Source of the DNA: Escherichia coli
Lineage (GTDB): Bacteria > Pseudomonadota > Gammaproteobacteria > Enterobacterales > Enterobacteriaceae
Length of the DNA: 64,000 bases
Strand: one strand, 5' to 3'
Assembly: GCF_003018255.1 (NCBI RefSeq)
Contig: NZ_CP027440.1
Translations under genes and position numbers: made by a program
Notes under the pieces: generated by a model
Database searches by the model: none
Told to the model about the DNA's origin: nothing
The model's input: the letters and a program-made list of their open reading frames with translations, nothing else
Shown here: positions 1 through 64,000 of the stretch, piece after piece
Layout of the letters: every line of letters starts with the position of its first letter
Position numbering within the stretch: the first letter of the stretch is position 1

Positions 1-137
1 TCCATGGTGTCCATAAAGAACGGTTGGGTACTGTTAAATTGATGCGGCTGGGGTTTATCGTTTCGCCAGTGCTGATGTTCACGCAGTAACGCTTCAAGCG
101 CCTGCAACTGGAGACGAACGCGGTCATGAGTGGTCAT
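1..137 (-). CDS. yqcC: DUF446-family protein, N-terminal part only (gene continues past the window start)
   Basis: Minus-strand ATG at 137 opens MTTHDRVRLQLQALEALLREHQHWRNDKPQPHQFNSTQPFFMDTM with no stop before the window edge. Position upstream of csrB and syd matches the K-12 order as I recall it. Confidence 0.6.
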   Translation of the reverse strand, partial: MTTHDRVRLQLQALEALLREHQHWRNDKPQPHQFNSTQPFFMDTM

Positions 138-180
138 AAAGCAACCTCAATAAGAAAAACTGCCGCGAAGGATAGCAGGA

Positions 181-548
181 ATAAAAAAAGGGAGCACTGT
201 ATTCACAGTGCTCCCGGTTCGTTTCGCAGCATTCCGGCTACTTTTGTTGCTCCCTGCTCATCCTTGACAACTTTTCCTCTGGCCTTGCGGCCAATCGTTC
301 ATCCTGAACTATTGCTTCCTGCTCACACCACCCCGATGTGATACTTCATCCTGAAGTGTTCCTGGCCTTCCTGACCCACCGAATCATCCTGACCGGTTCT
401 CATTCTCCATCCTGGAGGTGTCCTTTAACGCGTCCTGCGTCATCCTCTTCGCTTCATCCAGAAGCCTTTCCCTGAAACACCATCCTGGTGTGTCCTTCAG
501 AAGTGTCATCATCCTGATGTTCACTTCGTTGTCTGACTCCCTGTCGAC
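181..548 (-). ncRNA. csrB: CsrB small RNA (CsrA-sequestering sRNA)
   Basis: Minus strand reads GTCGACAGGGAGTCAGACAACGAAGTGAACATCAGGATG... with at least eight CAGGA(T/A)G-type GGA motifs (seen as catcctg on the plus strand). It ends in a hairpin GGGAGCACTGTGAATACAGTGCTCCC plus a T-run (plus-strand 183-215). About 368 nt, matching the CsrB sequence as I recall it; ends are approximate. Confidence 0.9.
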
Positions 549-758
549 GAAGATAGAATCGTCTTTTTCGCGAAGTCTTACAAGGCGCTTACAGACAATG
601 CCTTAAGGAAAATTTCATATGAAAGTTAAGAATTAACAAGCAACATGTTGTTTTTAAATGAGAATAACGATTCTTATCTTTTTAAGTATTCGCTTATTTC
701 CTGGCGATCTCCTACAGAGTCTGTAAGAGATCTCTCACAACCAGATGGGGTATTTGGA

Positions 759-1304
759 TTACAGAAGAGGCTTAAGTTGATTAAGGAATTCCGCAAGATT
801 TGAGGCTAAATGCGTCCGTTTACGTGTTCCTAGCGTCTCTTTGCACACTTCACCGGAGAGATTACACACCGAGATGACCTCTAACTCTTCTTCCAGCGTC
901 GCGATAAATAGCGTGGGCGGCAGTTTTAGCCTTTTCTGAGTCACCAGATGACCAATCAGATTTTCCTGCACCCGACGGAAATCGTCTTCACTCCAGGTTT
1001 GCAGCAATGTCAGTTTGATATCGCCAAACTGCGCGTGCATATCCCCGGCAAACTGAGTCGTATAAAAGGTATGAATCGTGGGTTGTATCACAATATCAAA
1101 AGCGCGTTCAACCGCGTTTACATTTTGTTCCCCGGTAAACGGCTGGGGTTGCCAGTATACGGCATCTTCGGTAGTTGAAATAATGCACGGTGAAGGAACG
1201 CCGTACAGTTCCTCACTTAACGGCCAGCTTTTATGCTCTTCATGCCACGCATCGCAGTAGCGTGCAGTAAAATCTTTCAGGGCTTGTGCGGTCAAATCGT
1301 CCAC
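759..1304 (-). CDS. syd: SecY-interacting protein Syd
   Basis: 181-aa [32 protein letters not shown]... recognised as Syd; conserved position next to csrB and queF. Confidence 0.93.
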
Positions 1305-1371
1305 TAATTTCTCTCTTCACTTAAACCAGATACACTTGTCGTTTAGTTTATCTGGTTTATGACGGTGAAAC

Positions 1372-2220
1372 ATGTCTTCTTATGCAAACCATCAGGCACT
1401 TGCGGGCCTGACTCTTGGAAAATCAACCGATTACCGGGATACCTATGACGCCAGCCTACTGCAAGGCGTTCCACGCAGCCTGAATCGCGACCCGCTGGGT
1501 CTGAAAGCGGATAACCTGCCTTTTCACGGTACGGATATCTGGACGCTGTATGAACTTTCCTGGCTGAATGCGAAAGGTTTGCCGCAGGTCGCTGTCGGTC
1601 ATGTTGAACTTGATTACACCAGCGCAAATCTGATTGAGTCGAAGAGTTTTAAGCTCTATCTCAACAGTTTTAACCAGACGCGTTTTAATAACTGGGATGA
1701 GGTGCGCCAGACGCTGGAGCGCGACTTAAGCACTTGCGCTCAGGGTAAGGTTAGCGTGGCGTTATATCGTCTTGATGAACTGGAAGGCCAACCGATAGGT
1801 CATTTCAATGGCACTTGCATTGATGACCAGGATATCACTATCGATAACTATGAATTCACTACTGACTATCTGGAGAATGCCACCAGTGGCGAAAAAGTAG
1901 TAGAAGAGACGCTCGTCAGCCACCTGCTGAAATCAAATTGCCTGATCACCCATCAACCAGATTGGGGATCGATCCAAATTCAGTATCGTGGACGCCAAAT
2001 TGACAGAGAAAAACTGCTGCGTTACCTGGTTTCTTTCCGTCATCACAACGAGTTCCACGAACAGTGCGTGGAACGCATCTTTAATGACCTGTTACGCTTC
2101 TGCCAGCCAGAGAAATTGAGCGTTTACGCACGTTATACCCGTCGTGGCGGTCTGGACATTAACCCGTGGCGCAGTAATAGCGATTTTGTCCCATCGACCA
2201 CAAGACTGGTTCGGCAATAA
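1372..2220 (+). CDS. queF: NADPH-dependent 7-cyano-7-deazaguanine reductase
   Basis: 282-aa [38 protein letters not shown]...; length and sequence match E. coli QueF (YqcD). Confidence 0.93.
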
Positions 2221-2331
2221 ATTTTTTCTCAATTTTGCGTGCTGGATTCACGCAGAAGGTTGTGAAAGGTCATCAGGCAGGGCTATTGTAATCAAAGGGA
2301 ATGACGATATTCGTCCCATAAGGAGTTTTTC

Positions 2332-3696
2332 TTGATTACACATATTAGCCCGCTTGGCTCCATGGATATGTTGTCGCAGCTGGAAGTGGATATGCTTAAA
2401 CGCACCGCCAGCAGCGACCTCTATCAACTGTTTCGCAACTGTTCACTTGCCGTACTGAACTCCGGTAGTTTGACCGATAACAGCAAAGAATTGCTGTCTC
2501 GTTTTGAAAATTTCGATATTAACGTCCTGCGCCGTGAACGCGGCGTAAAGCTGGAACTGATAAATCCCCCGGAAGAGGCTTTTGTCGATGGGCGAATTAT
2601 TCGCGCTTTGCAGGCCAACTTGTTCGCGGTTCTGCGTGACATTCTCTTCGTTTACGGGCAAATCCATAACACCGTTCGTTTTCCCAACCTGAATCTCGAC
2701 AACTCCGTCCACATCACTAACCTGGTCTTTTCCATCTTGCGTAACGCTCGCGCACTGCATGTCGGTGAAGCGCCAAATATGGTGGTCTGCTGGGGCGGGC
2801 ACTCAATTAACGAAAACGAGTATTTGTATGCCCGTCGCGTCGGGAATCAGCTGGGCCTGCGTGAGCTGAATATCTGCACCGGCTGTGGTCCGGGAGCGAT
2901 GGAAGCGCCGATGAAAGGCGCTGCGGTCGGACACGCACAGCAGCGTTACAAAGACAGTCGTTTTATTGGTATGACAGAGCCGTCGATTATCGCCGCTGAA
3001 CCGCCTAACCCGCTGGTCAACGAATTGATCATCATGCCGGATATCGAAAAACGTCTGGAAGCGTTTGTCCGTATCGCTCACGGTATCATTATCTTCCCTG
3101 GCGGTGTGGGTACGGCAGAAGAGTTGCTGTATTTGCTGGGAATTTTAATGAACCCGGCCAACAAAGATCAGGTTTTACCATTGATCCTCACCGGCCCGAA
3201 AGAGAGCGCCGACTACTTCCGCGTACTGGACGAGTTTGTCGTGCATACATTGGGTGAAAACGCGCGCCGCCATTACCGCATCATCATTGATGACGCCGCT
3301 GAAGTCGCTCGTCAGATGAAAAAATCGATGCCGCTGGTGAAAGAAAATCGCCGCGACACAGGCGATGCCTACAGCTTTAACTGGTCAATGCGCATTGCGC
3401 CAGATTTGCAAATGCCGTTTGAGCCGTCTCACGAGAATATGGCTAATCTGAAGCTTTACCCGGATCAACCCGTTGAAGTGCTGGCTGCCGACCTGCGCCG
3501 TGCGTTCTCCGGTATTGTGGCGGGTAACGTAAAAGAAGTCGGTATTCGCGCCATTGAAGAGTTTGGTCCTTATAAAATCAACGGCGATAAAGAGATTATG
3601 CGTCGTATGGATGACCTGCTACAGGGTTTTGTTGCCCAGCATCGTATGAAGTTGCCAGGCTCAGCCTACATCCCTTGCTACGAAATCTGCACGTAA
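2332..3696 (+). CDS. ppnN: Nucleotide 5'-monophosphate nucleosidase PpnN (LOG family)
   Basis: 454-aa [37 protein letters not shown]... matches YgdH/PpnN. Confidence 0.92.
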
Positions 3697-4251
3697 TCTC
3701 CCTCCCCCGGTGACGTTTGTTGCCGGGTTTTCTCGTTTTTGGTCACATACCCATCAATTTATTTCATTTGTTATATGAATGTTTCTTACCACCCTCATGC
3801 GATAAATTTCATTACAGTTAATATGTCATACAATTTATGTTGTAACGCAAACGTTTCCCTATTTTCATAAACCACATTTTATCGCTATGAAAAAGAAATT
3901 ATCGCCATGATTAACTAAAAGTATTGATTTTTTCAGTTCAACCTACATATATTGCGCGCCCCGGAAGAAGTCAGATGTCGTTTAATGGGCAAATATTGCC
4001 CTTAAATTCTCTTTTACTTTTGATTTACAGAGTAAAGCGTTGGGATAATCTATCTTCCAAGTAGATTATTGTATTTGGGATCAAGATCACTGATAGATAC
4101 ATAACTTGTGTGTATCTTTCCGCCCTCAAATTATTACGGCGGTAAATGATTAAGCCATCGCCTATAGACAGATTTCATTTTTACGGTCAGGCACCTTCCC
4201 GGGCTGAACTGGCTAAAAGCTGAATTATTTGCATTCCTCCAGGAGAAATAG

Positions 4252-5541
4252 ATGGAAACGACTCAAACCAGCACGATTGCGTCGAAAGACTCTCGTAGTG
4301 CCTGGCGCAAGACAGACACCATGTGGATGCTGGGCCTTTACGGCACGGCAATCGGCGCGGGCGTGCTGTTCCTGCCAATCAACGCCGGTGTTGGCGGTAT
4401 GATCCCGCTGATCATCATGGCTATCCTTGCGTTCCCGATGACATTTTTTGCTCACCGCGGTCTGACTCGCTTCGTACTGTCTGGTAAAAACCCGGGCGAA
4501 GACATCACCGAGGTTGTAGAAGAACACTTTGGTATTGGCGCAGGTAAACTGATTACCCTGCTCTACTTCTTCGCTATCTACCCGATTCTGCTGGTTTATA
4601 GCGTGGCAATCACCAATACAGTTGAAAGCTTCATGTCTCACCAGCTGGGTATGACACCACCGCCGCGTGCGATTCTGTCGCTGATCCTGATCGTGGGTAT
4701 GATGACCATCGTTCGCTTCGGTGAGCAGATGATCGTTAAAGCGATGAGTATTCTGGTATTCCCGTTTGTTGGCGTACTGATGCTGCTGGCTCTGTACCTG
4801 ATCCCGCAGTGGAACGGCGCAGCACTGGAAACGCTGTCTCTGGACACTGCATCTGCAACCGGAAACGGTCTTTGGATGACCCTGTGGCTGGCAATTCCGG
4901 TAATGGTGTTCTCGTTCAACCACTCTCCGATCATCTCTTCTTTCGCCGTTGCGAAGCGTGAAGAGTACGGCGATATGGCAGAACAGAAATGCTCGAAGAT
5001 CCTGGCATTCGCACACATCATGATGGTGCTGACCGTAATGTTCTTCGTCTTCAGCTGTGTACTGAGCCTGACTCCAGCAGACCTGGCTGCGGCTAAAGAG
5101 CAGAACATCTCGATTCTGTCTTACCTGGCTAACCACTTTAACGCGCCGATCATCGCGTGGATGGCTCCGATTATCGCGATTATCGCTATCACCAAATCCT
5201 TCCTCGGCCACTACCTGGGCGCACGTGAAGGCTTCAACGGTATGGTGATTAAATCTCTGCGTGGTAAAGGTAAGTCTATCGAAATCAACAAGCTGAACCG
5301 TATCACTGCGCTGTTCATGCTGGTAACGACCTGGATTGTTGCCACCCTGAACCCGAGCATCCTGGGTATGATTGAAACCCTGGGCGGCCCAATCATCGCG
5401 ATGATCCTGTTCCTGATGCCGATGTACGCAATTCAGAAAGTACCGGCAATGCGTAAGTACAGCGGTCACATCAGCAACGTATTCGTTGTCGTGATGGGTC
5501 TGATTGCAATCTCCGCAATCTTCTACTCTCTGTTCAGCTAA
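4252..5541 (+). CDS. sdaC: Serine:H+ symporter
   Basis: 429-aa polytopic membrane protein [42 protein letters not shown]...; preceded by a long AT-rich leader and followed by sdaB. Confidence 0.95.
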
Positions 5542-5598
5542 GTCCTTTCGCGCCGCTTTCGGGCGGCGCTTCCTCCGTTTTAACGCGATGTATTTCCT

Positions 5599-7832
<2,234 letters not shown>

Positions 7833-7886
7833 CGGCGTGCCGGATACGGCGCAAACGTCGCATCCGGCATTATCACATCAGCGCAT

Positions 7887-9035
7887 TTACCAGGCGGTAT
7901 GGTAAAGCTCTACAATATCCTCAAGCGTTGCTTCACGCGGGTTGCCACCGGTACAAACATCATCCAGTGCCGCCTGCGCCAGTGTCGGAATATCTTCCTT
8001 ACGTACACCAACATCACGTAAATGTGGCGGAATACCGACATCACGGTTGAGAGCAAACACCGCTTCAACAGCGGCATTACGCGCCTCTTCCAGGCTCATA
8101 CCTTCCACTTTCACGCCCATAACGCGTGCGATATCGCGGTACTTCTCACCGGTAAAGTCAGCGTTATAACGCATAACATGCGGTAACAGGATGGCGTTCG
8201 CAACACCGTGTGGCGTGTTGTAAAACGCGCCCAGTGGATGCGCCATACCATGCACCAACCCTAACCCAACATTCGAGAATCCCATACCCGCAACATACTG
8301 CCCGAGCGCCATTTCTTCTCCGGCATCCTTATCACCAGCAACCGATCCTCGCAGCGCCCCAGCAATGATTTCAATCGCTTTAATGTGCAGCGCATCGGTT
8401 AGCGCCCACGCGCCACGGGTAATATACCCCTCAATAGCATGAGTGAGCGCATCGACACCCGTCGCAGCTTTCAGCGCTGGAGGCATACCATCCATCATGT
8501 CAGCGTCAATAAACGCCACCTGCGGGATATCATGCGGATCAACGCAAACAAACTTGCGCCGTTTTTCTTCGTCAGTGATCACGTAGTTAATGGTCACTTC
8601 TGCCGCAGTACCTGCTGTGGTGGGGATTGCCAGAATCGGTACACTGGGTTTATTGGTCGGGGAAAGCCCTTCCAGGCTACGCACATCGGCAAACTCCGGG
8701 TTGTTGCTGATAATGCCAATCGCTTTACAAGTATCCTGTGGAGAACCGCCACCAATAGCGATCAGGTAATCCGCGCCGCTATTCTGGAATACACCGAGCC
8801 CTTCTTTGACGACAGTAATTGTTGGGTTCGGCACTACGCCGTCGTAAATCGCCCATGCCAGCCCTGCAGCATCCATCTTATCGGTCACTTTTGCCACCAC
8901 GCCGCATTGCACCAGCGTTTTATCGGTGACGATCAGCGCCTTCTGATAACCACGGCGTTTCACCTCATCGGTTAAAGACCCAACAGCCCCCCGACCAAAC
9001 CATGCCGTTTCGTTCAGAATCATTCTGTTAGCCAT
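7887..9035 (-). CDS. fucO: L-1,2-propanediol oxidoreductase (lactaldehyde reductase)
   Basis: Iron-containing alcohol dehydrogenase MANRMILNETAWFGRG... Start taken at the second Met of the track ORF (382 aa). Confidence 0.95.
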   Translation of the reverse strand: MANRMILNETAWFGRGAVGSLTDEVKRRGYQKALIVTDKTLVQCGVVAKVTDKMDAAGLAWAIYDGVVPNPTITVVKEGLGVFQNSGADYLIAIGGGSPQDTCKAIGIISNNPEFADVRSLEGLSPTNKPSVPILAIPTTAGTAAEVTINYVITDEEKRRKFVCVDPHDIPQVAFIDADMMDGMPPALKAATGVDALTHAIEGYITRGAWALTDALHIKAIEIIAGALRGSVAGDKDAGEEMALGQYVAGMGFSNVGLGLVHGMAHPLGAFYNTPHGVANAILLPHVMRYNADFTGEKYRDIARVMGVKVEGMSLEEARNAAVEAVFALNRDVGIPPHLRDVGVRKEDIPTLAQAALDDVCTGGNPREATLEDIVELYHTAW

Positions 9036-9062
9036 CATCCTTCTCCTTGTTGCTTTACGAAA

Positions 9063-9710
9063 TTACTCTTCAATCCGTAACCCGTAGGTTTTGAATTTCT
9101 CCAGCACTACGGCAATCTCTTCATCGCTCAGCACTGGCACCGGGTCCGTAATCGCCAGGGTCGTCAGGTAAAGTTGTGCCAGCACTTCAACTTCATGCGC
9201 CAGCCATAACGCTTTCTCCAGATTCGCCTCACAAGCGATAAGCCCATGATGTTGTAACAAAGTTGCCTTACGATTTTTGAGAGCCAGCGCAACATGTTCA
9301 GAAAGTTCGCGTGTTCCAAAGGTCGCATAAGGCGCGCAAGGAATAGAATTACCGCCAGCCGCCGCAATCATGTAGTGAATCGCGGGGATCGGTCGGTTAA
9401 GAATGGAAACTGCCGTACAATGAACGGCATGATTGTGAACAACCGCGTTGGCATCCGGTCTGCTTTGATAGGCCGCCATATGGAAACGCCACTCGCTTGA
9501 GGGGAGTTTTCCTTCCTCATGTTTGCCGTTGCCATCAATAAAGACAATATGCGACTCCGTCAGTTTTTCATATGGAATGCCTGTAGGCGTAATCAGCATC
9601 CCATCCTGATAACGTACACTGACGTTACCCGCTGTCCCCTGGTTCAGTCCCAGGCGGGTCATTTCCAGGCAAGTGTCAATAATCTGACGAGCAAGTTTAT
9701 TTCGTTCCAT
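9063..9710 (-). CDS. fucA: L-fuculose-phosphate aldolase
   Basis: 215-aa class II aldolase MERNKLARQIIDTCLEMTRLGLNQGTAGNVSVRY... Confidence 0.95.
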   Translation of the reverse strand: MERNKLARQIIDTCLEMTRLGLNQGTAGNVSVRYQDGMLITPTGIPYEKLTESHIVFIDGNGKHEEGKLPSSEWRFHMAAYQSRPDANAVVHNHAVHCTAVSILNRPIPAIHYMIAAAGGNSIPCAPYATFGTRELSEHVALALKNRKATLLQHHGLIACEANLEKALWLAHEVEVLAQLYLTTLAITDPVPVLSDEEIAVVLEKFKTYGLRIEE

Positions 9711-10256
9711 TAGCTACCTCTCTCTGATTCAAAACAGGGCAATAATGTTGTTCCTTTCACACTATTGAATTAGCCGTTTAATTACCCACCATCTTCTTCC
9801 TGATTAACCAGAAAGAAATTCACAAGCTTATATTTTGTGACCTGGTTCAACTAATCACAGTAAATAACTGCAAGTTCTCTTTTTATAACCCTATTAAAAA
9901 TGACCGCTCTTAAAAATATTTATCAAAACGGTCATTTTTCCATTCCCCCTCGCCAGAAATGCCCGTTTTCGGCACAAACAATTAATACGGTCATCGGGTT
10001 TGTGTTTTTTATGATTTATTTTCTGAAACGGGCATGAAATTTCGATTATTAAAGTGATGGTAGTCACATAAAGTCACCTCCCAACTAATAAGTGTGACCG
10101 CCGTCATATTACAGAGCGTTTTTTATTTGAAAATGAATCCATGAGTTCATTTCTGACAGGCAAATATTCACTGATATGAAGCCCGAACTCGCTGGTTTTG
10201 CACTTTTGAAAACATAACCGATTACGTGCTTAAGCTTCTGAACCTAAGAGGATGCT
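9711..10256. promoter_or_regulatory. Divergent fucAO / fucPIK control region
   Basis: 546-bp AT-rich non-coding spacer between the divergent fucA and fucP starts. Individual CRP/FucR sites were not mapped. Confidence 0.6.
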
Positions 10257-11573
10257 ATGGGAAACACATCAATACAAACGCAGAGTTACCGTGCGGTAGA
10301 TAAAGATGCAGGGCAAAGCAGAAGTTACATTATTCCATTCGCGCTGCTGTGCTCACTGTTTTTTCTTTGGGCGGTAGCCAATAACCTTAACGACATTTTA
10401 TTACCTCAATTCCAGCAGGCTTTTACGCTGACAAATTTCCAGGCTGGCCTGATCCAATCGGCCTTTTACTTTGGTTATTTCATTATCCCAATCCCTGCTG
10501 GGATATTGATGAAAAAACTCAGTTATAAAGCAGGGATTATTACCGGATTATTTTTATATGCCTTGGGCGCTGCATTATTCTGGCCCGCTGCAGAAATAAT
10601 GAACTACACCTTATTTTTAGTTGGCCTATTTATTATTGCAGCTGGATTAGGTTGTCTGGAAACTGCCGCAAACCCTTTTGTTACGGTATTAGGGCCGGAA
10701 AGCAGTGGTCACTTCCGCTTAAATCTTGCGCAAACATTTAACTCGTTTGGCGCAATTATCGCGGTTGTCTTTGGACAAAGTCTTATTTTGTCTAACGTGC
10801 CACATCAATCGCAAGACGTTCTCGATAAAATGTCTCCAGAGCAATTGAGTGCGTATAAACACAGCCTGGTATTATCGGTACAGACACCTTATATGATCAT
10901 CGTGGCTATCGTGTTACTGGTCGCCCTGCTGATCATGCTGACGAAATTCCCGGCATTGCAGAGTGATAATCACAGTGACGCCAAACAAGGATCGTTCTCC
11001 GCATCGCTTTCTCGTCTGGCGCGTATTCGTCACTGGCGCTGGGCGGTATTAGCGCAATTCTGCTATGTCGGCGCGCAAACGGCCTGCTGGAGCTATTTGA
11101 TTCGCTACGCTGTAGAAGAAATTCCAGGTATGACCGCAGGCTTTGCCGCTAACTATTTAACCGGAACCATGGTGTGCTTCTTTATTGGTCGTTTCACCGG
11201 TACCTGGCTCATCAGTCGCTTCGCACCACACAAAGTCCTGGCAGCCTACGCATTAATCGCTATGGCACTGTGCCTGATCTCAGCCTTCGCTGGCGGTCAT
11301 GTGGGCTTAATAGCCCTGACTTTATGCAGCGCCTTTATGTCGATTCAGTACCCAACAATCTTCTCGCTGGGCATTAAGAATCTCGGCCAGGACACCAAAT
11401 ACGGTTCGTCCTTCATCGTTATGACCATCATTGGCGGCGGTATTGTCACTCCGGTCATGGGTTTTGTCAGTGACGCGGCGGGCAACATCCCCACTGCTGA
11501 ACTGATCCCCGCACTCTGCTTCGCGGTCATCTTTATCTTTGCCCGTTTCCGTTCTCAAACAGCAACTAACTGA
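10257..11573 (+). CDS. fucP: L-fucose:H+ symporter (MFS)
   Basis: 438-aa polytopic membrane protein MGNTSIQTQSYRAVDKDAGQSRSYIIPFALLCSLFFLWAVANNLNDILLPQF... Confidence 0.95.
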   Translation: MGNTSIQTQSYRAVDKDAGQSRSYIIPFALLCSLFFLWAVANNLNDILLPQFQQAFTLTNFQAGLIQSAFYFGYFIIPIPAGILMKKLSYKAGIITGLFLYALGAALFWPAAEIMNYTLFLVGLFIIAAGLGCLETAANPFVTVLGPESSGHFRLNLAQTFNSFGAIIAVVFGQSLILSNVPHQSQDVLDKMSPEQLSAYKHSLVLSVQTPYMIIVAIVLLVALLIMLTKFPALQSDNHSDAKQGSFSASLSRLARIRHWRWAVLAQFCYVGAQTACWSYLIRYAVEEIPGMTAGFAANYLTGTMVCFFIGRFTGTWLISRFAPHKVLAAYALIAMALCLISAFAGGHVGLIALTLCSAFMSIQYPTIFSLGIKNLGQDTKYGSSFIVMTIIGGGIVTPVMGFVSDAAGNIPTAELIPALCFAVIFIFARFRSQTATN

Positions 11574-11605
11574 ACATATTTTCCGAATAAAGTGAGGAAT
11601 CTGTA

Positions 11606-13381
11606 ATGAAAAAAATCAGCTTACCGAAAATTGGTATCCGCCCGGTTATTGACGGTCGTCGCATGGGTGTTCGTGAGTCGCTTGAAGAACAAACAATGAA
11701 TATGGCGAAAGCCACGGCTGCACTGCTGACCGAGAAACTGCGCCATGCCTGTGGAGCTGCCGTCGAGTGTGTCATTTCCGATACCTGTATCGCGGGTATG
11801 GCTGAAGCCGCTGCTTGCGAAGAAAAATTCAGCAGTCAGAATGTAGGCCTCACCATTACGGTAACCCCTTGCTGGTGCTATGGCAGTGAAACCATCGATA
11901 TGGATCCAACCCGCCCGAAAGCCATTTGGGGCTTTAACGGCACTGAACGTCCCGGCGCTGTTTACCTGGCAGCGGCTCTGGCAGCTCACAGCCAGAAAGG
12001 CATCCCGGCATTCTCCATTTACGGTCATGACGTTCAGGATGCCGATGACACATCGATTCCTGCCGATGTTGAAGAAAAACTGCTGCGCTTTGCCCGCGCC
12101 GGTTTAGCAGTCGCCAGCATGAAAGGTAAAAGCTATCTGTCGCTGGGCGGCGTTTCGATGGGTATCGCCGGTTCCATCGTTGATCACAACTTCTTTGAAT
12201 CCTGGCTGGGAATGAAAGTCCAGGCGGTGGATATGACCGAACTGCGTCGCCGTATCGATCAGAAGATTTACGACGAAGCCGAACTGGAAATGGCGCTGGC
12301 CTGGGCTGATAAAAACTTCCGCTATGGCGAAGATGAAAATAACAAACAGTATCAACGCAATGCCGAGCAAAGCCGCGCAGTTCTGCGCGAAAGTTTACTG
12401 ATGGCGATGTGTATCCGCGACATGATGCAAGGCAACAGCAAACTGGCCGATATTGGCCGCGTGGAAGAATCACTTGGCTACAACGCCATCGCTGCAGGCT
12501 TCCAGGGGCAACGTCACTGGACCGATCAATATCCCAATGGCGATACCGCTGAAGCGATCCTCAACAGTTCATTTGACTGGAATGGCGTGCGCAAACCGTT
12601 TGTCGTGGCGACCGAAAACGACAGTCTTAACGGCGTGGCAATGTTAATGGGCCACCAGCTCACCGGCACCGCTCAGATATTTGCCGATGTGCGTACCTAC
12701 TGGTCACCAGAAGCAATTGAGCGTGTAACGGGGCATAAACTGGACGGGCTGGCAGAACACGGCATCATCCATTTGATCAACTCCGGTTCTGCTGCGCTGG
12801 ACGGCTCCTGTAAACAACGCGACAGCGAAGGTAAACCGACGATGAAGCCGCACTGGGAAATCTCTCAGCAAGAGGCTGACGCTTGCCTCGCCGCTACCGA
12901 ATGGTGCCCGGCGATCCACGAATACTTCCGTGGCGGCGGTTACTCTTCCCGCTTCCTTACCGAAGGCGGCGTCCCGTTCACCATGACTCGTGTCAACATC
13001 ATCAAAGGCCTGGGACCGGTACTGCAAATCGCGGAAGGCTGGAGCGTGGAATTGCCGAAGGATGTGCATGACATCCTCAACAAACGCACCAACTCAACCT
13101 GGCCAACCACCTGGTTTGCACCGCGCCTCACCGGTAAAGGGCCGTTTACGGATGTGTACTCGGTAATGGCGAACTGGGGCGCTAACCACGGAGTTCTGAC
13201 CATCGGCCACGTTGGCGCAGACTTTATCACTCTTGCCTCCATGCTGCGTATCCCGGTATGTATGCACAACGTTGAAGAGACCAAAGTGTATCGTCCTTCT
13301 GCCTGGGCCGCGCACGGCATGGATATTGAAGGCCAGGATTACCGCGCTTGCCAGAACTACGGCCCGTTGTACAAGCGTTAA
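11606..13381 (+). CDS. fucI: L-fucose isomerase
   Basis: 591-aa [40 protein letters not shown]... Confidence 0.95.
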
Positions 13382-13406
13382 TACATGACTCTCTGATGTG
13401 ATGCCC

Positions 13407-13472
13407 GGTCGCTCCGGCTACCGGGCCTGAACAAGCAAGAGTGGTTAGCCGGATAAGCAATGTTATCCGGCT
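13407..13472. repeat. REP-like palindromic units in the fucI-fucK spacer
   Basis: Two palindromes: gcccggtcgctccggctaccgggc and gccggataagcaatgttatccggc (9-bp stem GCCGGATAA/TTATCCGGC). The track's upstream fucK start at 13460 lies inside the second palindrome. Confidence 0.5.
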
Positions 13473-13489
13473 ATATTGCAGGAGCGATT

Positions 13490-14908
13490 ATGAAACAAGA
13501 AGTTATCCTGGTACTCGACTGTGGCGCGACCAATGTCAGGGCCATCGCGGTTAATCGGCAGGGAAAAATTGTTGCCCGCGCCTCAACGCCTAATGCCAGC
13601 GATATCGCGATGGAAAACAACACCTGGCACCAGTGGTCTTTAGACGCCATTTTGCAACGCTTTGCTGATTGCTGTCGGCAAATCAATAGTGAACTGACTG
13701 ATTGCCATATCCGCGGTATCGCCGTCACCACCTTTGGTGTGGATGGCGCTCTGGTAGATAAGCAAGGCAATCTGCTCTATCCGATCATTAGCTGGAAATG
13801 TCCGCGAACAGCCGCGGTAATGGACAATATTGAACGGTTGATCTCCGCACAGCAGTTGCAGGCTATTTCTGGAGTCGGAGCCTTTAGTTTCAATACGTTA
13901 TATAAGTTGGTGTGGTTGAAAGAAAATCATCCACAACTGCTGGAACGCGCGCACGCCTGGCTCTTTATTTCGTCACTGATTAACCACCGTTTAACCGGCG
14001 AATTCACTACTGATATTACGATGGCCGGAACCAGCCAGATGCTGGATATCCAGCAACGCGATTTCAGTCCGCAAATTTTACAAGCCACCGGTATTCCACG
14101 CCGACTCTTCCCTCGTCTGGTGGAAGCGGGTGAACAGATTGGTACGCTACAGAACAGCGCCGCAGCAATGCTCGGCTTACCCGTTGGCATACCGGTGATT
14201 TCCGCAGGTCACGATACCCAGTTCGCCCTTTTTGGCGCTGGTGCCGAACAAAATGAACCCGTGCTCTCTTCCGGTACATGGGAAATTTTAATGGTCCGCA
14301 GCGCCCAGGTTGATACTTCGCTGTTAAGTCAGTACGCCGGTTCTACTTGCGAACTGGATAGCCAGGCAGGGTTGTATAACCCAGGTATGCAATGGCTGGC
14401 ATCCGGCGTGCTGGAATGGGTGAGAAAACTGTTCTGGACAGCTGAAACTCCCTGGCAAATATTGATTGAAGAAGCTCGCCTGATCGCGCCTGGCGCAGAT
14501 GGAGTGAAAATGCAGTGTGATTTATTGTCGTGCCAGAACGCTGGCTGGCAAGGCGTAACGCTTAATACCACGCGGGGGCATTTCTATCGCGCGGCGCTGG
14601 AAGGGTTAACCACGCAATTACAGCGCAATCTACAGATGCTGGAAAAAATCGGGCACTTTAAAGCCTCTGAATTATTGTTAGTCGGCGGAGGAAGTCGCAA
14701 CACATTGTGGAATCAGATTAAAGCCAATATGCTTGATATTCCGGTAAAAGTTCTCGACGATGCCGAAACGACCGTCGCAGGAGCTGCGCTGTTTGGTTGG
14801 TATGGCGTAGGGGAATTTAACAGTCCGGAAGAAGCCCGCGCGCAGATTCATTATCAGTACCGTTATTTCTACCCGCAAACTGAACCTGAATTTATAGAGG
14901 AGGTGTGA
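13490..14908 (+). CDS. fucK: L-fuculokinase
   Basis: FGGY kinase. Start placed at ATG 13490 ([21 protein letters not shown]) with AGGAG at 13480-13484; the track start at 13460 is inside a REP palindrome. Confidence 0.92.
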
Positions 14909-14909
14909 A

Positions 14910-15332
14910 ATGCTGAAAACAATTTCGCCGTTAATTTCTCCCGAACTATTGAAAGTGCTGGCAGAGATGGGGCATGGAGATGAAATTATTTTTTCCGATG
15001 CTCACTTTCCCGCCCATTCGATGGGACCGCAGGTGATCCGCGCTGATGGCCTGTTGGTGAGCGACTTGCTCCAGGCGATTATCCCGTTATTTGAGCTGGA
15101 CAGTTATGCACCACCGCTGGTGATGATGGCGGCGGTAGAAGGTGACACTCTAGATCCTGAAGTAGAACGACGTTATCGTAATGCGCTTTCACTACAAGCC
15201 CCCTGTCCTGACATCATCCGCATCAATCGTTTTGCGTTTTATGAACGGGCACAAAAAGCCTTTGCGATCGTTATCACAGGCGAACGAGCGAAGTACGGGA
15301 ATATTCTTTTAAAAAAAGGGGTAACACCGTAA
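14910..15332 (+). CDS. fucU: L-fucose mutarotase
   Basis: 140-aa [37 protein letters not shown]... (RbsD/FucU family); start overlaps the fucK stop. Confidence 0.93.
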
Positions 15333-15389
15333 TCTCATACCGGTACGCCCGCATGACGCGGGCGGTTATCGAATGATGGGGTGAAAAAT

Positions 15390-16121
15390 ATGAAAGCGGC
15401 ACGCCAGCAAGCGATAGTCGACCTGCTGCTGAACCATACCAGCCTGACCACGGAAGCTCTCTCTGAACAGCTAAAGGTCAGTAAAGAAACCATTCGTCGC
15501 GATCTCAATGAATTACAGACGCAGGGTAAAATTCTGCGCAATCATGGGCGCGCTAAATATATCCACCGTCAAAATCAAGACAGTGGCGATCCCTTTCACA
15601 TCCGGCTGAAAAGCCATTATGCGCATAAAGCAGATATCGCGCGCGAGGCGCTCGCGTGGATTGAAGAAGGGATGGTAATAGCCTTAGACGCAAGTTCAAC
15701 CTGCTGGTATCTGGCACGCCAGTTGCCTGACATCAACATCCAGGTCTTCACCAATAGCCATCCGATTTGCCATGAACTCGGTAAACGCGAACGCATTCAA
15801 CTGATCAGTTCCGGCGGCACACTTGAGCGCAAATATGGTTGTTACGTCAATCCCTCGCTGATTTCCCAGCTTAAATCGCTGGAAATCGATCTGTTTATTT
15901 TTTCTTGTGAAGGGATCGATAGCAGCGGCGCACTGTGGGACTCCAATGCCATCAACGCTGATTACAAATCGATGCTATTAAAACGTGCCGCGCAATCGTT
16001 GTTATTGATTGATAAAAGTAAATTTAATCGTTCAGGGGAAGCCCGCATCGGGCATCTGGATGAGGTCACGCACATTATTTCTGATGAGCGCCAGGTTGCA
16101 GCTTCTTTGGTAACAGCCTGA
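15390..16121 (+). CDS. fucR: DeoR-family L-fucose operon activator
   Basis: MKAARQQAIVDLLLNHTSLTTEALSEQLKVSKETIRRDLNEL (helix-turn-helix plus DeoR C-terminal domain), 243 aa from ATG 15390; the track begins at GTG 15381. Confidence 0.92.
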   Translation: MKAARQQAIVDLLLNHTSLTTEALSEQLKVSKETIRRDLNELQTQGKILRNHGRAKYIHRQNQDSGDPFHIRLKSHYAHKADIAREALAWIEEGMVIALDASSTCWYLARQLPDINIQVFTNSHPICHELGKRERIQLISSGGTLERKYGCYVNPSLISQLKSLEIDLFIFSCEGIDSSGALWDSNAINADYKSMLLKRAAQSLLLIDKSKFNRSGEARIGHLDEVTHIISDERQVAASLVTA

Positions 16122-16164
16122 CGGAAAGGATAGCAGGCCGGAAACGACGCCCCGGCCTTGCCTG

Positions 16165-17265
16165 TTATCGCTCGTCGCGACGACCACCCACCGCAGCCCA
16201 GATACGGCGGACGTGCACCGTCACTTCTTCGCGATCGTGATACAACTGCCGCGCCTGAATCTGAGCATTTATGCCATGTTCATCAAGCTGTGCCTGAATA
16301 TACGCCAGATTGTGTGACACTTCTTCGTAGCGTTTTTTCATCGGCAGTTTGAGGTTGAAAATGGTTTCACGGCACCAGCCATTAACCAGCCACTGCGCCA
16401 TCAATGCCGCAACTTTCGCCGGTTTTTCAACCATATCGCATACCATCCAGGAGATATTGCTGCGTGTCGGACGGAATTTGAAACCGTCTTCCCGCAGCCA
16501 CGTCACCTGTCCGGTATCCATCAGACTTTGCGCCATCGGGCCGTTGTCGACGGAATAAACCCACATGTTGCGCTTCACCAGTTGGTAGGTCCAGCCGCCT
16601 GGGCAAGCGCCTAAATCCACCGCCCACATCCCGTTCGCCAGGCGTTCATCCCACTCATCCGCAGGAATAAACACATGAAATGCCTCTTCCAGTTTGAGCG
16701 TGGAACGACTCGGCGCATCTGCCGGAAATTTCAGGCGCGGAATGCCCATATAGAACGGCGAATTATTGTTGCTGTATGAGTAACCGGTATAGCAGCAGCC
16801 TGGTGCAATAAAGAATACATGCACAACCGGACGCTTCGGCGTTTCATAGTTCGCCAGCACACCCGCATCGCGCAAGGCAGCGCGTAGCGGCACGGTGAAT
16901 TTACGGCAGAATTTCAGCAACTCTTTGCTTTCGTTGGTATCGGCAACTTCAACACGCAGTTCACCGCCCTTCTCTACTACACCCTGTAACATGCCGACAA
17001 TGGGGGTAATACGATCTTCTGGCGGCAAATGCTGCAGGAGTTCCCCCACCACAAACCACTGGCGGGCAAAAATTAATGAACTGAACGGCAGCTCACGGAT
17101 TAACTTATCGCCATCATCAGGTTGATAACATTCATAAATGACATAACCCGCATTCTCTTTCACGCGGGCAAAACCGAAAATTTCCCGCTGGCCGGCTTTA
17201 TCGGTAATTTCTGCGGCGCACTCTTTTTCAAAGCCCGGACGGCACAGCAATACAACCTTATTCAT
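16165..17265 (-). CDS. rlmM: 23S rRNA 2'-O-ribose C2498 methyltransferase
   Basis: 366-aa [50 protein letters not shown]...; matches YgdE/RlmM. Confidence 0.93.
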
Positions 17266-17653
17266 GACTTACGCCCTTGCGCTTTAAACGGATAGCACCA
17301 ACTAACATTAACGCCCAGCCCGCAAGGAAGCTCACGCCGCCAACCGGTGTGACAAACGCCCACAAACGCAGATGGGACAGCGCCAGGCAATAAAGGCTGC
17401 CGCTGAACAGCACCGTGCCTAACGCGAGGAAAACGCTACTCCAGTAAAACCAGATACTGATGCGACGCTGCATTGCCACCGCCAGACCTAAGATCGCCAG
17501 CGTATGAAACGCCTGGTATTCGAGGCCGGTCTGGATCCAGCCCATCTCAACGGCCCCCATGGTTTTACTTAACACATGCGCGCCAAAAGCGCCCAGAGCT
17601 ACAAAAATGAAGCCGCTAATGGCGGCGAAAATCAGCATAAAACGGCTGGTCAT
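17258..17653 (-). CDS. ygdD: DUF423 inner-membrane protein
   Basis: 131-aa hydrophobic [33 protein letters not shown]...; overlaps the rlmM start by 8 nt. Confidence 0.88.
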
Positions 17654-17671
17654 GGTCGTACCCTACGTAAA

Positions 17672-18589
17672 TTATTGTTCATAACGAAAGCGGAATTTTT
17701 CTTGTTCAGCAGCGGCTTTCGCCAGGATCCATTGGCGAAAGGCGGCTATTTTACCCAGTTCTGCCTGGCTGTCATGACAAACCAGATAAAAAGCGTTTTT
17801 ACTGACCAGAACATCATTAAACGGGCAAACAAGACGTCCGGCCTCAATTTCAGATTGCGCCATCACGTTATTTGCCAGCGCCACTCCCTGCCCGTGGATA
17901 GCCGCTTGCAGCACCATGGCGCTATGGCTAAAAATTGGCCCTTGCTGAACGTTGATATGATTTAACCCCAACTGTCGGGTATATGTCTGCCAGTCACGAC
18001 GCGACGCATCATGTAATAACGTATGTTTAGCCAGATCTTCCGGGGTCTTCAAGGGTTTTTCGCCAGTCAGCAGTAGCGGCGAACACACCGGCAATAAATA
18101 TTCGGCGTAAAGTTTTTCCACCCGTAGCCCCGGCCAGTTGCCCCGACCATAAAATATCGCCACATCAACATCATCCGCCAGCTTATCTTCCTGACGATCA
18201 ACCGCCTGGATTCGAACGTCAATTCCCGGATAAGCTGAATTAAAGCTGGAAAGTCGCGGAACCAACCAATGAATGGCGAAACTGGGGAGTAAACTGACCG
18301 TCAACGCCCCCTTAGCGCTACGGGCCTGGAGTTTACGCGTCGCTTCGGTTAATTGCGAAAATATCTCTTTGATATCGAGGAAATAGCTTTGCCCTTCCTC
18401 GGTCAGCAGGAGTGAACGATTACGGCGGCGGAACAGTTTTAGCCCCAGAAAATCCTCAAGAGACTTGATTTGATGACTTACTGCGGCCTGGGTCACAAAA
18501 AGCTCTTCTGCTGCGCGAGTGAAACTTAAATGGCGTGCTGCGGCATCAAAAACTCGTAAGGCATTTAGCGGTGGTAATCGTTTAGACAT
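17672..18589 (-). CDS. gcvA: LysR-family glycine cleavage system transcriptional activator
   Basis: 305-aa ORF MSKRLPPLNALRVFDAAARHLSFTRAAEELFVTQAAVSHQIKSLE... (LysR helix-turn-helix). Confidence 0.95.
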   Translation of the reverse strand: MSKRLPPLNALRVFDAAARHLSFTRAAEELFVTQAAVSHQIKSLEDFLGLKLFRRRNRSLLLTEEGQSYFLDIKEIFSQLTEATRKLQARSAKGALTVSLLPSFAIHWLVPRLSSFNSAYPGIDVRIQAVDRQEDKLADDVDVAIFYGRGNWPGLRVEKLYAEYLLPVCSPLLLTGEKPLKTPEDLAKHTLLHDASRRDWQTYTRQLGLNHINVQQGPIFSHSAMVLQAAIHGQGVALANNVMAQSEIEAGRLVCPFNDVLVSKNAFYLVCHDSQAELGKIAAFRQWILAKAAAEQEKFRFRYEQ

Positions 18590-18717
18590 GGCTTTTAAAC
18601 TTTGATGTTAAATGAATTTAACAATTAGATTACACTATGTAACCTATTAGTTTTTTTAATCTGAGCCATTATAAATTGTCCGTTGAGCTTCTACCAGCAA
18701 ATACCTATAGTGGCGGC

Positions 18718-18923
18718 ACTTCCTGAGCCGGAACGAAAAGTTTTATCGGAATGCGTGTTCTGGTGAACTTTTGGCTTACGGTTGTGATGTTGTGTTGTTG
18801 TGTTTGCAATTGGTCTGCGATTCAGACCATGGTAGCAAAGCTACCTTTTTTCACTTCCTGTACATTTACCCTGTCTGTCCATAGTGATTAATGTAGCACC
18901 GCCTAATTGCGGTGCTTTTTTTT
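18718..18923 (+). ncRNA. gcvB: GcvB small RNA (Hfq-dependent)
   Basis: Divergent from gcvA. Sequence ACTTCCTGAGCCGGAACGAAAAGTTTTATCGG...GTTGTGATGTTGTGTTGTTGTGTTTGC (G/U-rich R1 region) ending in hairpin GCACCGCCTAATTGCGGTGC plus T8 (18916-18923). About 206 nt. Confidence 0.9.
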
Positions 18924-18939
18924 ACCTTGCGATCGCGAA

Positions 18940-19167
18940 TTACTGATCCAGTTCGACCATCTCTTTCACGTCGGTACGGTTGATCTGCTGTTTGTTGCCA
19001 TTAGCGTCTTTATACGAAATCATACCGGTATCGTTATCAGTCTGTGGTTTGCCGTCAGAGACGATGGTACGTCCGTCATTGGTGTGCATCACATAGTTCG
19101 AACCGGAACAGGCGCTCAGGGCAAAAGTCAGCATACAGGCAGAAATAATTGCGGCAGTCTTTTTCAT
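18940..19167 (-). CDS. ygdI: DUF903 lipoprotein
   Basis: 75-aa [35 protein letters not shown]... with signal peptide and lipobox LSAC; start at the second Met of the track ORF. Confidence 0.88.
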
Positions 19168-19358
19168 CATCTTCTCCTTAAAGCGATTAATAAATCTTAA
19201 TAGTATTGATTAACAGGCTAAAATTAACGCCTAACACTATTCAGCATATGTTACTGACGCGGCTTCGCCAGGATATCCAGATAATTCTGATGGTTAGCAC
19301 TCTCCTTGTATCAAAGTGAATTTTGCGTCACGATCGGTGCATCAAGCCGAGGAGTACC

Positions 19359-20564
19359 ATGAACGTTTTTAATCCCGCGCAGTTTCGCGCCCAGTTTCCC
19401 GCGCTACAGGATGCGGGCGTCTATCTCGACAGCGCCGCGACCACGCTTAAACCTGAAGCCGTGGTTGAAGCCACCCGACAGTTTTACAGCCTGAGCGCCG
19501 GAAACGTCCATCGCAGCCAGTTTGCCGAAGCCCAACGCCTGACCGCGCGTTATGAAGCTGCACGGGAGAAAGTGGCGCAATTACTGAATGCACCAGATGA
19601 CAAAACTATCGTCTGGACGCGCGGCACCACTGAATCCATCAACATGGTGGCGCAATGCTATGCGCGTCCGCATCTGCAACCGGGCGATGAGATTATTGTC
19701 AGCGTGGCAGAACACCACGCCAACCTCGTCCCCTGGCTGATGGTCGCCCAACAAACTGGAGCCAAAGTGGTGAAATTGCCGCTTAATGCGCAGCGACTGC
19801 CGGATGTCGATTTGTTGCCAGAACTGATCACACCTCGTAGTCGAATTCTTGCTCTGGGACAAATGTCGAACGTCACTGGCGGTTGCCCGGATCTGGCGCG
19901 AGCGATTACCTTTGCTCATTCAGCCGGGATGGTGGTGATGGTTGATGGTGCTCAGGGGGCGGTGCATTTCCCCGCGGATGTTCAGCAACTGGATATTGAT
20001 TTCTATGCTTTTTCAGGTCACAAACTGTATGGCCCGACAGGTATCGGCGTGCTGTATGGCAAATCAGAACTGCTGGAAGCGATGTCGCCCTGGCTGGGCG
20101 GCGGCAAAATGGTTCACGAAGTGAGTTTTGACGGCTTCACGACTCAATCTGCGCCGTGGAAACTGGAAGCTGGAACGCCAAATGTCGCTGGTGTCATAGG
20201 ATTAAGCGCGGCGCTGGAATGGCTGGCAGATTACGATATCAACCAGGCCGAAAGCTGGAGCCGTAGCTTAGCAACGCTGGCGGAAGATGCGCTGGCAAAA
20301 CGTCCTGGCTTCCGCTCATTTCGCTGCCAGGATTCCAGCCTGCTGGCCTTTGATTTTGCTGGCGTTCATCACAGCGATATGGTGACGCTGCTGGCGGAGT
20401 ACGGTATTGCCCTGCGGGCCGGGCAGCATTGCGCTCAGCCGCTACTGGCAGAATTAGGCGTAACCGGCACACTGCGCGCCTCATTTGCGCCATATAATAC
20501 AAAGAGTGATGTGGATGCGCTGGTGAATGCCGTTGACCGCGCGCTGGAATTATTGGTGGATTAA
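19359..20564 (+). CDS. csdA: Cysteine desulfurase / sulfinate desulfinase (PLP-dependent)
   Basis: 401 aa from ATG 19359 ([35 protein letters not shown]...); the track's 19323 start adds 12 non-native residues. Confidence 0.93.
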
Positions 20565-21007
20565 TGACAAACCCGCAATTCGCCGGACATCCGTTCGGCA
20601 CAACCGTAACCGCAGAAACGTTACGCAATACCTTCGCACCGTTGACGCAATGGGAAGATAAATATCGCCAGTTGATCATGCTGGGGAAACAGCTTCCGGC
20701 TTTGCCAGAGGAGTTAAAAGCGCAGGCTAAAGAGATTGCCGGATGCGAAAACCGCGTCTGGCTGGGATATACAGTGGCTGAAAACGGCAAGATGCATTTC
20801 TTTGGCGACAGCGAAGGGCGCATTGTGCGCGGCCTGTTGGCGGTGTTGTTGACTGCCGTTGAGGGGAAAACCGCCGCCGAATTGCAGGCACAGTCGCCGC
20901 TGGCATTGTTTGATGAGCTGGGATTACGTGCGCAACTTAGCGCCTCACGCAGCCAGGGGTTGAATGCGTTAAGCGAGGCGATTATCGCTGCGGCGAAGCA
21001 GGTTTAA
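20564..21007 (+). CDS. csdE: Sulfur acceptor protein CsdE (SufE-like)
   Basis: 147-aa [48 protein letters not shown]...; start overlaps the csdA stop (ATGA). Confidence 0.93.
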
Positions 21008-21057
21008 GCACAGAACCAGGTCGGATAAGACGTTCGCGTCGCATCCGACCTGATTGT

Positions 21058-21864
21058 TTACCCCTGACGCGCCGCTTTCGCCATCATCTTCTTCAGCGCA
21101 TGAGAAACCGCAACAAAGCCAAAAGTGGCGGTCACCATCGTCGCCGCGCCAAATCCTGAGGCACAATCCATCCGCTTTGGCCCTTCCGCCGTGGCTTTCA
21201 TCGCACAGACGGTGCCGTCTGACTGCGGGTACACCAGCGCTTCGGTAGAGAACACGCAATCCACGCCGAGCTTACCTTTACTGTTTTTCACTACGCCAAA
21301 ATCGCTTTTCAGGCGCTCGCGCAACTTCGCCGCCAACGGGTCCTGAATCGTTTTCGCCAGATCGGTAACCTGAATCTGCGTCGGGTCAATCTGCCCACCA
21401 GCGCCACCGGTCGTGACCAGCGGGATTTTATTGCGCCGACAATAAGCAATCAGCGCCGCTTTGGGCCGTACACTATCAATAGCATCAATCACGTACGAAT
21501 AACCGGCATTCATATATTGCGCTACGTTATCCGGCGTCACGAAGTCATCCACTACTGTTACACGGCACTCCGGGTTAATCTGGCGAATACGCTCCGCCAT
21601 TACTTCCGCTTTTGCCAGCCCGACGTTATCGCGCAGAGCGTGAATTTGCCGATTGGTATTGGTGACGCACACATCATCCATATCGATAAGCGTGATTGCG
21701 CCAATCCCCGTGCGCGCTAGCGCTTCCGCCGCCCAGGAACCGACACCACCGATACCAACCACACAAATATGCGCGTCAGCAAACAGTTGCAATGCTTTTT
21801 CACCATACAGACGCGCTGTGCCACCAAAACGCTGACGCCATGCATCACTAATTACCACAGACAT
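21058..21864 (-). CDS. tcdA: tRNA threonylcarbamoyladenosine dehydratase (E1-like)
   Basis: 268-aa ORF MSVVISDAWRQRFGGTARLYGEKALQLFADAHICVVGIGGVGSW... (ThiF/MoeB Rossmann motif). Confidence 0.92.
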   Translation of the reverse strand: MSVVISDAWRQRFGGTARLYGEKALQLFADAHICVVGIGGVGSWAAEALARTGIGAITLIDMDDVCVTNTNRQIHALRDNVGLAKAEVMAERIRQINPECRVTVVDDFVTPDNVAQYMNAGYSYVIDAIDSVRPKAALIAYCRRNKIPLVTTGGAGGQIDPTQIQVTDLAKTIQDPLAAKLRERLKSDFGVVKNSKGKLGVDCVFSTEALVYPQSDGTVCAMKATAEGPKRMDCASGFGAATMVTATFGFVAVSHALKKMMAKAARQG

Positions 21865-21940
21865 AGCACCTCAGAATTAAAAAGGGTGAGGTTACCCCTC
21901 ACCCTGTCATATCCGTAAAAACGGCATACAGAATATCACA

Positions 21941-23038
21941 TCAGCCGCTAAAGACGTTACCTGCGCCCGGGGCGGTTTTCAGCACCCAGACACGTCCATA
22001 GTGGTTGTACCAACCTGCGCGGTGTCCGGCTTCCGGCCCGATCCCTTGATAGATATCGAAGTGTTGGCCTTTGATTGCGCCACCGACATCCAGCGCCACC
22101 ATCAGACGCAATTCGTACTGACCGTTAAATTTGCCGTTATTATCCAGCAGCGGCACTTCTGCCAGCAAGGTAGTACCTGGCGGAATAATTGAACGATCGG
22201 AGGCAACAGAAGCACGGCCAACCAGCGGCACCGCACTTGCCCCTTTCACCGGTGCAAAAGATTGCGGTTTAAAGAAGACGAAAGACGGGTTCTGTTCCAG
22301 CAGCTCGCGAACCTCCGCTTCACTGTGTGTTTCGCCCCAGTGACGAATCGCCTGCATCGACATATCTTCTTTTTTCACTTCGCCACGGTCGATCAACACC
22401 TTACCAATGCTGCGATAGGCATGACCGTTTTTCCCTGCATAGCTGAAAAAGTTAAGCGGACTGCCATCACCAAAGTCGATATACCCGCTACCCTGCACAT
22501 CCATAATGAAGTTATCCATCAGGGAGTTACTGTAAGCGAGAATATATTTATCACTCAGCGCTCCTGCGTAGATCTCCGCACGAGACGGCAGACGACCACG
22601 TTTTGGCGGCATACGATAAATCGGATACTGGAACTCGCCCTGACGGGTATGGCGCGCCTGAATTACCGGCGTGTAATAGCCTGTAAACTGCACGTTACCA
22701 TAGTTGTCGACACCTTCCATCTGCCAGGCATCAATGCCGAACTGGCGCATATTGCGGGTATCACCGCCTGCGCGCAGCCACTCTTGCACCGCGTTATAAA
22801 CATTACTCTGGTTGCCATACAGACGCGGTGACGAATTACGGATATGGTTAATTTGCTCGGCAAAATCACCGGCATTAATCGGCGCGCCAACGGCATCTGG
22901 CTGGTTCACCAGAGAGAAAGGCTGGGTAAATTTCCCGTCTTTATATTGCTGTCCGCGATCGGTTGGTTTGGAAGAGCAGGCGGCAAGCATTGCCACAACC
23001 GTGCCCATAAGAAGGTACTTTACCCAACGTCCTTTCAT
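21941..23038 (-). CDS. mltA: Membrane-bound lytic murein transglycosylase A
   Basis: 365 aa from ATG 23038 (MKGRWVKYLLMGTVVAMLAACSSKPTDR..., lipobox LAAC). The track ORF (to 23320) is an artefactual upstream extension that reads through the tRNA genes. Confidence 0.93.
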   Translation of the reverse strand: MKGRWVKYLLMGTVVAMLAACSSKPTDRGQQYKDGKFTQPFSLVNQPDAVGAPINAGDFAEQINHIRNSSPRLYGNQSNVYNAVQEWLRAGGDTRNMRQFGIDAWQMEGVDNYGNVQFTGYYTPVIQARHTRQGEFQYPIYRMPPKRGRLPSRAEIYAGALSDKYILAYSNSLMDNFIMDVQGSGYIDFGDGSPLNFFSYAGKNGHAYRSIGKVLIDRGEVKKEDMSMQAIRHWGETHSEAEVRELLEQNPSFVFFKPQSFAPVKGASAVPLVGRASVASDRSIIPPGTTLLAEVPLLDNNGKFNGQYELRLMVALDVGGAIKGQHFDIYQGIGPEAGHRAGWYNHYGRVWVLKTAPGAGNVFSG

Positions 23039-23246
23039 TGTTCTCTTCTTCAGGTTAAAAAATAAGGCGCAACGAAGATAACAAACCACCGCGTTTAATG
23101 AAATGAGCAGCCTCTCCCTGACGCAAATTTTGCACAAAAAATAGGCTTTAGTGATTTGTTTTTGTTCAAAATCATGCCGAATCCGTGATCGGGGTAAAAA
23201 AAAGGTTGCATGAAAACGCGAGCAGAGTATAGTGCGCATCCACGGA

Positions 23247-23323
<77 letters not shown>

Positions 23324-23356
23324 ATTAAAATTTGATGAAGTAAAGCAGTACGGTGA

Positions 23357-23433
<77 letters not shown>

Positions 23434-23466
23434 ATCAAAATTTGATGAAATAAAGCAGTACGGTGA

Positions 23467-23529
<63 letters not shown>

Positions 23530-23543
<14 letters not shown>

Positions 23544-23570
23544 ATTTATTAGAATGCTGACAAACCGCAA
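23530..23570 (+). repeat. Direct repeat copy 1 (tRNA 3' end plus 27 bp flank); att-like
   Basis: ggcccccgcaaccaatttattagaatgctgacaaaccgcaa recurs identically at 50661-50701. Confidence 0.85.
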
Positions 23571-23596
23571 AGCTACTATTGGCTTGCGGTTTTTTC
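23563..23596 (+). terminator. Intrinsic terminator after the tRNA array
   Basis: Stem AACCGCAA (23563-23570) / TTGCGGTT (23584-23591) followed by a T-run (23592-23596). Confidence 0.55.
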
Positions 23597-24174
23597 GTTT
23601 TTACGCTTCCTTACCCGTTTCAGTGAAGCCTGAGACAATGAGTAAACCGTTAATATCCCTCCATCAAAGCCATCCATCTTATTTATATATTAAACATATA
23701 CCCCATTAATGAATTTTATATATTCTATAAATCAATTTATTTTGGTTATGTTAACATTTCAATATCACAACAGGGCGCTACGCTTATATAATCATTGTAC
23801 AAAAAGCACACAACTTTTTAATTAGTAGAAAAATTAATAATTTTTTGTGAAAGCCCGGACAATAAGTTTAATGAATATCTTAATAGGCTCTCATACTACC
23901 CAATTTCTTAAAAGTGCAAATTTGTGAAGCTTACCCTGTTATTATTTTAAGTTTCATGCCAAATTCTCTCACCAGATAATGCCACCCTCTCCCGAAAAAT
24001 AATCAAGAGGCCAAACAATATCTAAAATGATACAACTGTATCTATTCCCCTGAAAAATACATTATTCATTTGTATATTTTCCTCATCATTGCTTTTTATT
24101 TAAATCATCCGATAATCCCCTGAATATAATTATGTCAATAACCATCAGAAAAAGTGGATGATGAGGAAAAGGAT
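23597..24174 (+). promoter_or_regulatory. AT-rich upstream region of the tssB-led T6SS operon (promoter candidate)
   Basis: About 580 bp of strongly AT-rich non-coding DNA immediately upstream of tssB. Individual sites were not mapped. Confidence 0.45.
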
Positions 24175-24675
24175 ATGGCCGACAGTTTCCAGAATGAAGT
24201 TCCCGCCGCTCGTGTAAATATCAAGCTTGATCTGCATACAGGCAATGCTAAAAAGAAAGTTGAACTCCCCCTCAAGCTTCTTGCCGTAGGCGATTACAGT
24301 AACGGAAAAGAGCAACGTCCGCTGTCCGAACGGGACAAGGTTGATATCAATAAAAACAACTTCAACAGCGTCATGGCTGAGTTTTCGCCTGCGGTTAATT
24401 TAACAGTAGAAGATACGCTAAACGGAAACGGTAATGAACAAAATATCGCGCTTGAATTTAAAAGCCTGAAGGATTTTGAACCCGAACAGGTAGCAAAAAA
24501 TATTCCGCAACTTCGTGTATTACTCGCTATGCGCAATTTACTACGTGACCTGAAATCCAATCTGCTGGATAACGCAACGTTTCGCCGTGAACTGGAAAAT
24601 ATCCTGAAAGACCCGACGCTCAGTTCAGAACTGCGTGATGAACTGGCGAAAATTGCGCCGCAGGAGAACGTTTAA
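24175..24675 (+). CDS. tssB: T6SS contractile sheath small subunit TssB (VipA)
   Basis: MADSFQNEVPAARVNIKLDLHTGNAKKKVELPLKLLAVGDYS...; typical TssB N-terminus and size. Start at ATG 24175 with GAGGAAAAGG upstream; the track begins at GTG 24154. Confidence 0.9.
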   Translation: MADSFQNEVPAARVNIKLDLHTGNAKKKVELPLKLLAVGDYSNGKEQRPLSERDKVDINKNNFNSVMAEFSPAVNLTVEDTLNGNGNEQNIALEFKSLKDFEPEQVAKNIPQLRVLLAMRNLLRDLKSNLLDNATFRRELENILKDPTLSSELRDELAKIAPQENV

Positions 24676-24727
24676 CCCGAACGCGTATTCAGGTTAAACC
24701 GGAGAAGAAAGGATCCCTAAAAAGGAA

Positions 24728-26272
24728 ATGCTGATGTCTGTACAACAAGAATATGCCACCTCTGAAACTGCAACACTCACCACCACTGAGTCCGGCGGCG
24801 TTTATCAGTCCCTGTTTGATAAAATTAATTTAACCCCGGTCTCTTCCATTCAGGAAATCGATTTATGGCAAAACAGCGAAACGCTGGCCGATGCTTCACC
24901 CGATGAGCGCGTGACGGCGGCGATCCACGTTCTGCTTTCCTGTCTGGCGAAATCAGGCGAGGACGTGGTTAAACTCGACAAGAGCCTGCTGGATTTTCAT
25001 ATCGACGATTTGGATCAGAAAATCAGTAAACAGCTTGATGCAGTCATGCACCATCCGGAATTCCAGAAAGTCGAGTCGCTCTGGCGCGGCACATGGTTCG
25101 TCGTACAGCGCACCGATTTTCGCAAAAATGTCAAAATTGAACTGCTGGATATCAGTAAAGAACATCTGCGGCAGGACTTTGATGATTCTCCGGAAATCAT
25201 TCAAAGTGGTTTATATCGCCATACATACATTCAGGAATATGATACGCCGGGTGGCGAACCTGTAGCCTCATTAATATCCAGCTATGAATTCGATAACAGC
25301 CCGCAGGATATTGCCCTGCTGCGTAATATTTCCAGAGTCTCTGCTGCATCACATATGCCCTTTATCGGTTCCGTCGGACCGAAGTTCTTCCTTAAAAACT
25401 CGATGGAAGAAGTCGCCGCAATTAAAGATATCGGCAACTATTTTGACCGCGCGGAATATATCAAATGGAAGTCGTTCCGCGATACCGACGACAGCCGCTA
25501 CGTGGGATTAGTGATGCCGCGCGTGCTGGGCCGTCTGCCCTATGGCCCGGACACGGTGCCGGTACGCAGCTTTAACTATGTGGAAGAGGTCAAAGGCCCG
25601 GATCACGAAAAGTACCTCTGGACAAACGCCTCGTTTGCCTTTGCCGCCAATATGGTGAAGAGTTTTGTGAATAATGGCTGGTGTGTGCAGATCCGTGGTC
25701 CGCAGGCGGGTGGCGCAGTAGCCGATCTGCCGATCCATCTTTACGATCTCGGCACCGGCAATCAGGTCAAAATTCCGTCCGAAGTGATGATCCCGGAAAC
25801 CCGCGAGTTTGAGTTCGCCAACCTTGGCTTTATCCCGCTCTCTTATTATAAGAATCGCGATTACGCCTGCTTCTTCTCAGCGAACTCTGCCCAGAAACCG
25901 GCGCTGTATGATACCGCTGACGCCACCGCCAACAGCCGTATCAACGCCCGTTTGCCCTATATCTTCCTGCTGTCCCGCATTGCTCACTACCTGAAAATCA
26001 TTCAGCGCGAGAATATCGGCACCACCAAAGACAGACGCGTGCTGGAACTGGAGCTGAACACCTGGATCCGCACGCTGGTGACGGAAATGACCGATCCGGG
26101 CGATGAACTTCAGGCTTCGCATCCACTGCGCGACGGGAAAGTTATCGTCGAGGACATAGAGGACAATCCGGGCTTTTTCCGCGTCAGACTCTTTGCCGTG
26201 CCGCATTTCCAGATCGAAGGGATGGACGTCAACCTTTCTCTGGTTTCCCAGATGCCAAAAGCAAAAGCCTGA
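24728..26272 (+). CDS. tssC: T6SS contractile sheath large subunit TssC (VipB)
   Basis: 514-aa ORF immediately downstream of tssB; size and position typical of TssC. True start may be the third codon (ATG 24734). Confidence 0.9.
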   Translation: MLMSVQQEYATSETATLTTTESGGVYQSLFDKINLTPVSSIQEIDLWQNSETLADASPDERVTAAIHVLLSCLAKSGEDVVKLDKSLLDFHIDDLDQKISKQLDAVMHHPEFQKVESLWRGTWFVVQRTDFRKNVKIELLDISKEHLRQDFDDSPEIIQSGLYRHTYIQEYDTPGGEPVASLISSYEFDNSPQDIALLRNISRVSAASHMPFIGSVGPKFFLKNSMEEVAAIKDIGNYFDRAEYIKWKSFRDTDDSRYVGLVMPRVLGRLPYGPDTVPVRSFNYVEEVKGPDHEKYLWTNASFAFAANMVKSFVNNGWCVQIRGPQAGGAVADLPIHLYDLGTGNQVKIPSEVMIPETREFEFANLGFIPLSYYKNRDYACFFSANSAQKPALYDTADATANSRINARLPYIFLLSRIAHYLKIIQRENIGTTKDRRVLELELNTWIRTLVTEMTDPGDELQASHPLRDGKVIVEDIEDNPGFFRVRLFAVPHFQIEGMDVNLSLVSQMPKAKA

Positions 26273-26291
26273 TCGGGCGGTGGTGTGATGT

Positions 26292-36601: not shown

Positions 36602-36980
36602 TTTCTTTTTTTGTTCAAATAGTTACTCCGAAGAAAAAATAGAGATAATAAACATTAATAAACCAATATATATAGGTACCAATCAATCAGATAAGGTGCT
36701 TATTACTGCGTGTAATCATTGGGTGCTTAATTCTAGAGATATTATAGACATATTCAATCTAAGTATAAAGCATGATGATTATGGCGAAATAAACAGAATG
36801 TATTATTGGTTACCTTGTGAAATTAGAGGGAGACTAATGTATGACGGAATAGAATGGAGTTTTGTTATCAATGCTGCTGCAACAGCAATGTGGATGAGCA
36901 ATGATAAAGAGATTTACTGGGGATGCAATAAAAAAGCATGCGATAATTTCTTTTTATTACCATATGATGGGATGAGGTAA
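36543..36980 (+). CDS. Candidate cognate immunity protein (periplasmic, signal peptide)
   Basis: Overlaps the 3' end of the amidase gene. N-terminus MIKLVIKQKVKALISIVLINFFFCSNSYS looks like a Sec signal peptide; Cys-rich; AT-rich. Start among ATG 36531/36537/36543 is uncertain. Confidence 0.5.
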   Translation: MIKLVIKQKVKALISIVLINFFFCSNSYSEEKIEIININKPIYIGTNQSDKVLITACNHWVLNSRDIIDIFNLSIKHDDYGEINRMYYWLPCEIRGRLMYDGIEWSFVINAAATAMWMSNDKEIYWGCNKKACDNFFLLPYDGMR

Positions 36981-37085
36981 ATCACAGTTAATAAAGCAAA
37001 AACATTATGGACAAGTGAATTAATCAGATAGTTCAAGCACCTTGAGATTCATTGTATTCATATTTCAGAATAACGGATTATTACA

Positions 37086-38300
37086 ATGCCCATCCGACTT
37101 AATACCATTCCCGACGCAGAACCCTATCCCGCACCGCCAGCCCGCATTAAATGGCTGTCAGCCTTATTACTGATGCTGTCTGTTGGTGTGGCAATAACCT
37201 CATTATTCGCCAGCGATGAACTGGCAAAAAACGGCCCATATTTCTGGGGGCTGGCCTGCGGCGTGCCTGCTTTTATCTGGTCACTGGTCGGTTCGGTGCG
37301 CTGGCTGGTATTTGTCACTCAACATATTCGTGCCGATGCCTGGAATCAACGTCGCGAAGAAGTCATTTTGCAGGAAACACGGCGGGGACGACGGGCGTTG
37401 CAGATACTCAGTTTTTCCGTACAAACCGCGCTGAATGGTGATTCCGTCGCAGAAACTACAACAGCATTTCTGGCGCGTCATCAGGTGTTGAATACTTACG
37501 CTGATTTGCGCGGAGAAGATACCGTGCGTCGCAGTGTCATTCCCGTATTAACCAATAAACCGGTTACCGGGCGTTTATCCGAAATTATTTCCCGCCTTTT
37601 TATTGATATCAGACCGCAATTGTTTCTGCTGCCCCCTGATTTTCATATCAACGTACTACTGGAAATTGATGCGCCGCTTTCAGGGGCCTCCGTGAGAACT
37701 ATCTGGCAGGACGAATGGCAAAAAGCCGGACTCCCCGAAGCCCGTCTGTTTTCTGCCCCGGAGCCGGGGCTGGCCGCCGTGGACGACTGGCTGGACAACT
37801 TTATTCAGGAAAAGGCCGTACTGCTGGTGATTTCCGTGCGTCTGGAACCGAAGAACCCGGAACGGACGGCAGAATCCGCCACCGCGCTGTTGCTGGCAAA
37901 CCGACTGACGCAAACCGCGCTGACGCCGCTGGCCCTGCTGCATCGTCCTGAACGTATCACAGATACGGAGATGATGGCGTCAGGCATTGCACAGGCGCTG
38001 GACTGGATGCCGGTGCAGCCAGATGCCATATCCGGCATGTGGACAGTCGAACTGAACAGGGAACAGCGCGCCTCGCTGCTGTCATCTAACCAGCCGTTTA
38101 CTCAGGAAGCCCTGATGTACGAGCTGGATGCCTTTCTGGGGTGCTCCGGACCGGCAGCGCCGTGGCTGTCCGTCGCTGCGGCAACGCTGGCGGCAATACA
38201 ATCACAACACCCCCAACTGACGCTCAGCGGCGTTCAGAACGGGCATTATTCATGGGCGACCATGGTGTCGCCATTCGTTTCCCCTCAGGAGGCATCATAG
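37086..38300 (+). CDS. Uncharacterised T6SS-cluster inner-membrane protein (two N-terminal TM helices plus cytoplasmic domain)
   Basis: 404 aa, GC-rich like the core genes. TM segments WLSALLLMLSVGVAITSLF and FWGLACGVPAFIWSLVGSVRWLVFV. Stop TAG overlaps the tssM GTG start. Confidence 0.6.
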   Translation: MPIRLNTIPDAEPYPAPPARIKWLSALLLMLSVGVAITSLFASDELAKNGPYFWGLACGVPAFIWSLVGSVRWLVFVTQHIRADAWNQRREEVILQETRRGRRALQILSFSVQTALNGDSVAETTTAFLARHQVLNTYADLRGEDTVRRSVIPVLTNKPVTGRLSEIISRLFIDIRPQLFLLPPDFHINVLLEIDAPLSGASVRTIWQDEWQKAGLPEARLFSAPEPGLAAVDDWLDNFIQEKAVLLVISVRLEPKNPERTAESATALLLANRLTQTALTPLALLHRPERITDTEMMASGIAQALDWMPVQPDAISGMWTVELNREQRASLLSSNQPFTQEALMYELDAFLGCSGPAAPWLSVAAATLAAIQSQHPQLTLSGVQNGHYSWATMVSPFVSPQEAS

Positions 38301-41300
38301 TGGTTCCGGGATTAAACCGTCTCCGGCCCCGTTCGGTTTCAGGGCCTGCCATCGTCATGACCGTGGCCGTTGTGGTTGCGCTTTGCACGTTTATTCACCG
38401 TAAACCGGCATTGCTGGGCGTTGAACCGGGTAGTTCACAGCAAATGTACTGGATGGCTGGCGTGATTGCCGCAGGTGTGGTCTTTCTGATTATCATGGGG
38501 GTTTATCATCTGCTGAACCGCCACGCTGCCGTACAGAGCTTTGAACTCCACAGACAGCTTGCCGCCGGAGATGACTATCGGGCGGTGACGACAAAGAAAG
38601 CCGACAGCCGTCATCCGGCAATGGTGGAACTCGCCGCCTTCCTGCGCGACCGCTACGGCCCATTCTGGCGGCGTAAAATCCGCCTGCTGCTGGTGACCGG
38701 CGAGCCTGAACAGGCAGAGGCCATCGCGCCGGGGCTGACCGGGCAACACTGGCTGGAGGGCGACCACACGGTGCTGATATATGGCGGCAGGCCATCTACA
38801 GAGCCTGATGTCGCGCTACTGACCGCCTTAAAAAAACTGCGCCGCAGCCGTCCGCTGGACGGCATCATCTGGCCGCTGACAGAAGAACAGAGCCGCCAGA
38901 CGGCGCAACTCGACAAAGGCTGGCGCGAACTGATAAACGGCGGTAAGCGACTCGGTTTTCAGGCTCCACTCTATTTGTGGCAGGTCTGTGACAACGGTGA
39001 TTATCAGACCGGACGCCCCCTGCAAAGCGTCGGCTGCCTGCTGTCGGAACGCTGTACCCCGGAACAACTGGCTGCAATGCTGGAAGCACAAACCCTGCCG
39101 CTGACGGAACAGGGCATGTCGCAGCTGCTTACCGATAACCGCCATGATTTCCTGCTGCGTCTGGCCCATACCCTTGCAGAGCGGGGTATCGCTCACTGGC
39201 AAAGTATCCTGAAACCGCTGCTGGCAGGCGGCGCATTTTCCTCCCTGCGCCTGCGTGGCCTGATGTTCAGCCCGCCGCTTACCGCCGTACCGGAAGCCGC
39301 ACCTCATGCGTGGCTGCCGTCACCGGTCTGGGCGGGCGTGACCGGCGATAACGCGCGGGGTCGCACGGTGGGCTTTCCGTGGCTGCGTATCACGCTGATG
39401 TCTGCTGTCTGCGTACTGGCGATATGGGGGGCCGGAATGACGACCTCGTTCTTCGCCAACCGCGCACTTGTTCAGGAAACCAGCATCCAGACGGCGCGTG
39501 CACTCGATATCCGTCTGCCGCTGTCTGAACAACTGGTGGCGCTGCATACCCTGCAGGGTGAACTGGAGCGCCTGCAGTACCGTATCCGGGAGGGTGCGCC
39601 GTGGTATCAGCGTTTTGGCCTTGAACGTAACCAGCAACTGCTCGCCGCCGCCTTTCCCGGCTATGCGCAGGCGGCAAACCGGCTGGTGCGCGACGTGGCC
39701 GTTGACCATCTGCAACAGCAACTGAATGCCTTTGTCGCGCTGCCGCCCAATAGTCCGCAGCGTACCGCCACCGGCGAACAGCGCTATAAGCAGCTTAAGG
39801 CATTGCTGATGACTTCCCGCCCGGAAAAGGCCGACGCTGCCTTTTTCAGTACCACGCTGATGGCAGATGACCTGCGCTATGCAGGTGTACCGGAAGGTGT
39901 GCGTCAGAGCGTGTTGCCGTCACTGCTGACCTTCTGGATGGCGAATCTGCCGGAACACCCACAGTGGAAAACTTCGCCGCCACCGGAACTGACCGGCGCA
40001 GTGCGCAAAATCCTGCTGCGCCAGATTGGTGTGCGCAATGCCGAAAACACTCTCTACCAGAACGTACTGCAACAGGTGTCCCGCAACTACGCCGATATGA
40101 CGCTGGCGGACATGACCGGGGATACGCTCACCGAATCTCTTTTCAGTACGGAGCAGACGGTGCCGGGGATGTTTACCCGTCAGGCGTGGGAAGGACAGGT
40201 CAGGGAAGCCATCGAGCAGGTGGTGACGGCGCGGCGCGAGGAAATCGACTGGGTACTCAGCGACCGCCAGCAGGATACCTCTGCGGATATCTCGCCGGAT
40301 ATGCTGCGTAACCGTCTCACTTCACGCTACTTTACCGACTTTGCCGGAAGCTGGCTGGCGTTTCTCAACAGCATTCGCTGGAAAAAGGAAGACTCGCTCT
40401 CCGGCATTCTCGACCAGTTGACGCTGATGGCCGATGCCCGCCAGTCACCGCTGATTGCGCTGACAGACACCCTCGCGTGGCAGGCGGCGGCTGGCAGGGA
40501 AAACCGTGGCCTGTCAGACTCGCTGGCGAAATCGGCACAGGAACTGTTTAACGGCAAGGAGAAAACGCCGCAGCAATCCCGTGAAGGCGACGTGCCTGTC
40601 GGGCCGCTGGATAAAACCTTCGCGCCGCTGCTGCGGTTGCTTGGCGATAAGGCAGGAGGCGGCGACAGCCAGCTGAGCCTGCAGACCTACCTCACCCGAG
40701 TCACCCGCGTGCGCCTCAAACTGCAACAGGTGACCAACGCCCCTGACCCGCAGGAGATGACCCAGCAACTGGCGCAGACGGTCTTACAAGGCAAAACCGT
40801 TGACCTTACCGACACCCGCGACTATGGCAGCCTGATAGCCGCCAGTCTGGGTGAAGAGTGGAGTGGCTTCGGTCAGGCGCTGTTCGTCCGCCCGGTGGAG
40901 CAGTCATGGCGGCAGGTGCTGACGCCTGCGGCAGACAGCCTGAACCGCCAGTGGCAGCGGGCGATTGTCAGCCACTGGGATCAGGACTTCGCTGGTCGCT
41001 ACCCGTTCAAAGCCTCACAAAACGATGCCTCCCTCCCCCTGCTGGCGCAGTACCTGCGCGATGACGGGCGCATCAACCAGTTTATCGCCGCCAATCTTTC
41101 CGGCGTACTGAAACGTGAAGGCCGCTACTGGGTGGCTGACGCCATGAACACGCAGGGGCTGACAGTCAATCCGGACTTTATTCGCGCCCTGAACCGCCTG
41201 CGCGATGTGGCCGATACCGCCTTTGCCAGCGGCGATGCAGGGATACATTTTGAACTGCGGGCAAAACCGGCGCGCGACGTGATGAAGACGCATCTGGTGA

Positions 41301-41683
41301 TTGACGGGCAGGAGCTGGAATATTTCAACCAGAAGGAACGCTGGCAGCGTTTTAACTGGCCGGATGAACAGTGGCAACCCGGCGCATCGCTGAGCTGGAC
41401 CAGTACGCAGGCGATGGAACGCATACTGGCGGATTATCGGGGAAGCTGGAGCCTTATTCGCCTGCTGGAACAGGCGCAGGTGACACCGGTGGACAGCAGT
41501 ACCTTTAAAGTGGTGTGGAAAGCGCAGGACGGCCTGCCGCTGAATTACCTGCTGCGGGTTGAACAGGGTAAAGGGCCGCTGGCGCTGCTGGAACTGAAAA
41601 ACTTCCGCCTGCCGGGACAGGTGTTCCTGACCGGCAGGAGTATGAAGGATGCGGAAGAATACGGGGAAGACGCCGATGAGTGA
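38300..41683 (+). CDS. tssM: T6SS membrane-complex protein TssM (IcmF-like)
   Basis: Start placed at GTG 38300 with AGGAGG at 38287-38292, giving 1127 aa with the canonical TM1-TM2-cytoplasmic-TM3-periplasmic layout. The track's ATG 38141 would overlap the upstream gene by 160 nt. Confidence 0.85.
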   Translation: MVPGLNRLRPRSVSGPAIVMTVAVVVALCTFIHRKPALLGVEPGSSQQMYWMAGVIAAGVVFLIIMGVYHLLNRHAAVQSFELHRQLAAGDDYRAVTTKKADSRHPAMVELAAFLRDRYGPFWRRKIRLLLVTGEPEQAEAIAPGLTGQHWLEGDHTVLIYGGRPSTEPDVALLTALKKLRRSRPLDGIIWPLTEEQSRQTAQLDKGWRELINGGKRLGFQAPLYLWQVCDNGDYQTGRPLQSVGCLLSERCTPEQLAAMLEAQTLPLTEQGMSQLLTDNRHDFLLRLAHTLAERGIAHWQSILKPLLAGGAFSSLRLRGLMFSPPLTAVPEAAPHAWLPSPVWAGVTGDNARGRTVGFPWLRITLMSAVCVLAIWGAGMTTSFFANRALVQETSIQTARALDIRLPLSEQLVALHTLQGELERLQYRIREGAPWYQRFGLERNQQLLAAAFPGYAQAANRLVRDVAVDHLQQQLNAFVALPPNSPQRTATGEQRYKQLKALLMTSRPEKADAAFFSTTLMADDLRYAGVPEGVRQSVLPSLLTFWMANLPEHPQWKTSPPPELTGAVRKILLRQIGVRNAENTLYQNVLQQVSRNYADMTLADMTGDTLTESLFSTEQTVPGMFTRQAWEGQVREAIEQVVTARREEIDWVLSDRQQDTSADISPDMLRNRLTSRYFTDFAGSWLAFLNSIRWKKEDSLSGILDQLTLMADARQSPLIALTDTLAWQAAAGRENRGLSDSLAKSAQELFNGKEKTPQQSREGDVPVGPLDKTFAPLLRLLGDKAGGGDSQLSLQTYLTRVTRVRLKLQQVTNAPDPQEMTQQLAQTVLQGKTVDLTDTRDYGSLIAASLGEEWSGFGQALFVRPVEQSWRQVLTPAADSLNRQWQRAIVSHWDQDFAGRYPFKASQNDASLPLLAQYLRDDGRINQFIAANLSGVLKREGRYWVADAMNTQGLTVNPDFIRALNRLRDVADTAFASGDAGIHFELRAKPARDVMKTHLVIDGQELEYFNQKERWQRFNWPDEQWQPGASLSWTSTQAMERILADYRGSWSLIRLLEQAQVTPVDSSTFKVVWKAQDGLPLNYLLRVEQGKGPLALLELKNFRLPGQVFLTGRSMKDAEEYGEDADE

Positions 41684-43286
41684 ACTGTTGCAAAAGCTGA
41701 CCCGTAGCTGTTTTGCCGACCGGGACGCACTGGACTCGGCGCGAACACAGGCGGCGCTGTGGCAGACATGGCTGCTGCCGGTGACGGCAGATACGCCGGT
41801 CGGGGAAGACCCCGGCTACCACGACGATTTCCTGCGTATCCGCGACGAGATGAACAAACTTTCCGGCGCGGATACGGACCTTATCTGCCAGCTTGCCGAA
41901 TCCCTGCTGCTGACGCAGGCAAAAGACGTGCGCATCGCCACTTACTATATCTGGGCGCGACTGCACCGCGATGGCGAACGCGGACTGGCTGAGGGGCTGG
42001 CGCTGTTAGCCGGACTGGTGGAACGCTTCGGTGCGCAACTGCTGCCCTCGCGCCCGGCAAGCCGAAAAATGGCGCTGGAGTGGCTGGCAGGGGAAAAGAT
42101 GCTCGACAGCCTTGCCCGCTACCCGGAAGTGGCAAAAGAGGATTTTGCGAACATTGTTGCCGCTCTTAATCAACTGACGGTTTCCTTCACTGCATGGCCC
42201 GAAGACCAGCATTCCCCCTCCCTGATGCCGCTGATTAACGCGCTGGAATCACGTCTGGCGCAGTCGGGTGGGATGAACGCGGTGGTGCCGCAGAACAGCA
42301 GCGGCGTTCCGGCACCGTCTTCCCCGGTGGATGCGCCACAGGTACAGACCATCACTTCCGGGCGCGACCTGCTCGACCAGGCGAAAGTGCTGGCCCGTTA
42401 TCTGAACGAACAGCCGCAGGGCTGGCTTTCAGCACACCGGCTGATGAAAACCCTGCGCTGGGACACGGTGCATGAACTGCCGCCGGATGTGGACGGAAAA
42501 ACCCGGCTGGCCCCGCCGCGCACAGAATCACGCAACCAGCTTAAGCGGCTGTATGCTCAGCAGAACTGGACGGAACTGCTGGAGCAGGCCGACCTGATGT
42601 TCAGCACCGGCGTCAGCCATTTCTGGCTGGACATTCAGTGGTATCTGCATCAGGCGCTGACTAAGGCGGGCGCACCGTGGGACAGGTGGACAGCGGTTAT
42701 CCGTCAGGACCTGGCGTTACTACTGGAACGCCTGCCGGGGCTGGAAAATCTGGCATGGAACGACGGCACGCCGTTCGCCGATGAGTTGACGCGCAACTGG
42801 ATAGCGCAGCAGGTCATGATGCGGGAAGACGGCGCATGGCTTGCGGGGAAAGCCGCTGTACCGACAGACGACGCCACAAACGACGTACTGGCGCTGGAGC
42901 CGGAAGCGCTGGAGATGGCAGACAGTCAGGGCGTGGAAGCGGCGCTGGGCTGGATACAGACCCGTCCGGGCATCACCACGGCACGCCAGCGCCTGTTATT
43001 GCGACTGCTGATGGCGCGGGTGGCGGAACAGTACGGTAAAAACGAGATGGCGCTCCTGCTGCTGGAAGAACTGGATATCGCCGCACAGGGGCTGACGCTG
43101 ACGCAGTGGGAGCCGGACCTGCTGTTTGAGGTAAAAGCCCGACAGCTGAAACAGCTGCGCCTGCGGGCGCACCGCTATGCGGATAAAGCCCTGCTGAACC
43201 GAAAAATGGAAATCCTGCTGGGAACGCTGGTGACAATAGATCCGGTACGGGCAGCGGTATTGTGTGATACGCAACATAAGGACTGA
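41676..43286 (+). CDS. tssA: T6SS protein TssA (ImpA N-terminal domain)
   Basis: MSELLQKLTRSCFADRDALDSARTQAALWQTWLLPVTADTPVGEDPGYHDDFLRIRDEM... (ImpA_N signature). ATG 41676 overlaps the tssM stop (ATGAGTGA). Confidence 0.8.
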   Translation: MSELLQKLTRSCFADRDALDSARTQAALWQTWLLPVTADTPVGEDPGYHDDFLRIRDEMNKLSGADTDLICQLAESLLLTQAKDVRIATYYIWARLHRDGERGLAEGLALLAGLVERFGAQLLPSRPASRKMALEWLAGEKMLDSLARYPEVAKEDFANIVAALNQLTVSFTAWPEDQHSPSLMPLINALESRLAQSGGMNAVVPQNSSGVPAPSSPVDAPQVQTITSGRDLLDQAKVLARYLNEQPQGWLSAHRLMKTLRWDTVHELPPDVDGKTRLAPPRTESRNQLKRLYAQQNWTELLEQADLMFSTGVSHFWLDIQWYLHQALTKAGAPWDRWTAVIRQDLALLLERLPGLENLAWNDGTPFADELTRNWIAQQVMMREDGAWLAGKAAVPTDDATNDVLALEPEALEMADSQGVEAALGWIQTRPGITTARQRLLLRLLMARVAEQYGKNEMALLLLEELDIAAQGLTLTQWEPDLLFEVKARQLKQLRLRAHRYADKALLNRKMEILLGTLVTIDPVRAAVLCDTQHKD

Positions 43287-44698
43287 TGGCAATGGGAACA
43301 GGCTACTTTCTGGTCAGGGGGGACAAAACCACCTGCGGCGGCAAAATTATTGAAGGCGCGGACGACCATACGATCATGGGTATCCCGCAGGCGCGGGATA
43401 TGGACCGGGTCACCTGCGGCAGATATCCGGGAATGTTTATTATTGTGGGCGGCGTTCCTGAAACAGATATTCACGGCAGGCTGATGGCGGGGACGCTGGA
43501 CAGTCAGAGCAGTTGCCCGTGTAAGGCACGGTTTATTGCGTCAATGATGGATGATACGTATGAGACGGATGACGGGGAAAGTGAAGCGGAACAACATGCG
43601 CAGTCGGCGAAAAAGGATCTGACTTCTGGTTCTGATTCATCCTCTGATGATGTAAAACTGGATTACAGAATTAAATTATCAGGTAATAAGATACTGACGC
43701 CACTGAATATACCTGATTATAAAGAAATGATTAGCGGTGGTAGTACGAAGAATACAGAAAAAATAGATTTTACCATCACAAATAAAGGCGATGAGGCTGA
43801 AGCGCTTTCTCTGGAAGTGCTTGATGGTAATGAAGTGATTTATAGTGAACGGCAGACCGGTAAATATTGTGATAAGGGAGAGCATGCCTGGCAATGGGAT
43901 GGCTACAGTAATCAAGGCATACTGGATACAACTAAGATAAAAAGCAAATCACTACTCGTAAGACTGATTGCTTTATGTGGTGATATGATGATAAAAGTTG
44001 ATTATCCATTGAAAAATGCTGCGAAAGAAGAAGAGTGGGTTGATGTAAAAGTTGACAGAAATAATAAAGTGGTCGATATAACATGGAGATTATCTGTTAA
44101 GGATAGCGGTACAAAAGGCAGTAACCCTGAGTTATCGCCAATACCTTATAGCGATTTAGTTAGTCTTACTAAAAATGGCGTGGAGTTTTACTGGTCACGA
44201 AATGGAAGTCGCGGCGGGGGAATTGGTGGTAATATCGTTACAGCGATTGGGGTTTTTAAAGTAAATGTAAAGGCTGAGATAAATATTACTCCATCTATGC
44301 GAACTTTTGATTTGATATCATCGTTAGATCCAGATATGCAGTCGTCGGTAAGTCTTTTGGGGTTTGAAAAAATATACCATAACTATGGTGGCTATTATAA
44401 TAACAGCAAGGATGAAATAAAGGCTCTTCTATATAGTAATGAAAGATATAAATGGGATAGTGCTCATGAGATGGGACATAAAGTTATGGATAAATATGGT
44501 TCTGAATCATGGACACATAAGGGGACATCCACGCGGGGTCAAAGTACCATCCCTAATACTCCAATGCCATCTTCAGGAGAGATTGATATAATGAAATATG
44601 CAGATAGCTATGCACCTGATAGATATAAGAGATTGGTCGCGGCAGATGAAGATGTTCAGGCATTGATCTGGTTGAGCAGGGTGAGTTTTAATGATTAG
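43286..44698 (+). CDS. PAAR-domain protein with C-terminal HExxH (zincin-like) putative toxin domain; candidate specialised T6SS effector
   Basis: N-terminal about 85 aa is PAAR-like (GDKTTCGG...GIPQARDMDRVTCG...SSCPCKA) and GC-rich. The remainder is AT-rich and contains SAHEMGHKV. Start overlaps the tssA stop (TGATG). Confidence 0.7.
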   Translation: MAMGTGYFLVRGDKTTCGGKIIEGADDHTIMGIPQARDMDRVTCGRYPGMFIIVGGVPETDIHGRLMAGTLDSQSSCPCKARFIASMMDDTYETDDGESEAEQHAQSAKKDLTSGSDSSSDDVKLDYRIKLSGNKILTPLNIPDYKEMISGGSTKNTEKIDFTITNKGDEAEALSLEVLDGNEVIYSERQTGKYCDKGEHAWQWDGYSNQGILDTTKIKSKSLLVRLIALCGDMMIKVDYPLKNAAKEEEWVDVKVDRNNKVVDITWRLSVKDSGTKGSNPELSPIPYSDLVSLTKNGVEFYWSRNGSRGGGIGGNIVTAIGVFKVNVKAEINITPSMRTFDLISSLDPDMQSSVSLLGFEKIYHNYGGYYNNSKDEIKALLYSNERYKWDSAHEMGHKVMDKYGSESWTHKGTSTRGQSTIPNTPMPSSGEIDIMKYADSYAPDRYKRLVAADEDVQALIWLSRVSFND

Positions 44699-44713
44699 AA
44701 TAATTGTTTTTTA

Positions 44714-45115
44714 TTGTTTTTTTTGAGTGGGTGTACTTCACAAAAAGAGTATTCCAATATAGTCAGGATTGAGAATAGATGCTCCTCAGATATCGATGTC
44801 TTTATTCAGGGATATGTTTCCGGTTCTACGCTGATTTATCAGCATAATATACACTTGCCAGTTGGTGATAGTGATGTATTAGTATATTTTTCCACGGCAG
44901 ATATTGATGATGGTTTTAAATATGAGGGGGCATTCATGATATATAAAGATAGCCGCGGTGAATTGGATTATCCATTCACCATTTCATTGTCAGGGCGCGA
45001 AAAAAAATTTGGGAAGAATGACTTAATTAGATTATCACGAGATATTTCAACAAAAGACGACAGAAAATACGGAGTTATAAGATATATAATCGACAGTCAG
45101 GAAATTTGCCCGTGA
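44714..45115 (+). CDS. Candidate immunity lipoprotein for the PAAR-HExxH protein (5' end disrupted or phase-variable at a T8 tract)
   Basis: Track ORF starts at TTG 44714 (FFLSGCTSQ..., lipobox LSGC without a signal peptide). ATG 44691 in another frame encodes MIRIIVFYCFF then stops; one extra T in the T8 run (44717-44724) would fuse it into a canonical lipoprotein signal peptide. Confidence 0.5.
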   Translation: MFFLSGCTSQKEYSNIVRIENRCSSDIDVFIQGYVSGSTLIYQHNIHLPVGDSDVLVYFSTADIDDGFKYEGAFMIYKDSRGELDYPFTISLSGREKKFGKNDLIRLSRDISTKDDRKYGVIRYIIDSQEICP

Positions 45116-45324
45116 TGTTTTAAGTTATTCGTTCACAATTATTAATTATTGCCTATTATGTAAGGTAAATTTAATTTGGTTCAGAAAAGACAAGAATACA
45201 TCATTATTAAAATCAATAAGTCAGCAACTATCCATAATATATTCACATAGAATAAATTTAACTATGATGTTACTTCTACACCTGCATGATATTCACTTTC
45301 AATGAAAGGAAGATAATCCCTCCG

Positions 45325-47085
45325 ATGGACGATCTAACCCAACGCTACTACGAAGCCGAAATGCGCTACCTGCGTGAAGCGGGGAAAGAATTTGCGCAGG
45401 CTTACCCCGACCGCGCCGCGATGCTCAATCTTGATAAACCCGGCGCACGCGATCCCTATGTGGAGCGCCTGTTCGAAGGCTTCGCTTTTTTAATGGGTCG
45501 CCTGCGTGAAAAGCTGGATGACGACCTGCCCGAACTGACCGAGGGGCTGGTCAGCCTGCTGTGGCCTCACTACCTGCGAACCATCCCGTCACTTTCCGTG
45601 GTTGAACTGTCGACAGATCACCGGCAGATGAAGCAGAGCGAAACACTGAGTAATTTTCAGGTATTGTCGCGTCCTGTTGGCGAGCGCAGAACCCGCTGTG
45701 TCTACAGTGCTACGCGGGATATCACGCTGCATCCGCTGGCGCTGCCGGACGTGTCATTGCAATATGAACCGGACGGGCGCTCGGTTATCCGTCTGCGCTT
45801 TGAATGCGGCCCGCTGGTTGGTGACTGGTCACAGATCGATCTATCCCGTTTGCCGCTCTATCTCAATGCCGACAGCCCGGTGGCCTGTGCGCTGCACCGG
45901 GCTTTAACGCTTGGCACCCAGCAGTTCTGGCTGCGTCTGCCGGGGCAGGAACGCCGTGTGCTGGACGCGCACTTTTCCCCGATGGGTTTTGATGACAATG
46001 ACCGACTGTGGCCAAAAGGCGAGTCGGCGTTCAGCGGCTACCAGTTGCTGCTGGAGTATTTCACCTTCCGCGAAAAGTTTATGTTTGTGGCGCTGAACGG
46101 GCTGGAGAACGTCATCTGGCCGGAAGGGATGAGCGGCTTTGAGATTGACGTGGTGCTGAGCGAGAACTGGCCTCACGACCTGCCGTTTGACAGCGATAAT
46201 ATCCGTCTGCACTGCGTGCCGGTCATCAACCTGTTCCCGCTGGAAGCCGATCCGTTACACCTTTCGCCACTGGAAAACGAATTTCTGCTGCGCCCGATGC
46301 GTATTCAGGACGGGCATACCGAGATTTATTCCGTCGACAACATTATTTCTTCGCGCCATACCGGCAGTCAGGCGTATGTCCCGTTTTCCAGCTTTCGTCA
46401 CCGGGGCGGGATGCTGCGCCACGATGCACCGGAACGCTATTACCATACGCGGGTTAAGCGCGGCCCTTCCGGCCTGCATGATACCTGGCTGATTCTGGGC
46501 GGCGATGCGTTTGATTCCGACCGGATGCTGGAGGATGAAACGCTCTCTTTAAGCCTGACCGGCACTAACGGACAGCTTCCCCGTAAGGCTTTACAGAGCA
46601 CGCTGCTTGATACGCCAGTTCATGCCTCACAGAACGTCCTGCGGGTGCGCAACCTGTGCGCCCCGACGCAGCCCTGTTATCCCCCGGCGCGTGACCGCTT
46701 CCACTGGCGGGTGCTCAGCCACCTCGGTTCTAACTTTCTTTCAATGATGGATAACGCCGAAATTCTGCGCGGCACGCTGGCGCTGTACGACTGGACCGAA
46801 AGCGAGATGAACCGCCGCCGTCTGTCGGCGATTGTCGACGTTCAGCACAGCCTGATACAGCGTTTTGAAAGAGGCTTTCTGCTGCGTGGCGTGGATATTC
46901 AGGTGACGCTGGACAGCACCGGCTTTGCCGGAGAGGGTGATATCACGCTGTTTGGCGAACTGCTGCACCGCTTCTTTGCACTGTATGCCGATATCCACTT
47001 ATTCACTCAACTGACCTTAATTCTGCAACCCACAGGAAAGTGCCTGCAATGGACAGAGCATCACAGCCAGCGCGTACCGGGCTGA
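45325..47085 (+). CDS. tssF: T6SS baseplate protein TssF
   Basis: MDDLTQRYYEAEMRYLREAGKEFAQAYPDRAAMLNL... (typical TssF N-terminus), 586 aa from ATG 45325 with AAGGAAG upstream; the track begins at 45286. Confidence 0.88.
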   Translation: MDDLTQRYYEAEMRYLREAGKEFAQAYPDRAAMLNLDKPGARDPYVERLFEGFAFLMGRLREKLDDDLPELTEGLVSLLWPHYLRTIPSLSVVELSTDHRQMKQSETLSNFQVLSRPVGERRTRCVYSATRDITLHPLALPDVSLQYEPDGRSVIRLRFECGPLVGDWSQIDLSRLPLYLNADSPVACALHRALTLGTQQFWLRLPGQERRVLDAHFSPMGFDDNDRLWPKGESAFSGYQLLLEYFTFREKFMFVALNGLENVIWPEGMSGFEIDVVLSENWPHDLPFDSDNIRLHCVPVINLFPLEADPLHLSPLENEFLLRPMRIQDGHTEIYSVDNIISSRHTGSQAYVPFSSFRHRGGMLRHDAPERYYHTRVKRGPSGLHDTWLILGGDAFDSDRMLEDETLSLSLTGTNGQLPRKALQSTLLDTPVHASQNVLRVRNLCAPTQPCYPPARDRFHWRVLSHLGSNFLSMMDNAEILRGTLALYDWTESEMNRRRLSAIVDVQHSLIQRFERGFLLRGVDIQVTLDSTGFAGEGDITLFGELLHRFFALYADIHLFTQLTLILQPTGKCLQWTEHHSQRVPG

Positions 47086-48128
47086 CCGACCGGCTGGCCC
47101 CGGATATTGCGCGGATCAATTTTTACCGTTTTTGCCAGTTGCTGGAACAGAGCCCGCAGAACGCGCCGCTGGGCAGTACCGACAGCCCCGCCACCGATGC
47201 GGTGCGCTTTCGTCCTCATCCAGGTATGGGCTTTCCGGTCAGCGAGTTAAAAAACGTTGAACGTGACGTGGGCAATCCCGACGCGCCCCCCACGGTGCGC
47301 ACCACTTTTCTCGGCCTGTACGGCGTGGATTCGCCGCTGCCAACCGCCTATCTGGACTACATTACCCAGCGTCATGACGGACATGACGCAGTGATGGCGT
47401 TTCTCGATATTTTTAACCATCGCTTTATTACTCAGTACTACCGCATCTGGCGCAAATATAACTACCCGGCGTCGTTTGAAGCAGGTGCCGTGGATGACAT
47501 TTCCCGTTGTCTGCTGGGACTCATCGGGCTGGGTATTCCCGGCAGCGAGAACCATATCGCCACGCCGGTATCCCGTTTTCTGGCCCTGCTCAGCGTGATG
47601 CGCCTGCCGACGCGCACGGCGGAAGGCGTTACGGCACTGGTGGGACTGCTTGCCCCGCTGACGAAAGCGACGGTGGTGCCTCATGATCCGCAGCCTGTAA
47701 TTCTCCCGGCCCCTGCGGGTCTGTCAAAAAATTCACGCATCAGCCTGAAAACGCGAACGCTGCTGGGGCGTACCGGTACCGACGTCAACAGCCAGTTGCT
47801 GCTGAAACTGTATACCGAAGATGCCGCAGAAGCGCGTGGCTGGCTGCCCGGCGGGCAACTGCACAGCGATTTGCTGGTGCTGCTGCGCGTTTATCTGGGC
47901 TGGCGCTGTCAGGCCCGTCTGCAACTGACGCTGCCCGTCAGCCTGTTGCCTGCTGCCCGGCTGGGAAAACAGCGTGTACAGATTAGCCGTACCGGCATCC
48001 TTCGCGCCTCCTTTGCCGCGCCCGCGACCGGAACAGTGACGGTCAGTCTGGGGCGTTATCAGGGATTAATACCCGCTTTTTCCATTCGTAACAGGGAGAG
48101 TATGACTCATGTTTCCTATTCGTTTTAA
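47040..48128 (+). CDS. tssG: T6SS baseplate protein TssG
   Basis: 362-aa ORF overlapping the tssF 3' end, with INFYRFCQLLEQ near the N-terminus; start may be ATG 47049. Confidence 0.8.
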   Translation: MPAMDRASQPARTGLTDRLAPDIARINFYRFCQLLEQSPQNAPLGSTDSPATDAVRFRPHPGMGFPVSELKNVERDVGNPDAPPTVRTTFLGLYGVDSPLPTAYLDYITQRHDGHDAVMAFLDIFNHRFITQYYRIWRKYNYPASFEAGAVDDISRCLLGLIGLGIPGSENHIATPVSRFLALLSVMRLPTRTAEGVTALVGLLAPLTKATVVPHDPQPVILPAPAGLSKNSRISLKTRTLLGRTGTDVNSQLLLKLYTEDAAEARGWLPGGQLHSDLLVLLRVYLGWRCQARLQLTLPVSLLPAARLGKQRVQISRTGILRASFAAPATGTVTVSLGRYQGLIPAFSIRNRESMTHVSYSF

Positions 48129-48645
48129 ACGTCCGGCGTTGCTCTGTATGGCGATGCTGACGGTTGTTCTGAGTGGCTGCGGGCTGATTCAGAAAGTGGT
48201 GGATGAATCGAAAAGCGTGGCCTCAGCCGTTTTCTACAAACAAATCAAAATACTGCATCTCGATTTCTTCTCCCGCAGCGCCCTGAATACGGATGCGGAA
48301 GATACGCCGCTTTCCACGATGGTGCATGTCTGGCAACTGAAAACCCGCGAAGATTTTGATAAGGCGGATTATGACACCCTGTTTATGCAGGAAGAGAAGA
48401 CGCTGGAGAAGGACGTACTGGCAAAACACACCGTCTGGGTAAAACCTGAAGGCACGGCATCCCTGAATGTGCCGCTGGATAAAGAGACGCAGTTTGTCGC
48501 CATTATTGGGCAGTTTTATCACCCGGATGAAAAAAGCGACAGCTGGCGTCTGGTGATCAAAAGGGACGAACTGGAGGCCGACAAGCCGCGCTCGATTGAA
48601 CTGATGAGAAGCGACCTGCGACTGCTGCCTCTCAAGGATAAATAA
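48109..48645 (+). CDS. tssJ: T6SS outer-membrane lipoprotein TssJ
   Basis: 178 aa with signal peptide and lipobox (MLTVVLSGCG); size and position typical of TssJ/SciN. Confidence 0.85.
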   Translation: MFPIRFKRPALLCMAMLTVVLSGCGLIQKVVDESKSVASAVFYKQIKILHLDFFSRSALNTDAEDTPLSTMVHVWQLKTREDFDKADYDTLFMQEEKTLEKDVLAKHTVWVKPEGTASLNVPLDKETQFVAIIGQFYHPDEKSDSWRLVIKRDELEADKPRSIELMRSDLRLLPLKDK

Positions 48646-48648
48646 CCG

Positions 48649-49077
48649 ATGGCGACACCTTCCTTATATGAAATGCTGACGTTCAGTTTCAGCGGCGAGT
48701 TACCGCTGGAACAGGTCAGTGAGCGGGATCAGCTTATCCTTTCCGTGATGGACAATATGCAACGCATTATCAACTGTCGGGCAGGCACACTGGCGCATTT
48801 GCCGGATTACGGTCTGCCGGATCTCAGCCTGATCCATCAGGGGATGGCTGCGGGTATTCATAGCCTGATGCGCCAGATTGAAGAAACGCTGCTGCGTTAT
48901 GAACCACGCCTGAATCAGATACAGGTGGAGTTACTGCCCCAGCCCGGTCCGGGGCATCTTAATTACCTGATCCACGCGCAGCTTCCCGATACCGGCTGGA
49001 TACGCTTTGATGGCGTATTTTCTCCGGAAGGACGAATTGTTCTGCGTCATCTCAAACAACAGGAGCGGGCGTACTGA
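48649..49077 (+). CDS. tssE: T6SS baseplate protein TssE (gp25-like)
   Basis: 142-aa ORF between tssJ and the tagA-like gene; size and context fit TssE. Confidence 0.75.
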   Translation: MATPSLYEMLTFSFSGELPLEQVSERDQLILSVMDNMQRIINCRAGTLAHLPDYGLPDLSLIHQGMAAGIHSLMRQIEETLLRYEPRLNQIQVELLPQPGPGHLNYLIHAQLPDTGWIRFDGVFSPEGRIVLRHLKQQERAY

Positions 49078-50453
49078 TGGCAAGTAACGCGAATTTTATC
49101 AGCCAGTTCGTCATGGGCGGCGATCCCTGTACTTATAAGGAATCCGGTGAACTGCAGGCTGAAATGAGTAAACTGACTCACCCGGCCCGACCGGATGTGG
49201 ACTGGCGTCAGGTGGAAAAACTCTGCCTCGCGCTGTTCCGGCAAAATGGCGTGGAACTACAGACGCTGGTCTGTTACGTGCTGGCAATAACCAGACGGCA
49301 GGGGCTGGCAGGGATGGCAGACGGACTCGGTTCACTGGATATACTGCTCCAGCGCTGGGCTGACTTCTGGCCGGTACAGGTACATTCCAGAATATCACTG
49401 CTCAGCTGGGTCACAGAAAAAATGCAGCAGGCACTGAGAACGCTGGATATTCAGTATCAGGATCTGCCGCAGATCTACCGTTGTGTACAGCATCTTTCCG
49501 CCATCGAAACCACGCTGCAACAGTGTGAACTGTGGCATATGACGAAGCTGGACGTATTGTCCGGGCAGTTTCGCAATGCGGCTCTGCGTCTGGAACGGCT
49601 GGCGCCTCAGGGAGCGGAAACCATTATCACTCCCCCTGAATTACCCCGCCGGGAAATGAATCAACCGAAAAAGTCAGAGGAAAGTCCACAGCCGGTTTTT
49701 GCAACCAGATCCGTTCAGCAAAACGATAAGGATGCCAGTCCACCCGTGCCATCCCCTGAAATCTCCCGGCAGCGGACATGGCCGATATTTATGGCCGGAA
49801 TGGTTGTGATGGCCGGTCTCGGCGGAACAGGATTATGGGGCTGGTCGCAGCTTAATCAGCCGGACGCGCTAATCCAGCGAATACAACTGTCTGTCATGCC
49901 GTTGCCGCAGTCGCTGGAGAGCGGCGAACTGGCAAAGCTGGATGTAAAGGATAAGGCGCTGCTGGCTCAGGACAGAACAATTGCGGCAAGTCAGATGCAA
50001 CTGGAGCAGTTAAACAAATTGCCTGCCCGCTGGCCACTGGAGCAGGGATATCGCCAGCTACGCCAGCTTGATGCCCTGTGGCCGGATAATCCTCAGGTCA
50101 GGGCGCTGAACGCGCAGTGGCGCAAACAGCGGGAGCTGAGCGCCCTGTCTGCTGAGGCACTGAATGGCTATGCTCAGGCGCAGAGCCAGCTACAGCGCCT
50201 GTCGGCGCAGCTGGATGCACTGGATGAACGTAAGGGGAGATATCTGACCGGTTCGGAACTAAAAACGGCGGTGTACGGCATCCGGCAGTCGTTAAAGGAG
50301 CCGCCGCTGGAAGAACTGCTTCGGCAACTGGAAGAGCAAAAACAGACCGGAGAGGTTTCGCCAACGCTGTTGACGCAAATTGATACCCGGTTAAATCAGT
50401 TGTTGAATCGCTATGTCATTTTACTGGATACGAAGGTGGAACAAAGTCAGTAA
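49077..50453 (+). CDS. tagA: TagA-like TssA-family accessory protein (ImpA_N-like domain, internal hydrophobic segment, C-terminal coiled coil)
   Basis: 458 aa; N-terminal region resembles ImpA_N (DPCTYKESGELQAEMSKL...DVDWRQVEKLCLALFRQNGVELQTLVCYVLA); hydrophobic segment WPIFMAGMVVMAGLGGTGLWGW; Q/L-rich C-terminus. ATG overlaps the tssE stop. Confidence 0.6.
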   Translation: MASNANFISQFVMGGDPCTYKESGELQAEMSKLTHPARPDVDWRQVEKLCLALFRQNGVELQTLVCYVLAITRRQGLAGMADGLGSLDILLQRWADFWPVQVHSRISLLSWVTEKMQQALRTLDIQYQDLPQIYRCVQHLSAIETTLQQCELWHMTKLDVLSGQFRNAALRLERLAPQGAETIITPPELPRREMNQPKKSEESPQPVFATRSVQQNDKDASPPVPSPEISRQRTWPIFMAGMVVMAGLGGTGLWGWSQLNQPDALIQRIQLSVMPLPQSLESGELAKLDVKDKALLAQDRTIAASQMQLEQLNKLPARWPLEQGYRQLRQLDALWPDNPQVRALNAQWRKQRELSALSAEALNGYAQAQSQLQRLSAQLDALDERKGRYLTGSELKTAVYGIRQSLKEPPLEELLRQLEEQKQTGEVSPTLLTQIDTRLNQLLNRYVILLDTKVEQSQ

Positions 50454-50660
50454 ACATCGGGGGATTTATGTACCAATAAGGGATATGTGACCTTGCCATT
50501 TTTTAAAATGGAGTCTCTGTGTACAAAAAAGAGAGGAACAGGCCATTCGATCTACTCGTTGATTCACATCAGATAATGAGTGTATATTTCGGTAGATAGC
50601 TTGGGTTCGGGAACAGTGAATACCTTAAGTTTCAAAAGATTGGATTAACCTCTTGACTGT

Positions 50661-50701
50661 GGCCCCCGCAACCAATTTATTAGAATGCTGACAAACCGCA
50701 A
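50661..50701 (+). repeat. Direct repeat copy 2 (duplicate of tRNA-fMet 3' end plus 27 bp); att-like module boundary
   Basis: Identical to 23530-23570, with no tRNA body upstream. Confidence 0.85.
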
Positions 50702-50727
50702 TGTGTTCTACAAATTGCGGTTTTTTT
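50693..50727 (+). terminator. Intrinsic terminator-like hairpin at the second repeat
   Basis: Stem AACCGCAAT / ATTGCGGTT followed by T7 (50721-50727); same stem as at 23563-23591 but with a different loop. Confidence 0.5.
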
Positions 50728-50753
50728 GTATTTAAAATCTTTGTTCGCTGAAC

Positions 50754-51710
50754 TCACAACACGTTTTTTATCTCCCTTCCTGCGAAGTAATCAATTATCG
50801 ACTGGGCAACGTGTATCCCGGTTTGCTGGTATGACTCAACGGTGGCGGCCGCGATATGCGGCGTTGTAATGATATTTTTGGCATGTAGCAGTGGGCTAAA
50901 TTGCGCCAACGGTTCAGAGCTAAACACATCCAGCGCCGCAAACACATTTCGTTCTTCAATCACCTGAAGTAAAGCGCCCTCATCCAGCAACTTTCCCCTT
51001 GCGGCATTGATGATCAGAGCACCATTGCGCATCATCGACAAATATTTATGACTAATGAAGTTCTCCAGCTCAGAAGAAAAAGGCAAAAGAACAATGATGA
51101 CATGCGACTGCATAAAGATATCTTCAATTGATACAAACTGAACTCCAGCTTTGTCAGCAACCTGATAGTCGGGTTGTTTGTCAAAAGCTAAAAGCTCAAC
51201 ATCAAAACCAGATAACCTTTTCGCCAGTGTTTTGCCAATATTGCCGTAGCCAAGCAGGCCAATACGTTTACCTTGTAACTCGCAGCCATGCGACTCACCC
51301 CAATAACCATTTTGCATTGCATGATAGCTACCGGGGATATTTCTCATGCTCGCAAAAATAAGACCGATGATAAATTCCGCGACTGCGTTTGAATTAATCC
51401 CAACAGCATTATTGACCACAATACCTGATTGTCGAGCCGTATGAAGATCAATATTATCAATCCCTGTCCCGAATCTCGATATTATTTTCACTCCTGGTAG
51501 TCGCGATAACGTATCCGCTTGATAACAATCTTTTCCGGCAATGACTGCGCAAATAGATTCTCGTAATACTGTGGATTCTGATTTAACCAGATGCTCCACA
51601 TTATTCTTGATAATAAGGTTAAAATGATTTTCTCTTAGCAGCTTGCTGGCAGAAACACAACGCGCTGAAAAGCTGGGAACGGTGACCAGAACGTTTTTCA
51701 TAGCTGACAC
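50754..51710 (-). CDS. D-isomer-specific 2-hydroxyacid dehydrogenase family protein (NAD-binding)
   Basis: 318 aa with Rossmann motif LLGYGNIGKTLAKRL; last gene of the minus-strand operon. Confidence 0.8.
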   Translation of the reverse strand: MSAMKNVLVTVPSFSARCVSASKLLRENHFNLIIKNNVEHLVKSESTVLRESICAVIAGKDCYQADTLSRLPGVKIISRFGTGIDNIDLHTARQSGIVVNNAVGINSNAVAEFIIGLIFASMRNIPGSYHAMQNGYWGESHGCELQGKRIGLLGYGNIGKTLAKRLSGFDVELLAFDKQPDYQVADKAGVQFVSIEDIFMQSHVIIVLLPFSSELENFISHKYLSMMRNGALIINAARGKLLDEGALLQVIEERNVFAALDVFSSEPLAQFSPLLHAKNIITTPHIAAATVESYQQTGIHVAQSIIDYFAGREIKNVL

Positions 51711-51771
51711 TCACATCAATGAACGCCACCCCAAAAGATGGCGTGACCGGTTACTGTTTTATATTCTAAAA

Positions 51772-52368
51772 TTATGAGTTTGCTTTAATACCGAGCGCAC
51801 CTCCTGGATGATATAAGCCGAAATCAGCACGAGTAAACTTTTTCAATTCGGAGAGCGCAAGCGCCACCGCATCACCAACAACCAGAACGACTGTTGATGA
51901 GCATGACGGCGCTAAACCTAAATTATCCGCCTCACTTTTTACGGGAATTTCAACGGATAAATCACAACTTATCGCAAGCGATGAGCGATGACTGCGGGTA
52001 AAGGAGATCAAATAATTACCCATTTTTTTCAGACTAGGTAGTGTTGCCAGGATTTCTGTCGTCTCACCACTGTTTGAAATAAGAATAACAACATCATCTT
52101 TCGCCACCATCCCAAGATCGCCGTGTACGGCTTCAGTACCGTGAACAAAAAACGAGGGAGTTCCAGTGCTGGCAAATGTTGCGGCGAGTTTTCGGGCAAT
52201 AATACCGGACTTACCGACACCAATAAAAACAACTTTCCCCTGACAAGACTGTAATACTTTAATTAAATTTGCGACCTCCGAAAGGGGGGAATCAATAACT
52301 TCTTCAACTGCTTTATGTTCGTTACGCATAAAATGTTTAATGAGATGGATAAGATCCGTACTGTTCAT
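51772..52368 (-). CDS. SIS-domain (sugar isomerase / sugar-phosphate binding) protein
   Basis: 198 aa with SIS motif VVFIGVGKSGIIARKLAATFASTGTPSFFVH. Confidence 0.8.
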   Translation of the reverse strand: MNSTDLIHLIKHFMRNEHKAVEEVIDSPLSEVANLIKVLQSCQGKVVFIGVGKSGIIARKLAATFASTGTPSFFVHGTEAVHGDLGMVAKDDVVILISNSGETTEILATLPSLKKMGNYLISFTRSHRSSLAISCDLSVEIPVKSEADNLGLAPSCSSTVVLVVGDAVALALSELKKFTRADFGLYHPGGALGIKANS

Positions 52369-52370
52369 TT

Positions 52371-53546
52371 TTATTTTCCTTGATTAATATTTTTAATTAC
52401 ACTCGCAAGACGCGTAAGCCCCATATATAATTTTTCTCGACCGCAGGCCAGGTTCAGACGAAGGTAGCCCTCCCCCTCCGTTCCATAGACATTCCCCGCC
52501 ATAATGCCCACTTTGCCTTCATGAATTAATCGACTGTAGAATTCATCAAAGGAATAACCAATAGCAGAGCAATCTATCCACGAAAAATAGCAACCATCAG
52601 CTGGCCTTACGATCAATTCTGGAGTATTTTCGTTCAGATACTGCTGGGTGAATTGAATGTTAGAGGCGATATGTGCCTTTAATGACTTTAACCATCCCTC
52701 ACATTCATTATAGGCAACAATGGTTGCAATTATATTCAGTACTGATGGGGAGTTTACGAAATCGCGATACCTCGATATCGTTCTGAACTTATGATTATAA
52801 TCCTCGTCAGTTGAAATCAGATACGATCCTGTTAGCGCAGGAACATTAAATGTTTTCGATATCGAGTTAAATACCACTACTTTTTCTTTTTTTATTTTAA
52901 GCGCGGATGTAAAGCTACGATTAAAAACAAAATCACTATGAATTTCATCTGAACATAACCAGACATTATGCCTTGTACAGCTTGTAGCGATTTTAAGCAG
53001 TTCTTCTTCCGACCAGACTGTTCCTGTCGGATTATGAGGATTACATAATAACACCATCTTTGCGCTTTTAATCTTAAGATCAAAATCTTGCCAGTTGATA
53101 GCGTAGCCCCCCTCATTTTTTATAATCAAAGAGGCTGTCAGAATATTTCGCTCGCTATGTTTAATTACATCAAAAAATGCATTATAGACAGGTGTAAAAA
53201 CGAGAATATTATCACCATGCGATGTCAATAACTCTATTGCCTTTGCAATAGAGTACATCACACTGGGGCTATAGGTTATCCATTCAGGTTTAATGTCTGT
53301 TTGATATTGTTGATGATACCAGTTTACTATCGCATTCAGATATTCACCATGTTGCCAACGACTGTACCCTAAAATCGGGTGTTCCAGGCGTTTTTTTAAT
53401 GCTCTGGTGATAGCGTCTGGTATCGGAAGATCCATATCTGAAATAGAGAAGGGTAATACATCTTTTACACCAAATCTGTCCTCGCAAAAGTCCCATTGGG
53501 TGCAATATGTTCCTTTACGGGAAATAGGAGTATTAAAAATATCCAT
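52371..53546 (-). CDS. PLP-dependent class I/II aminotransferase-fold enzyme, MalY/PatB-like C-S lyase
   Basis: 391 aa with PLP-lysine motif SISKTFN; similar in size and features to MalY. Confidence 0.8.
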   Translation of the reverse strand: MDIFNTPISRKGTYCTQWDFCEDRFGVKDVLPFSISDMDLPIPDAITRALKKRLEHPILGYSRWQHGEYLNAIVNWYHQQYQTDIKPEWITYSPSVMYSIAKAIELLTSHGDNILVFTPVYNAFFDVIKHSERNILTASLIIKNEGGYAINWQDFDLKIKSAKMVLLCNPHNPTGTVWSEEELLKIATSCTRHNVWLCSDEIHSDFVFNRSFTSALKIKKEKVVVFNSISKTFNVPALTGSYLISTDEDYNHKFRTISRYRDFVNSPSVLNIIATIVAYNECEGWLKSLKAHIASNIQFTQQYLNENTPELIVRPADGCYFSWIDCSAIGYSFDEFYSRLIHEGKVGIMAGNVYGTEGEGYLRLNLACGREKLYMGLTRLASVIKNINQGK

Positions 53547-55126
53547 CAGCGCATCCCCATGTAGTTATCCATATCCCTACGCAGGGCGATGACTTTAGTG
53601 CCGATAATGACTTGTAGGGTATTTTGATCAAGTTTAACAACCGCAATCCCGCCAGCTCTTTTTATTGCAACTTCATCAATCAATCCCATATCTGCGATTG
53701 TTAAACGTAAACGAGTTACGCAATTATCCAGTGACTTAATATTCTCTTTACCACCAAGTGCCTTAACCATCTGCTCCGCTGCTTGCAACTCTGATTTATC
53801 AAGAGTTGGGGTATCCGCTATAGCCGTATCTTCGTGAGCGTTCAGCGTGACAGGACTGGACTCTTCACGTCCTACGGTCATCAGGTTAAATTTGAGAATG
53901 GTCCAACGGAACACAAAGTAATAAATGAAGAAATAGGCCACTTCAACACACACCGCGATCGGCCAACCTGTTCTTGTGCCACGCAATACGCCAAAGCTAA
54001 TAAATTGAATCAGATCGCCAGTAAATCCCATCTTCACGCCCATATATGGCAAGACCATGTTGGCGAATCCATTCATAAAGGCATGGAAGACAAACAGCAG
54101 CGGACTGACAAATAAGAACAGAAATTCAATCGGTTCGCTGACGCCACCAATAATAACCGTAAGCACACCGGAAATAAGCAATGCTTTGATAGCCTTTCTG
54201 TTTTGAGCATGAGCAGTGCGATACATGGCCAGTGCAGCACCAGCCAGACCGTACTGAATCATCAGTTTGCCCTGCTCCATTTTCCCCGCCAAATCCAGCG
54301 GAATGACCGCATTCTCTTTGACGTACGCCATAAACATGTTCAGGGTGCCGTAATACTCTTCGCCGCCAATCACAGCCGAACCGCCGATTGGCGTAAAGCG
54401 GAACACTGACGTCACCAGATGGTTTAAGCCAAAAGGAATCGTCACACGTTCGGCAACTGCATAGAAGAAATAACCAACAGGACCGGAAGTTGATATCCAG
54501 TGGCCAATGAGCATGAAGAGATTGAAAAATGGCGGCCAGATAAAAGGAATGATCAGACCAAATCCACTCATCACAATCAGTGTAATGATAGGCACCAGAC
54601 GTGGGCCGCTATAAAAACCTAATGATTCTGGAATGCGTAAATTAACGATCTTTTTATACATGCTGGCGACTAATAACCCAGCAACAATTCCCCCTAACAC
54701 GCTGGTATTGTAGGACTGGATCCCCAGAATGATGTTTTGCCCATGTGTCGACATTTGGTCAGCAACGACCAATAAGTCGTGCTGTTTAAGATAAAAGTTC
54801 GTTCCCAGATGCATCGCCATAAAACCAATTAAGCCAGAAAAAGCACCATAGGCTTTATCCTCTTTATCTTTTAATAATCCTAAGGGAATCGCTATCGCAA
54901 ACAATACAGGTAAATTAACAAAGGCAAACAAACCAAGACTAACAATGAAATCAAGTATGGTTTTAATTATTGGAATAGCCAGAAATGGAATTAACTTTGC
55001 CATATCATCACTGGCTAAACCACTTCCCAGCCCTAGCATCATGCCACATACACTTAGCAGAGCAATGGGATACATAAATGCCTTCCCCAGGCTCTGAAAA
55101 AAACTCCAGGCTTTCTTTTGTTTCAT
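53546..55126 (-). CDS. PTS glucose/maltose-family EIICB component (MalX/PtsG-like)
   Basis: 526 aa; polytopic EIIC followed by an EIIB domain with the active-site cysteine motif NCVTRLRL. Confidence 0.85.
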   Translation of the reverse strand: MKQKKAWSFFQSLGKAFMYPIALLSVCGMMLGLGSGLASDDMAKLIPFLAIPIIKTILDFIVSLGLFAFVNLPVLFAIAIPLGLLKDKEDKAYGAFSGLIGFMAMHLGTNFYLKQHDLLVVADQMSTHGQNIILGIQSYNTSVLGGIVAGLLVASMYKKIVNLRIPESLGFYSGPRLVPIITLIVMSGFGLIIPFIWPPFFNLFMLIGHWISTSGPVGYFFYAVAERVTIPFGLNHLVTSVFRFTPIGGSAVIGGEEYYGTLNMFMAYVKENAVIPLDLAGKMEQGKLMIQYGLAGAALAMYRTAHAQNRKAIKALLISGVLTVIIGGVSEPIEFLFLFVSPLLFVFHAFMNGFANMVLPYMGVKMGFTGDLIQFISFGVLRGTRTGWPIAVCVEVAYFFIYYFVFRWTILKFNLMTVGREESSPVTLNAHEDTAIADTPTLDKSELQAAEQMVKALGGKENIKSLDNCVTRLRLTIADMGLIDEVAIKRAGGIAVVKLDQNTLQVIIGTKVIALRRDMDNYMGMR

Positions 55127-55157
55127 GTGGGTTATCTCATATAAATGTTATATATAA

Positions 55158-55982
55158 TTAGTCCATTAATACTTTGGTACGAATAGAGAGATATAGTTTT
55201 TCTTCTAAAATTAATTCATATTTAAAAGTGGCATACAGATACCGTTCAATTTCATGAATTGCGCGCTGTAACAGGATGTCCTTTTCAAGAAACTGTTCAT
55301 AGATATCACCAATATCTTTCTGTTTTATTTTTTCATTGCATAACACGCGACTTGAAAAATATTTAAGGTGCATCATAAATCTGGAATAGTTAAATGAACT
55401 TCTGTCCACCTTTCTGTTATAAACAACTTCAATAAGCTCCGTGATTATTTGCGACAACTCAATAATCCGTACTGATTCATAATCAACTGAATTTTCATAA
55501 TTATTTAAAATATGCAATGCTATAAAACCAATCTCATCATCAGGAAGTTGAACGCTGAATTGCTCATTAATGATAGTTAATGCATCGCGACTTATCGCAT
55601 ACTCTGCTTTGTACAACGCTTTGATTTCATCAAGGAAAACATTATTAATTTGTATACCTGAAACTACTCGGGATATTGCATTCGAAATGTGATCCGCAAG
55701 AATCAATAGTAGCGATGGATTGAGATTTTTTTCGAGATTTTTCTCCGCATATTGCACTATTTTTTCGGCAACAAAAATATACTCAATATCCACATGTTCA
55801 ATCAATTTGTAGAGTTTATTTTTTTGTTCGTTTCTGACATAAAAAATCCGGTTAGCCGGATGTTCAGGGACCGACATTCCATATTTTTTGTTATAACCGA
55901 CGCCAGGTCCAGAAATGATAACCTCCTGTCCATTCATCGATGCCTGTACACAATTATTGTTCATGACTTTTTCGATGATCAT
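55158..55982 (-). CDS. BglG/SacY/GlcT-family transcriptional antiterminator (CAT RNA-binding domain plus two PRDs)
   Basis: MIIEKVMNNNCVQASMNGQEVIISGPGVGYNKKYG (CAT domain) followed by PRD-like regions. Start placed at ATG 55982; the track extension to 56039 translates the leader RAT/terminator. Confidence 0.8.
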   Translation of the reverse strand: MIIEKVMNNNCVQASMNGQEVIISGPGVGYNKKYGMSVPEHPANRIFYVRNEQKNKLYKLIEHVDIEYIFVAEKIVQYAEKNLEKNLNPSLLLILADHISNAISRVVSGIQINNVFLDEIKALYKAEYAISRDALTIINEQFSVQLPDDEIGFIALHILNNYENSVDYESVRIIELSQIITELIEVVYNRKVDRSSFNYSRFMMHLKYFSSRVLCNEKIKQKDIGDIYEQFLEKDILLQRAIHEIERYLYATFKYELILEEKLYLSIRTKVLMD

Positions 55983-55993
55983 TCCATGACTCC

Positions 55994-56068
55994 AAAAAAA
56001 AAGGCAAGGCACGTCAGAAGTAATAATTACTTCAAACATTGCCTTGCCTGATTTAACAGTTACAAGAT
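55994..56068 (-). promoter_or_regulatory. RAT (ribonucleic antiterminator) overlapping an intrinsic terminator in the leader of the antiterminator/PTS operon
   Basis: Minus strand: TCTTGTAACTGTTAAATCAGGCAAGGCA (close to sacB/bgl RAT consensus), whose 3' half GGCAAGGCA pairs with TGCCTTGCC (inner stem GAAGTA/TACTTC), followed by T9 and the start codon. Confidence 0.75.
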
Positions 56069-56118
56069 GATTAACTAATGCGTATACATTACACGGAATT
56101 GTGCTTAATTAAAGAGAT

Positions 56119-56143
56119 GGTCGGCTTATTTTTCAAGCCGACA
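56119..56143 (-). terminator. Hairpin candidate downstream of amiC
   Basis: Stem GTCGGCTT / AAGCCGAC with a 7-nt loop; the following U-tract on the minus strand is interrupted (CATCTCTTTAATT), so it is weak. Confidence 0.3.
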
Positions 56144-56239
56144 TTCAAATATTCGACATCAGTCACAAAACCAGCATCTAATATTCATGAAAATGTTATC
56201 TATTCAACGAAATATAAATTCATTGAATAAATAAAAACA

Positions 56240-57493
56240 TCATCCCCTTCTCGCCAGCGTCGCCCCATCGGCAAAATACGCTTTAATCCCCGCAAGAATA
56301 GACTCCGCAACTTCCTGCTGGAAAGTCGCCGTTTTCAGTTTACGTTCTTCCTCAACGTTACTGATAAACGCCGTTTCGACCAGAATGGAGGGAATATCTG
56401 GTGCCTTTAGTACGGCAAACCCGGCCTGTTCAACTTGATTTTTATGCAGCTTGTTGATTTTACCGAGCTTATTCAGCACCGCTTTACCAAACTTCAGGCT
56501 GTCGGCAATGGTCAGCGACTGCACCATATCGAACATGGTGTGGTCGACATAGCGGTCACCGCTTTTGCTCACGCCACCAATCAAGTCCGAGGCGTTCTGG
56601 GTTTGTGCCAGATATTTTGCCGCAGTACTGGTTGCACCTTTGGTTGAGAGCGCAAACACAGAGGAACCGCTCGGCTGACGACTGGTAAAGGCGTCGGCAT
56701 GGATAGAGACAAACAGGTCAGCACGCTGTTTCTGGGCTTTTGCTACGCGCACTTGCAACGGAATGAAGATGTCTTCATTGCGCGTCATGTACACCTTCAT
56801 ATTGCCCTCTTTCTCGATCAGAGAGCGCAGACGGCGAGCTATTTGCAATACCACGTCTTTTTCGCGCGTTTTGTATTTCCCCACCGCACCGGAGTCTTCG
56901 CCACCGTGGCCAGGGTCAAGCATAATGACAATAGGACGATCGCGCCCTGCTTTACCCGGTTGTGGACCACTTTGTGCTGGCGGCACCTGCTTTTCGAGGT
57001 CGCCTTTGTTGTAATCCTCCAGCAGCGCCAGCAGCGGGTCCTGCATATCCTGTGCATTGGCCGGATAGAGGTCCATCACCAGACGCTCTTTAAACCCGGC
57101 GACCGGCGCAAGGGCAAACAGCTGCGGTTTTACGTTTTGCTTTAATTCAAAAACCATACGTACGGTTTGCGGGTCAAATTGCCCGACGCGCGCCGACTTG
57201 ATGAACGGGTCGTCAGCGCGGATTTGCGCAGCCATCCCCTTGAGTACCGAGTTCAGGTTTACATCTTCGATATCCACCACCACGCGTTCAGGATTACTCA
57301 ACGCGAACTGCTTATATTTCAGCTGACGATTTGATTCTACCGTCACGCGGGTGTAGCTGGACGCAGGCCAGACGCGCACCGCCACGACCTGGCTGACCGC
57401 AGCCAGGCTGACCTGACTTACGCTCAATAGCCACATGGCACCCGCGCCTTGCAGTAAACGACGACGGCTGATTGCAGTGTTGGATCCTGACAT
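56240..57493 (-). CDS. amiC: N-acetylmuramoyl-L-alanine amidase AmiC (Tat-exported, Amidase_3)
   Basis: [31 protein letters not shown] (twin-arginine signal) ...; 417 aa from ATG 57493; the track's 30 upstream codons are a non-native extension. Confidence 0.93.
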
Positions 57494-57724
57494 GCCTCTC
57501 CCGAGCAAAAGAAATCTAAGCTGTGTAACAAGTAAACGACCAATTTGACCGGAAACTTTAGCGAAAGACGCATAATCTGTCATCTATAAAACGGTAAACA
57601 TTCTTTTTATATTCACGGTATTACTGATAAAAAACTCGCTCCCGCATAAAATTTACACTTGCACCCTGCGAAAAAACAGAATAAAAATACAATAATTTCG
57701 AATAATCATGCAAAGAGGTGTACC

Positions 57725-59030
57725 GTGGTAAAGGAACGTAAAACCGAGCTGGTCGAGGGATTCCGCCATTCGGTTCCCTATATCAATACCCACCGGGGAA
57801 AAACATTTGTCATCATGCTCGGCGGTGAAGCCATTGAGCATGAGAATTTCTCCAGTATCGTTAATGATATCGGGTTGTTGCACAGCCTCGGCATCCGTCT
57901 GGTGGTGGTCTATGGCGCACGTCCGCAGATCGACGCAAATCTGGCTGCGCATCACCACGAACCGCTGTATCACAAGAATATACGTGTGACCGACGCCAAA
58001 ACACTGGAACTGGTGAAGCAGGCTGCGGGAACATTGCAACTGGATATTACTGCTCGCCTGTCGATGAGTCTCAATAACACGCCGCTACAGGGCGCGCATA
58101 TCAACGTCGTCAGTGGCAATTTTATTATCGCCCAGCCGCTGGGCGTCGATGACGGCGTGGATTACTGCCATAGCGGGCGTATCCGGCGGATTGATGAAGA
58201 CGCGATCCATCGTCAACTGGACAGCGGTGCAATAGTGCTAATGGGGCCGGTCGCTGTTTCAGTCACTGGCGAGAGCTTTAATCTGACCTCGGAAGAGATT
58301 GCCACTCAACTGGCCATCAAACTGAAAGCTGAAAAGATGATTGGTTTTTGCTCTTCCCAGGGCGTCACTAATGACGACGGTGATATTGTCTCCGAACTTT
58401 TCCCTAACGAAGCGCAAGCACGGGTAGAAGCCCAGGAAGAGAAAGGTGATTACAACTCCGGTACGGTGCGCTTTTTGCGTGGCGCAGTGAAAGCCTGCCG
58501 CAGCGGCGTGCGTCGCTGTCATTTAATCAGTTATCAGGAAGATGGCGCGCTATTGCAAGAGTTGTTCTCACGCGACGGTATCGGTACGCAGATTGTGATG
58601 GAAAGCGCCGAGCAGATTCGTCGCGCAACAATCAACGATATTGGCGGTATTCTGGAGTTGATTCGCCCGCTGGAGCAGCAAGGTATTCTGGTACGCCGTT
58701 CTCGCGAGCAGCTAGAGATGGAAATCGACAAATTCACCATTATTCAGCGCGATAACACGACTATTGCCTGCGCCGCGCTCTATCCGTTCCCGGAAGAGAA
58801 GATTGGGGAAATGGCCTGTGTGGCAGTTCACCCGGATTACCGCAGCTCATCAAGGGGCGAGGTTCTGCTGGAACGCATTGCCGCTCAGGCGAAGCAGAGC
58901 GGCTTAAGCAAATTGTTTGTGCTGACCACGCGCAGTATTCACTGGTTCCAGGAACGTGGATTTACCCCGGTGGATATTGATTTACTCCCCGAGAGCAAAA
59001 AGCAGTTGTACAACTACCAGCGTAAATCCA

Positions 59031-59056
<26 letters not shown>
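57725..59056 (+). CDS. argA: Amino-acid N-acetyltransferase (N-acetylglutamate synthase)
   Basis: Start at GTG 57725 ([33 protein letters not shown]...), 443 aa; the track extension from 57659 is non-native. Confidence 0.93.
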
Positions 59057-59259
<203 letters not shown>

Positions 59260-59293
59260 CAGGACGCGCATGCGTCGCATCAGGCAATCACGT

Positions 59294-61120
59294 TTATTCC
59301 CGCGAACTAAACAATGCCGCCAGACCACTGCGCCGCTCAGTGCGCGTGGCAATTGCCGCACTTAAAATGCGCTCATCGGCATACAGCGACAGACGGCGAC
59401 GCGCGCGGGTCACTGCGGTGTAAACCAGCTCTCGCGTTACTACCGGCGTGCGTTGACTCGGTAAAATCAACGCCGCATGGTCGAACTCCGATCCCTGCGA
59501 TTTATGTACCGTCATCGCCCACGTCGTTTCGTGCTCTGGCAGGCGACTCGGTTGCACAGACTTAATATTGCCGTCCGGCATCGCAAACCAAACGCGCGTC
59601 CCCTGCCCGCGATCCAGCGCAATACCGATATCGCCATTAAACAACCCAAGCGCGCTGTCATTACGGGCAATCATCACCGGTCGGCCTTCGTACCAACGAG
59701 AGTGCGGATTACGATGAATTTTGCGCTTCTGTTGCATAAACTGCTCAATTCGCTCATTCAGTCCAGCCACGCCAAACGGCCCTTCCCGCAGGGCGCACAA
59801 AAGCTGGTACTCATTGAACGCCTGAATGATTAAATCCGGCTCGGCACGCGCTTGCAGCAGATCCAGATAACGCCCGTAACCCGCAAGAGCCTCCTCAAGC
59901 ATCGCAATATAGTCTTCGCCGCTCTGTAAGAGCCGTTTTTCGATATCAGTAAAATCCTGCTGAAAAACGGTTTTCACTGCCGTTTTATCACCACGGTTGA
60001 TCGCCGCAGCTAACTGACCAATGCCAGAATCGCTGCCGAAACGATAGCTTTTTTGCAGCAGGCAGAGACTGTCGCGCAAAGATGCCGCTTCTGTGCCAGT
60101 TCCTGACGGAACGTGAGTTCCCGTCAGGCGGCTCAACTGCCCGGCACGCTCGGCGGTAAAGCCCGCGTTGGCATAAGCGCAGATATCGCCCAGCACAGCT
60201 CCAGCCTCAACTGAGGCCAGTTGATCGCGATCACCGAGGAAGATCACTCGCGCATGATCGGGCAACGCATCGATCAGGCGCGACATCATGGGGAGATCGA
60301 TCATTGACGCTTCATCCACCACCAGCACATCAAGATGCAGCGGGTTACCGGCATGATGACGTAAACGCTGGCTACCCGGCTGCGCACCCAGCAATCGGTG
60401 CAAAGTGCTGGCATCTTCCGGAATGCGTTTCTTTTGTTCATCGGTCAGCGGTAACTGGCGCAAAGCCTTGCCGAGAGATTCGGTTAAGCGCGCGGCAGCT
60501 TTACCCGTTGGTGCAGCCAGACGGATACGGCAGCGTTCGCCGTCTGCCATTTGAATTAACGCTGCCAGCAACTTCGCTACGGTGGTCGTTTTACCGGTGC
60601 CAGGGCCGCCGGAAATCACCGAGATCCGCCGCGTCAGCGCCACTGCCGCCGCCACTTTTTGCCAGTTAATTTCATCGCTTACTGGAAAAAGTTTGTCCAG
60701 GGTTTGCGCCAGTAGAGCTTCATCAACCTCAATGGCATGATTCACTTCGTTGAAAAAGCGTGCCACTGTGCGCTCGTTACACCACATGCGATTCAAATAA
60801 AGACGATCACCACAGAGGATCATCGGCGTTGGTTCATCTCCCCGGCTGACCGCTTGTGAAGCCAGCAAGCATTCTTCCCAATTTTGTAACTCACCGATTT
60901 CGCTGACGCAGGTTGCTAACAGCGGATGTGACGCCTCGTTATTTTCCAGTCGTGAGAGCGGTAAACAGACATGCCCTTCCCCGGCGTCGTGGCTTAACAG
61001 GGCTGCCGCGAGGGTGACGGCAGGATGTTCATCTCCCGCCACGGTCAGGGCAAATTGCACATCCAGCGGGCGTAACTGTTTGTGCTCCACAGCTTCCAGT
61101 AATTGCTTTTGCAATTTCAT
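59294..61120 (-). CDS. recD: Exodeoxyribonuclease V alpha subunit (RecD helicase)
   Basis: 608 aa with Walker [12 protein letters not shown]; start overlaps the recB stop (TAATG). Confidence 0.95.
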
Positions 61121-63999
61121 TACGCCTCCTCCAGGGTGATACCGGCAAACATCTCATCCATCAGGTCAATCAACCCGGCGTTGGGTCGGGTCGCGTAGAT
61201 CCCTTGTTGCGGATGTTCTTTATCAACACCACGCAGGAACAGATAAATAACGCCGCCAAAGTGGCGCTCATAGTCGTAATCAGCAATGCGATGGCGCAGA
61301 TAACGGTGCAGCGCCAGGGTATAAAGCTGATATTGCAGATCATAGCGGTGTGCCTGCATTGCCGCTGCCATAGCCTGTTGGGTGTAAGCAGAACTGTCTT
61401 CACCCAACCAGTTGGATTTATAGTCGAGCAGGTAATAACGCCCTTCGTGGCGGAACACCAGGTCAATAAAGCCTTTTAACATGCCGCGTACCTGCATGAA
61501 CTCCAGCGGCGGGCAGCCAGCGGATAGCGAGTCAAACTGGCGAATTAGTGCATCAAGCTGGCTGGCGATGAGCGGTTCGCTAATCGGCAGGTAAAACTCC
61601 ATCTCCACCTGTTTATCGCGGTCGGAAAGCTGACTCAGGCTAACACCCGTTTCATTGAGAGGTGCCTGGAGGACAGCCGTGATCCACTCGGTCAACACCG
61701 GTTCCCACTGCGATTCAAAGCCGCCGAGTTCCAGTTTTTCCTGTACCCAGTTCGGGTCAACCGGCTGGGTAAAATCGAGGTCTTCAAACAAACTGTGCAA
61801 GAATGTCCCCGGTGACGCACCGCGCGGGAACTGATGCGGTGTTAACGTCGGTTCGTCAACGACGCTGACCACGCCTGCGGCATCAACATCCAGCCGTGGC
61901 ATCAGATCCTGAGCGATACCGTGACCACGCTGCTGCAAACCGGAGTAGCTGGTGACACGCCAGTTATCGCCGGGCAATCGTTGTAGCGTCCTCGCATTCA
62001 GTTCTGCAGTTATAGCATCATTAACCTGCCAGGGCTGGTTATCACCAGTTTGTGCCGTTTGCCAGGCAATATCATCATCGCATAACGCTTCAATACAGGT
62101 GCGAAGCCCTGCCGCATCTTGCGGTTCCCCTTTTTGCAGCAAACGCCCGAGCGCACTTTGGTGGACGTCGGTGTCACCTTTTTTATCGCCACGACGGCGC
62201 ACCAGCGGTGCAACGCCGAGACTGCAATGCCAAACCGAACGCGTCAGCGCCACGTAAAGCAAACGCAGATCTTCCGCCAGACGTTCGGCCTCCGCGAGAT
62301 CGACGCTTTCTGGCGCAGCATTAAGATCCAGAACAGCCTCAAACGAGTGGCGATCGTGATAGAACGCCTGATCCTGGACGCGGAAATTGGTAATAAATGG
62401 CAACCAGACCAGCGGATATTCCAGCCCTTTTGATTTATGGATCGTGACAATCTGCACCAGATGTTTATCACTTTCGAGGCGCATTTGTTGGCTGGAGGCA
62501 TTACTGTCTGGCTCGAGGATATGTTGCGATAACCAGCGTACCAGCGCATGTTCACTTTCCAGCTGCGTTCCGGCTTCTTGTAGCAATTCGCTGATATGCA
62601 AGATATCGGTAAGACGCCGCTCACCGCCTGCTGTTGCCAGCAAGTTTTCTGCAATGTTACGCGCCGACATCAGCGCCCGCAGCATCGGCATAACGCCACG
62701 TTTGCGCCAGATTTGCCGATAACCATCGAACTCTTCGACGACCGCATCCCACGCATGTTCGTCATTATTCAGCGTTTCAATATCCAGCGCATTCAGCCCC
62801 ATCATTGACGTTGCCAGCGCACTGCGCAGGGTGTTCTCACGTTCGGGAGTCATCACCGCCTGCAACAGCCAAAGCATCTCCTGCGCTTCCAGAGTTTCAA
62901 AAACACTGTCGCGGTTCGAAAGGTAAACGGAAGGGATTTCCAGCAGCATTAAGGCATCGCGCACCTGGGCGGCCTCCTGGCGGCTGCGCACCAGCACACT
63001 GATGTCCGAAGCACGCACCGGACGCGCGTCGTCGCCGTTCATCAGCAACGCTTCGCCCCGCTGTCCGGCTTGTAGCCAGTCGCGGATTTGCGCAGCACAT
63101 ACCTGCGCCATGGTACTTTGATAGTCGCCAACGCCGCAGCTTTCGCCTTCCATCAGCCACATTTTCATCGCAGGCTGCGTTTCACCTTTAAACACAAAAC
63201 GTAACGCCTGATTTTTGCCGGCAGATTTCACAGGAATAAACGGTATTTCACGAAACATGAACGCGTCATCAGTCTGGCTGAAAAGTTTGTTAACGCTGTT
63301 CACCATTCCCGGTGCGGAACGCCAGTTGGTATCTAAGGTGTAGTGAGCATGAACTTCGCTACGCGCCTTCATATAAGTGAAGATATCCGCACCCCGGAAT
63401 GCATAAATAGCCTGTTTCGGGTCGCCAATCAGCAACAATGCGGTTTCCGGCTGATGGTGCCAGATACGGCGAAAAATTCGATACTGCTGGGGGTCGGTAT
63501 CCTGAAATTCATCGATCATTGCCACCGGGAATCGCGTACGGATCGCCGCTGCCAATACCTCGCCGCTTTCACTACGCAGCGCGGAATCGAGCCGACTTAA
63601 CATGTCATCAAAACCCAATTCGCCACGGCGGCGTTTTTCACGCGCTACTGTTTCGCGGATCTCAGCCAATGCGCTGGTGATCACCAGATCGCGGATCGAC
63701 AATGGTTCTGCAAGCAGTTGATCGATCGCCTCAAACAGTGGATGTCGCGGGGTTTCCCCCCCGGCTTTCGTGCGATCTTCTAAGAAACGCTGAGAGAATT
63801 TTTCCAGCGACTCCGGCAACTGATAGCTGTTGGTCTCTTCTTCTGCCCAGGCGCTGATCTTGTCGATCCATTTAGCCTGATTGCTACGGTTAAACTTGCG
63901 TCGATCAATACCAGAAGATTCGATCAGCGCATCCAGTTCACCCACTGCGTCGCGCCACTGCTGTTTTACGGCATCAATACGCGCCACAATTTGCGCGTG
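61120..63999 (-). CDS. recB: Exodeoxyribonuclease V beta subunit (RecB), C-terminal about 960 codons; N-terminus lies beyond the window end
   Basis: Open frame with no stop to the window edge; UvrD-like helicase and nuclease-domain sequence. The track's Met at 63987 is internal. Confidence 0.93.
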
Positions 64000-64000
64000 G

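Follow-up and report, generated by a model that had tools for sequence, protein, structure and literature searches.

The 64,000-nucleotide stretch of Escherichia coli DNA analysed here (contig NZ_CP027440.1, hereafter the window) carries a T6SS cluster with the gene order tssM-tssA-[PAAR-X]-[small ORF]-tssF-tssG-tssJ-tssE. The same cluster holds tagL, hcp, clpV, vgrG, and a second TssA-like gene, and adjoins three tRNA-Met genes. This gene order is called T6SS-1 in E. coli, where effectors have been sought downstream of vgrG and the PAAR gene is listed as a structural part (PMC10711316). In the window the PAAR gene was confirmed as an open reading frame of 470 amino acids, whose existing annotation reads "PAAR domain-containing protein" and nothing more. 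The features of the locus are collected in Table 1.

Table 1. Features at the PAAR locus, with positions counted from the first letter of the window.
Feature	Position	Strand	Basis
vgrG of the same cluster	33354-35834		
PAAR-Ig-metallopeptidase gene (candidate effector)	43286..44698	+	ORF list; identical protein BHI65250.1 in E. coli JNE112863
PAAR spike-tip domain, aa 1-85	43286..43540	+	PF05488, Foldseek, GC 0.565
Acidic/Ser-rich disordered linker, aa 86-120	43541..43645	+	AF2 pLDDT <50 for aa 88-120; GC 0.476
FlgD-type Ig-like beta-sandwich, aa 121-245	43646..44020	+	Weak FlgD_ig match, AF2 model, motif conservation
Catalytic domain, aa 246-470, predicted metzincin-like zincin fold, uncharacterised family	44021..44695	+	Predicted model
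HEMGH (H394 E395 M G397 H398), predicted zinc-binding/catalytic motif	44465..44479	+	Sequence, conservation, helix 377-404 of model
H411-K412 (candidate third zinc ligand) to G431-E-I-D-I-M436-K-Y438 (candidate Met-turn with Tyr)	44516..44599	+	Conservation; roles predicted
Candidate immunity gene start as in relatives; window frame MIRIIVFYCFF, stop TGA 44724-44726	44691..44726	+	Alignment with strain 104 and JNE23-011
Poly-T run, 6 T vs 7 T in 77/79 related complete genomes; -1 frameshift in signal-peptide codons	44707..44712	+	Alignment
Candidate immunity lipoprotein, remaining ORF, 133 aa from TTG, ends ...QEICP	44714..45115	+	ORF list
Very AT-rich spacer upstream of tssF, end of low-GC insert	45116..45285	.	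GC 0.247

The PAAR gene overlaps tssA, as the initial annotation had described, with the A of its ATG shared with the tssA stop codon (TGATG, 43284-43288). A second ATG at 43292 is an alternative start and is the one chosen by PGAP in identical relatives. The first ~85 residues had been read as a PAAR domain encoded in GC-rich DNA, which was borne out by a match to Pfam PAAR_motif (PF05488) at aa 12-68 (E 9e-9) and by Foldseek, in which the full-length AF2 model matched the E. coli c1882 PAAR protein 4jiw_D (probability 1.00, TM 0.71 on the target, 24% identity). GC3 of this part is 0.65, and the flanking core genes tssA and tssF have a GC of 0.614 and 0.573. The drop in GC begins in the acidic, Ser-rich linker, and the AT-rich remainder of the gene has a GC of 0.39 vs ~0.6 in the flanks (0.386 for aa 86-470, with a GC3 of 0.32). 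The small downstream ORF is similarly poor in GC (0.356). A scan of 43000-45400 for promoters and terminators gave a number of sites no higher than in shuffled sequence.

The ~380 residues after the PAAR part were initially taken as one AT-rich region with an HExxH motif. Both the low GC and the HEMGH sequence are present, and this description can now be refined to two domains, an Ig-like sandwich followed by a catalytic domain. The AF2 model of the Ig-like domain is all-beta with pLDDT >90, and its motif WxWDGY..G..D is well kept, with W204, D205, G206, and D214 conserved at 92-100%. Pfam FlgD_ig matches aa 169-211 weakly and is significant in Bacteroidota homologues. In the NCBIfam search, the sole match was a sub-threshold flagellar FlgD-type model on the same domain (17 bits vs a cut-off of 258). 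Foldseek of the full-length model was dominated by the Ig-like sandwiches of beta-glucuronidases and gave nothing informative on the catalytic domain, therefore aa 246-470 were modelled alone (pLDDT 92.9).

In this second model a beta-sheet is followed by a helix, a long HExxH helix, the H411 loop, the M436/Y438 loop, and a C-terminal helix. The HExxH motif lies on helix 377-404, as in the active-site helix of zincins, and M436 and Y438, a candidate Met-turn, stand between it and the final helix 454-462. The closest structural neighbours of the model are ADAMs, snake venom metalloproteases, fragilysin, EcxA, and CpaA. By its predicted structure, which is similar to that of solved metzincins, the catalytic domain is best described as having a metzincin-like zincin fold. 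Identity to the metzincins (adamalysins/ADAMs, ulilysin/pappalysins, archaemetzincins, fragilysin, astacins, MMPs) is only 6-15% over the predicted model. Moreover, the distance from the second to the third His is 13 residues where metzincins have 6, the Gly turn is shifted, and the protein lacks a propeptide or signal peptide. The extended metzincin motif HExxHxxGxxH/D is absent from the sequence (HEMGHKVMDKYGSESWTH), in which, counted from the second His, Gly follows at +7 and the next His at +13. Since the HExxH-(12)-H spacing is non-canonical for a metzincin, the third zinc ligand is uncertain.

Conservation agrees with the initial suggestion of a zincin-type metallopeptidase. The sequence SAHEMGHKV occupies aa 392-400, and HExGH, the most conserved feature of the family, is retained in 172 of the 175 full-length members. 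H394, E395, and G397 never vary in the family alignment and H398 is kept at 99%, which answers the question of whether the motif is kept in homologues. Past the motif, H411 (99%), K412 (90%), E432 (94%), D434 (99%), M436 (98%), and Y438 (100%) are also strongly conserved. R353, conserved at 93% in the family, is absent from the window allele and from the commonest E. coli allele.

Profile and structure searches of the C-terminal region had been proposed as a check. No Pfam family matches the catalytic domain even at E<=10, Tox-MPTase families and Peptidase_M91 included, and when 34 family members were scanned one by one against Pfam only marginal M78, M43, and M10 matches appeared (E>0.05). 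The PADLOC matches, all around the HExxH helix, were no more than noise, and neither the protein nor a profile found a match among PDB sequences. The initial annotation, which did not recognise the domain as a characterised effector, is thus upheld by Pfam, NCBIfam, PADLOC, and the PDB, and no paper naming it was found.

The initial annotation also proposed that a 133-aa ORF with the lipobox LSGC behind the candidate effector is a lipoprotein-like immunity gene. This ORF is present, but its TTG start lies only four codons before the lipobox (44723-44734; MFFLSGC) and leaves no usable signal peptide. Alignment with relatives showed that it is what remains of a 141-aa gene with its ATG at 44691, ahead of the toxin stop, so that the two genes overlap. 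The poly-T run has 6 T instead of 7, and the ATG frame therefore ends after 11 codons. The downstream gene encodes a lipoprotein (141 aa, MIRIIVFLLFFLSGC) in 77 of 79 close E. coli relatives, so that the lipoprotein character holds for intact relatives whereas the copy in the window is frameshifted. Counting the neighbouring tract, the window reads T6/T8, a version seen in no other complete genome, and 77 of the 79 related complete genomes read T7/T8. The JNE strains, which at 99.8% identity are the two nearest relatives, have a different -1 change, T7/T7, at the neighbouring tract, and in JNE23-011 PGAP calls only an 86-aa fragment. A signal peptide and lipobox are found in the intact alleles of strain 104 (MIRIIVFLLFFLSGC), where the 141-aa product is complete and the gene again overlaps the toxin stop, of AZ159 (MTRVVIALLFLAGC), and of CU42ET-1 (MIRLIFSFLLCTLCAGC). 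Because the one-base deletion removes the signal peptide, the toxin-immunity pair may be out of balance in the window; alternatively, the difference may be a sequencing error.

A sequence search with the lipoprotein returned enteric relatives only. The link to Pseudomonas comes from pairwise comparison and common motifs: in Pseudomonas fluorescens the toxin gene lies between tssE and tssF and is followed by two paralogous small genes, in which VYIENRC and a terminal ICP recur as in the E. coli protein. The conserved N-x-C and the ICP end are common to the E. coli and Pseudomonas proteins, the cysteine pair C31 and C140 is kept in the enteric and Pseudomonas proteins, and the E. coli-Pseudomonas similarity lies mostly within and directly after the signal peptide. 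A small downstream ORF was present in five of the six other lineages checked. Hahella, Pedobacter, Tenacibaculum, and a gut Bacteroidota contig have one to seven such ORFs with lipoprotein-type leaders, and the Limnobaculum homologue has none downstream.

The catalytic domain belongs to a family of 365 representative clusters from Proteobacteria and Bacteroidota, in which it is fused to PAAR, DUF4280, or Hcp/TssD or stands alone. Further fusions are to eCIS_core, and to PG_binding_1 and OmpA in one member each. The same module sits on a different PAAR type in Pseudomonas, and Tenacibaculum has a stand-alone copy after an Hcp gene. Free-living marine and soil bacteria are among the hosts. Full-text searches of the literature found no published description of the family, and none of six Salmonella accessions that belong to it occurs in the STox supplementary table, which gives names and single accessions without sequences (PMC12994826). 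The 517 clusters of spike-fused domains reported by Geller et al. 2024 (PMC11148199) may well include it. It seems to be an unstudied toxin family, and the kind of weapon real but conventional.

Comparison of the PAAR C-terminal domains at this locus, as initially recommended, revealed a constant N-terminal part and a catalytic domain that diverges together with the lipoprotein. Among E. coli alleles the PAAR and Ig part is 96-98% identical, identity of the catalytic domain falls to 73% and 44%, and that of the lipoprotein falls in parallel to 66% and 30%. Such co-diversification is the behaviour expected of an immunity gene. The idea of a toxin domain recombined onto a conserved PAAR needs qualification: the whole module is found on unrelated PAAR types only between genera (E. 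coli vs Pseudomonas), whereas within E. coli divergence begins at ~aa 244, the Ig/catalytic junction, and not at the PAAR/AT-rich boundary. In a DNA census the core was 95-99% identical in 1024 genomes and the toxin/immunity region only 80-90% identical in 811. The pair is present in 875-987 of 5426 complete E. coli genomes, about one in six, in at least three strongly diverged specificity types.

As in specialised effectors, a delivery domain and a putative toxin domain are fused in one protein encoded within a T6SS locus, and the adjacent small gene co-varies with the toxin. It is likely that the gene encodes a specialised ("evolved") PAAR effector of the E. coli T6SS-1-type cluster, with a target in the periplasm and a lipoprotein for immunity. 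The PAAR cone would cap the VgrG trimer, and the whole protein would thereby be fired into a neighbouring Gram-negative cell. Its payload, carried behind the disordered linker, would consist of the Ig-like sandwich and a metzincin-like zinc metallopeptidase domain, in which H394 and H398 would bind zinc and E395 would serve as general base; the third ligand is probably H411, with M436-x-Y438 as the probable Met-turn. The enzyme may attack a cell-envelope substrate in the periplasm of the target, possibly the peptide part of peptidoglycan, an envelope protein, or a lipoprotein. The small lipoprotein, with its two conserved cysteines, would bind and block the toxin and so protect sister cells; its Thr at +2 suggests that it is probably anchored in the outer membrane and faces the periplasm. 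A spike-fused toxin with a periplasmic target and a lipoprotein antidote follows an established logic, which would make this pair a useful addition and no surprise.

The module could be real and yet decayed or silent in this strain: with the immunity signal peptide destroyed, this T6SS might not be fired or the toxin allele might be weakened, or else the poly-T difference might be no more than a homopolymer sequencing error. We consider this unlikely, though the unique T6/T8 pattern, the other -1 change in the two nearest JNE relatives, the 86-aa fragment of JNE23-011, and the loss of R353 would fit it. The toxin ORF is intact, its catalytic domain is 100% identical to that of strain 104 with its intact immunity gene, the T6SS core genes around it are all open, and runs of 6-8 T are classic sequencing-error sites. 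They are also sites of transcriptional and translational slippage, which could restore some product.

The remaining alternatives concern what the C-terminal domain does. It is improbable that it is a protease against eukaryotic host proteins or extracellular substrates, with the lipoprotein unrelated or in another role. The nearest structural neighbours do act on eukaryotic proteins, and some T6SS metallopeptidases, such as VgrG2b, have been proposed to act across kingdoms (PMC6899460), but in six lineages a small lipoprotein gene is closely linked to the toxin gene and often overlaps it, and its co-diversification with the catalytic domain is the mark of a gene that protects its own cell from an antibacterial toxin. 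The arrangement of such genes in tandem in Tenacibaculum and Pseudomonas and the free-living marine and soil hosts of the family also argue against a host protease. We give very little credence to a toxin that works in the target cytoplasm beside a gene whose lipobox is incidental: lipoprotein-type leaders occur in the intact alleles and in the Pseudomonas, Hahella, and Bacteroidota homologues, the C31 and C140 pair suits the oxidising periplasm, and single family members carry peptidoglycan-binding and OmpA-like domains. In its favour, toxins fused to PAAR are in many cases nucleases or NADases that act in the cytoplasm (PMC12994826), and the ORF in the window lacks a signal peptide. Finally, it is hardly to be expected that the HExxH region extends PAAR without being catalytic, as a structural part or an adaptor that, for instance, loads another cargo effector. 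Some PAAR/VgrG extensions are adaptors such as TTR domains (PMC11148199), and the Ig-like domain would suit this role. Against it, the 175 members, stand-alone proteins without PAAR included, retain the catalytic Glu and the two His, the predicted fold matches active proteases, and immunity-like genes come next.

Returning to the periplasmic effector, we lean somewhat towards a broader reading, in which a widespread, experimentally unstudied, and Pfam-absent metzincin-like family follows a FlgD-type Ig domain, is delivered by T6SS (possibly eCIS) in Proteobacteria and Bacteroidota, and has its own lipoprotein immunity families. It would be present in about one-sixth of complete E. coli genomes, within a core PAAR gene to which the literature assigns a structural role only, and the substrate attacked in the periplasm could be new as a target of T6SS, such as a specific envelope lipoprotein or a protein-peptidoglycan tether. 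If so, the core gene set of those 875-987 genomes would contain an overlooked antibacterial effector-immunity pair, which matters for how strains compete in the gut and in poultry. A new peptidase family without a Pfam model would be founded on the catalytic domain, whose active-site residues are simple targets for mutagenesis.

Among known systems, the best functional analogy is with the C-terminal metallopeptidase of VgrG2b (P. aeruginosa H2-T6SS), Tpe1 (ACIAD0053, Acinetobacter), and SARI_02727 (Salmonella SPI-20), which have PA0261-type immunity (PMC6899460; PMC12992299). In these a T6SS spike component likewise bears a zinc HExxH peptidase domain, as a fusion or as cargo, toxicity is periplasmic, and immunity is located in the envelope, as a lipoprotein in Enterobacteriaceae (PMC6899460; PMC12992299). 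Membership in the VgrG2b/Tpe1 gluzincin family was rejected on fold class, and comparison with the VgrG2b C-terminal domain (6H56; HExxH plus a distal Glu ligand) did not support it. As far as they are described by Ma et al. 2017, cited in PMC6730261, PAAR-Rhs toxins of E. coli and Salmonella with Tox-MPTase4 or Peptidase_M91 ends (Rhs-CT1) also combine an N-terminal PAAR with a C-terminal HExxH peptidase toxin, an adjacent immunity gene, and E. coli T6SS-1 delivery. Those toxins are enclosed in an Rhs cage, lie in vgrG/eagR islands, and match PF15640 and M91, whereas the protein described here lacks Rhs repeats and is encoded among core genes between tssA and tssF. T6EC1 of Yersinia pseudotuberculosis (Geller et al. 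2024, PMC11148199), an effector in which PAAR is joined to the colicin M-like DUF3289 and for which a DUF943 protein gives immunity, differs in toxin fold and immunity family. It shares a PAAR with a periplasm-acting toxin end, a periplasm-facing immunity protein, and the same tssM-tssA-PAAR slot, which shows that this slot hosts exchangeable toxins (PMC11148199).

The product of the toxin gene is concluded to be a specialised PAAR effector of T6SS-1 and a putative zinc metallopeptidase. The gene sits within a complete T6SS cluster, in the order tssB, tssC, tssK, tssL, an OmpA-type tagL, hcp, clpV, vgrG, three small genes, tssM, tssA, the toxin gene, the small ORF, tssF, tssG, tssJ, tssE, and a second TssA-like (VasL-domain) gene. 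The same gene content and order has been named T6SS-1 in E. coli work (PMC10711316). The tRNA-Met trio next to the cluster lies beside mltA in a related genome and probably marks where the T6SS island inserted. Separately, one ORF within the cluster encodes an Amidase_2 domain (N-acetylmuramoyl-L-alanine amidase, PGRP-type; Pfam E 3.4e-11), and its counterpart in JNE23-011, one of the two closest genomes, is named 'peptidoglycan recognition protein family protein' by PGAP. Two ORFs that match no family, of 149 aa and 404 aa, come after it; the region probably encodes a second cell-wall effector, linked to VgrG, together with its immunity gene.

Coordinates of the features discussed, in the window or in comparison loci (L003, L008, L011)
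Feature	Location	Strand	Remarks
Three tandem tRNA-Met (CAT) genes	window 23247-23543		directly upstream of T6SS cluster
Amidase_2 ORF	window 35867-36601		between vgrG and tssM
Amidase_2 region	window 35867-38300
Toxin ORF	window 43286-44698	+	470 aa
Two poly-T runs	window 44707-44724		in signal-peptide codons of candidate immunity gene
Small ORF (candidate immunity gene)	window 44714-45115	+	133 aa
PAAR-toxin homologue, Pseudomonas fluorescens	L003 7403-8590		between tssE and tssF
Lipoprotein ORF, E. coli CU42ET-1	L008 (NZ_CP082773.1) 4116-4520		134 aa; overlaps stop of third toxin allele
Hcp (TssD) gene, stand-alone toxin homologue, then seven small ORFs, Tenacibaculum	L011 (GCA_001027945.1) 2514-6800

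The initial annotation had described a toxin gene overlapping the tssA stop, with a GC-rich PAAR part and an AT-rich remainder containing an HExxH motif. The observation was real and its interpretation essentially right, with three corrections concerning an Ig-like domain, the boundary of divergence and a frameshifted immunity gene. The tssA stop and the toxin ATG share one base (TGATG); where complete E. coli genomes have an identical or near-identical gene, PGAP places its start two codons further on and gives it no more specific name than 'PAAR domain-containing protein'. Segment composition and profile showed a steep drop in GC along the gene, from 0.565 in the PAAR part to 0.386 (GC3 0.32) in aa 86-470. 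The flanking values are 0.61 in tssA, 0.356 in the small ORF, 0.247 in the spacer ahead of tssF, and 0.57 in tssF. The only significant Pfam match in the 470-aa protein is PAAR_motif, at aa 12-68 (E 9e-9). Its N-terminus also has a structural match in E. coli c1882, a PAAR protein of solved structure (4jiw_D; prob 1.00). The HExxH motif is found in SAHEMGHKV at aa 392-400.

The AT-rich part had been taken for one toxin domain. It does hold the HExxH catalytic domain, but an additional Ig-like domain precedes it. In the full-length AF2 model, built from 42 homologues (pLDDT 88; aa 120-470 above 90), a disordered linker at aa 88-120 is followed by a beta-sandwich at aa 121-245 that carries WxWDGY..G..D, a motif typical of Ig domains of the FlgD type. 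The corresponding Pfam match is weak in the window protein and significant in Bacteroidota homologues. Modelled alone (pLDDT 92.9, pTM 0.90), aa 246-470 form a sheet and helix, the long HEMGH helix, the H411 loop, the GEIDIM436KY438 loop and a last helix, which in the predicted fold is the metzincin order. The canonical HExxHxxGxxH spacing is absent, with a His at +13, and the domain is therefore termed metzincin-like and not placed in the metzincin clan.

A word-indexed search found 99 relatives, and HMMER, run exhaustively over 1.84 billion representatives, gave 365 at E<=1e-3 and 226 at E<=1e-10. The HExGH motif is kept in 172 of the 175 full-coverage members, and H394, E395, G397, H398, S408, H411, D434, M436, and Y438 are 98-100% conserved in the family. 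Members occur in Enterobacteriaceae (E. coli, Salmonella, Citrobacter, Lelliottia, Serratia), as a PAAR-fused module in Pseudomonas, and mostly as stand-alone proteins of ~370 aa in Limnobaculum, Hahella, and many Bacteroidota (Tenacibaculum, Zobellia, Pedobacter, Elizabethkingia). Longer members carry N-terminal DUF4280 (PAAR-like, 3 members), Hcp/TssD, eCIS_core, and PG_binding_1 or OmpA additions. The PAAR domains of Pseudomonas and E. coli are unrelated in sequence, whereas the Ig and catalytic parts align over their full length. An Ig and catalytic module found on unrelated PAAR domains and varied partners behaves as a polymorphic toxin module does.

The tssA 3' end and PAAR domain were found in 1251 of 5426 complete E. 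coli genomes, 1024 of them at 95-99% identity. The toxin-immunity stretch was found in 987; in some genomes the match covers its first 461 bases only. Identity to the window was at least 95% in 159 of the 987, 90-95% in 1, 80-90% in 811, and 60-80% in 16. Protein alignment distinguished three allele types, near identical to ~aa 243 and diverged from there through the C-terminus. A toxin module recombined onto a conserved PAAR had been proposed; the N-terminal part is indeed conserved, but divergence in E. coli does not begin at the PAAR/AT-rich boundary. Relative to strain 104, used as reference, AZ159 has 96.3% identity in PAAR and Ig, 72.9% in the catalytic domain and 66.0% in the lipoprotein; the values for CU42ET-1 are 97.9%, 44.2%, and 29.8%. 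The lipoprotein ORF of CU42ET-1 (leader MIRLIFSFLLCTLCAGC, ending ...PSICP) lacks annotation in RefSeq/PGAP and looks like the cognate immunity gene of the third toxin allele. Such joint diversification of catalytic domain and neighbour gene beside a conserved delivery part, as seen in the alignments, is the signature expected of an effector-immunity pair. The PAAR-toxin or immunity region is interrupted by ISKpn26 in E. coli E5 (NZ_CP104521.1) and by an IS3-family element in EC43 (NZ_CP196712.1); the module was disrupted independently in the two genomes.

The neighbouring 133-aa ORF with its LSGC lipobox is present as initially described, but it is frameshifted in the window. The gene begins at an ATG overlapping the toxin stop in 77 complete genomes, strain 104 among them, and its 141-aa product opens with MIRIIVFLLFFLSGC, a leader of the usual lipoprotein type that has Thr at +2. 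The intact poly-T state, T7/T8, is found in 77 of 79 related complete genomes with the junction. The window has T6/T8, with 6 T instead of 7 in the first run, a version found in 0 of the 79; its ATG frame ends after 11 codons, and only a TTG start, four codons 5' of the lipobox, gives access to the remainder. The two closest genomes, JNE23-011 and JNE112863, have T7/T7, a -1 change in the second run. Two distinct -1 changes thus occur within one lineage, and they could reflect sequencing error, real decay or slippage-prone tracts. From 40285 to 45285 the window is almost identical to JNE23-011 (~four substitutions and the poly-T shift), whereas from 45477 on, in tssF, substitutions are dense. 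The window is therefore a mosaic, with a recombination breakpoint directly after the low-GC insert (the AT-rich toxin part, small ORF, and spacer).

A sequence search with the E. coli lipoprotein gave no matches outside enterics. In P. fluorescens, where the toxin homologue occupies another slot in another T6SS cluster, the post-toxin gene has a lipoprotein leader and shares VYIENRC and a terminal ICP with the E. coli lipoprotein. Two paralogous small genes (36% identical) follow the toxin there, the lipobox cysteine being kept in the first only; a third small ORF after them is membrane-protein-like. Small ORFs 3' of the toxin were also found in Hahella (two, both LSGC), Pedobacter (one, with a lipoprotein-type leader), and a gut Bacteroidota contig (one or more, with a lipoprotein-type leader). 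The seven Tenacibaculum ORFs encode 110-142 aa, most with lipoprotein-like leaders, several with CarboxypepD_reg-like (CarbopepD_reg_2) domains, and two pairs are near-duplicate; together they resemble a poly-immunity array, from a family that is not related to the enteric lipoprotein. At the Limnobaculum locus, zero small ORFs were found downstream of the toxin homologue.

In the proposed mechanism, the PAAR effector would deliver a predicted zinc metallopeptidase to the periplasm of nearby cells, and the periplasm-facing lipoprotein would protect kin. We infer this site of action from the lipoprotein leaders of neighbour genes in six lineages, the cysteine pair conserved in enteric and Pseudomonas lipoproteins, and the fact that the toxin is occasionally fused to peptidoglycan-binding and OmpA-like domains. 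The substrate may be the peptide portion of peptidoglycan or else proteins and lipoproteins of the envelope; targets of the latter kind have been proposed for the analogous toxin VgrG2b (PMC6899460).

A literature search found no published description of the family, in agreement with the initial view that the C-terminal domain is not a characterised effector, and large catalogues of spike-fused domains may include it unnamed. Its moderate interest lies mainly in how often it occurs in E. coli and in how readily it can be tested. It is a new putative toxin family belonging to a familiar type of system. The corresponding tssM-tssA-PAAR slot in Yersinia is occupied by a PAAR protein whose end is colicin M-like (PMC11148199). 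Like the window protein, PAAR-Rhs toxins that end in MPTase4 or M91 combine PAAR with a peptidase; they differ in being Rhs-caged and in matching Pfam families for which the window protein gives no match.

Follow-up and report, generated by a model that had tools for sequence, protein, structure and literature searches.

A frameshifted candidate immunity lipoprotein gene in a type VI secretion island of Escherichia coli, and recurrent loss of its reading frame

The type VI secretion island and its PAAR-linked gene pair

The stretch of DNA considered here, referred to throughout as the window, comprises 64,000 nucleotides of an Escherichia coli chromosome, and it includes a type VI secretion system (T6SS) island that adjoins three tRNA-Met genes and lies between mltA and amiC/argA, at the site of the metV tRNA locus of E. 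coli. The genes of the island follow one another in the order tssB, tssC, tssK, tssL, an OmpA-family gene, hcp, tssH, vgrG, an amidase effector pair, tssM, tssA, a PAAR gene, a small open reading frame (ORF), tssF and tssG, and the core genes of the system, along with the PAAR-linked effector gene, appear intact in the window (positions are collected in Table 1). The 3' part of the PAAR gene and the small ORF together form an islet of low GC content (0.33-0.45, against about 0.6 in the flanks). The small gene, 425 nt in length and with a GC content of 35%, holds two homopolymeric runs of 8 nt, a T8 and an A8, and runs of at least 8 nt number seven in the whole 64-kb window. Homopolymer polymorphisms of the same kind as those described below for the small gene are also found in the adjoining amidase effector pair.

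Table 1. Positions of genes, runs and reading frames at the PAAR-linked locus of the window
Feature	Position	Strand	Remarks
tssM	38141-41683		
tssA	41649-43286		
PAAR-linked effector gene	43286..44698	+	470 aa (468 from the second ATG); intact in the window
Truncated leader ORF, MIRIIVFYCFF and stop	44691..44726	+	Start is the authentic immunity-gene ATG; GGGTGAG upstream; stop TGA at 44724-44726
Slippage hot spot	44703..44724	+	Intact alleles carry the 11-nt unit ATTGTTTTTTT twice in tandem, then one T (T7-ATTG-T8); first copy one T short in the window
T6 run, the actual lesion	44707..44712	+	T7 in 77 of the 79 complete genomes and in each of the 25 intact loci read from drafts or metagenomes
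Immunity-gene body	44714..45115	+	133 codons from TTG 44714, begins MFFLSGCTSQ; in the window in the same frame as the effector ORF
T8 run, wild-type length	44717..44724	+	In the broken frame forms U_UUU_UUU followed by UGA; candidate -1 slippage site for RNA polymerase or ribosome
A8 run	45000..45007	+	Codons GAA AAA AAA; second and commoner frameshift hot spot of the gene; intact in the window
tssF	45286-47085		

The PAAR-linked effector is composed of an N-terminal PAAR domain, a disordered linker, Ig-like beta-sandwiches and a C-terminal zinc-metallopeptidase-like domain with an HExxH motif. The residues of this motif, H394-E395-x-x-H398, and about 30 others are invariant across 24 homologues, down to 33% identity, and the effector model has a metzincin-like fold that resembles the adamalysin/ADAM metzincins; a further AF2 model, of the C-terminal part only, was poor (pLDDT 50) and was left unused. 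A Pfam scan of the effector recovered the PAAR domain only, and PDB sequences gave no match, while the profile search against PDB returned only weak metalloprotease matches (E at least 0.08). DUF4157, the family of the VgrG2b C-terminal domain, was not matched in Pfam either by the whole effector or by a 16-member alignment of the C-terminal domain. The invariant HExxH and the metzincin-like fold suggest that the effector may be toxic.

The small gene lies directly downstream of the PAAR gene, is co-inherited with it and sits inside the T6SS cluster, which is the genomic arrangement by which effector-immunity pairs are recognised. In the E. coli and Salmonella loci its homologues always overlap a 472-477-aa PAAR gene by 8 nt and are located between tssA and tssF. 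Homologues at 70% (Salmonella), 65% (a sister allele in E. coli) and 53% identity all carry a signal peptide and a lipobox (LAGC, LAGC and LHGC, respectively), and across the range of 53-70% identity three cysteines (C15, C31 and C140) and a C-terminal FGKxDLI..YxIDSxxICP block are invariant. The protein has no family match in Pfam (precomputed), NCBIfam, PADLOC or PDB sequences, and neither the effector-immunity pair nor its frameshifts are described in the papers searched. Genomic context and fold together suggest that the small gene confers immunity to the PAAR effector as its cognate partner, and it is referred to as the immunity gene in what follows.

The missing base in the signal-peptide region

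The ATG at 44691-44693 is embedded in the last codons of the PAAR gene, giving the 8-nt overlap with the effector, whose stop codon is TAG at 44696-44698. From this ATG the window reads ATG ATT AGA ATA ATT GTT TTT TAT TGT TTT TTT TGA, the first base of the terminal TGA being the final T of the T8 run. The body of the gene can be started only at the TTG codons at 44714 and 44723. The lipobox, L-S-G-C, is encoded at 44723-44734, with the codon of the lipidated cysteine (TGT) at 44732-44734; in the body ORF the n-region is gone and the h-region is reduced to FF, so that no signal peptide remains. The N-terminus encoded by intact alleles consists of M-I-R, the hydrophobic stretch IIVFLLFF and LSGC. 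A contiguous n-region, h-region and lipobox of the form [LVI][ASTVI][GAS]C is thus present in the intact alleles and missing from the window allele. An earlier note on this DNA, made from the letters alone, had described an 11-residue leader ending inside the T8 run, a body left with a lipobox and no signal peptide, and hence a lipoprotein gene interrupted where its signal peptide is encoded; every coordinate of that description holds in the sequence, and the presence of a signal peptide and lipobox in every full-length homologue bears out the kind of gene it proposed.

The location of the lesion was another matter, the T8 run having been taken as its site. The 1-kb region surrounding the break was found in 79 of 5,426 complete E. 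coli genomes, always at an identity of at least 99.5% and never identical to the window. In strain 104 a 141-aa coding sequence (WP_000619309.1) is annotated from the very same ATG and starts ATG ATT AGA ATA ATT GTT TTT TTA TTG TTT TTT TTG AGT GGG TGT, which is MIRIIVFLLFFLSGC and has the arrangement T7-ATTG-T8. A 92-nt probe spanning the tracts has an exact match in 77 of the 79 genomes, the remaining two (JNE23-011 and JNE112863) being T7/T7, and the 91-nt T6/T8 version of the window has an exact match in none of the 79. Since T8 is the normal length in 77 of these genomes, the missing base belongs to the upstream run, which is T6 in the window and T7 elsewhere, and not to the T8 run. The note had proposed a comparison of T-run length among orthologues, with T8 and a functional alternative start as the outcome that would tell against it; T8 is indeed normal, but the orthologues are in frame from the same ATG by way of T7. 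Likewise, its suggested ninth T in the T8 run does rejoin the frame, giving MIRIIVFYCFFLSGCTSQKEYSN..., but the natural N-terminus is MIRIIVFLLFFLSGC rather than MIRIIVFYCFFLSGC. A T9 ancestral state is rejected: a collection of about 15 billion proteins does not contain the T9 protein, and the one real T7/T9 allele, in draft locus L020, is out of frame. The window protein with T7 restored, on the other hand, is found verbatim on 471 contigs. As read from the assembled sequences, this comparison shows that one T has been lost from a T7 run in the window and that T7-ATTG-T8 is the ancestral state.

Beyond the complete genomes, 21 draft loci encode the exact PAAR, amidase or TssM protein of the window, of which 17 are T7/T8, three T7/T7 and one T7/T9, and all four metagenome contigs are T7/T8. 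Exact-protein look-ups with the 86-aa product, PAAR, amidase and TssM, together with a pattern scan of metagenomes, returned only relatives at least 11 SNPs away, none of them T6/T8, and a scan of species representatives gave no match. The allele of the window is therefore a singleton, found in none of the 79 complete genomes, four metagenome contigs or roughly 30 draft loci.

It is reasonable to ask whether such a singleton might be a miscount in sequencing or assembly, in which case the strain would truly be T7-ATTG-T8, with an intact gene from which the consensus had dropped one T. The isolation of the allele, the commonness of the T7-restored protein and the biological awkwardness of losing immunity while T6SS and effector stay intact all speak for this possibility. 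The quality of the assembly speaks against it. Relative to the nearest complete genome the window is 99.27% identical over 48.5 kb, with 347 mismatches and eight one-base indels; among 72 other runs of at least 6 nt in the 48 kb compared (19 of them at least 7 nt), none has a length private to the window, from which it appears that the assembly is not homopolymer-noisy. Polarised with other loci, the remaining homopolymer differences prove to be common to close relatives of the window or private to the other genome. Draft loci with the exact PAAR, amidase or TssM of the window differ from it by 11-20 SNPs per 11-12 kb, and their sole gaps relative to it are this T and some tract changes of their own. 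In addition, T7/T7, T7/T9 and 11-bp changes recur in independent assemblies, so alleles of this type exist and persist. On the evidence of these alignments a genuine mutation would be roughly three times as probable as a miscount, which we regard as unlikely. The earlier note had offered inactivation of the immunity gene by slippage, phase variation and a miscount as its three options; the first is the best supported and the last is disfavoured.

Recurrent breakage of the candidate immunity gene and decay of the island

The ORF of the immunity gene is broken in 16 of the 79 complete genomes. The A8 run accounts for A9 alleles in 11 genomes, A10 in two and A7 in one, and the corresponding truncated products are found on 422 (A9), 259 (A7) and 28 (A10) contigs in NCBI, ENA and Logan, where the two intact alleles are represented by at least 1,000 and 471 contigs. 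Because truncated products are encountered on hundreds of contigs from all three sources, the variation is real and extends beyond a few long-read assemblies. Following a change in the A run the protein ends at about residue 106, with the loss of the most conserved C-terminal block and of Cys140. The A9 genomes have A8 sisters that are separated from them by 0-1 SNP over 12 kb and that fall on two sub-backgrounds, a pattern by which a single clonal event is ruled out and A9 must have arisen at least twice independently.

Changes in the signal-peptide region are equally diverse. The 11-bp unit ATTGTTTTTTT is present three times in L010 and once in L013, as compared with twice in intact alleles, and T7/T7 alleles occur in L004, L008, L009, L012 and L019. 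In three separate assemblies (L011, L015 and L017) the T7/T7 state is combined with replacement of the lipobox cysteine by arginine, which indicates what is probably a second hit of the kind typical of a dead gene. Among strains, tract lengths have moved in both directions, to T6, T7 and T9, to A7, A9 and A10, and to one or three copies of the unit, and the recurrence of these alleles in many public contigs and independent assemblies argues that variation in the gene is real. An A8 run is likewise part of the sister allele at 65% identity, found in 827 genomes, and is altered there in about three of 60 genomes sampled; an 8-nt T run, too, is found in the signal-peptide region of alleles that are only 55-70% identical. 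No frameshift was seen in the effector gene in any locus whose annotation was read.

Variation in both directions raises the question of phase variation, that is, of a contingency locus in which the T and A tracts would be kept so that immunity could be switched ON and OFF reversibly by slipped-strand mispairing. Three tracts and an 11-nt tandem repeat are concentrated in a gene of only 425 nt. Under a first-order Markov model of the gene's own composition the chance of at least one run of 8 nt or more is 0.105 and that of at least two is 0.0056 (P about 0.006 for the two observed). The conservation of the T run and the A8 run in divergent alleles would fit such a role, as would the bidirectional changes and the observation that tract changes separate genomes otherwise identical over 12 kb. 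Against this, the tracts are 7-8 nt long, at or below the length (about nine) where marked slippage of A/T runs, or selection against them, sets in (PMC1088944), and TTT (Phe) and AAA (Lys) codons are expected in a gene of 35% GC. The lipobox Cys-to-Arg replacement on frameshifted alleles points to decay, the A8 run of the sister allele is altered in just those three or so of 60 genomes, and the state that would be produced, immunity OFF with effector ON, has no obvious benefit. Reversible switching of this kind is accordingly very improbable.

Most of the alleles broken in the A run lie in a genomic background in which the secretion system has itself been damaged. In 63 complete genomes the tssH (ClpV) gene is frameshifted by an 11-bp deletion, and all 60 of those that are listed carry the present locus, which means that most of the 79 have the tssH deletion. 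Among immunity genes broken in the A run, 13 of 14 are in tssH-deleted genomes, the exception being APEC O2-211. As read from its genes, the T6SS of the main lineage is itself decaying. In one strain IS5 has been inserted in the effector gene, and in Salmonella loci the converse state, a broken effector with an intact immunity gene, is observed; fragmented T6SS genes have also been reported in E. coli lineages by a large survey (PMC12282107). The argument from a dead system is not directly applicable to the lineage of the window, because its T6SS core genes and effector look intact, and tolerance of the broken allele there would have to rest on silence of the system, low cost or leaky rescue.

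Interpretation of the window allele and comparison with known systems

The explanation that we consider most probable, with somewhat better than even confidence, is that the immunity gene, which mutates readily and is weakly selected, has genuinely lost its function here through a slipped-strand mutation. The normal gene would encode a 141-aa lipoprotein, MIRIIVFLLFFLSGC..., that is exported, lipidated at Cys15 and probably held by a C31-C140 disulfide in the periplasm, where it would bind and neutralise incoming effector. The T7 run, which specifies residues Val6-Phe7-Leu8 of the signal peptide and belongs to the twofold 11-nt ATTGTTTTTTT repeat, would have lost one T, most likely when strands slipped and mispaired during replication. 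Ribosomes starting at the authentic ATG would then stop after 11 codons, with the body startable only at a TTG and lacking a signal peptide, and the window allele would be null or at best a strong hypomorph. Work on the VgrG2b/PA0261 pair is instructive in this respect: protection there comes from a periplasmic immunity protein (in Enterobacteriaceae a lipoprotein) that needs disulfide formation, and a version without its signal peptide does not protect (PMC6899460). By analogy, the frame break in the window would abolish protection. Slippage has given rise to many such alleles independently across E. coli, of which that in the window would be a private one, and their toleration would reflect weak selection on the system. 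The immunity function, its periplasmic location, the loss of protection and the part played by weak selection are inferred. The process itself is ordinary gene decay and not a new mechanism, a fresh instance of familiar slippage pseudogenes.

Several considerations weigh against this reading. The allele is a singleton; loss of immunity alongside an effector that is still active would be expected to carry a cost; and slippage on the U8 run may provide rescue at a low level, so that to call the allele null may overstate its defect. The last of these can be developed into an alternative in its own right, in which RNA polymerase adds a U, or the ribosome slips by -1 on U_UUU_UUU ahead of the UGA, giving MIRIIVFYCFFLSGC... 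and enough lipoprotein to protect. In the broken frame, UGU UUU UUU UGA, a stop comes directly after a perfect slippery heptamer, and a ribosome shifted by -1 there would be placed exactly in the lipobox frame. Runs of eight A can yield about a tenth of full-length product by transcriptional slippage (PMC1088944), low-level compensatory frameshifting at homopolymer indels is documented (PMC5009743), and rescue would make sense of a frameshifted immunity gene next to an effector that is intact. Orthologues do not share the arrangement, however: 77 of the 79 complete genomes, as well as 25 loci from drafts or metagenomes, are in frame, and the next 86 nt contain no downstream stimulatory RNA structure beyond that of shuffled sequence (z = 0.54). 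The rescued leader would moreover carry Tyr-Cys in its hydrophobic core, the corresponding T9 protein is recorded nowhere in the public collection searched, and the yield expected is a few per cent at most. Recoding sufficient for protection is thus decidedly doubtful. To a similar degree we would discount the broader proposal that immunity is tuned by slippage, with homopolymers in the signal-peptide and body codons making it heritably unstable and the U8 and A8-10 runs leaking a few per cent of in-frame product. Were it true, self-protection would be graded, and the outcome could be sub-populations prone to kin killing or a step toward disarming the system.

Several points bear on how such loci are described. 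For annotation, the gene is best called a frameshifted immunity lipoprotein pseudogene with its lesion in the T7 run, not the T8 run, and not a 133-aa protein or an 86-aa fragment. At the level of the population the pattern is modestly interesting, in that about one-fifth (~20%) of complete E. coli carriers have lost the immunity reading frame while the toxin ORF is open, free of frameshifts, in the loci read, and most of the frame-lost carriers also have a frameshifted tssH. This provides a countable example of the decay of a T6SS island in which mutation-prone, AT-rich accessory genes go first, and it is a caution for surveys, as the presence of an effector does not mean that the system and its immunity gene are functional. 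The metzincin-like PAAR effector and its lipoprotein, with no curated family match and no characterisation in the papers searched, constitute a candidate pair for a test of toxicity and immunity.

Parallels with known systems can be drawn on several sides. The closest to the gene pair is Tpe/Tpi, represented by the C-terminal domain of VgrG2b with PA0261 in P. aeruginosa and by Tpe1-Tpi1 in A. baylyi, which likewise joins an HExxH zinc-metallopeptidase toxin to a component of the T6SS spike, has a small gene directly downstream for an envelope-targeted immunity protein (a lipoprotein in Enterobacteriaceae), and has conserved cysteines suggestive of periplasmic disulfides. The carrier here is PAAR, however, and not VgrG, and the toxin domain, known in this case from sequence and model, is without DUF4157 and has a metzincin-like instead of a thermolysin-like model. 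Compensatory slippage, as in the A8 run of apoB, the G7/G8 of HSV thymidine kinase and the poly-A tracts of endosymbionts, is resembled in the one-base deletion next to an 8-nt run, the slip that would restore the frame and the stop that comes right after the run; the differences are that in the window it is a possibility read from sequence, in an arrangement that is not conserved and where a stimulator was not found. From classical contingency loci the gene differs in its tracts, which at 7-8 nt are shorter than those of phase-variable genes. The closest likeness in mutation is to slipped-strand frameshift pseudogenes, with which the present alleles share one-base gains and losses in A/T runs, copy-number change in a short non-triplet repeat, many independent alleles across strains and second-site changes after inactivation, and from which they differ in having struck an immunity gene while the toxin it is paired with is intact.

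Shared frame of effector and immunity body

Because of the one-base loss in the window (T6 instead of T7 at 44707-44712), the body of the lipoprotein immunity gene now shares a single reading frame with the PAAR effector ORF. Nothing but the TAG stop and a stretch of five codons (NNCFL) keeps the two apart, and amber read-through at the effector TAG would therefore generate an effector-immunity fusion.

Homopolymer polymorphism in the amidase pair

Like the immunity gene of the PAAR effector, a second effector-immunity pair of the island, comprising an Amidase_2 effector (244 aa in the window) and a short ORF that encodes a signal peptide, exhibits homopolymer polymorphism. In JNE112863, a complete E. 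coli genome, the amidase effector is shorter because of the run length at 36300, and a single gap separates the 244-aa and 217-aa forms of this protein; run length at 36606 breaks the signal peptide of the immunity ORF in comparison loci L034, L046 and L051. The state of the run at 35860 is common to the window and its closest relatives (L033 and L034), so this polymorphism is real.

Features of the window and their positions
Feature	Position	Detail
tRNA-Met genes	23245-23546	three in tandem, ~110-nt period, left border of T6SS island
tssH (ClpV)	30697-33342	intact
A run	35860	A7 vs A8; spacer from ribosome-binding site to ATG of amidase effector
Amidase pair	35867-36980	3' of vgrG; also in loci L008, L034, L041, L043
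A run	36300	A7 vs A6
T run	36606	T7 vs T8
Low-GC islet	43400-45300	GC 0.33-0.45 vs ~0.6
Shared frame	44696-44734
One-base insertion	50509	AAAATGGAG vs AAAAGGAG; intergenic, 3' of VasL-domain gene

Decay of tssH and of the PAAR effector

In 63 complete E. coli genomes (e.g. loci L040, L041, L042 and L044) tssH carries an 11-bp non-homopolymer deletion and is annotated as 'frameshifted'. All 60 of the listed genomes with this deletion also have the effector allele considered here, so most strains having that allele probably possess a dead T6SS.

Decay in the converse direction, with the effector broken and the immunity gene kept, also occurs: in Salmonella loci L021 and L023 the immunity gene is intact and the PAAR effector is either uncalled or split (376 + 115 aa). 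In E. coli E5 (NZ_CP104521.1) an IS5-like element lies within the PAAR effector gene.

Composition and borders of the island

The low-GC islet spans the toxin-encoding portion of the PAAR gene together with the immunity gene, whereas the 5' portion of the PAAR gene matches the T6SS core in GC content; this compositional contrast within one gene is consistent with a toxin and immunity cassette having been swapped in. The insertion at 50509 is private to the window and leaves homopolymer length unaffected. The tandem tRNA-Met genes are a metV-type insertion site.

What the first reader, a model, noticed from the sequence alone, without database searches (positions are those of the whole stretch)
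50754..56068. Accessory PTS operon: PRD antiterminator, glucose-family EIICB, MalY-like lyase, SIS protein, 2-hydroxyacid dehydrogenase
On the minus strand, between the second repeat and amiC, five tightly packed genes form an operon. The EIICB/C-S-lyase pair resembles malX-malY, but here it is coupled to a BglG/GlcT-type antiterminator rather than a LacI-type repressor, and extended by a SIS-domain protein and a D-2-hydroxyacid dehydrogenase. The substrate is not deducible from sequence; the enzyme set suggests a modified sugar or sugar-amino-acid conjugate. I recall a PTS gene set in the CFT073 metV island but cannot verify identity.
Basis: partly seen in the sequence, partly recalled or inferred. 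Interest (0 to 1): 0.6.

Follow-up and report, generated by a model that had tools for sequence, protein, structure and literature searches.

The report
Known UPEC paf/c3405-c3409 PTS operon
This is the already-described accessory sugar-transport operon of uropathogenic E. coli (pafR-pafP plus three enzymes, CFT073 c3405-c3409) inserted between tRNA metV and amiC; it is real, intact and controlled by its own RNA antitermination switch, but what sugar it handles is still unknown.

Summary
Five intact minus-strand genes lie between the second metV-derived repeat and amiC: a LicT/BglG-type antiterminator, a MalX-like EIICB, a PatB/MalY C-S lyase, a SIS-only arabinose-5-phosphate-isomerase-like protein and a PGDH-like D-2-hydroxyacid dehydrogenase. 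K-12 has only 73 nt at this site. The block is the CFT073 PAI-metV operon c3405-c3409/10 (95-99% aa identity). Its antiterminator and permease are published as pafR and pafP, and the SIS protein is c3406, whose structure is solved (PDB 5UQI). It is therefore already known.

This analysis adds four points.
- A RAT box overlaps a strong terminator directly upstream of pafR. It is conserved in every orthologous locus and occurs once per genome.
- The conserved unit is a four-gene cassette (antiterminator, EIICB, lyase, SIS) shared with gut Firmicutes, including C. difficile CD3027-CD3031. The dehydrogenase is a later addition.
- The cassette is independent of the neighbouring T6SS island.
- It is present in about 31% of complete E. 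coli genomes.

The substrate remains unknown. Interest is low to moderate.

The parts
56152..56167 (-). Candidate CRP-like half-site (TGTGActgatgTCGAA) in the leader; inference only
   Evidence: The TGTGA box is conserved in the Escherichia and Atlantibacter leaders and is partly kept in Citrobacter. Coordinates were read. Function was not tested.
56083..56094 (-). Conserved block GTGTAATGTATA, a candidate -10 region of the operon promoter; inference only
   Evidence: The block is nearly invariant across 7 enterobacterial leaders. The sigma-70 consensus scan found no strong promoter in the leader.
56042..56067 (-). RAT (ribonucleic antiterminator) hairpin: UCUUGUAACUGUUAAAUCAGGCAAGG
   Evidence: An exact match to TTGTNACTG-N6-CAGGCAA is unique in the window; the chance expectation is 0.17 even when 2 mismatches are allowed. 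It folds as a two-stem hairpin. The same element is found in all orthologous loci. It occurs once per genome in 1688 E. coli genomes (one genome has two places). Paired cells are 89%, against 26-54% in the slid controls.
55994..56049 (-). Intrinsic terminator (10-bp GC-rich stem plus inner helix, then U9); its 5' arm (56049-56042) overlaps the 3' half of the RAT
   Evidence: Folding gives -34.1 kcal/mol, z = -5.57, with 0 of 200 shuffles folding as well. The arms co-vary between Escherichia, Citrobacter, Atlantibacter, Enterobacter and Enterococcus.
55158..55982 (-). pafR (c3409): CAT + PRD1 + PRD2 antiterminator, 274 aa
   Evidence: NCBIfam LicT 225 bits and GlcT 179 bits. PDB hits are LicT and the bgl antiterminator. 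It is 99.3% identical to the CFT073 protein. His98, His157 and His205 are kept; the fourth histidine is Arg.
53546..55126 (-). pafP (c3408): glucose-family PTS EIICB, MalX-like, no EIIA domain
   Evidence: TIGR02004 scores 536 bits, below the cut-off of 632. It is 42% identical to K-12 MalX and has the NCVTRLRL EIIB motif. It is 98.9% identical to the CFT073 protein.
52371..53546 (-). c3407: PatB/MalY-family PLP-dependent C-S beta-lyase
   Evidence: TIGR04350 scores 368 bits, above the cut-off of 340. PDB hits include MalY, PatB and cysteine-S-conjugate lyases. It is 36% identical to K-12 MalY, with the SxSKxFN PLP-lysine motif conserved.
51772..52368 (-). c3406: single-domain SIS protein (arabinose-5-phosphate isomerase type, no CBS pair)
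   Evidence: PDB 5UQI/5VHU match at 404 bits over all 198 residues, with only a few substitutions; the protein is 97% identical to CFT073 c3406. It aligns to KdsD residues 36-201 only.
50754..51701 (-). c3405: D-isomer-specific 2-hydroxyacid dehydrogenase, PGDH-like; a lineage-specific addition to the cassette
   Evidence: The best NCBIfam hit is PGDH at 217 bits, far below the cut-off of 454. PDB relatives are distant. It is present only in the Escherichia, Citrobacter, Atlantibacter and L021 versions.
50661..50734 (+). Second copy of the metV 3' end plus a metV-type terminator; it is the right boundary of the T6SS island and the left boundary of the PTS module
   Evidence: Direct-repeat families D4 and D7. 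In genomes without the T6SS island, the PTS block abuts tRNA-Met exactly here (H48-H59). The hairpin folds at -17.4 kcal/mol on the minus strand.
23530..23603 (+). First copy of the repeat (genuine metV 3' end and downstream terminator)

Best explanation
The block is the paf/c3405-c3409 operon of the E. coli metV island. It is a horizontally acquired PTS cassette that regulates itself.

Regulation (shown in sequence; mechanism inferred from the family). Transcription starts in the AT-rich leader downstream of amiC and normally stops at a strong intrinsic terminator just before pafR. When the cognate sugar is transported, the EIICB PafP stops phosphorylating PRD1 of PafR. PafR then binds the RAT hairpin, whose 3' half would otherwise form the terminator's 5' arm. 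RNA polymerase reads through into pafR-pafP-lyase-SIS-dehydrogenase. Because pafR lies behind its own terminator, this is a positive feedback loop, like t1-bglG in E. coli.

Phosphoryl supply (inferred). PafP has no EIIA domain and the operon has no EIIA gene, so it must take phosphate from the chromosomal EIIA-Glc (Crr). The clostridial versions carry their own Glc-type EIIA.

Metabolism (inferred, low confidence). The imported sugar phosphate is processed by a Cbeta-S lyase and an aldose-ketose isomerase that has arabinose-5-phosphate isomerase activity. In the Escherichia/Citrobacter lineage a D-2-hydroxyacid dehydrogenase is added. No glycosidase is linked in any lineage, so the substrate is probably a monosaccharide derivative and not an oligosaccharide. 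Its identity is unknown.
For: Identity. The locus has the same position, order and orientation as CFT073, with 95-99% aa identity. PMC2831201 places c3405-c3410 in PAI-CFT073-metV. pafR and pafP are described as metV-island genes with mouse bladder and kidney phenotypes. The SIS protein matches PDB 5UQI over its full length, and Mosberg 2011 is cited as showing it to be an API.

Domains. All five proteins pass profile searches. LicT-type CAT and PRD domains and three regulatory histidines are present.

Switch. The RAT is unique in the window. The terminator has z = -5.57. RAT/terminator units are present at all 12 orthologous loci examined, with co-varying terminator arms. The RAT, terminator, SD and ATG are almost invariant across 7 enterobacterial leaders, while the sequence upstream diverges. 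There is one RAT per genome in 1688 genomes (a second place in one), matching the 1686 genomes that carry the block.

EIIA. EIIA_1 genes lie next to the cassette in C. difficile and in two other Firmicutes loci (Clostridium sp. KNHs214 and L018), and are absent in the enterics.

Cassette. The four-gene core is found in 10 different genomic neighbourhoods. The C. difficile operon CD630_30270-30310 is co-regulated, and its MalY is reported to be a cysteine desulfhydrase in vitro.
Against: Their details therefore rest on citations and on my memory.

Covariation inside the RAT is weak: one double-sided change, and most pairs are invariant.

No consensus sigma-70 promoter was found in the leader. 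From memory, Baum et al. could not detect promoter activity in vitro.

PafR has Arg where LicT has His269, so HPr-dependent control may differ.

Reviews describe PafR as affecting virulence, biofilm and motility genes elsewhere, which a purely cis-acting switch does not explain.

The enzymes do not form an obvious pathway, and none of them reaches an equivalog cut-off that would fix a substrate.
Confidence: 0.85

Rival explanations
1. The cassette is mainly a sensory system. PafP senses a host-derived sugar and PafR antiterminates, or otherwise regulates, distant virulence, biofilm and motility genes. The linked enzymes are secondary.
For: Reviews of Baum 2014 say that PafR expression changes virulence, biofilm and motility genes, and that pafR and pafP mutants are attenuated in mouse UTI. 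In Enterococcus faecalis the related antiterminator NagY has direct targets away from its own locus. No glycosidase or kinase is present to complete a catabolic route.
Against: Only one paf-type RAT was found per genome (a second place in one genome), and it sits in the operon's own leader. However, divergent RATs would be missed by that search. The lyase and SIS genes are kept with the transporter across phyla and in unrelated neighbourhoods. That pattern suggests selection on the enzymes themselves.
Confidence: 0.25
2. The main function is sulfur and cysteine metabolism. The MalY-like lyase (a cysteine desulfhydrase/cystathionase) is the functional payload, producing pyruvate, ammonia and H2S or homocysteine. 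The PTS and antiterminator only tie its expression to sugar availability.
For: The lyase scores above the PatB C-S-lyase cut-off. All characterised PDB relatives are C-S lyases. C. difficile MalY in the orthologous operon is reported as a cysteine desulfhydrase in vitro, as essential, and as the most biofilm-induced gene.
Against: This does not explain why a specific EIICB clade (60% identity or more, separated from generic MalX at 46% or less) and a SIS isomerase always travel with the lyase. E. coli already has several cysteine desulfhydrases (established knowledge).
Confidence: 0.2
3. The operon supplies arabinose-5-phosphate for Kdo, LPS or capsule synthesis, with c3406 acting as an extra KdsD/KpsF-type isomerase.
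For: The SIS protein is closest to KdsD, KpsF and GutQ. It is cited as an API relevant to LPS precursors.
Against: The same SIS gene is conserved in the cassette in Gram-positive bacteria that have no LPS, such as C. difficile, Clostridium and Enterococcus. From memory, Mosberg 2011 found that a c3406 deletion still colonised mice. E. coli already has KdsD and GutQ.
Confidence: 0.05
4. The operon is a cryptic, silenced locus like bgl, retained but rarely or never expressed.
For: The leader is AT-rich with no consensus promoter. From memory, no in-vitro promoter activity was found by Baum et al. The bgl operon is the classic H-NS-silenced precedent (PMC2646131).
Against: All five ORFs are intact here. 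The block is present at 80% coverage or more in 1686 complete genomes, and its regulatory leader is highly conserved. Mutants show in-vivo phenotypes.
Confidence: 0.1

Closest known systems
E. coli CFT073 PAI-metV genes c3405-c3410 (pafR = antiterminator, pafP = EIICB, c3406 = API)
   Same: The locus is the same (between metV/T6SS and amiC), with the same five genes in the same order and 95-99% aa identity. The leader RAT and terminator are identical.
   Different: The window comes from a different strain. The 3' genes are only about 93% identical at nucleotide level, while the flanks are 98-99% identical. The original annotation counted six genes, but RefSeq now calls five.
E. coli bgl operon (t1-bglG-t2-bglF-bglB)
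   Same: Both have a PRD antiterminator gene preceded by its own RAT/terminator and followed by the cognate EII. Both are AT-rich, horizontally acquired loci. The fourth PRD histidine is missing in both: Asn in BglG, Arg in PafR.
   Different: PafR is only 30% identical to BglG and scores higher against LicT. There is no second terminator between pafR and pafP, where the spacer is 31 nt. The EII is a glucose/MalX-type EIICB without EIIA, whereas BglF is a beta-glucoside EIIBCA. There is no phospho-beta-glucosidase. The RAT differs from the bgl RATs at positions 1-3, 8, 26-27 and in the loop.
E. coli K-12 malI-malX-malY
   Same: An EIICB gene is followed directly by a PLP C-S lyase gene. The proteins are 42% and 36% identical to MalX and MalY, with catalytic motifs conserved.
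   Different: The K-12 operon is regulated by the LacI-type repressor MalI, not by antitermination. It has no SIS or dehydrogenase gene. The EIICB here scores below the MalX family cut-offs.
Clostridioides difficile CD630_30270-30310 (EIIA, phosphosugar isomerase, malY, malX, antiterminator)
   Same: It is an orthologous four-gene core with the same order. The EIICB is 68% identical, the lyase 51%, the SIS 52% and the antiterminator 36%.
   Different: It has its own EIIA gene and no dehydrogenase. Its RAT/terminator lies between the antiterminator and EIICB genes and is present as four tandem 104-nt units. The fourth PRD histidine is retained.
B. subtilis glcT-ptsG and licT-bglPH (from established knowledge)
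   Same: They use the same RAT-versus-terminator mechanism with a glucose-family EII. The clostridial versions have the glcT-like layout, with the RAT between the regulator and the transporter.
   Different: The E. coli version places the RAT upstream of the regulator gene. The EII has no EIIA domain. Extra enzymes are attached.
E. coli gut (srl) operon with gutQ
   Same: It is a PTS operon that carries an arabinose-5-phosphate isomerase paralogue with no obvious catabolic role (established knowledge; Meredith and Woodard 2005, cited).
   Different: GutQ has the CBS pair and c3406 does not. The PTS family and the mode of regulation are different.

Membership tests
CFT073 paf / c3405-c3409 operon of PAI-metV | Located between tRNA metV (or the T6SS island) and amiC | tested here: met
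CFT073 paf / c3405-c3409 operon of PAI-metV | Same five genes, same order, near-identical proteins | tested here: met
   Amino-acid identities are 95.3, 97.0, 96.2, 98.9 and 99.3%.
BglG/SacY/LicT PRD antiterminator system | CAT RNA-binding domain followed by two PRDs | tested here: met
   The LicT model aligns over positions 1-269 of 273 at 225 bits. LicT CAT-PRD1 and PRD structures align. CAT_RBD and PRD Pfam hits are recorded on the orthologues.
BglG/SacY/LicT PRD antiterminator system | Four conserved phosphorylatable histidines (LicT H100, H159, H207, H269) | tested here: inconclusive
   Three are kept (H98, H157, H205). The fourth is Arg in the Escherichia/Citrobacter/Atlantibacter clade and His in the other orthologues. 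E. coli BglG also lacks it, with Asn at that position.
BglG/SacY/LicT PRD antiterminator system | A cis RAT hairpin that overlaps an intrinsic terminator | tested here: met
   Covariation within the RAT is weak, but the terminator arms co-vary.
BglG/SacY/LicT PRD antiterminator system | Cognate PTS EII encoded next to the regulator | tested here: met
   pafP starts 31 nt after pafR.
BglG/SacY/LicT PRD antiterminator system | Demonstrated antitermination activity and EII-dependent phosphorylation | not testable with these tools
   From memory, Baum 2014 reports antitermination by PafR. The paper could not be read.
PTS glucose family, MalX subfamily EIICB | EIIC followed by an EIIB domain with the active-site Cys (C-x-T-R-L-R) | tested here: met
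   The sequence contains NCVTRLRL, and the protein aligns full length with MalX.
PTS glucose family, MalX subfamily EIICB | Score above the curated MalX cut-offs | tested here: not met
   Scores are 536 against 632 (TIGR02004) and 525 against 665 (NF007509). A distinct clade at 60% identity or more is separated from generic MalX at 46% or less.
PatB/MalY C-S lyase (TIGR04350) | Score above the curated cut-off and the PLP-binding lysine | tested here: met
   The score is 368.4 against a cut-off of 340. The SISKTFN motif aligns with SGSKSFN of MalY.
PatB/MalY C-S lyase (TIGR04350) | Cbeta-S lyase activity | not testable with these tools
   The C. difficile orthologue is reported as a cysteine desulfhydrase in vitro.
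KpsF/GutQ/KdsD arabinose-5-phosphate isomerases | SIS domain of the API type | tested here: met
   KdsD scores 197 bits over residues 36-201 and KpsF 192 bits. PDB 5UQI and the KdsD SIS domain 2XHZ match.
KpsF/GutQ/KdsD arabinose-5-phosphate isomerases | C-terminal tandem CBS domains | tested here: not met
   The protein is only 198 aa and ends where the SIS domain ends. Its TIGR00393 score of 191.8 is below the cut-off of 203.7.
D-isomer-specific 2-hydroxyacid dehydrogenases | Rossmann motif GxGxxG...D and the catalytic Arg/Glu/His | tested here: met
   The sequence shows GYGNIG...AFD, NAARG, SSEP and TPHIA directly.
D-isomer-specific 2-hydroxyacid dehydrogenases | Assignment to a substrate-specific equivalog (SerA, PdxB, GhrA/B, LdhA, VanH) | tested here: not met
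   All scores fall far below their cut-offs; the best is 217 against 454.

The most novel reading that the evidence does not exclude
The four-gene cassette (antiterminator, MalX-type EIICB, Cbeta-S lyase, single-domain API) may be a mobile catabolic unit that moved from gut Firmicutes into Enterobacteriaceae. Its true substrate may be a thio-linked or amino-acid-linked monosaccharide, for example an S-glycosyl- or sugar-cysteine conjugate from host or diet. The sugar phosphate would be split by the lyase and then isomerised into the pentose-phosphate pool. If so, this would also explain why K-12 pairs malX with malY, and why an API sits in PTS operons.
Probability: 0.12. Interest if true: 0.65.

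Novelty: already known. Interest (0 to 1): 0.25.

Why it matters
The operon is one of the few metabolic loci of the UPEC metV island with a reported in-vivo fitness effect, yet its substrate has never been identified. This analysis shows that its conserved core is shared with C. difficile, where the lyase is reported as essential and strongly induced in biofilm, and with other gut Firmicutes. It also shows that the operon carries its own RAT/terminator switch. Together these give two practical handles: a leader-reporter fusion to screen for the inducer, and cross-species comparison to narrow down the chemistry. Beyond that, this is an ordinary, well-annotated accessory operon.

Tried and rejected
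- **Rfam.** A permissive scan of 50400-56400 found nothing; RAT elements are not matched by any Rfam family.
- **Consensus scans.** The promoter/terminator scan missed the leader terminator because its loop is longer than 8 nt, and it found no promoter in the leader. The -10 and CRP-like boxes I list are therefore only conserved blocks.
- **RAT covariation.** The formal test was weak, with one double-sided change. I rely on the terminator-arm covariation and on the conservation of position.
- **Primary papers.** Lloyd 2009, Mosberg 2011, Baum 2014 and Cech 2017 are not held. Searches by CFT073 locus tag found nothing newer.
- **Dehydrogenase context.** I looked at the dehydrogenase's relatives for a substrate clue. 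The 40% relatives sit in sugar ABC-transporter clusters, one with NanA-, NanE- and NanK-like genes. This is too distant to transfer a function.
- **SIS-dehydrogenase spacer.** The hairpin there is not better than shuffled sequence (z = -0.59).
- **4DGT.** I asked whether PDB 4DGT is the C. difficile cassette lyase. It is not; it is a paralogue.
- **Overlapping ORFs.** The plus-strand and small leader ORFs have no support and were not pursued.

Full report
**1. Observation**

The region 50754-56039 holds five long minus-strand ORFs packed head to tail. Junctions are -1 nt (EIICB/lyase), 2 nt (lyase/SIS), 31 nt (antiterminator/EIICB) and 61-70 nt (SIS/dehydrogenase).

NCBIfam profiles identify them as follows:
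- a LicT/GlcT/BglG-family antiterminator (225 bits to LicT);
- a glucose-family EIICB closest to MalX (536 bits, below the MalX cut-off of 632);
- a PatB-family C-S lyase (368 bits, above the cut-off of 340);
- a SIS protein that aligns only to the isomerase domain of KdsD, KpsF and GutQ;
- a D-2-hydroxyacid dehydrogenase nearest to phosphoglycerate dehydrogenases but far below every equivalog cut-off.

The antiterminator ORF as listed starts at 56039. The family alignment begins at residue 20, and a GGAG lies 7 nt before the ATG at 55982. RefSeq relatives are annotated at 274 aa, so 55982 is the likely start. GC content is about 0.41 in the block against about 0.52 in amiC-argA.

**2. Setting and boundaries**

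The window carries metZ, metW and metV at 23247-23543, followed by a type VI secretion island, this block, and then amiC (56240 onward) and argA. A 41-nt perfect direct repeat (23530-23570 and 50661-50701) continues imperfectly to 23603/50734. It consists of the last 14 nt of metV plus its downstream terminator.

The T6SS island is bracketed by these repeats. The PTS block lies outside them, between the second copy and the amiC stop codon. In K-12, metV and amiC are separated by 73 nt with unrelated terminators, and homology resumes exactly at the amiC stop.

The two modules are independent. Of 5426 complete E. coli genomes, 1686 carry at least 80% of the PTS block, and 943 have the T6SS-PTS junction seen here. 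In many others the block abuts tRNA-Met directly at the repeat, and some have the T6SS end without the PTS genes.

**3. Identity with the published locus**

CFT073 has the same five genes in the same place, with protein identities of 95.3% (dehydrogenase), 97.0% (SIS), 96.2% (lyase), 98.9% (EIICB) and 99.3% (antiterminator).

The literature that could be read supports the following points:
- PMC2831201 lists c3405-c3410 as a 'PTS system, maltose/glucose specific' set inside PAI-CFT073-metV, present in four UPEC strains, E2348/69 and SMS-3-5.
- A 2022 review and a 2023 paper summarise Baum et al. 2014. pafR is the metV-island transcription regulator, pafR/pafP mutants are attenuated in mouse bladder and kidney, and PafR expression alters biofilm, motility and virulence genes.
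- The SIS protein matches PDB 5UQI/5VHU over all 198 residues with only a few substitutions. Mosberg et al. 2011 are cited as showing it to be an arabinose-5-phosphate isomerase from this island.

The primary papers were not available. My recollections of them are marked as memory: the c3405-10 deletion is out-competed in mice, c3406 alone is dispensable, no promoter activity was seen in vitro, and PafR can antiterminate. On this evidence the finding is already known.

**4. The switch**

Read on the minus strand, the leader contains UCUUGUAACUGUUAAAUCAGGCAAGG (56067-56042), which matches the RAT core of the BglG/SacY family. The exact pattern TTGTNACTG-N6-CAGGCAA occurs once in the 64-kb window. 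The chance expectation is 0.17, even with two mismatches allowed.

Its 3' half is also the 5' arm of a hairpin (56049-56002) followed by nine U's. The region folds at -34.1 kcal/mol with z = -5.57. A GGAG motif and the pafR ATG follow directly. Rfam has no match.

The same arrangement occurs in every orthologous locus I could fetch. The terminator arms change in a compensatory way:
- GGCAAGGCA/UGCCUUGCC in Escherichia;
- GCAAGACAAC/GUUGUCUUGC in Atlantibacter;
- GGGCAAUAC/GUAUUGCCC in Enterobacter sp.

The upper RAT stem switches from CUG/CAG to CUA/UAG in two lineages. A formal count on 13 RATs gives 89% paired cells, against 26-54% in the slid controls, but only one pair has changes on both sides. 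The RAT is thus conserved mainly as sequence, as expected for a protein-binding site.

Across seven enterobacterial leaders, the RAT, terminator, SD and start codon are almost invariant, while the upstream sequence diverges. The exceptions are a GTGTAnnGTATA block and a TGTGA box. I list these only as a candidate -10 region and a candidate CRP half-site.

The 46-nt RAT region is found in 1688 genomes, once in all but one of them, and is at least 99% identical in 1413. The 31-nt pafR-pafP spacer holds no second terminator.

The layout therefore resembles the first half of the E. coli bgl operon (RAT/t1-bglG), and it implies positive autoregulation.

**5. Regulator and transporter details**

PafR aligns with LicT through the CAT, PRD1 and PRD2 domains. 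The histidines equivalent to LicT H100, H159 and H207 are kept. H269 is replaced by Arg in Escherichia, Citrobacter and Atlantibacter, but is retained in the other seven orthologues aligned, including Enterobacter sp. ENT03, Enterococcus, C. difficile and Clostridium. E. coli BglG has Asn at this position. PafR is 30% identical to BglG.

PafP is 42% identical to K-12 MalX and has the EIIB active-site motif NCVTRLRL. It has no EIIA domain, and no EIIA gene is linked in the enterobacteria. The clostridial cassettes have a Glc-type EIIA gene beside them. I infer that E. coli uses Crr.

**6. The conserved unit and its origin**

A search with the EIICB finds a distinct clade at 60% identity or more, separated from generic MalX-type transporters at 46% or less. 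The clade includes Atlantibacter, Citrobacter, Enterobacter, Enterococcus termitis, C. difficile, Longicatena and Clostridium sp..

In ten different neighbourhoods the same cassette recurs: antiterminator, EIICB, PatB-like lyase and a SIS protein of about 198 aa. No glycoside hydrolase is linked in any of them.

The dehydrogenase is present only in the Escherichia, Citrobacter and Atlantibacter versions and in one further metagenomic lineage, L021, where it is 48% identical.

In the enterobacteria the cassette is 4-10 GC points below its flanks. In C. difficile, Clostridium and Enterococcus it is close to the host composition. This fits transfer from low-GC Firmicutes into Enterobacteriaceae. 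In Atlantibacter the cassette sits at the same amiC-to-mltA site.

The C. difficile version is CD630_30270-30310. Its five genes change together in vivo, to 0.04-0.37 of wild type in a fliC mutant. Its malY is reported to be essential, to be a cysteine desulfhydrase in vitro, and to be the most biofilm-induced gene.

**7. Enzymes**

The lyase is 36% identical to K-12 MalY, and the PLP-lysine motif and the other conserved blocks align. Its PDB relatives are MalY, PatB, cystalysin and cysteine-S-conjugate lyases. The C. difficile orthologue is closest to MalY itself.

The dehydrogenase shows the NAD-binding GYGNIG...D motif and the Arg/Glu/His catalytic set in its sequence. It has only distant PGDH and glyoxylate-reductase relatives.

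None of this fixes a substrate. Because the cassette contains only a transporter, a Cbeta-S lyase and an aldose-ketose isomerase, my best guess is a monosaccharide derivative, possibly carrying an amino-acid or thiol moiety. I hold this with low confidence.

**8. Verdict**

The operon is already known and partly characterised.

This analysis adds the cross-phylum four-gene core, the position-variable RAT/terminator, the independence from the T6SS island, and a prevalence of about 31% in complete genomes. This is a much wider distribution than the early descriptions of a UPEC-restricted locus. Interest is low to moderate. The open question is the substrate, and the leader switch offers a direct way to screen for it.

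Noticed in passing
L003 1152-1570 (Clostridioides difficile, spacer between the antiterminator and EIICB genes): Four tandem 104-nt units lie between the two genes. Each unit carries a canonical RAT (GGATTGTAACTGGTTAAGCAGGCAAAACC) overlapping its own terminator. TRF reports period 104, 4.0 copies and 92% matches. A serial array of RAT-terminators is unusual for this family, and I do not know whether it has been described.
   Followed up: partly
L013 4956 and 5943; L017 5956 and 6943; L018 5990 and 6909: Some Firmicutes versions carry two RAT elements, one upstream of the antiterminator gene and one before EIICB. Enterobacteria keep only the upstream one and C. difficile only the downstream position. 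The second Enterococcus site has a weak hairpin (-11 to -13 kcal/mol) and no U-run.
   Followed up: partly
window 55158-55982 (PafR residue ~268; alignment A1): The fourth regulatory histidine of the PRD family (LicT H269) is Arg in the Escherichia/Citrobacter/Atlantibacter clade, the same clade that has the dehydrogenase. It is His in all other orthologues, and E. coli BglG has Asn at this position. This may reflect altered HPr control in enterobacteria.
   Followed up: partly
window 23530-23603 and 50661-50734; island 23604-50660: The roughly 27-kb T6SS island (tssF/G/J/E and vasL-like genes at its right end) is bracketed by a direct repeat of the metV 3' end plus a terminator. In E. coli genomes it occurs with or without the PTS block, so the 'metV island' is two separate insertions.
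   Followed up: yes
window 50754-53546 compared with L015 and L007: Divergence within the operon is uneven. The dehydrogenase and SIS genes are about 93% identical to CFT073 at nucleotide level, while the flanks and pafR are 98-99% identical. In E. coli E69 the lyase is only 85.7% identical at protein level while its neighbours are 93-97%. This suggests allelic recombination or relaxed or diversifying selection on the enzymes.
   Followed up: no
window 56120-56142 (minus strand): A 9-bp hairpin (GTCGGCTTgaaaaatAAGCCGAC) with a poor U-tail lies about 100 nt downstream of amiC, where the K-12 amiC terminator has been replaced. It is only partly conserved in other E. coli, so read-through from amiC into the paf leader is possible.
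   Followed up: no
L022 2786-10626 (Cohnella faecalis): A 40%-identical relative of the dehydrogenase sits in a cluster with a GntR regulator, an ABC sugar importer, and DHDPS/NanA-like, NanE-like and ROK-kinase genes. This hints that this dehydrogenase clade works on sugar-acid-type substrates. The relationship is too distant to transfer a function.
   Followed up: no
window 50454-56239 compared with E. coli genomes: No complete E. coli genome matches this block at more than 98.5% identity, although core flanks are 97-99% identical to CFT073. The window therefore comes from a lineage, or carries an allele combination, that is not represented among 5426 complete genomes.
   Followed up: no

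Follow-up and report, generated by a model that had tools for sequence, protein, structure and literature searches.

[quoted passage not shown] In E. coli K-12, the two RATs of the bgl operon, which are established by experiment, read in the genome as GGATTGTTACTGCATTCGCAGGCAAAACC, before bglG (RAT1), and GGATTGTTACCGCACTAAGCGGGCAAAACC, between bglG and bglF (RAT2), and the 3' end of each runs into a terminator. To our knowledge, BglG is the single CAT-PRD antiterminator of K-12. [quoted passage not shown] The malXY genes of K-12 are controlled by the MalI repressor and not by antitermination. Contacts with RNA have been mapped for LicT, whose CAT domain uses residues 5-10, Gly26, Arg27, Phe31 and Gln32; Arg27 is key for affinity, and positions 27 and 32, which are variable within the family, are known determinants of specificity (PMC3105407). 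The mechanism itself is well known and a matter for textbooks. Here it is seen at a locus that seems not to have been investigated in this respect.

We analysed a 64-kb stretch of E. coli DNA, from here on the window, in which a RAT and an intrinsic terminator stand ahead of an operon for a CAT-PRD antiterminator and a PTS transporter (Table 1). The initial annotation, made from the letters of the DNA, had proposed this arrangement, and the prediction is supported by RNA folding, by the statistics of the motif, by a RAT model built from other loci and by the leaders of orthologs. Because a RAT hairpin of the BglG/LicT type overlaps a strong terminator directly upstream of it, the operon is almost certainly controlled by antitermination. 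As judged from sequence and modelled structure, the element is very probably an RNA switch operated by a protein, as in BglG/SacY systems, in which RAT and terminator are set against each other and govern the operon by sugar-dependent antitermination.

Table 1. Features of the leader and operon, in window coordinates
Feature	Coordinates	Strand	Remarks
Upstream leader block	56070..56122	-	Conserved; presumably promoter and transcription start
RAT hairpin	56042..56067	-	UCUUG-UAA-CUG-UUAAAU-CAG-G-CAAGG; from motif, folding, covariance model and orthologs
Intrinsic terminator	55994..56049	-	Hairpin 56049..56002 and U9 at 56002..55994; 5' arm 56049/48..56042 common to the RAT
In-frame upstream ATG	56037..56039	-	19 codons upstream, within the terminator stem; not a real start
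Shine-Dalgarno GGAG	55990..55993	-	Directly 3' of the U-run, 7 nt before the ATG; invariant in aligned orthologs
Start codon ATG	55982..55980	-	11 nt beyond the U-run
CAT-PRD antiterminator, 274 aa	55158..55982	-	Presumed RAT-binding protein; from LicT-model alignment and PDB matches
MalX-like glucose-family EIICB, 526 aa	53546..55126	-	Presumed PRD1-phosphorylating sensor; without EIIA domain
MalY/PatB-family PLP C-S lyase	52371..53546	-	TIGR04350 368 bits, above the cut-off of 340
KpsF/GutQ-like SIS-domain protein, 198 aa	51772..52368	-	Short, without CBS domains
D-2-hydroxyacid / phosphoglycerate dehydrogenase-like protein	50754..51710	-	Missing from the Enterobacter operon

Read directly, the minus strand from 56067 to 56042 is UCUUGUAACUGUUAAAUCAGGCAAGG, which carries the RAT core of both K-12 bgl RATs. 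From 56070 onward, the order on this strand is UCA-UCUUGUAACUGUUAAAUCAGGCAAGG-CAAUGUUUGAAGUAAUUAUUACUUCUGACGUGCCUUGCC-UUUUUUUUU-GGAG-UCAUGGA-AUG. The conserved core UUGUnACUG, loop, CAGGCAA is present and forms a middle and an upper stem with the upper internal loop between them; the hairpin as a whole is made up of a lower stem of 5 bp, the upper internal loop UAA/G, an upper stem of 3 bp and an apical loop of 6 nt. Folded alone, it is weak, at -4 to -6 kcal/mol. A search with the full 29-nt bgl RAT1, allowing up to three mismatches, gave no match, since 13 of the 29 positions are different at the site, and the core pattern TTGTWACYG-N4-8-CRGGCAA was therefore used. This pattern occurs once in the window, against 0.00 occurrences expected. 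The RAT letters quoted on the minus strand in the initial annotation are correct, and the core that they contain, matching the K-12 bgl RATs, is unique in the window.

A covariance search had also been suggested there. Our model was built from seven RATs, all from other loci: two from bgl, three adjacent to a licT-bglP locus of Clostridium tertium and two adjacent to one of Thermoanaerobacterium. With filters off, its top match in the window is 56065..56044, with 16.4 bits and an E-value of 0.017 under a rough calibration; the match spans only RAT positions 4-26, and canonical RATs reach 39-46 bits. Orthologous sites are likewise recovered by the model. The canonical lower asymmetric loop (nt 3 / 26-27) and the G1G2/C28C29 stem, which fall in model positions 1-3 and 27-30, are absent at the site and in every ortholog. 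In place of the lower loop, folding lengthens the middle stem by a C-G pair and a U.G or U-A pair. The second match of the model, 51171..51209 on the plus strand (E 0.078), was rejected; it consists of an outer stem only, with a 24-nt insert replacing the core, and is antisense to the dehydrogenase gene in which it falls. An Rfam scan of 50000-58000, with E-values up to 10, returned a spurious snoRNA match and nothing from a RAT-type family, and is little informative.

The RAT is linked in cis to a CAT-PRD antiterminator gene and to a PTS EII gene. The two genes are separated by 31 nt in which there is no hairpin. The EIICB scores 536 bits with TIGR02004, below the cut-off of that model, and its EIIB_glc domain scores above cut-off; it carries the EIIB cysteine motif CVTRLR at residue 469. 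As the transporter comes without an EIIA domain, it presumably uses EIIA-Glc. Within the EIICB gene, 55104..55080 resembles a terminator, with three G-C pairs and a poor tail. The operon block corresponds to c3405-c3410 of strain CFT073, in PAI-metV (PMC2831201). A literature search on c3405-c3410 and PAI-metV, whose reach did not extend to the RAT scan of Gordon et al. 2015, found no paper on the regulation of the operon.

The antiterminator scores 225.7 bits with the NCBIfam model for LicT (cut-off 300), 179.2 with that for GlcT (320) and 104.4 with that for BglG (322), below the cut-off in all three cases. On these scores we place it in a separate branch of the BglG/SacY family, outside the LicT, GlcT and BglG equivalogs. 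Its alignment to the LicT model covers residues 1-268, that is, the full length, with a CAT domain followed by two PRDs, and PF03123 and PF00874 are recorded on the representative of its cluster, to which it is 95% identical. Matches in the PDB include LicT CAT-PRD1, the LicT PRDs and GlcT domains, with the PRD histidines aligned. To be specific, His98, His157 and His205 align with His100, His159 and His207 of LicT, which accounts for three of the four LicT phosphorylation histidines. The position of LicT His269, at about residue 267, is Arg in Escherichia and Atlantibacter, His in Enterobacter and Asn in E. coli BglG; since this second PRD2 histidine varies, the control exerted through PRD2 may differ from that in LicT. 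Among the RNA contacts known from LicT, K5, N8-N10 (the KxxNNN stretch) and the equivalent of Gly26 are conserved, and Arg27, Phe31 and Gln32 are replaced by Pro, Tyr and Asn, respectively. The closest homologs outside the enterobacteria are clostridial LicT proteins, with about 35% identity.

Orthologs of the antiterminator share 93% identity with the window protein in E. whittamii and another E. coli, 78-80% in two Citrobacter species and a C. freundii-complex contig, 77% in Atlantibacter hermannii and 43-44% in Enterobacter sp., where the gene order is the same minus the dehydrogenase. RAT and antiterminator co-occur in all four genera. In Escherichia, Citrobacter and Atlantibacter, only two bases of the 26-nt RAT vary. 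The first, in the loop, is A but becomes C in Atlantibacter; the second, which ends the stem, changes from G to A, so that the U.G pair becomes U-A, and is matched in the terminator 3' arm by a change from C to U. In Enterobacter, the upper stem reads CUA...UAG in place of CUG...CAG, a double compensatory change from G-C to A-U. Covariation statistics for the RAT are weak: the set comprises five distinct RATs with a single double change, and 45 of 500 shuffles score as high.

These comparisons bear on the question of which protein acts on the RAT. A real RAT might be operated by, or shared with, a non-cognate antiterminator, for which BglG, present in all E. coli, is the candidate; both bgl RATs have the core UUGUnACUG...CAGGCAA in common with the site, and cross-talk within the family is documented in B. 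subtilis (PMC3105407). The lower loop and outer stem, however, which carry specificity in the B. subtilis systems, are wholly unlike those of the bgl RATs, and 13 positions differ from RAT1, as given above. The operon's own CAT-PRD protein, moreover, has the specificity residues Pro and Asn where BglG and LicT have Arg and Gln, and RAT and protein travel jointly in four genera. Given the divergent lower half of the RAT and the co-travelling protein, use of the site by BglG is unlikely, and we allow it a small chance.

The terminator is formed by AGGCAAGGCA...UGCCUUGCCU, from 56049/56048 to 56003/56002, with a predicted energy of -25.9 kcal/mol, or -27.6 kcal/mol if the outer A-U pair is included. 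The RAT 3' strand makes up the first 7-8 nt of its 5' arm. When the 136-nt leader is folded and compared with shuffled sequences, z = -4.65, and none of 200 shuffles folds as well. A simple terminator scan did not call the hairpin 56049..56002, for the sole reasons that its stem is bulged and that the apical-loop rule of the scan is unmet. The initial annotation had described the 3' half of the RAT as the 5' arm of a long hairpin followed by T9 and the start codon, a description with which both coordinates and folding agree, and its expectation of a stable terminator is borne out by the energies just given. It had further held RAT and terminator to be mutually exclusive. This was upheld by folding with and without the RAT as a constraint: once the RAT is enforced, the stem adjoining the U-run is lost, and only the top of the hairpin forms, 10 nt from the U-run. 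Another terminator-like hairpin, 55861..55846 on the minus strand (ATCCGGCTAACCGGAT followed by T5), lies in the CAT-coding part of the antiterminator gene; it is probably due to chance and was rejected because E. whittamii, Citrobacter and Atlantibacter do not have it.

The terminators of the orthologs were folded one by one. In all nine orthologous leaders, a terminator of -25 to -28 kcal/mol with U7-U9 is found, and the overlap with the RAT is kept. The middle of the Atlantibacter terminator has a different sequence that is again complementary, and compensatory changes occur in Citrobacter too; a gapless alignment of the terminators was left uncounted because in it the 3' arm of Atlantibacter is out of register by a single base. 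In Enterobacter, the terminator GGGCAAUAC...GUAUUGCCC-U7 (-26.4 kcal/mol) is unrelated in sequence, yet it still starts inside the RAT 3' strand (AAGGG). This persistence of the overlap, although the terminator itself has been replaced, is a stronger argument than covariation.

It also bears on the suggestion that the RAT has a role other than antitermination, for instance in the stability or localisation of the transcript. According to a review, Gordon et al. 2015 searched the genome of a uropathogenic E. coli for RATs and proposed non-antitermination roles for many RAT-like motifs, and most putative RATs in E. coli genomes are without terminator overlap (PMC12591593). The RAT here, by contrast, overlaps a strong terminator, and the overlap has been conserved even where the terminator sequence was replaced, which makes a role of this kind very unlikely.

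The operon occupies that end of an accessory island which is nearer to amiC. The island, of about 32.7 kb, lies between three tandem tRNA-Met genes (23247-23543) and the stop codon of amiC (window 23247-56239); amiC itself lies at 57583..56240 on the minus strand. Genomes without the leader match the window only up to the amiC stop codon, so the whole intergenic region is part of the island. Of 5426 complete E. coli genomes, 1688 have the leader, with one copy in each. The remainder of the island holds type VI secretion genes, among them a tssA-like gene at 49077-50453, with tssG, tssJ and tssE in a matching RefSeq genome, and the island content fits PAI-metV of CFT073. In E. coli E2348/69 (NC_011601.1), the 166-nt leader is 100% identical to that of the window; the operon there directly adjoins the tRNA-Met genes with no type VI secretion block, and its EIIC gene, interrupted by an internal stop, carries a pseudogene annotation.

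About 100 nt past the amiC stop codon, the minus strand carries a further hairpin, GTCGGCTTGaaaaaTAAGCCGAC, at 56142..56120, with a poor T tail; its stem is retained with a different sequence in E. whittamii and in E. coli E69. It is probably the terminator of amiC, supplied by the island. The RAT and terminator could themselves be read as no more than a constitutive terminator, or an insulator, that separates amiC from the operon, with the likeness to a RAT arising by chance, in that the hairpin does lie downstream of amiC on the same strand and the match to the RAT model is only moderately significant. But amiC has the separate hairpin directly 3' of it, the core motif is unique in the window where none was expected, and the RAT is much more conserved than the flanking DNA and shows compensatory change. 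What rules out a plain amiC terminator is that the RAT and terminator are conserved in Citrobacter and Enterobacter, where the gene upstream is not amiC, and we regard the reading as a whole as highly improbable.

Among Escherichia, Citrobacter and Atlantibacter, conservation starts at about 56122 and is high from there down to the start codon, and the DNA further upstream is barely alignable. A scan of the leader for consensus promoters found nothing; the hexamer TAATGT at 56091..56086 is a candidate -10 element. A CRP-like half-palindrome, TGTGA-ctgatg-TCGAA, is seen at 56152-56167 on the minus strand, about 100 nt upstream of the RAT, and the distant Enterobacter ortholog has TGTGA-cggcac-TCAAA (L009 4829-4844) about 90 nt upstream of its own RAT. 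To go by its sequence, this half-palindrome may be a catabolite-control site for the operon promoter. At the other end of the leader, a two-codon mini-ORF, AUG-GAA-UGA (55979-55987, minus strand), overlaps the true start codon as AUGA. In the leaders of the other Escherichia and of Citrobacter and Atlantibacter it reads AUG-AAA-UGA, and it is missing in Enterobacter.

The 19 codons by which the reading frame extends upstream of the antiterminator had been assigned to the leader in the initial annotation, rightly so: PGAP puts the start of the protein at 55982, and the family N-terminus aligns at MIIEKV. Although the frame is open from 56039, it is scarcely credible that the region is coding and that the antiterminator begins there with a 19-residue N-terminal extension, because the upstream ATG, which is buried in the terminator stem with no Shine-Dalgarno sequence before it, is ACG in Atlantibacter and in two of three Citrobacter leaders (Citrobacter MGH106 and the C. 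freundii-complex contig).

The preferred reading, an antitermination switch worked by the operon's own CAT-PRD protein, can be set out as follows. By default, the hairpin 56049..56002 and its U9 would form and transcription would halt 11 nt before the first gene. An active dimer of the operon-encoded CAT-PRD protein would bind and stabilise the weak RAT (56067..56042), which would then sequester GGCAAGG (56048..56042), the base of the terminator stem. With the leftover upper hairpin standing 10 nt from the U-run, transcription would continue through the genes for the antiterminator, the EIICB, the lyase, the SIS protein and the dehydrogenase. On the model of BglG, LicT and GlcT, the MalX-like EIICB, when idle, would phosphorylate PRD1 (His98 and His157) and so keep the antiterminator inactive, and transport of the operon's sugar, the presumed inducer, would drain the phosphate and relieve the inhibition. 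Because the antiterminator gene lies behind its own terminator and no second switch follows, the circuit would be positively autoregulated and dependent on basal read-through.

It is possible, though we hold it only tentatively, that the locus represents a distinct and self-contained RAT/CAT pair, confined to Enterobacteriaceae and orthogonal to BglG, in which a RAT with no canonical lower loop is paired with a CAT domain bearing Gly-Pro...Tyr-Asn rather than Gly-Arg...Phe-Gln, and which controls a MalX/MalY-like PTS and C-S lyase pathway in PAI-metV of extraintestinal pathogenic E. coli. If the switch works as predicted, E. coli would have a second natural pair of RAT and antiterminator, in about a third of complete genomes and on an island long linked to uropathogenic strains. 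The predicted switch also offers a practical handle, as fusing the leader to a reporter would allow sugars to be screened for the inducer. With its diverged lower RAT half and the Pro and Asn of its CAT domain, the locus is also a natural test case for the rules of specificity established in B. subtilis.

In comparison with known systems, the leader of bglGFB is alike in several respects. It belongs to the same host species, has the core UUGUnACUG..CAGGCAA and has a RAT whose 3' end is the start of the terminator 5' arm; its first RAT and terminator precede the antiterminator gene, which leads to autoregulation. The bgl operon differs in that bglG and bglF are separated by another RAT and terminator, where the present locus has only its hairpin-free gap, and in that the bgl RATs have a GGA...AAACC lower loop and stem that the present RAT is missing. 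The sensors also differ, BglF being an EII of the beta-glucoside family and the sensor here being MalX-like, and the antiterminator reaches 104 bits on the BglG model, with 25% identity to BglG in alignment.

The LicT, SacY and SacT systems are related in that the antiterminator scores best on the LicT model. The RATs of C. tertium have an upper internal loop (UAA/G) and upper stem identical to those here. At single positions, SacT likewise has Pro at the site of LicT Arg27, and SacY likewise has Asn at that of Gln32 (PMC3105407). The RATs of these systems have a lower asymmetric loop (positions 3 and 26-27) and an outer G-C stem, both absent here, and the partner in these and in the clostridial LicT loci is an EIIBCA for beta-glucosides or sucrose, whereas here it is a glucose-family EIICB without EIIA. 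In gene content, the nearest parallel is malX-malY of K-12, where a paralogous MalX-like EIICB is followed by a MalY/PatB lyase, and the present operon resembles an expanded malXY paralog to which SIS and dehydrogenase genes have been added.

The initial annotation had called the mechanism typical of GlcT-ptsG in Firmicutes and unusual in E. coli. The latter holds for K-12, but the leader is present in 1688 of the complete genomes of the species. As to the former, GlcT-ptsG does combine a CAT-PRD antiterminator with a glucose-family EII, and in both cases the lower part of the RAT departs from the LicT-type loop; the likeness fails on layout, in that the switch here precedes the regulator gene and 31 nt free of hairpins precede the EIICB, and the antiterminator, at 179 bits, falls short of the GlcT cut-off of 320. 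NagY-nagE of E. faecalis, from another phylum and concerned with another sugar, is similar by its description (PMC12591593): the antiterminator gene comes first in the operon, the EII belongs to the glucose family (GlcNAc), and one RAT lies in the 5' UTR. The layout of the present locus is closer to those of the bglG leader and nagY-nagE than to that of glcT-ptsG.
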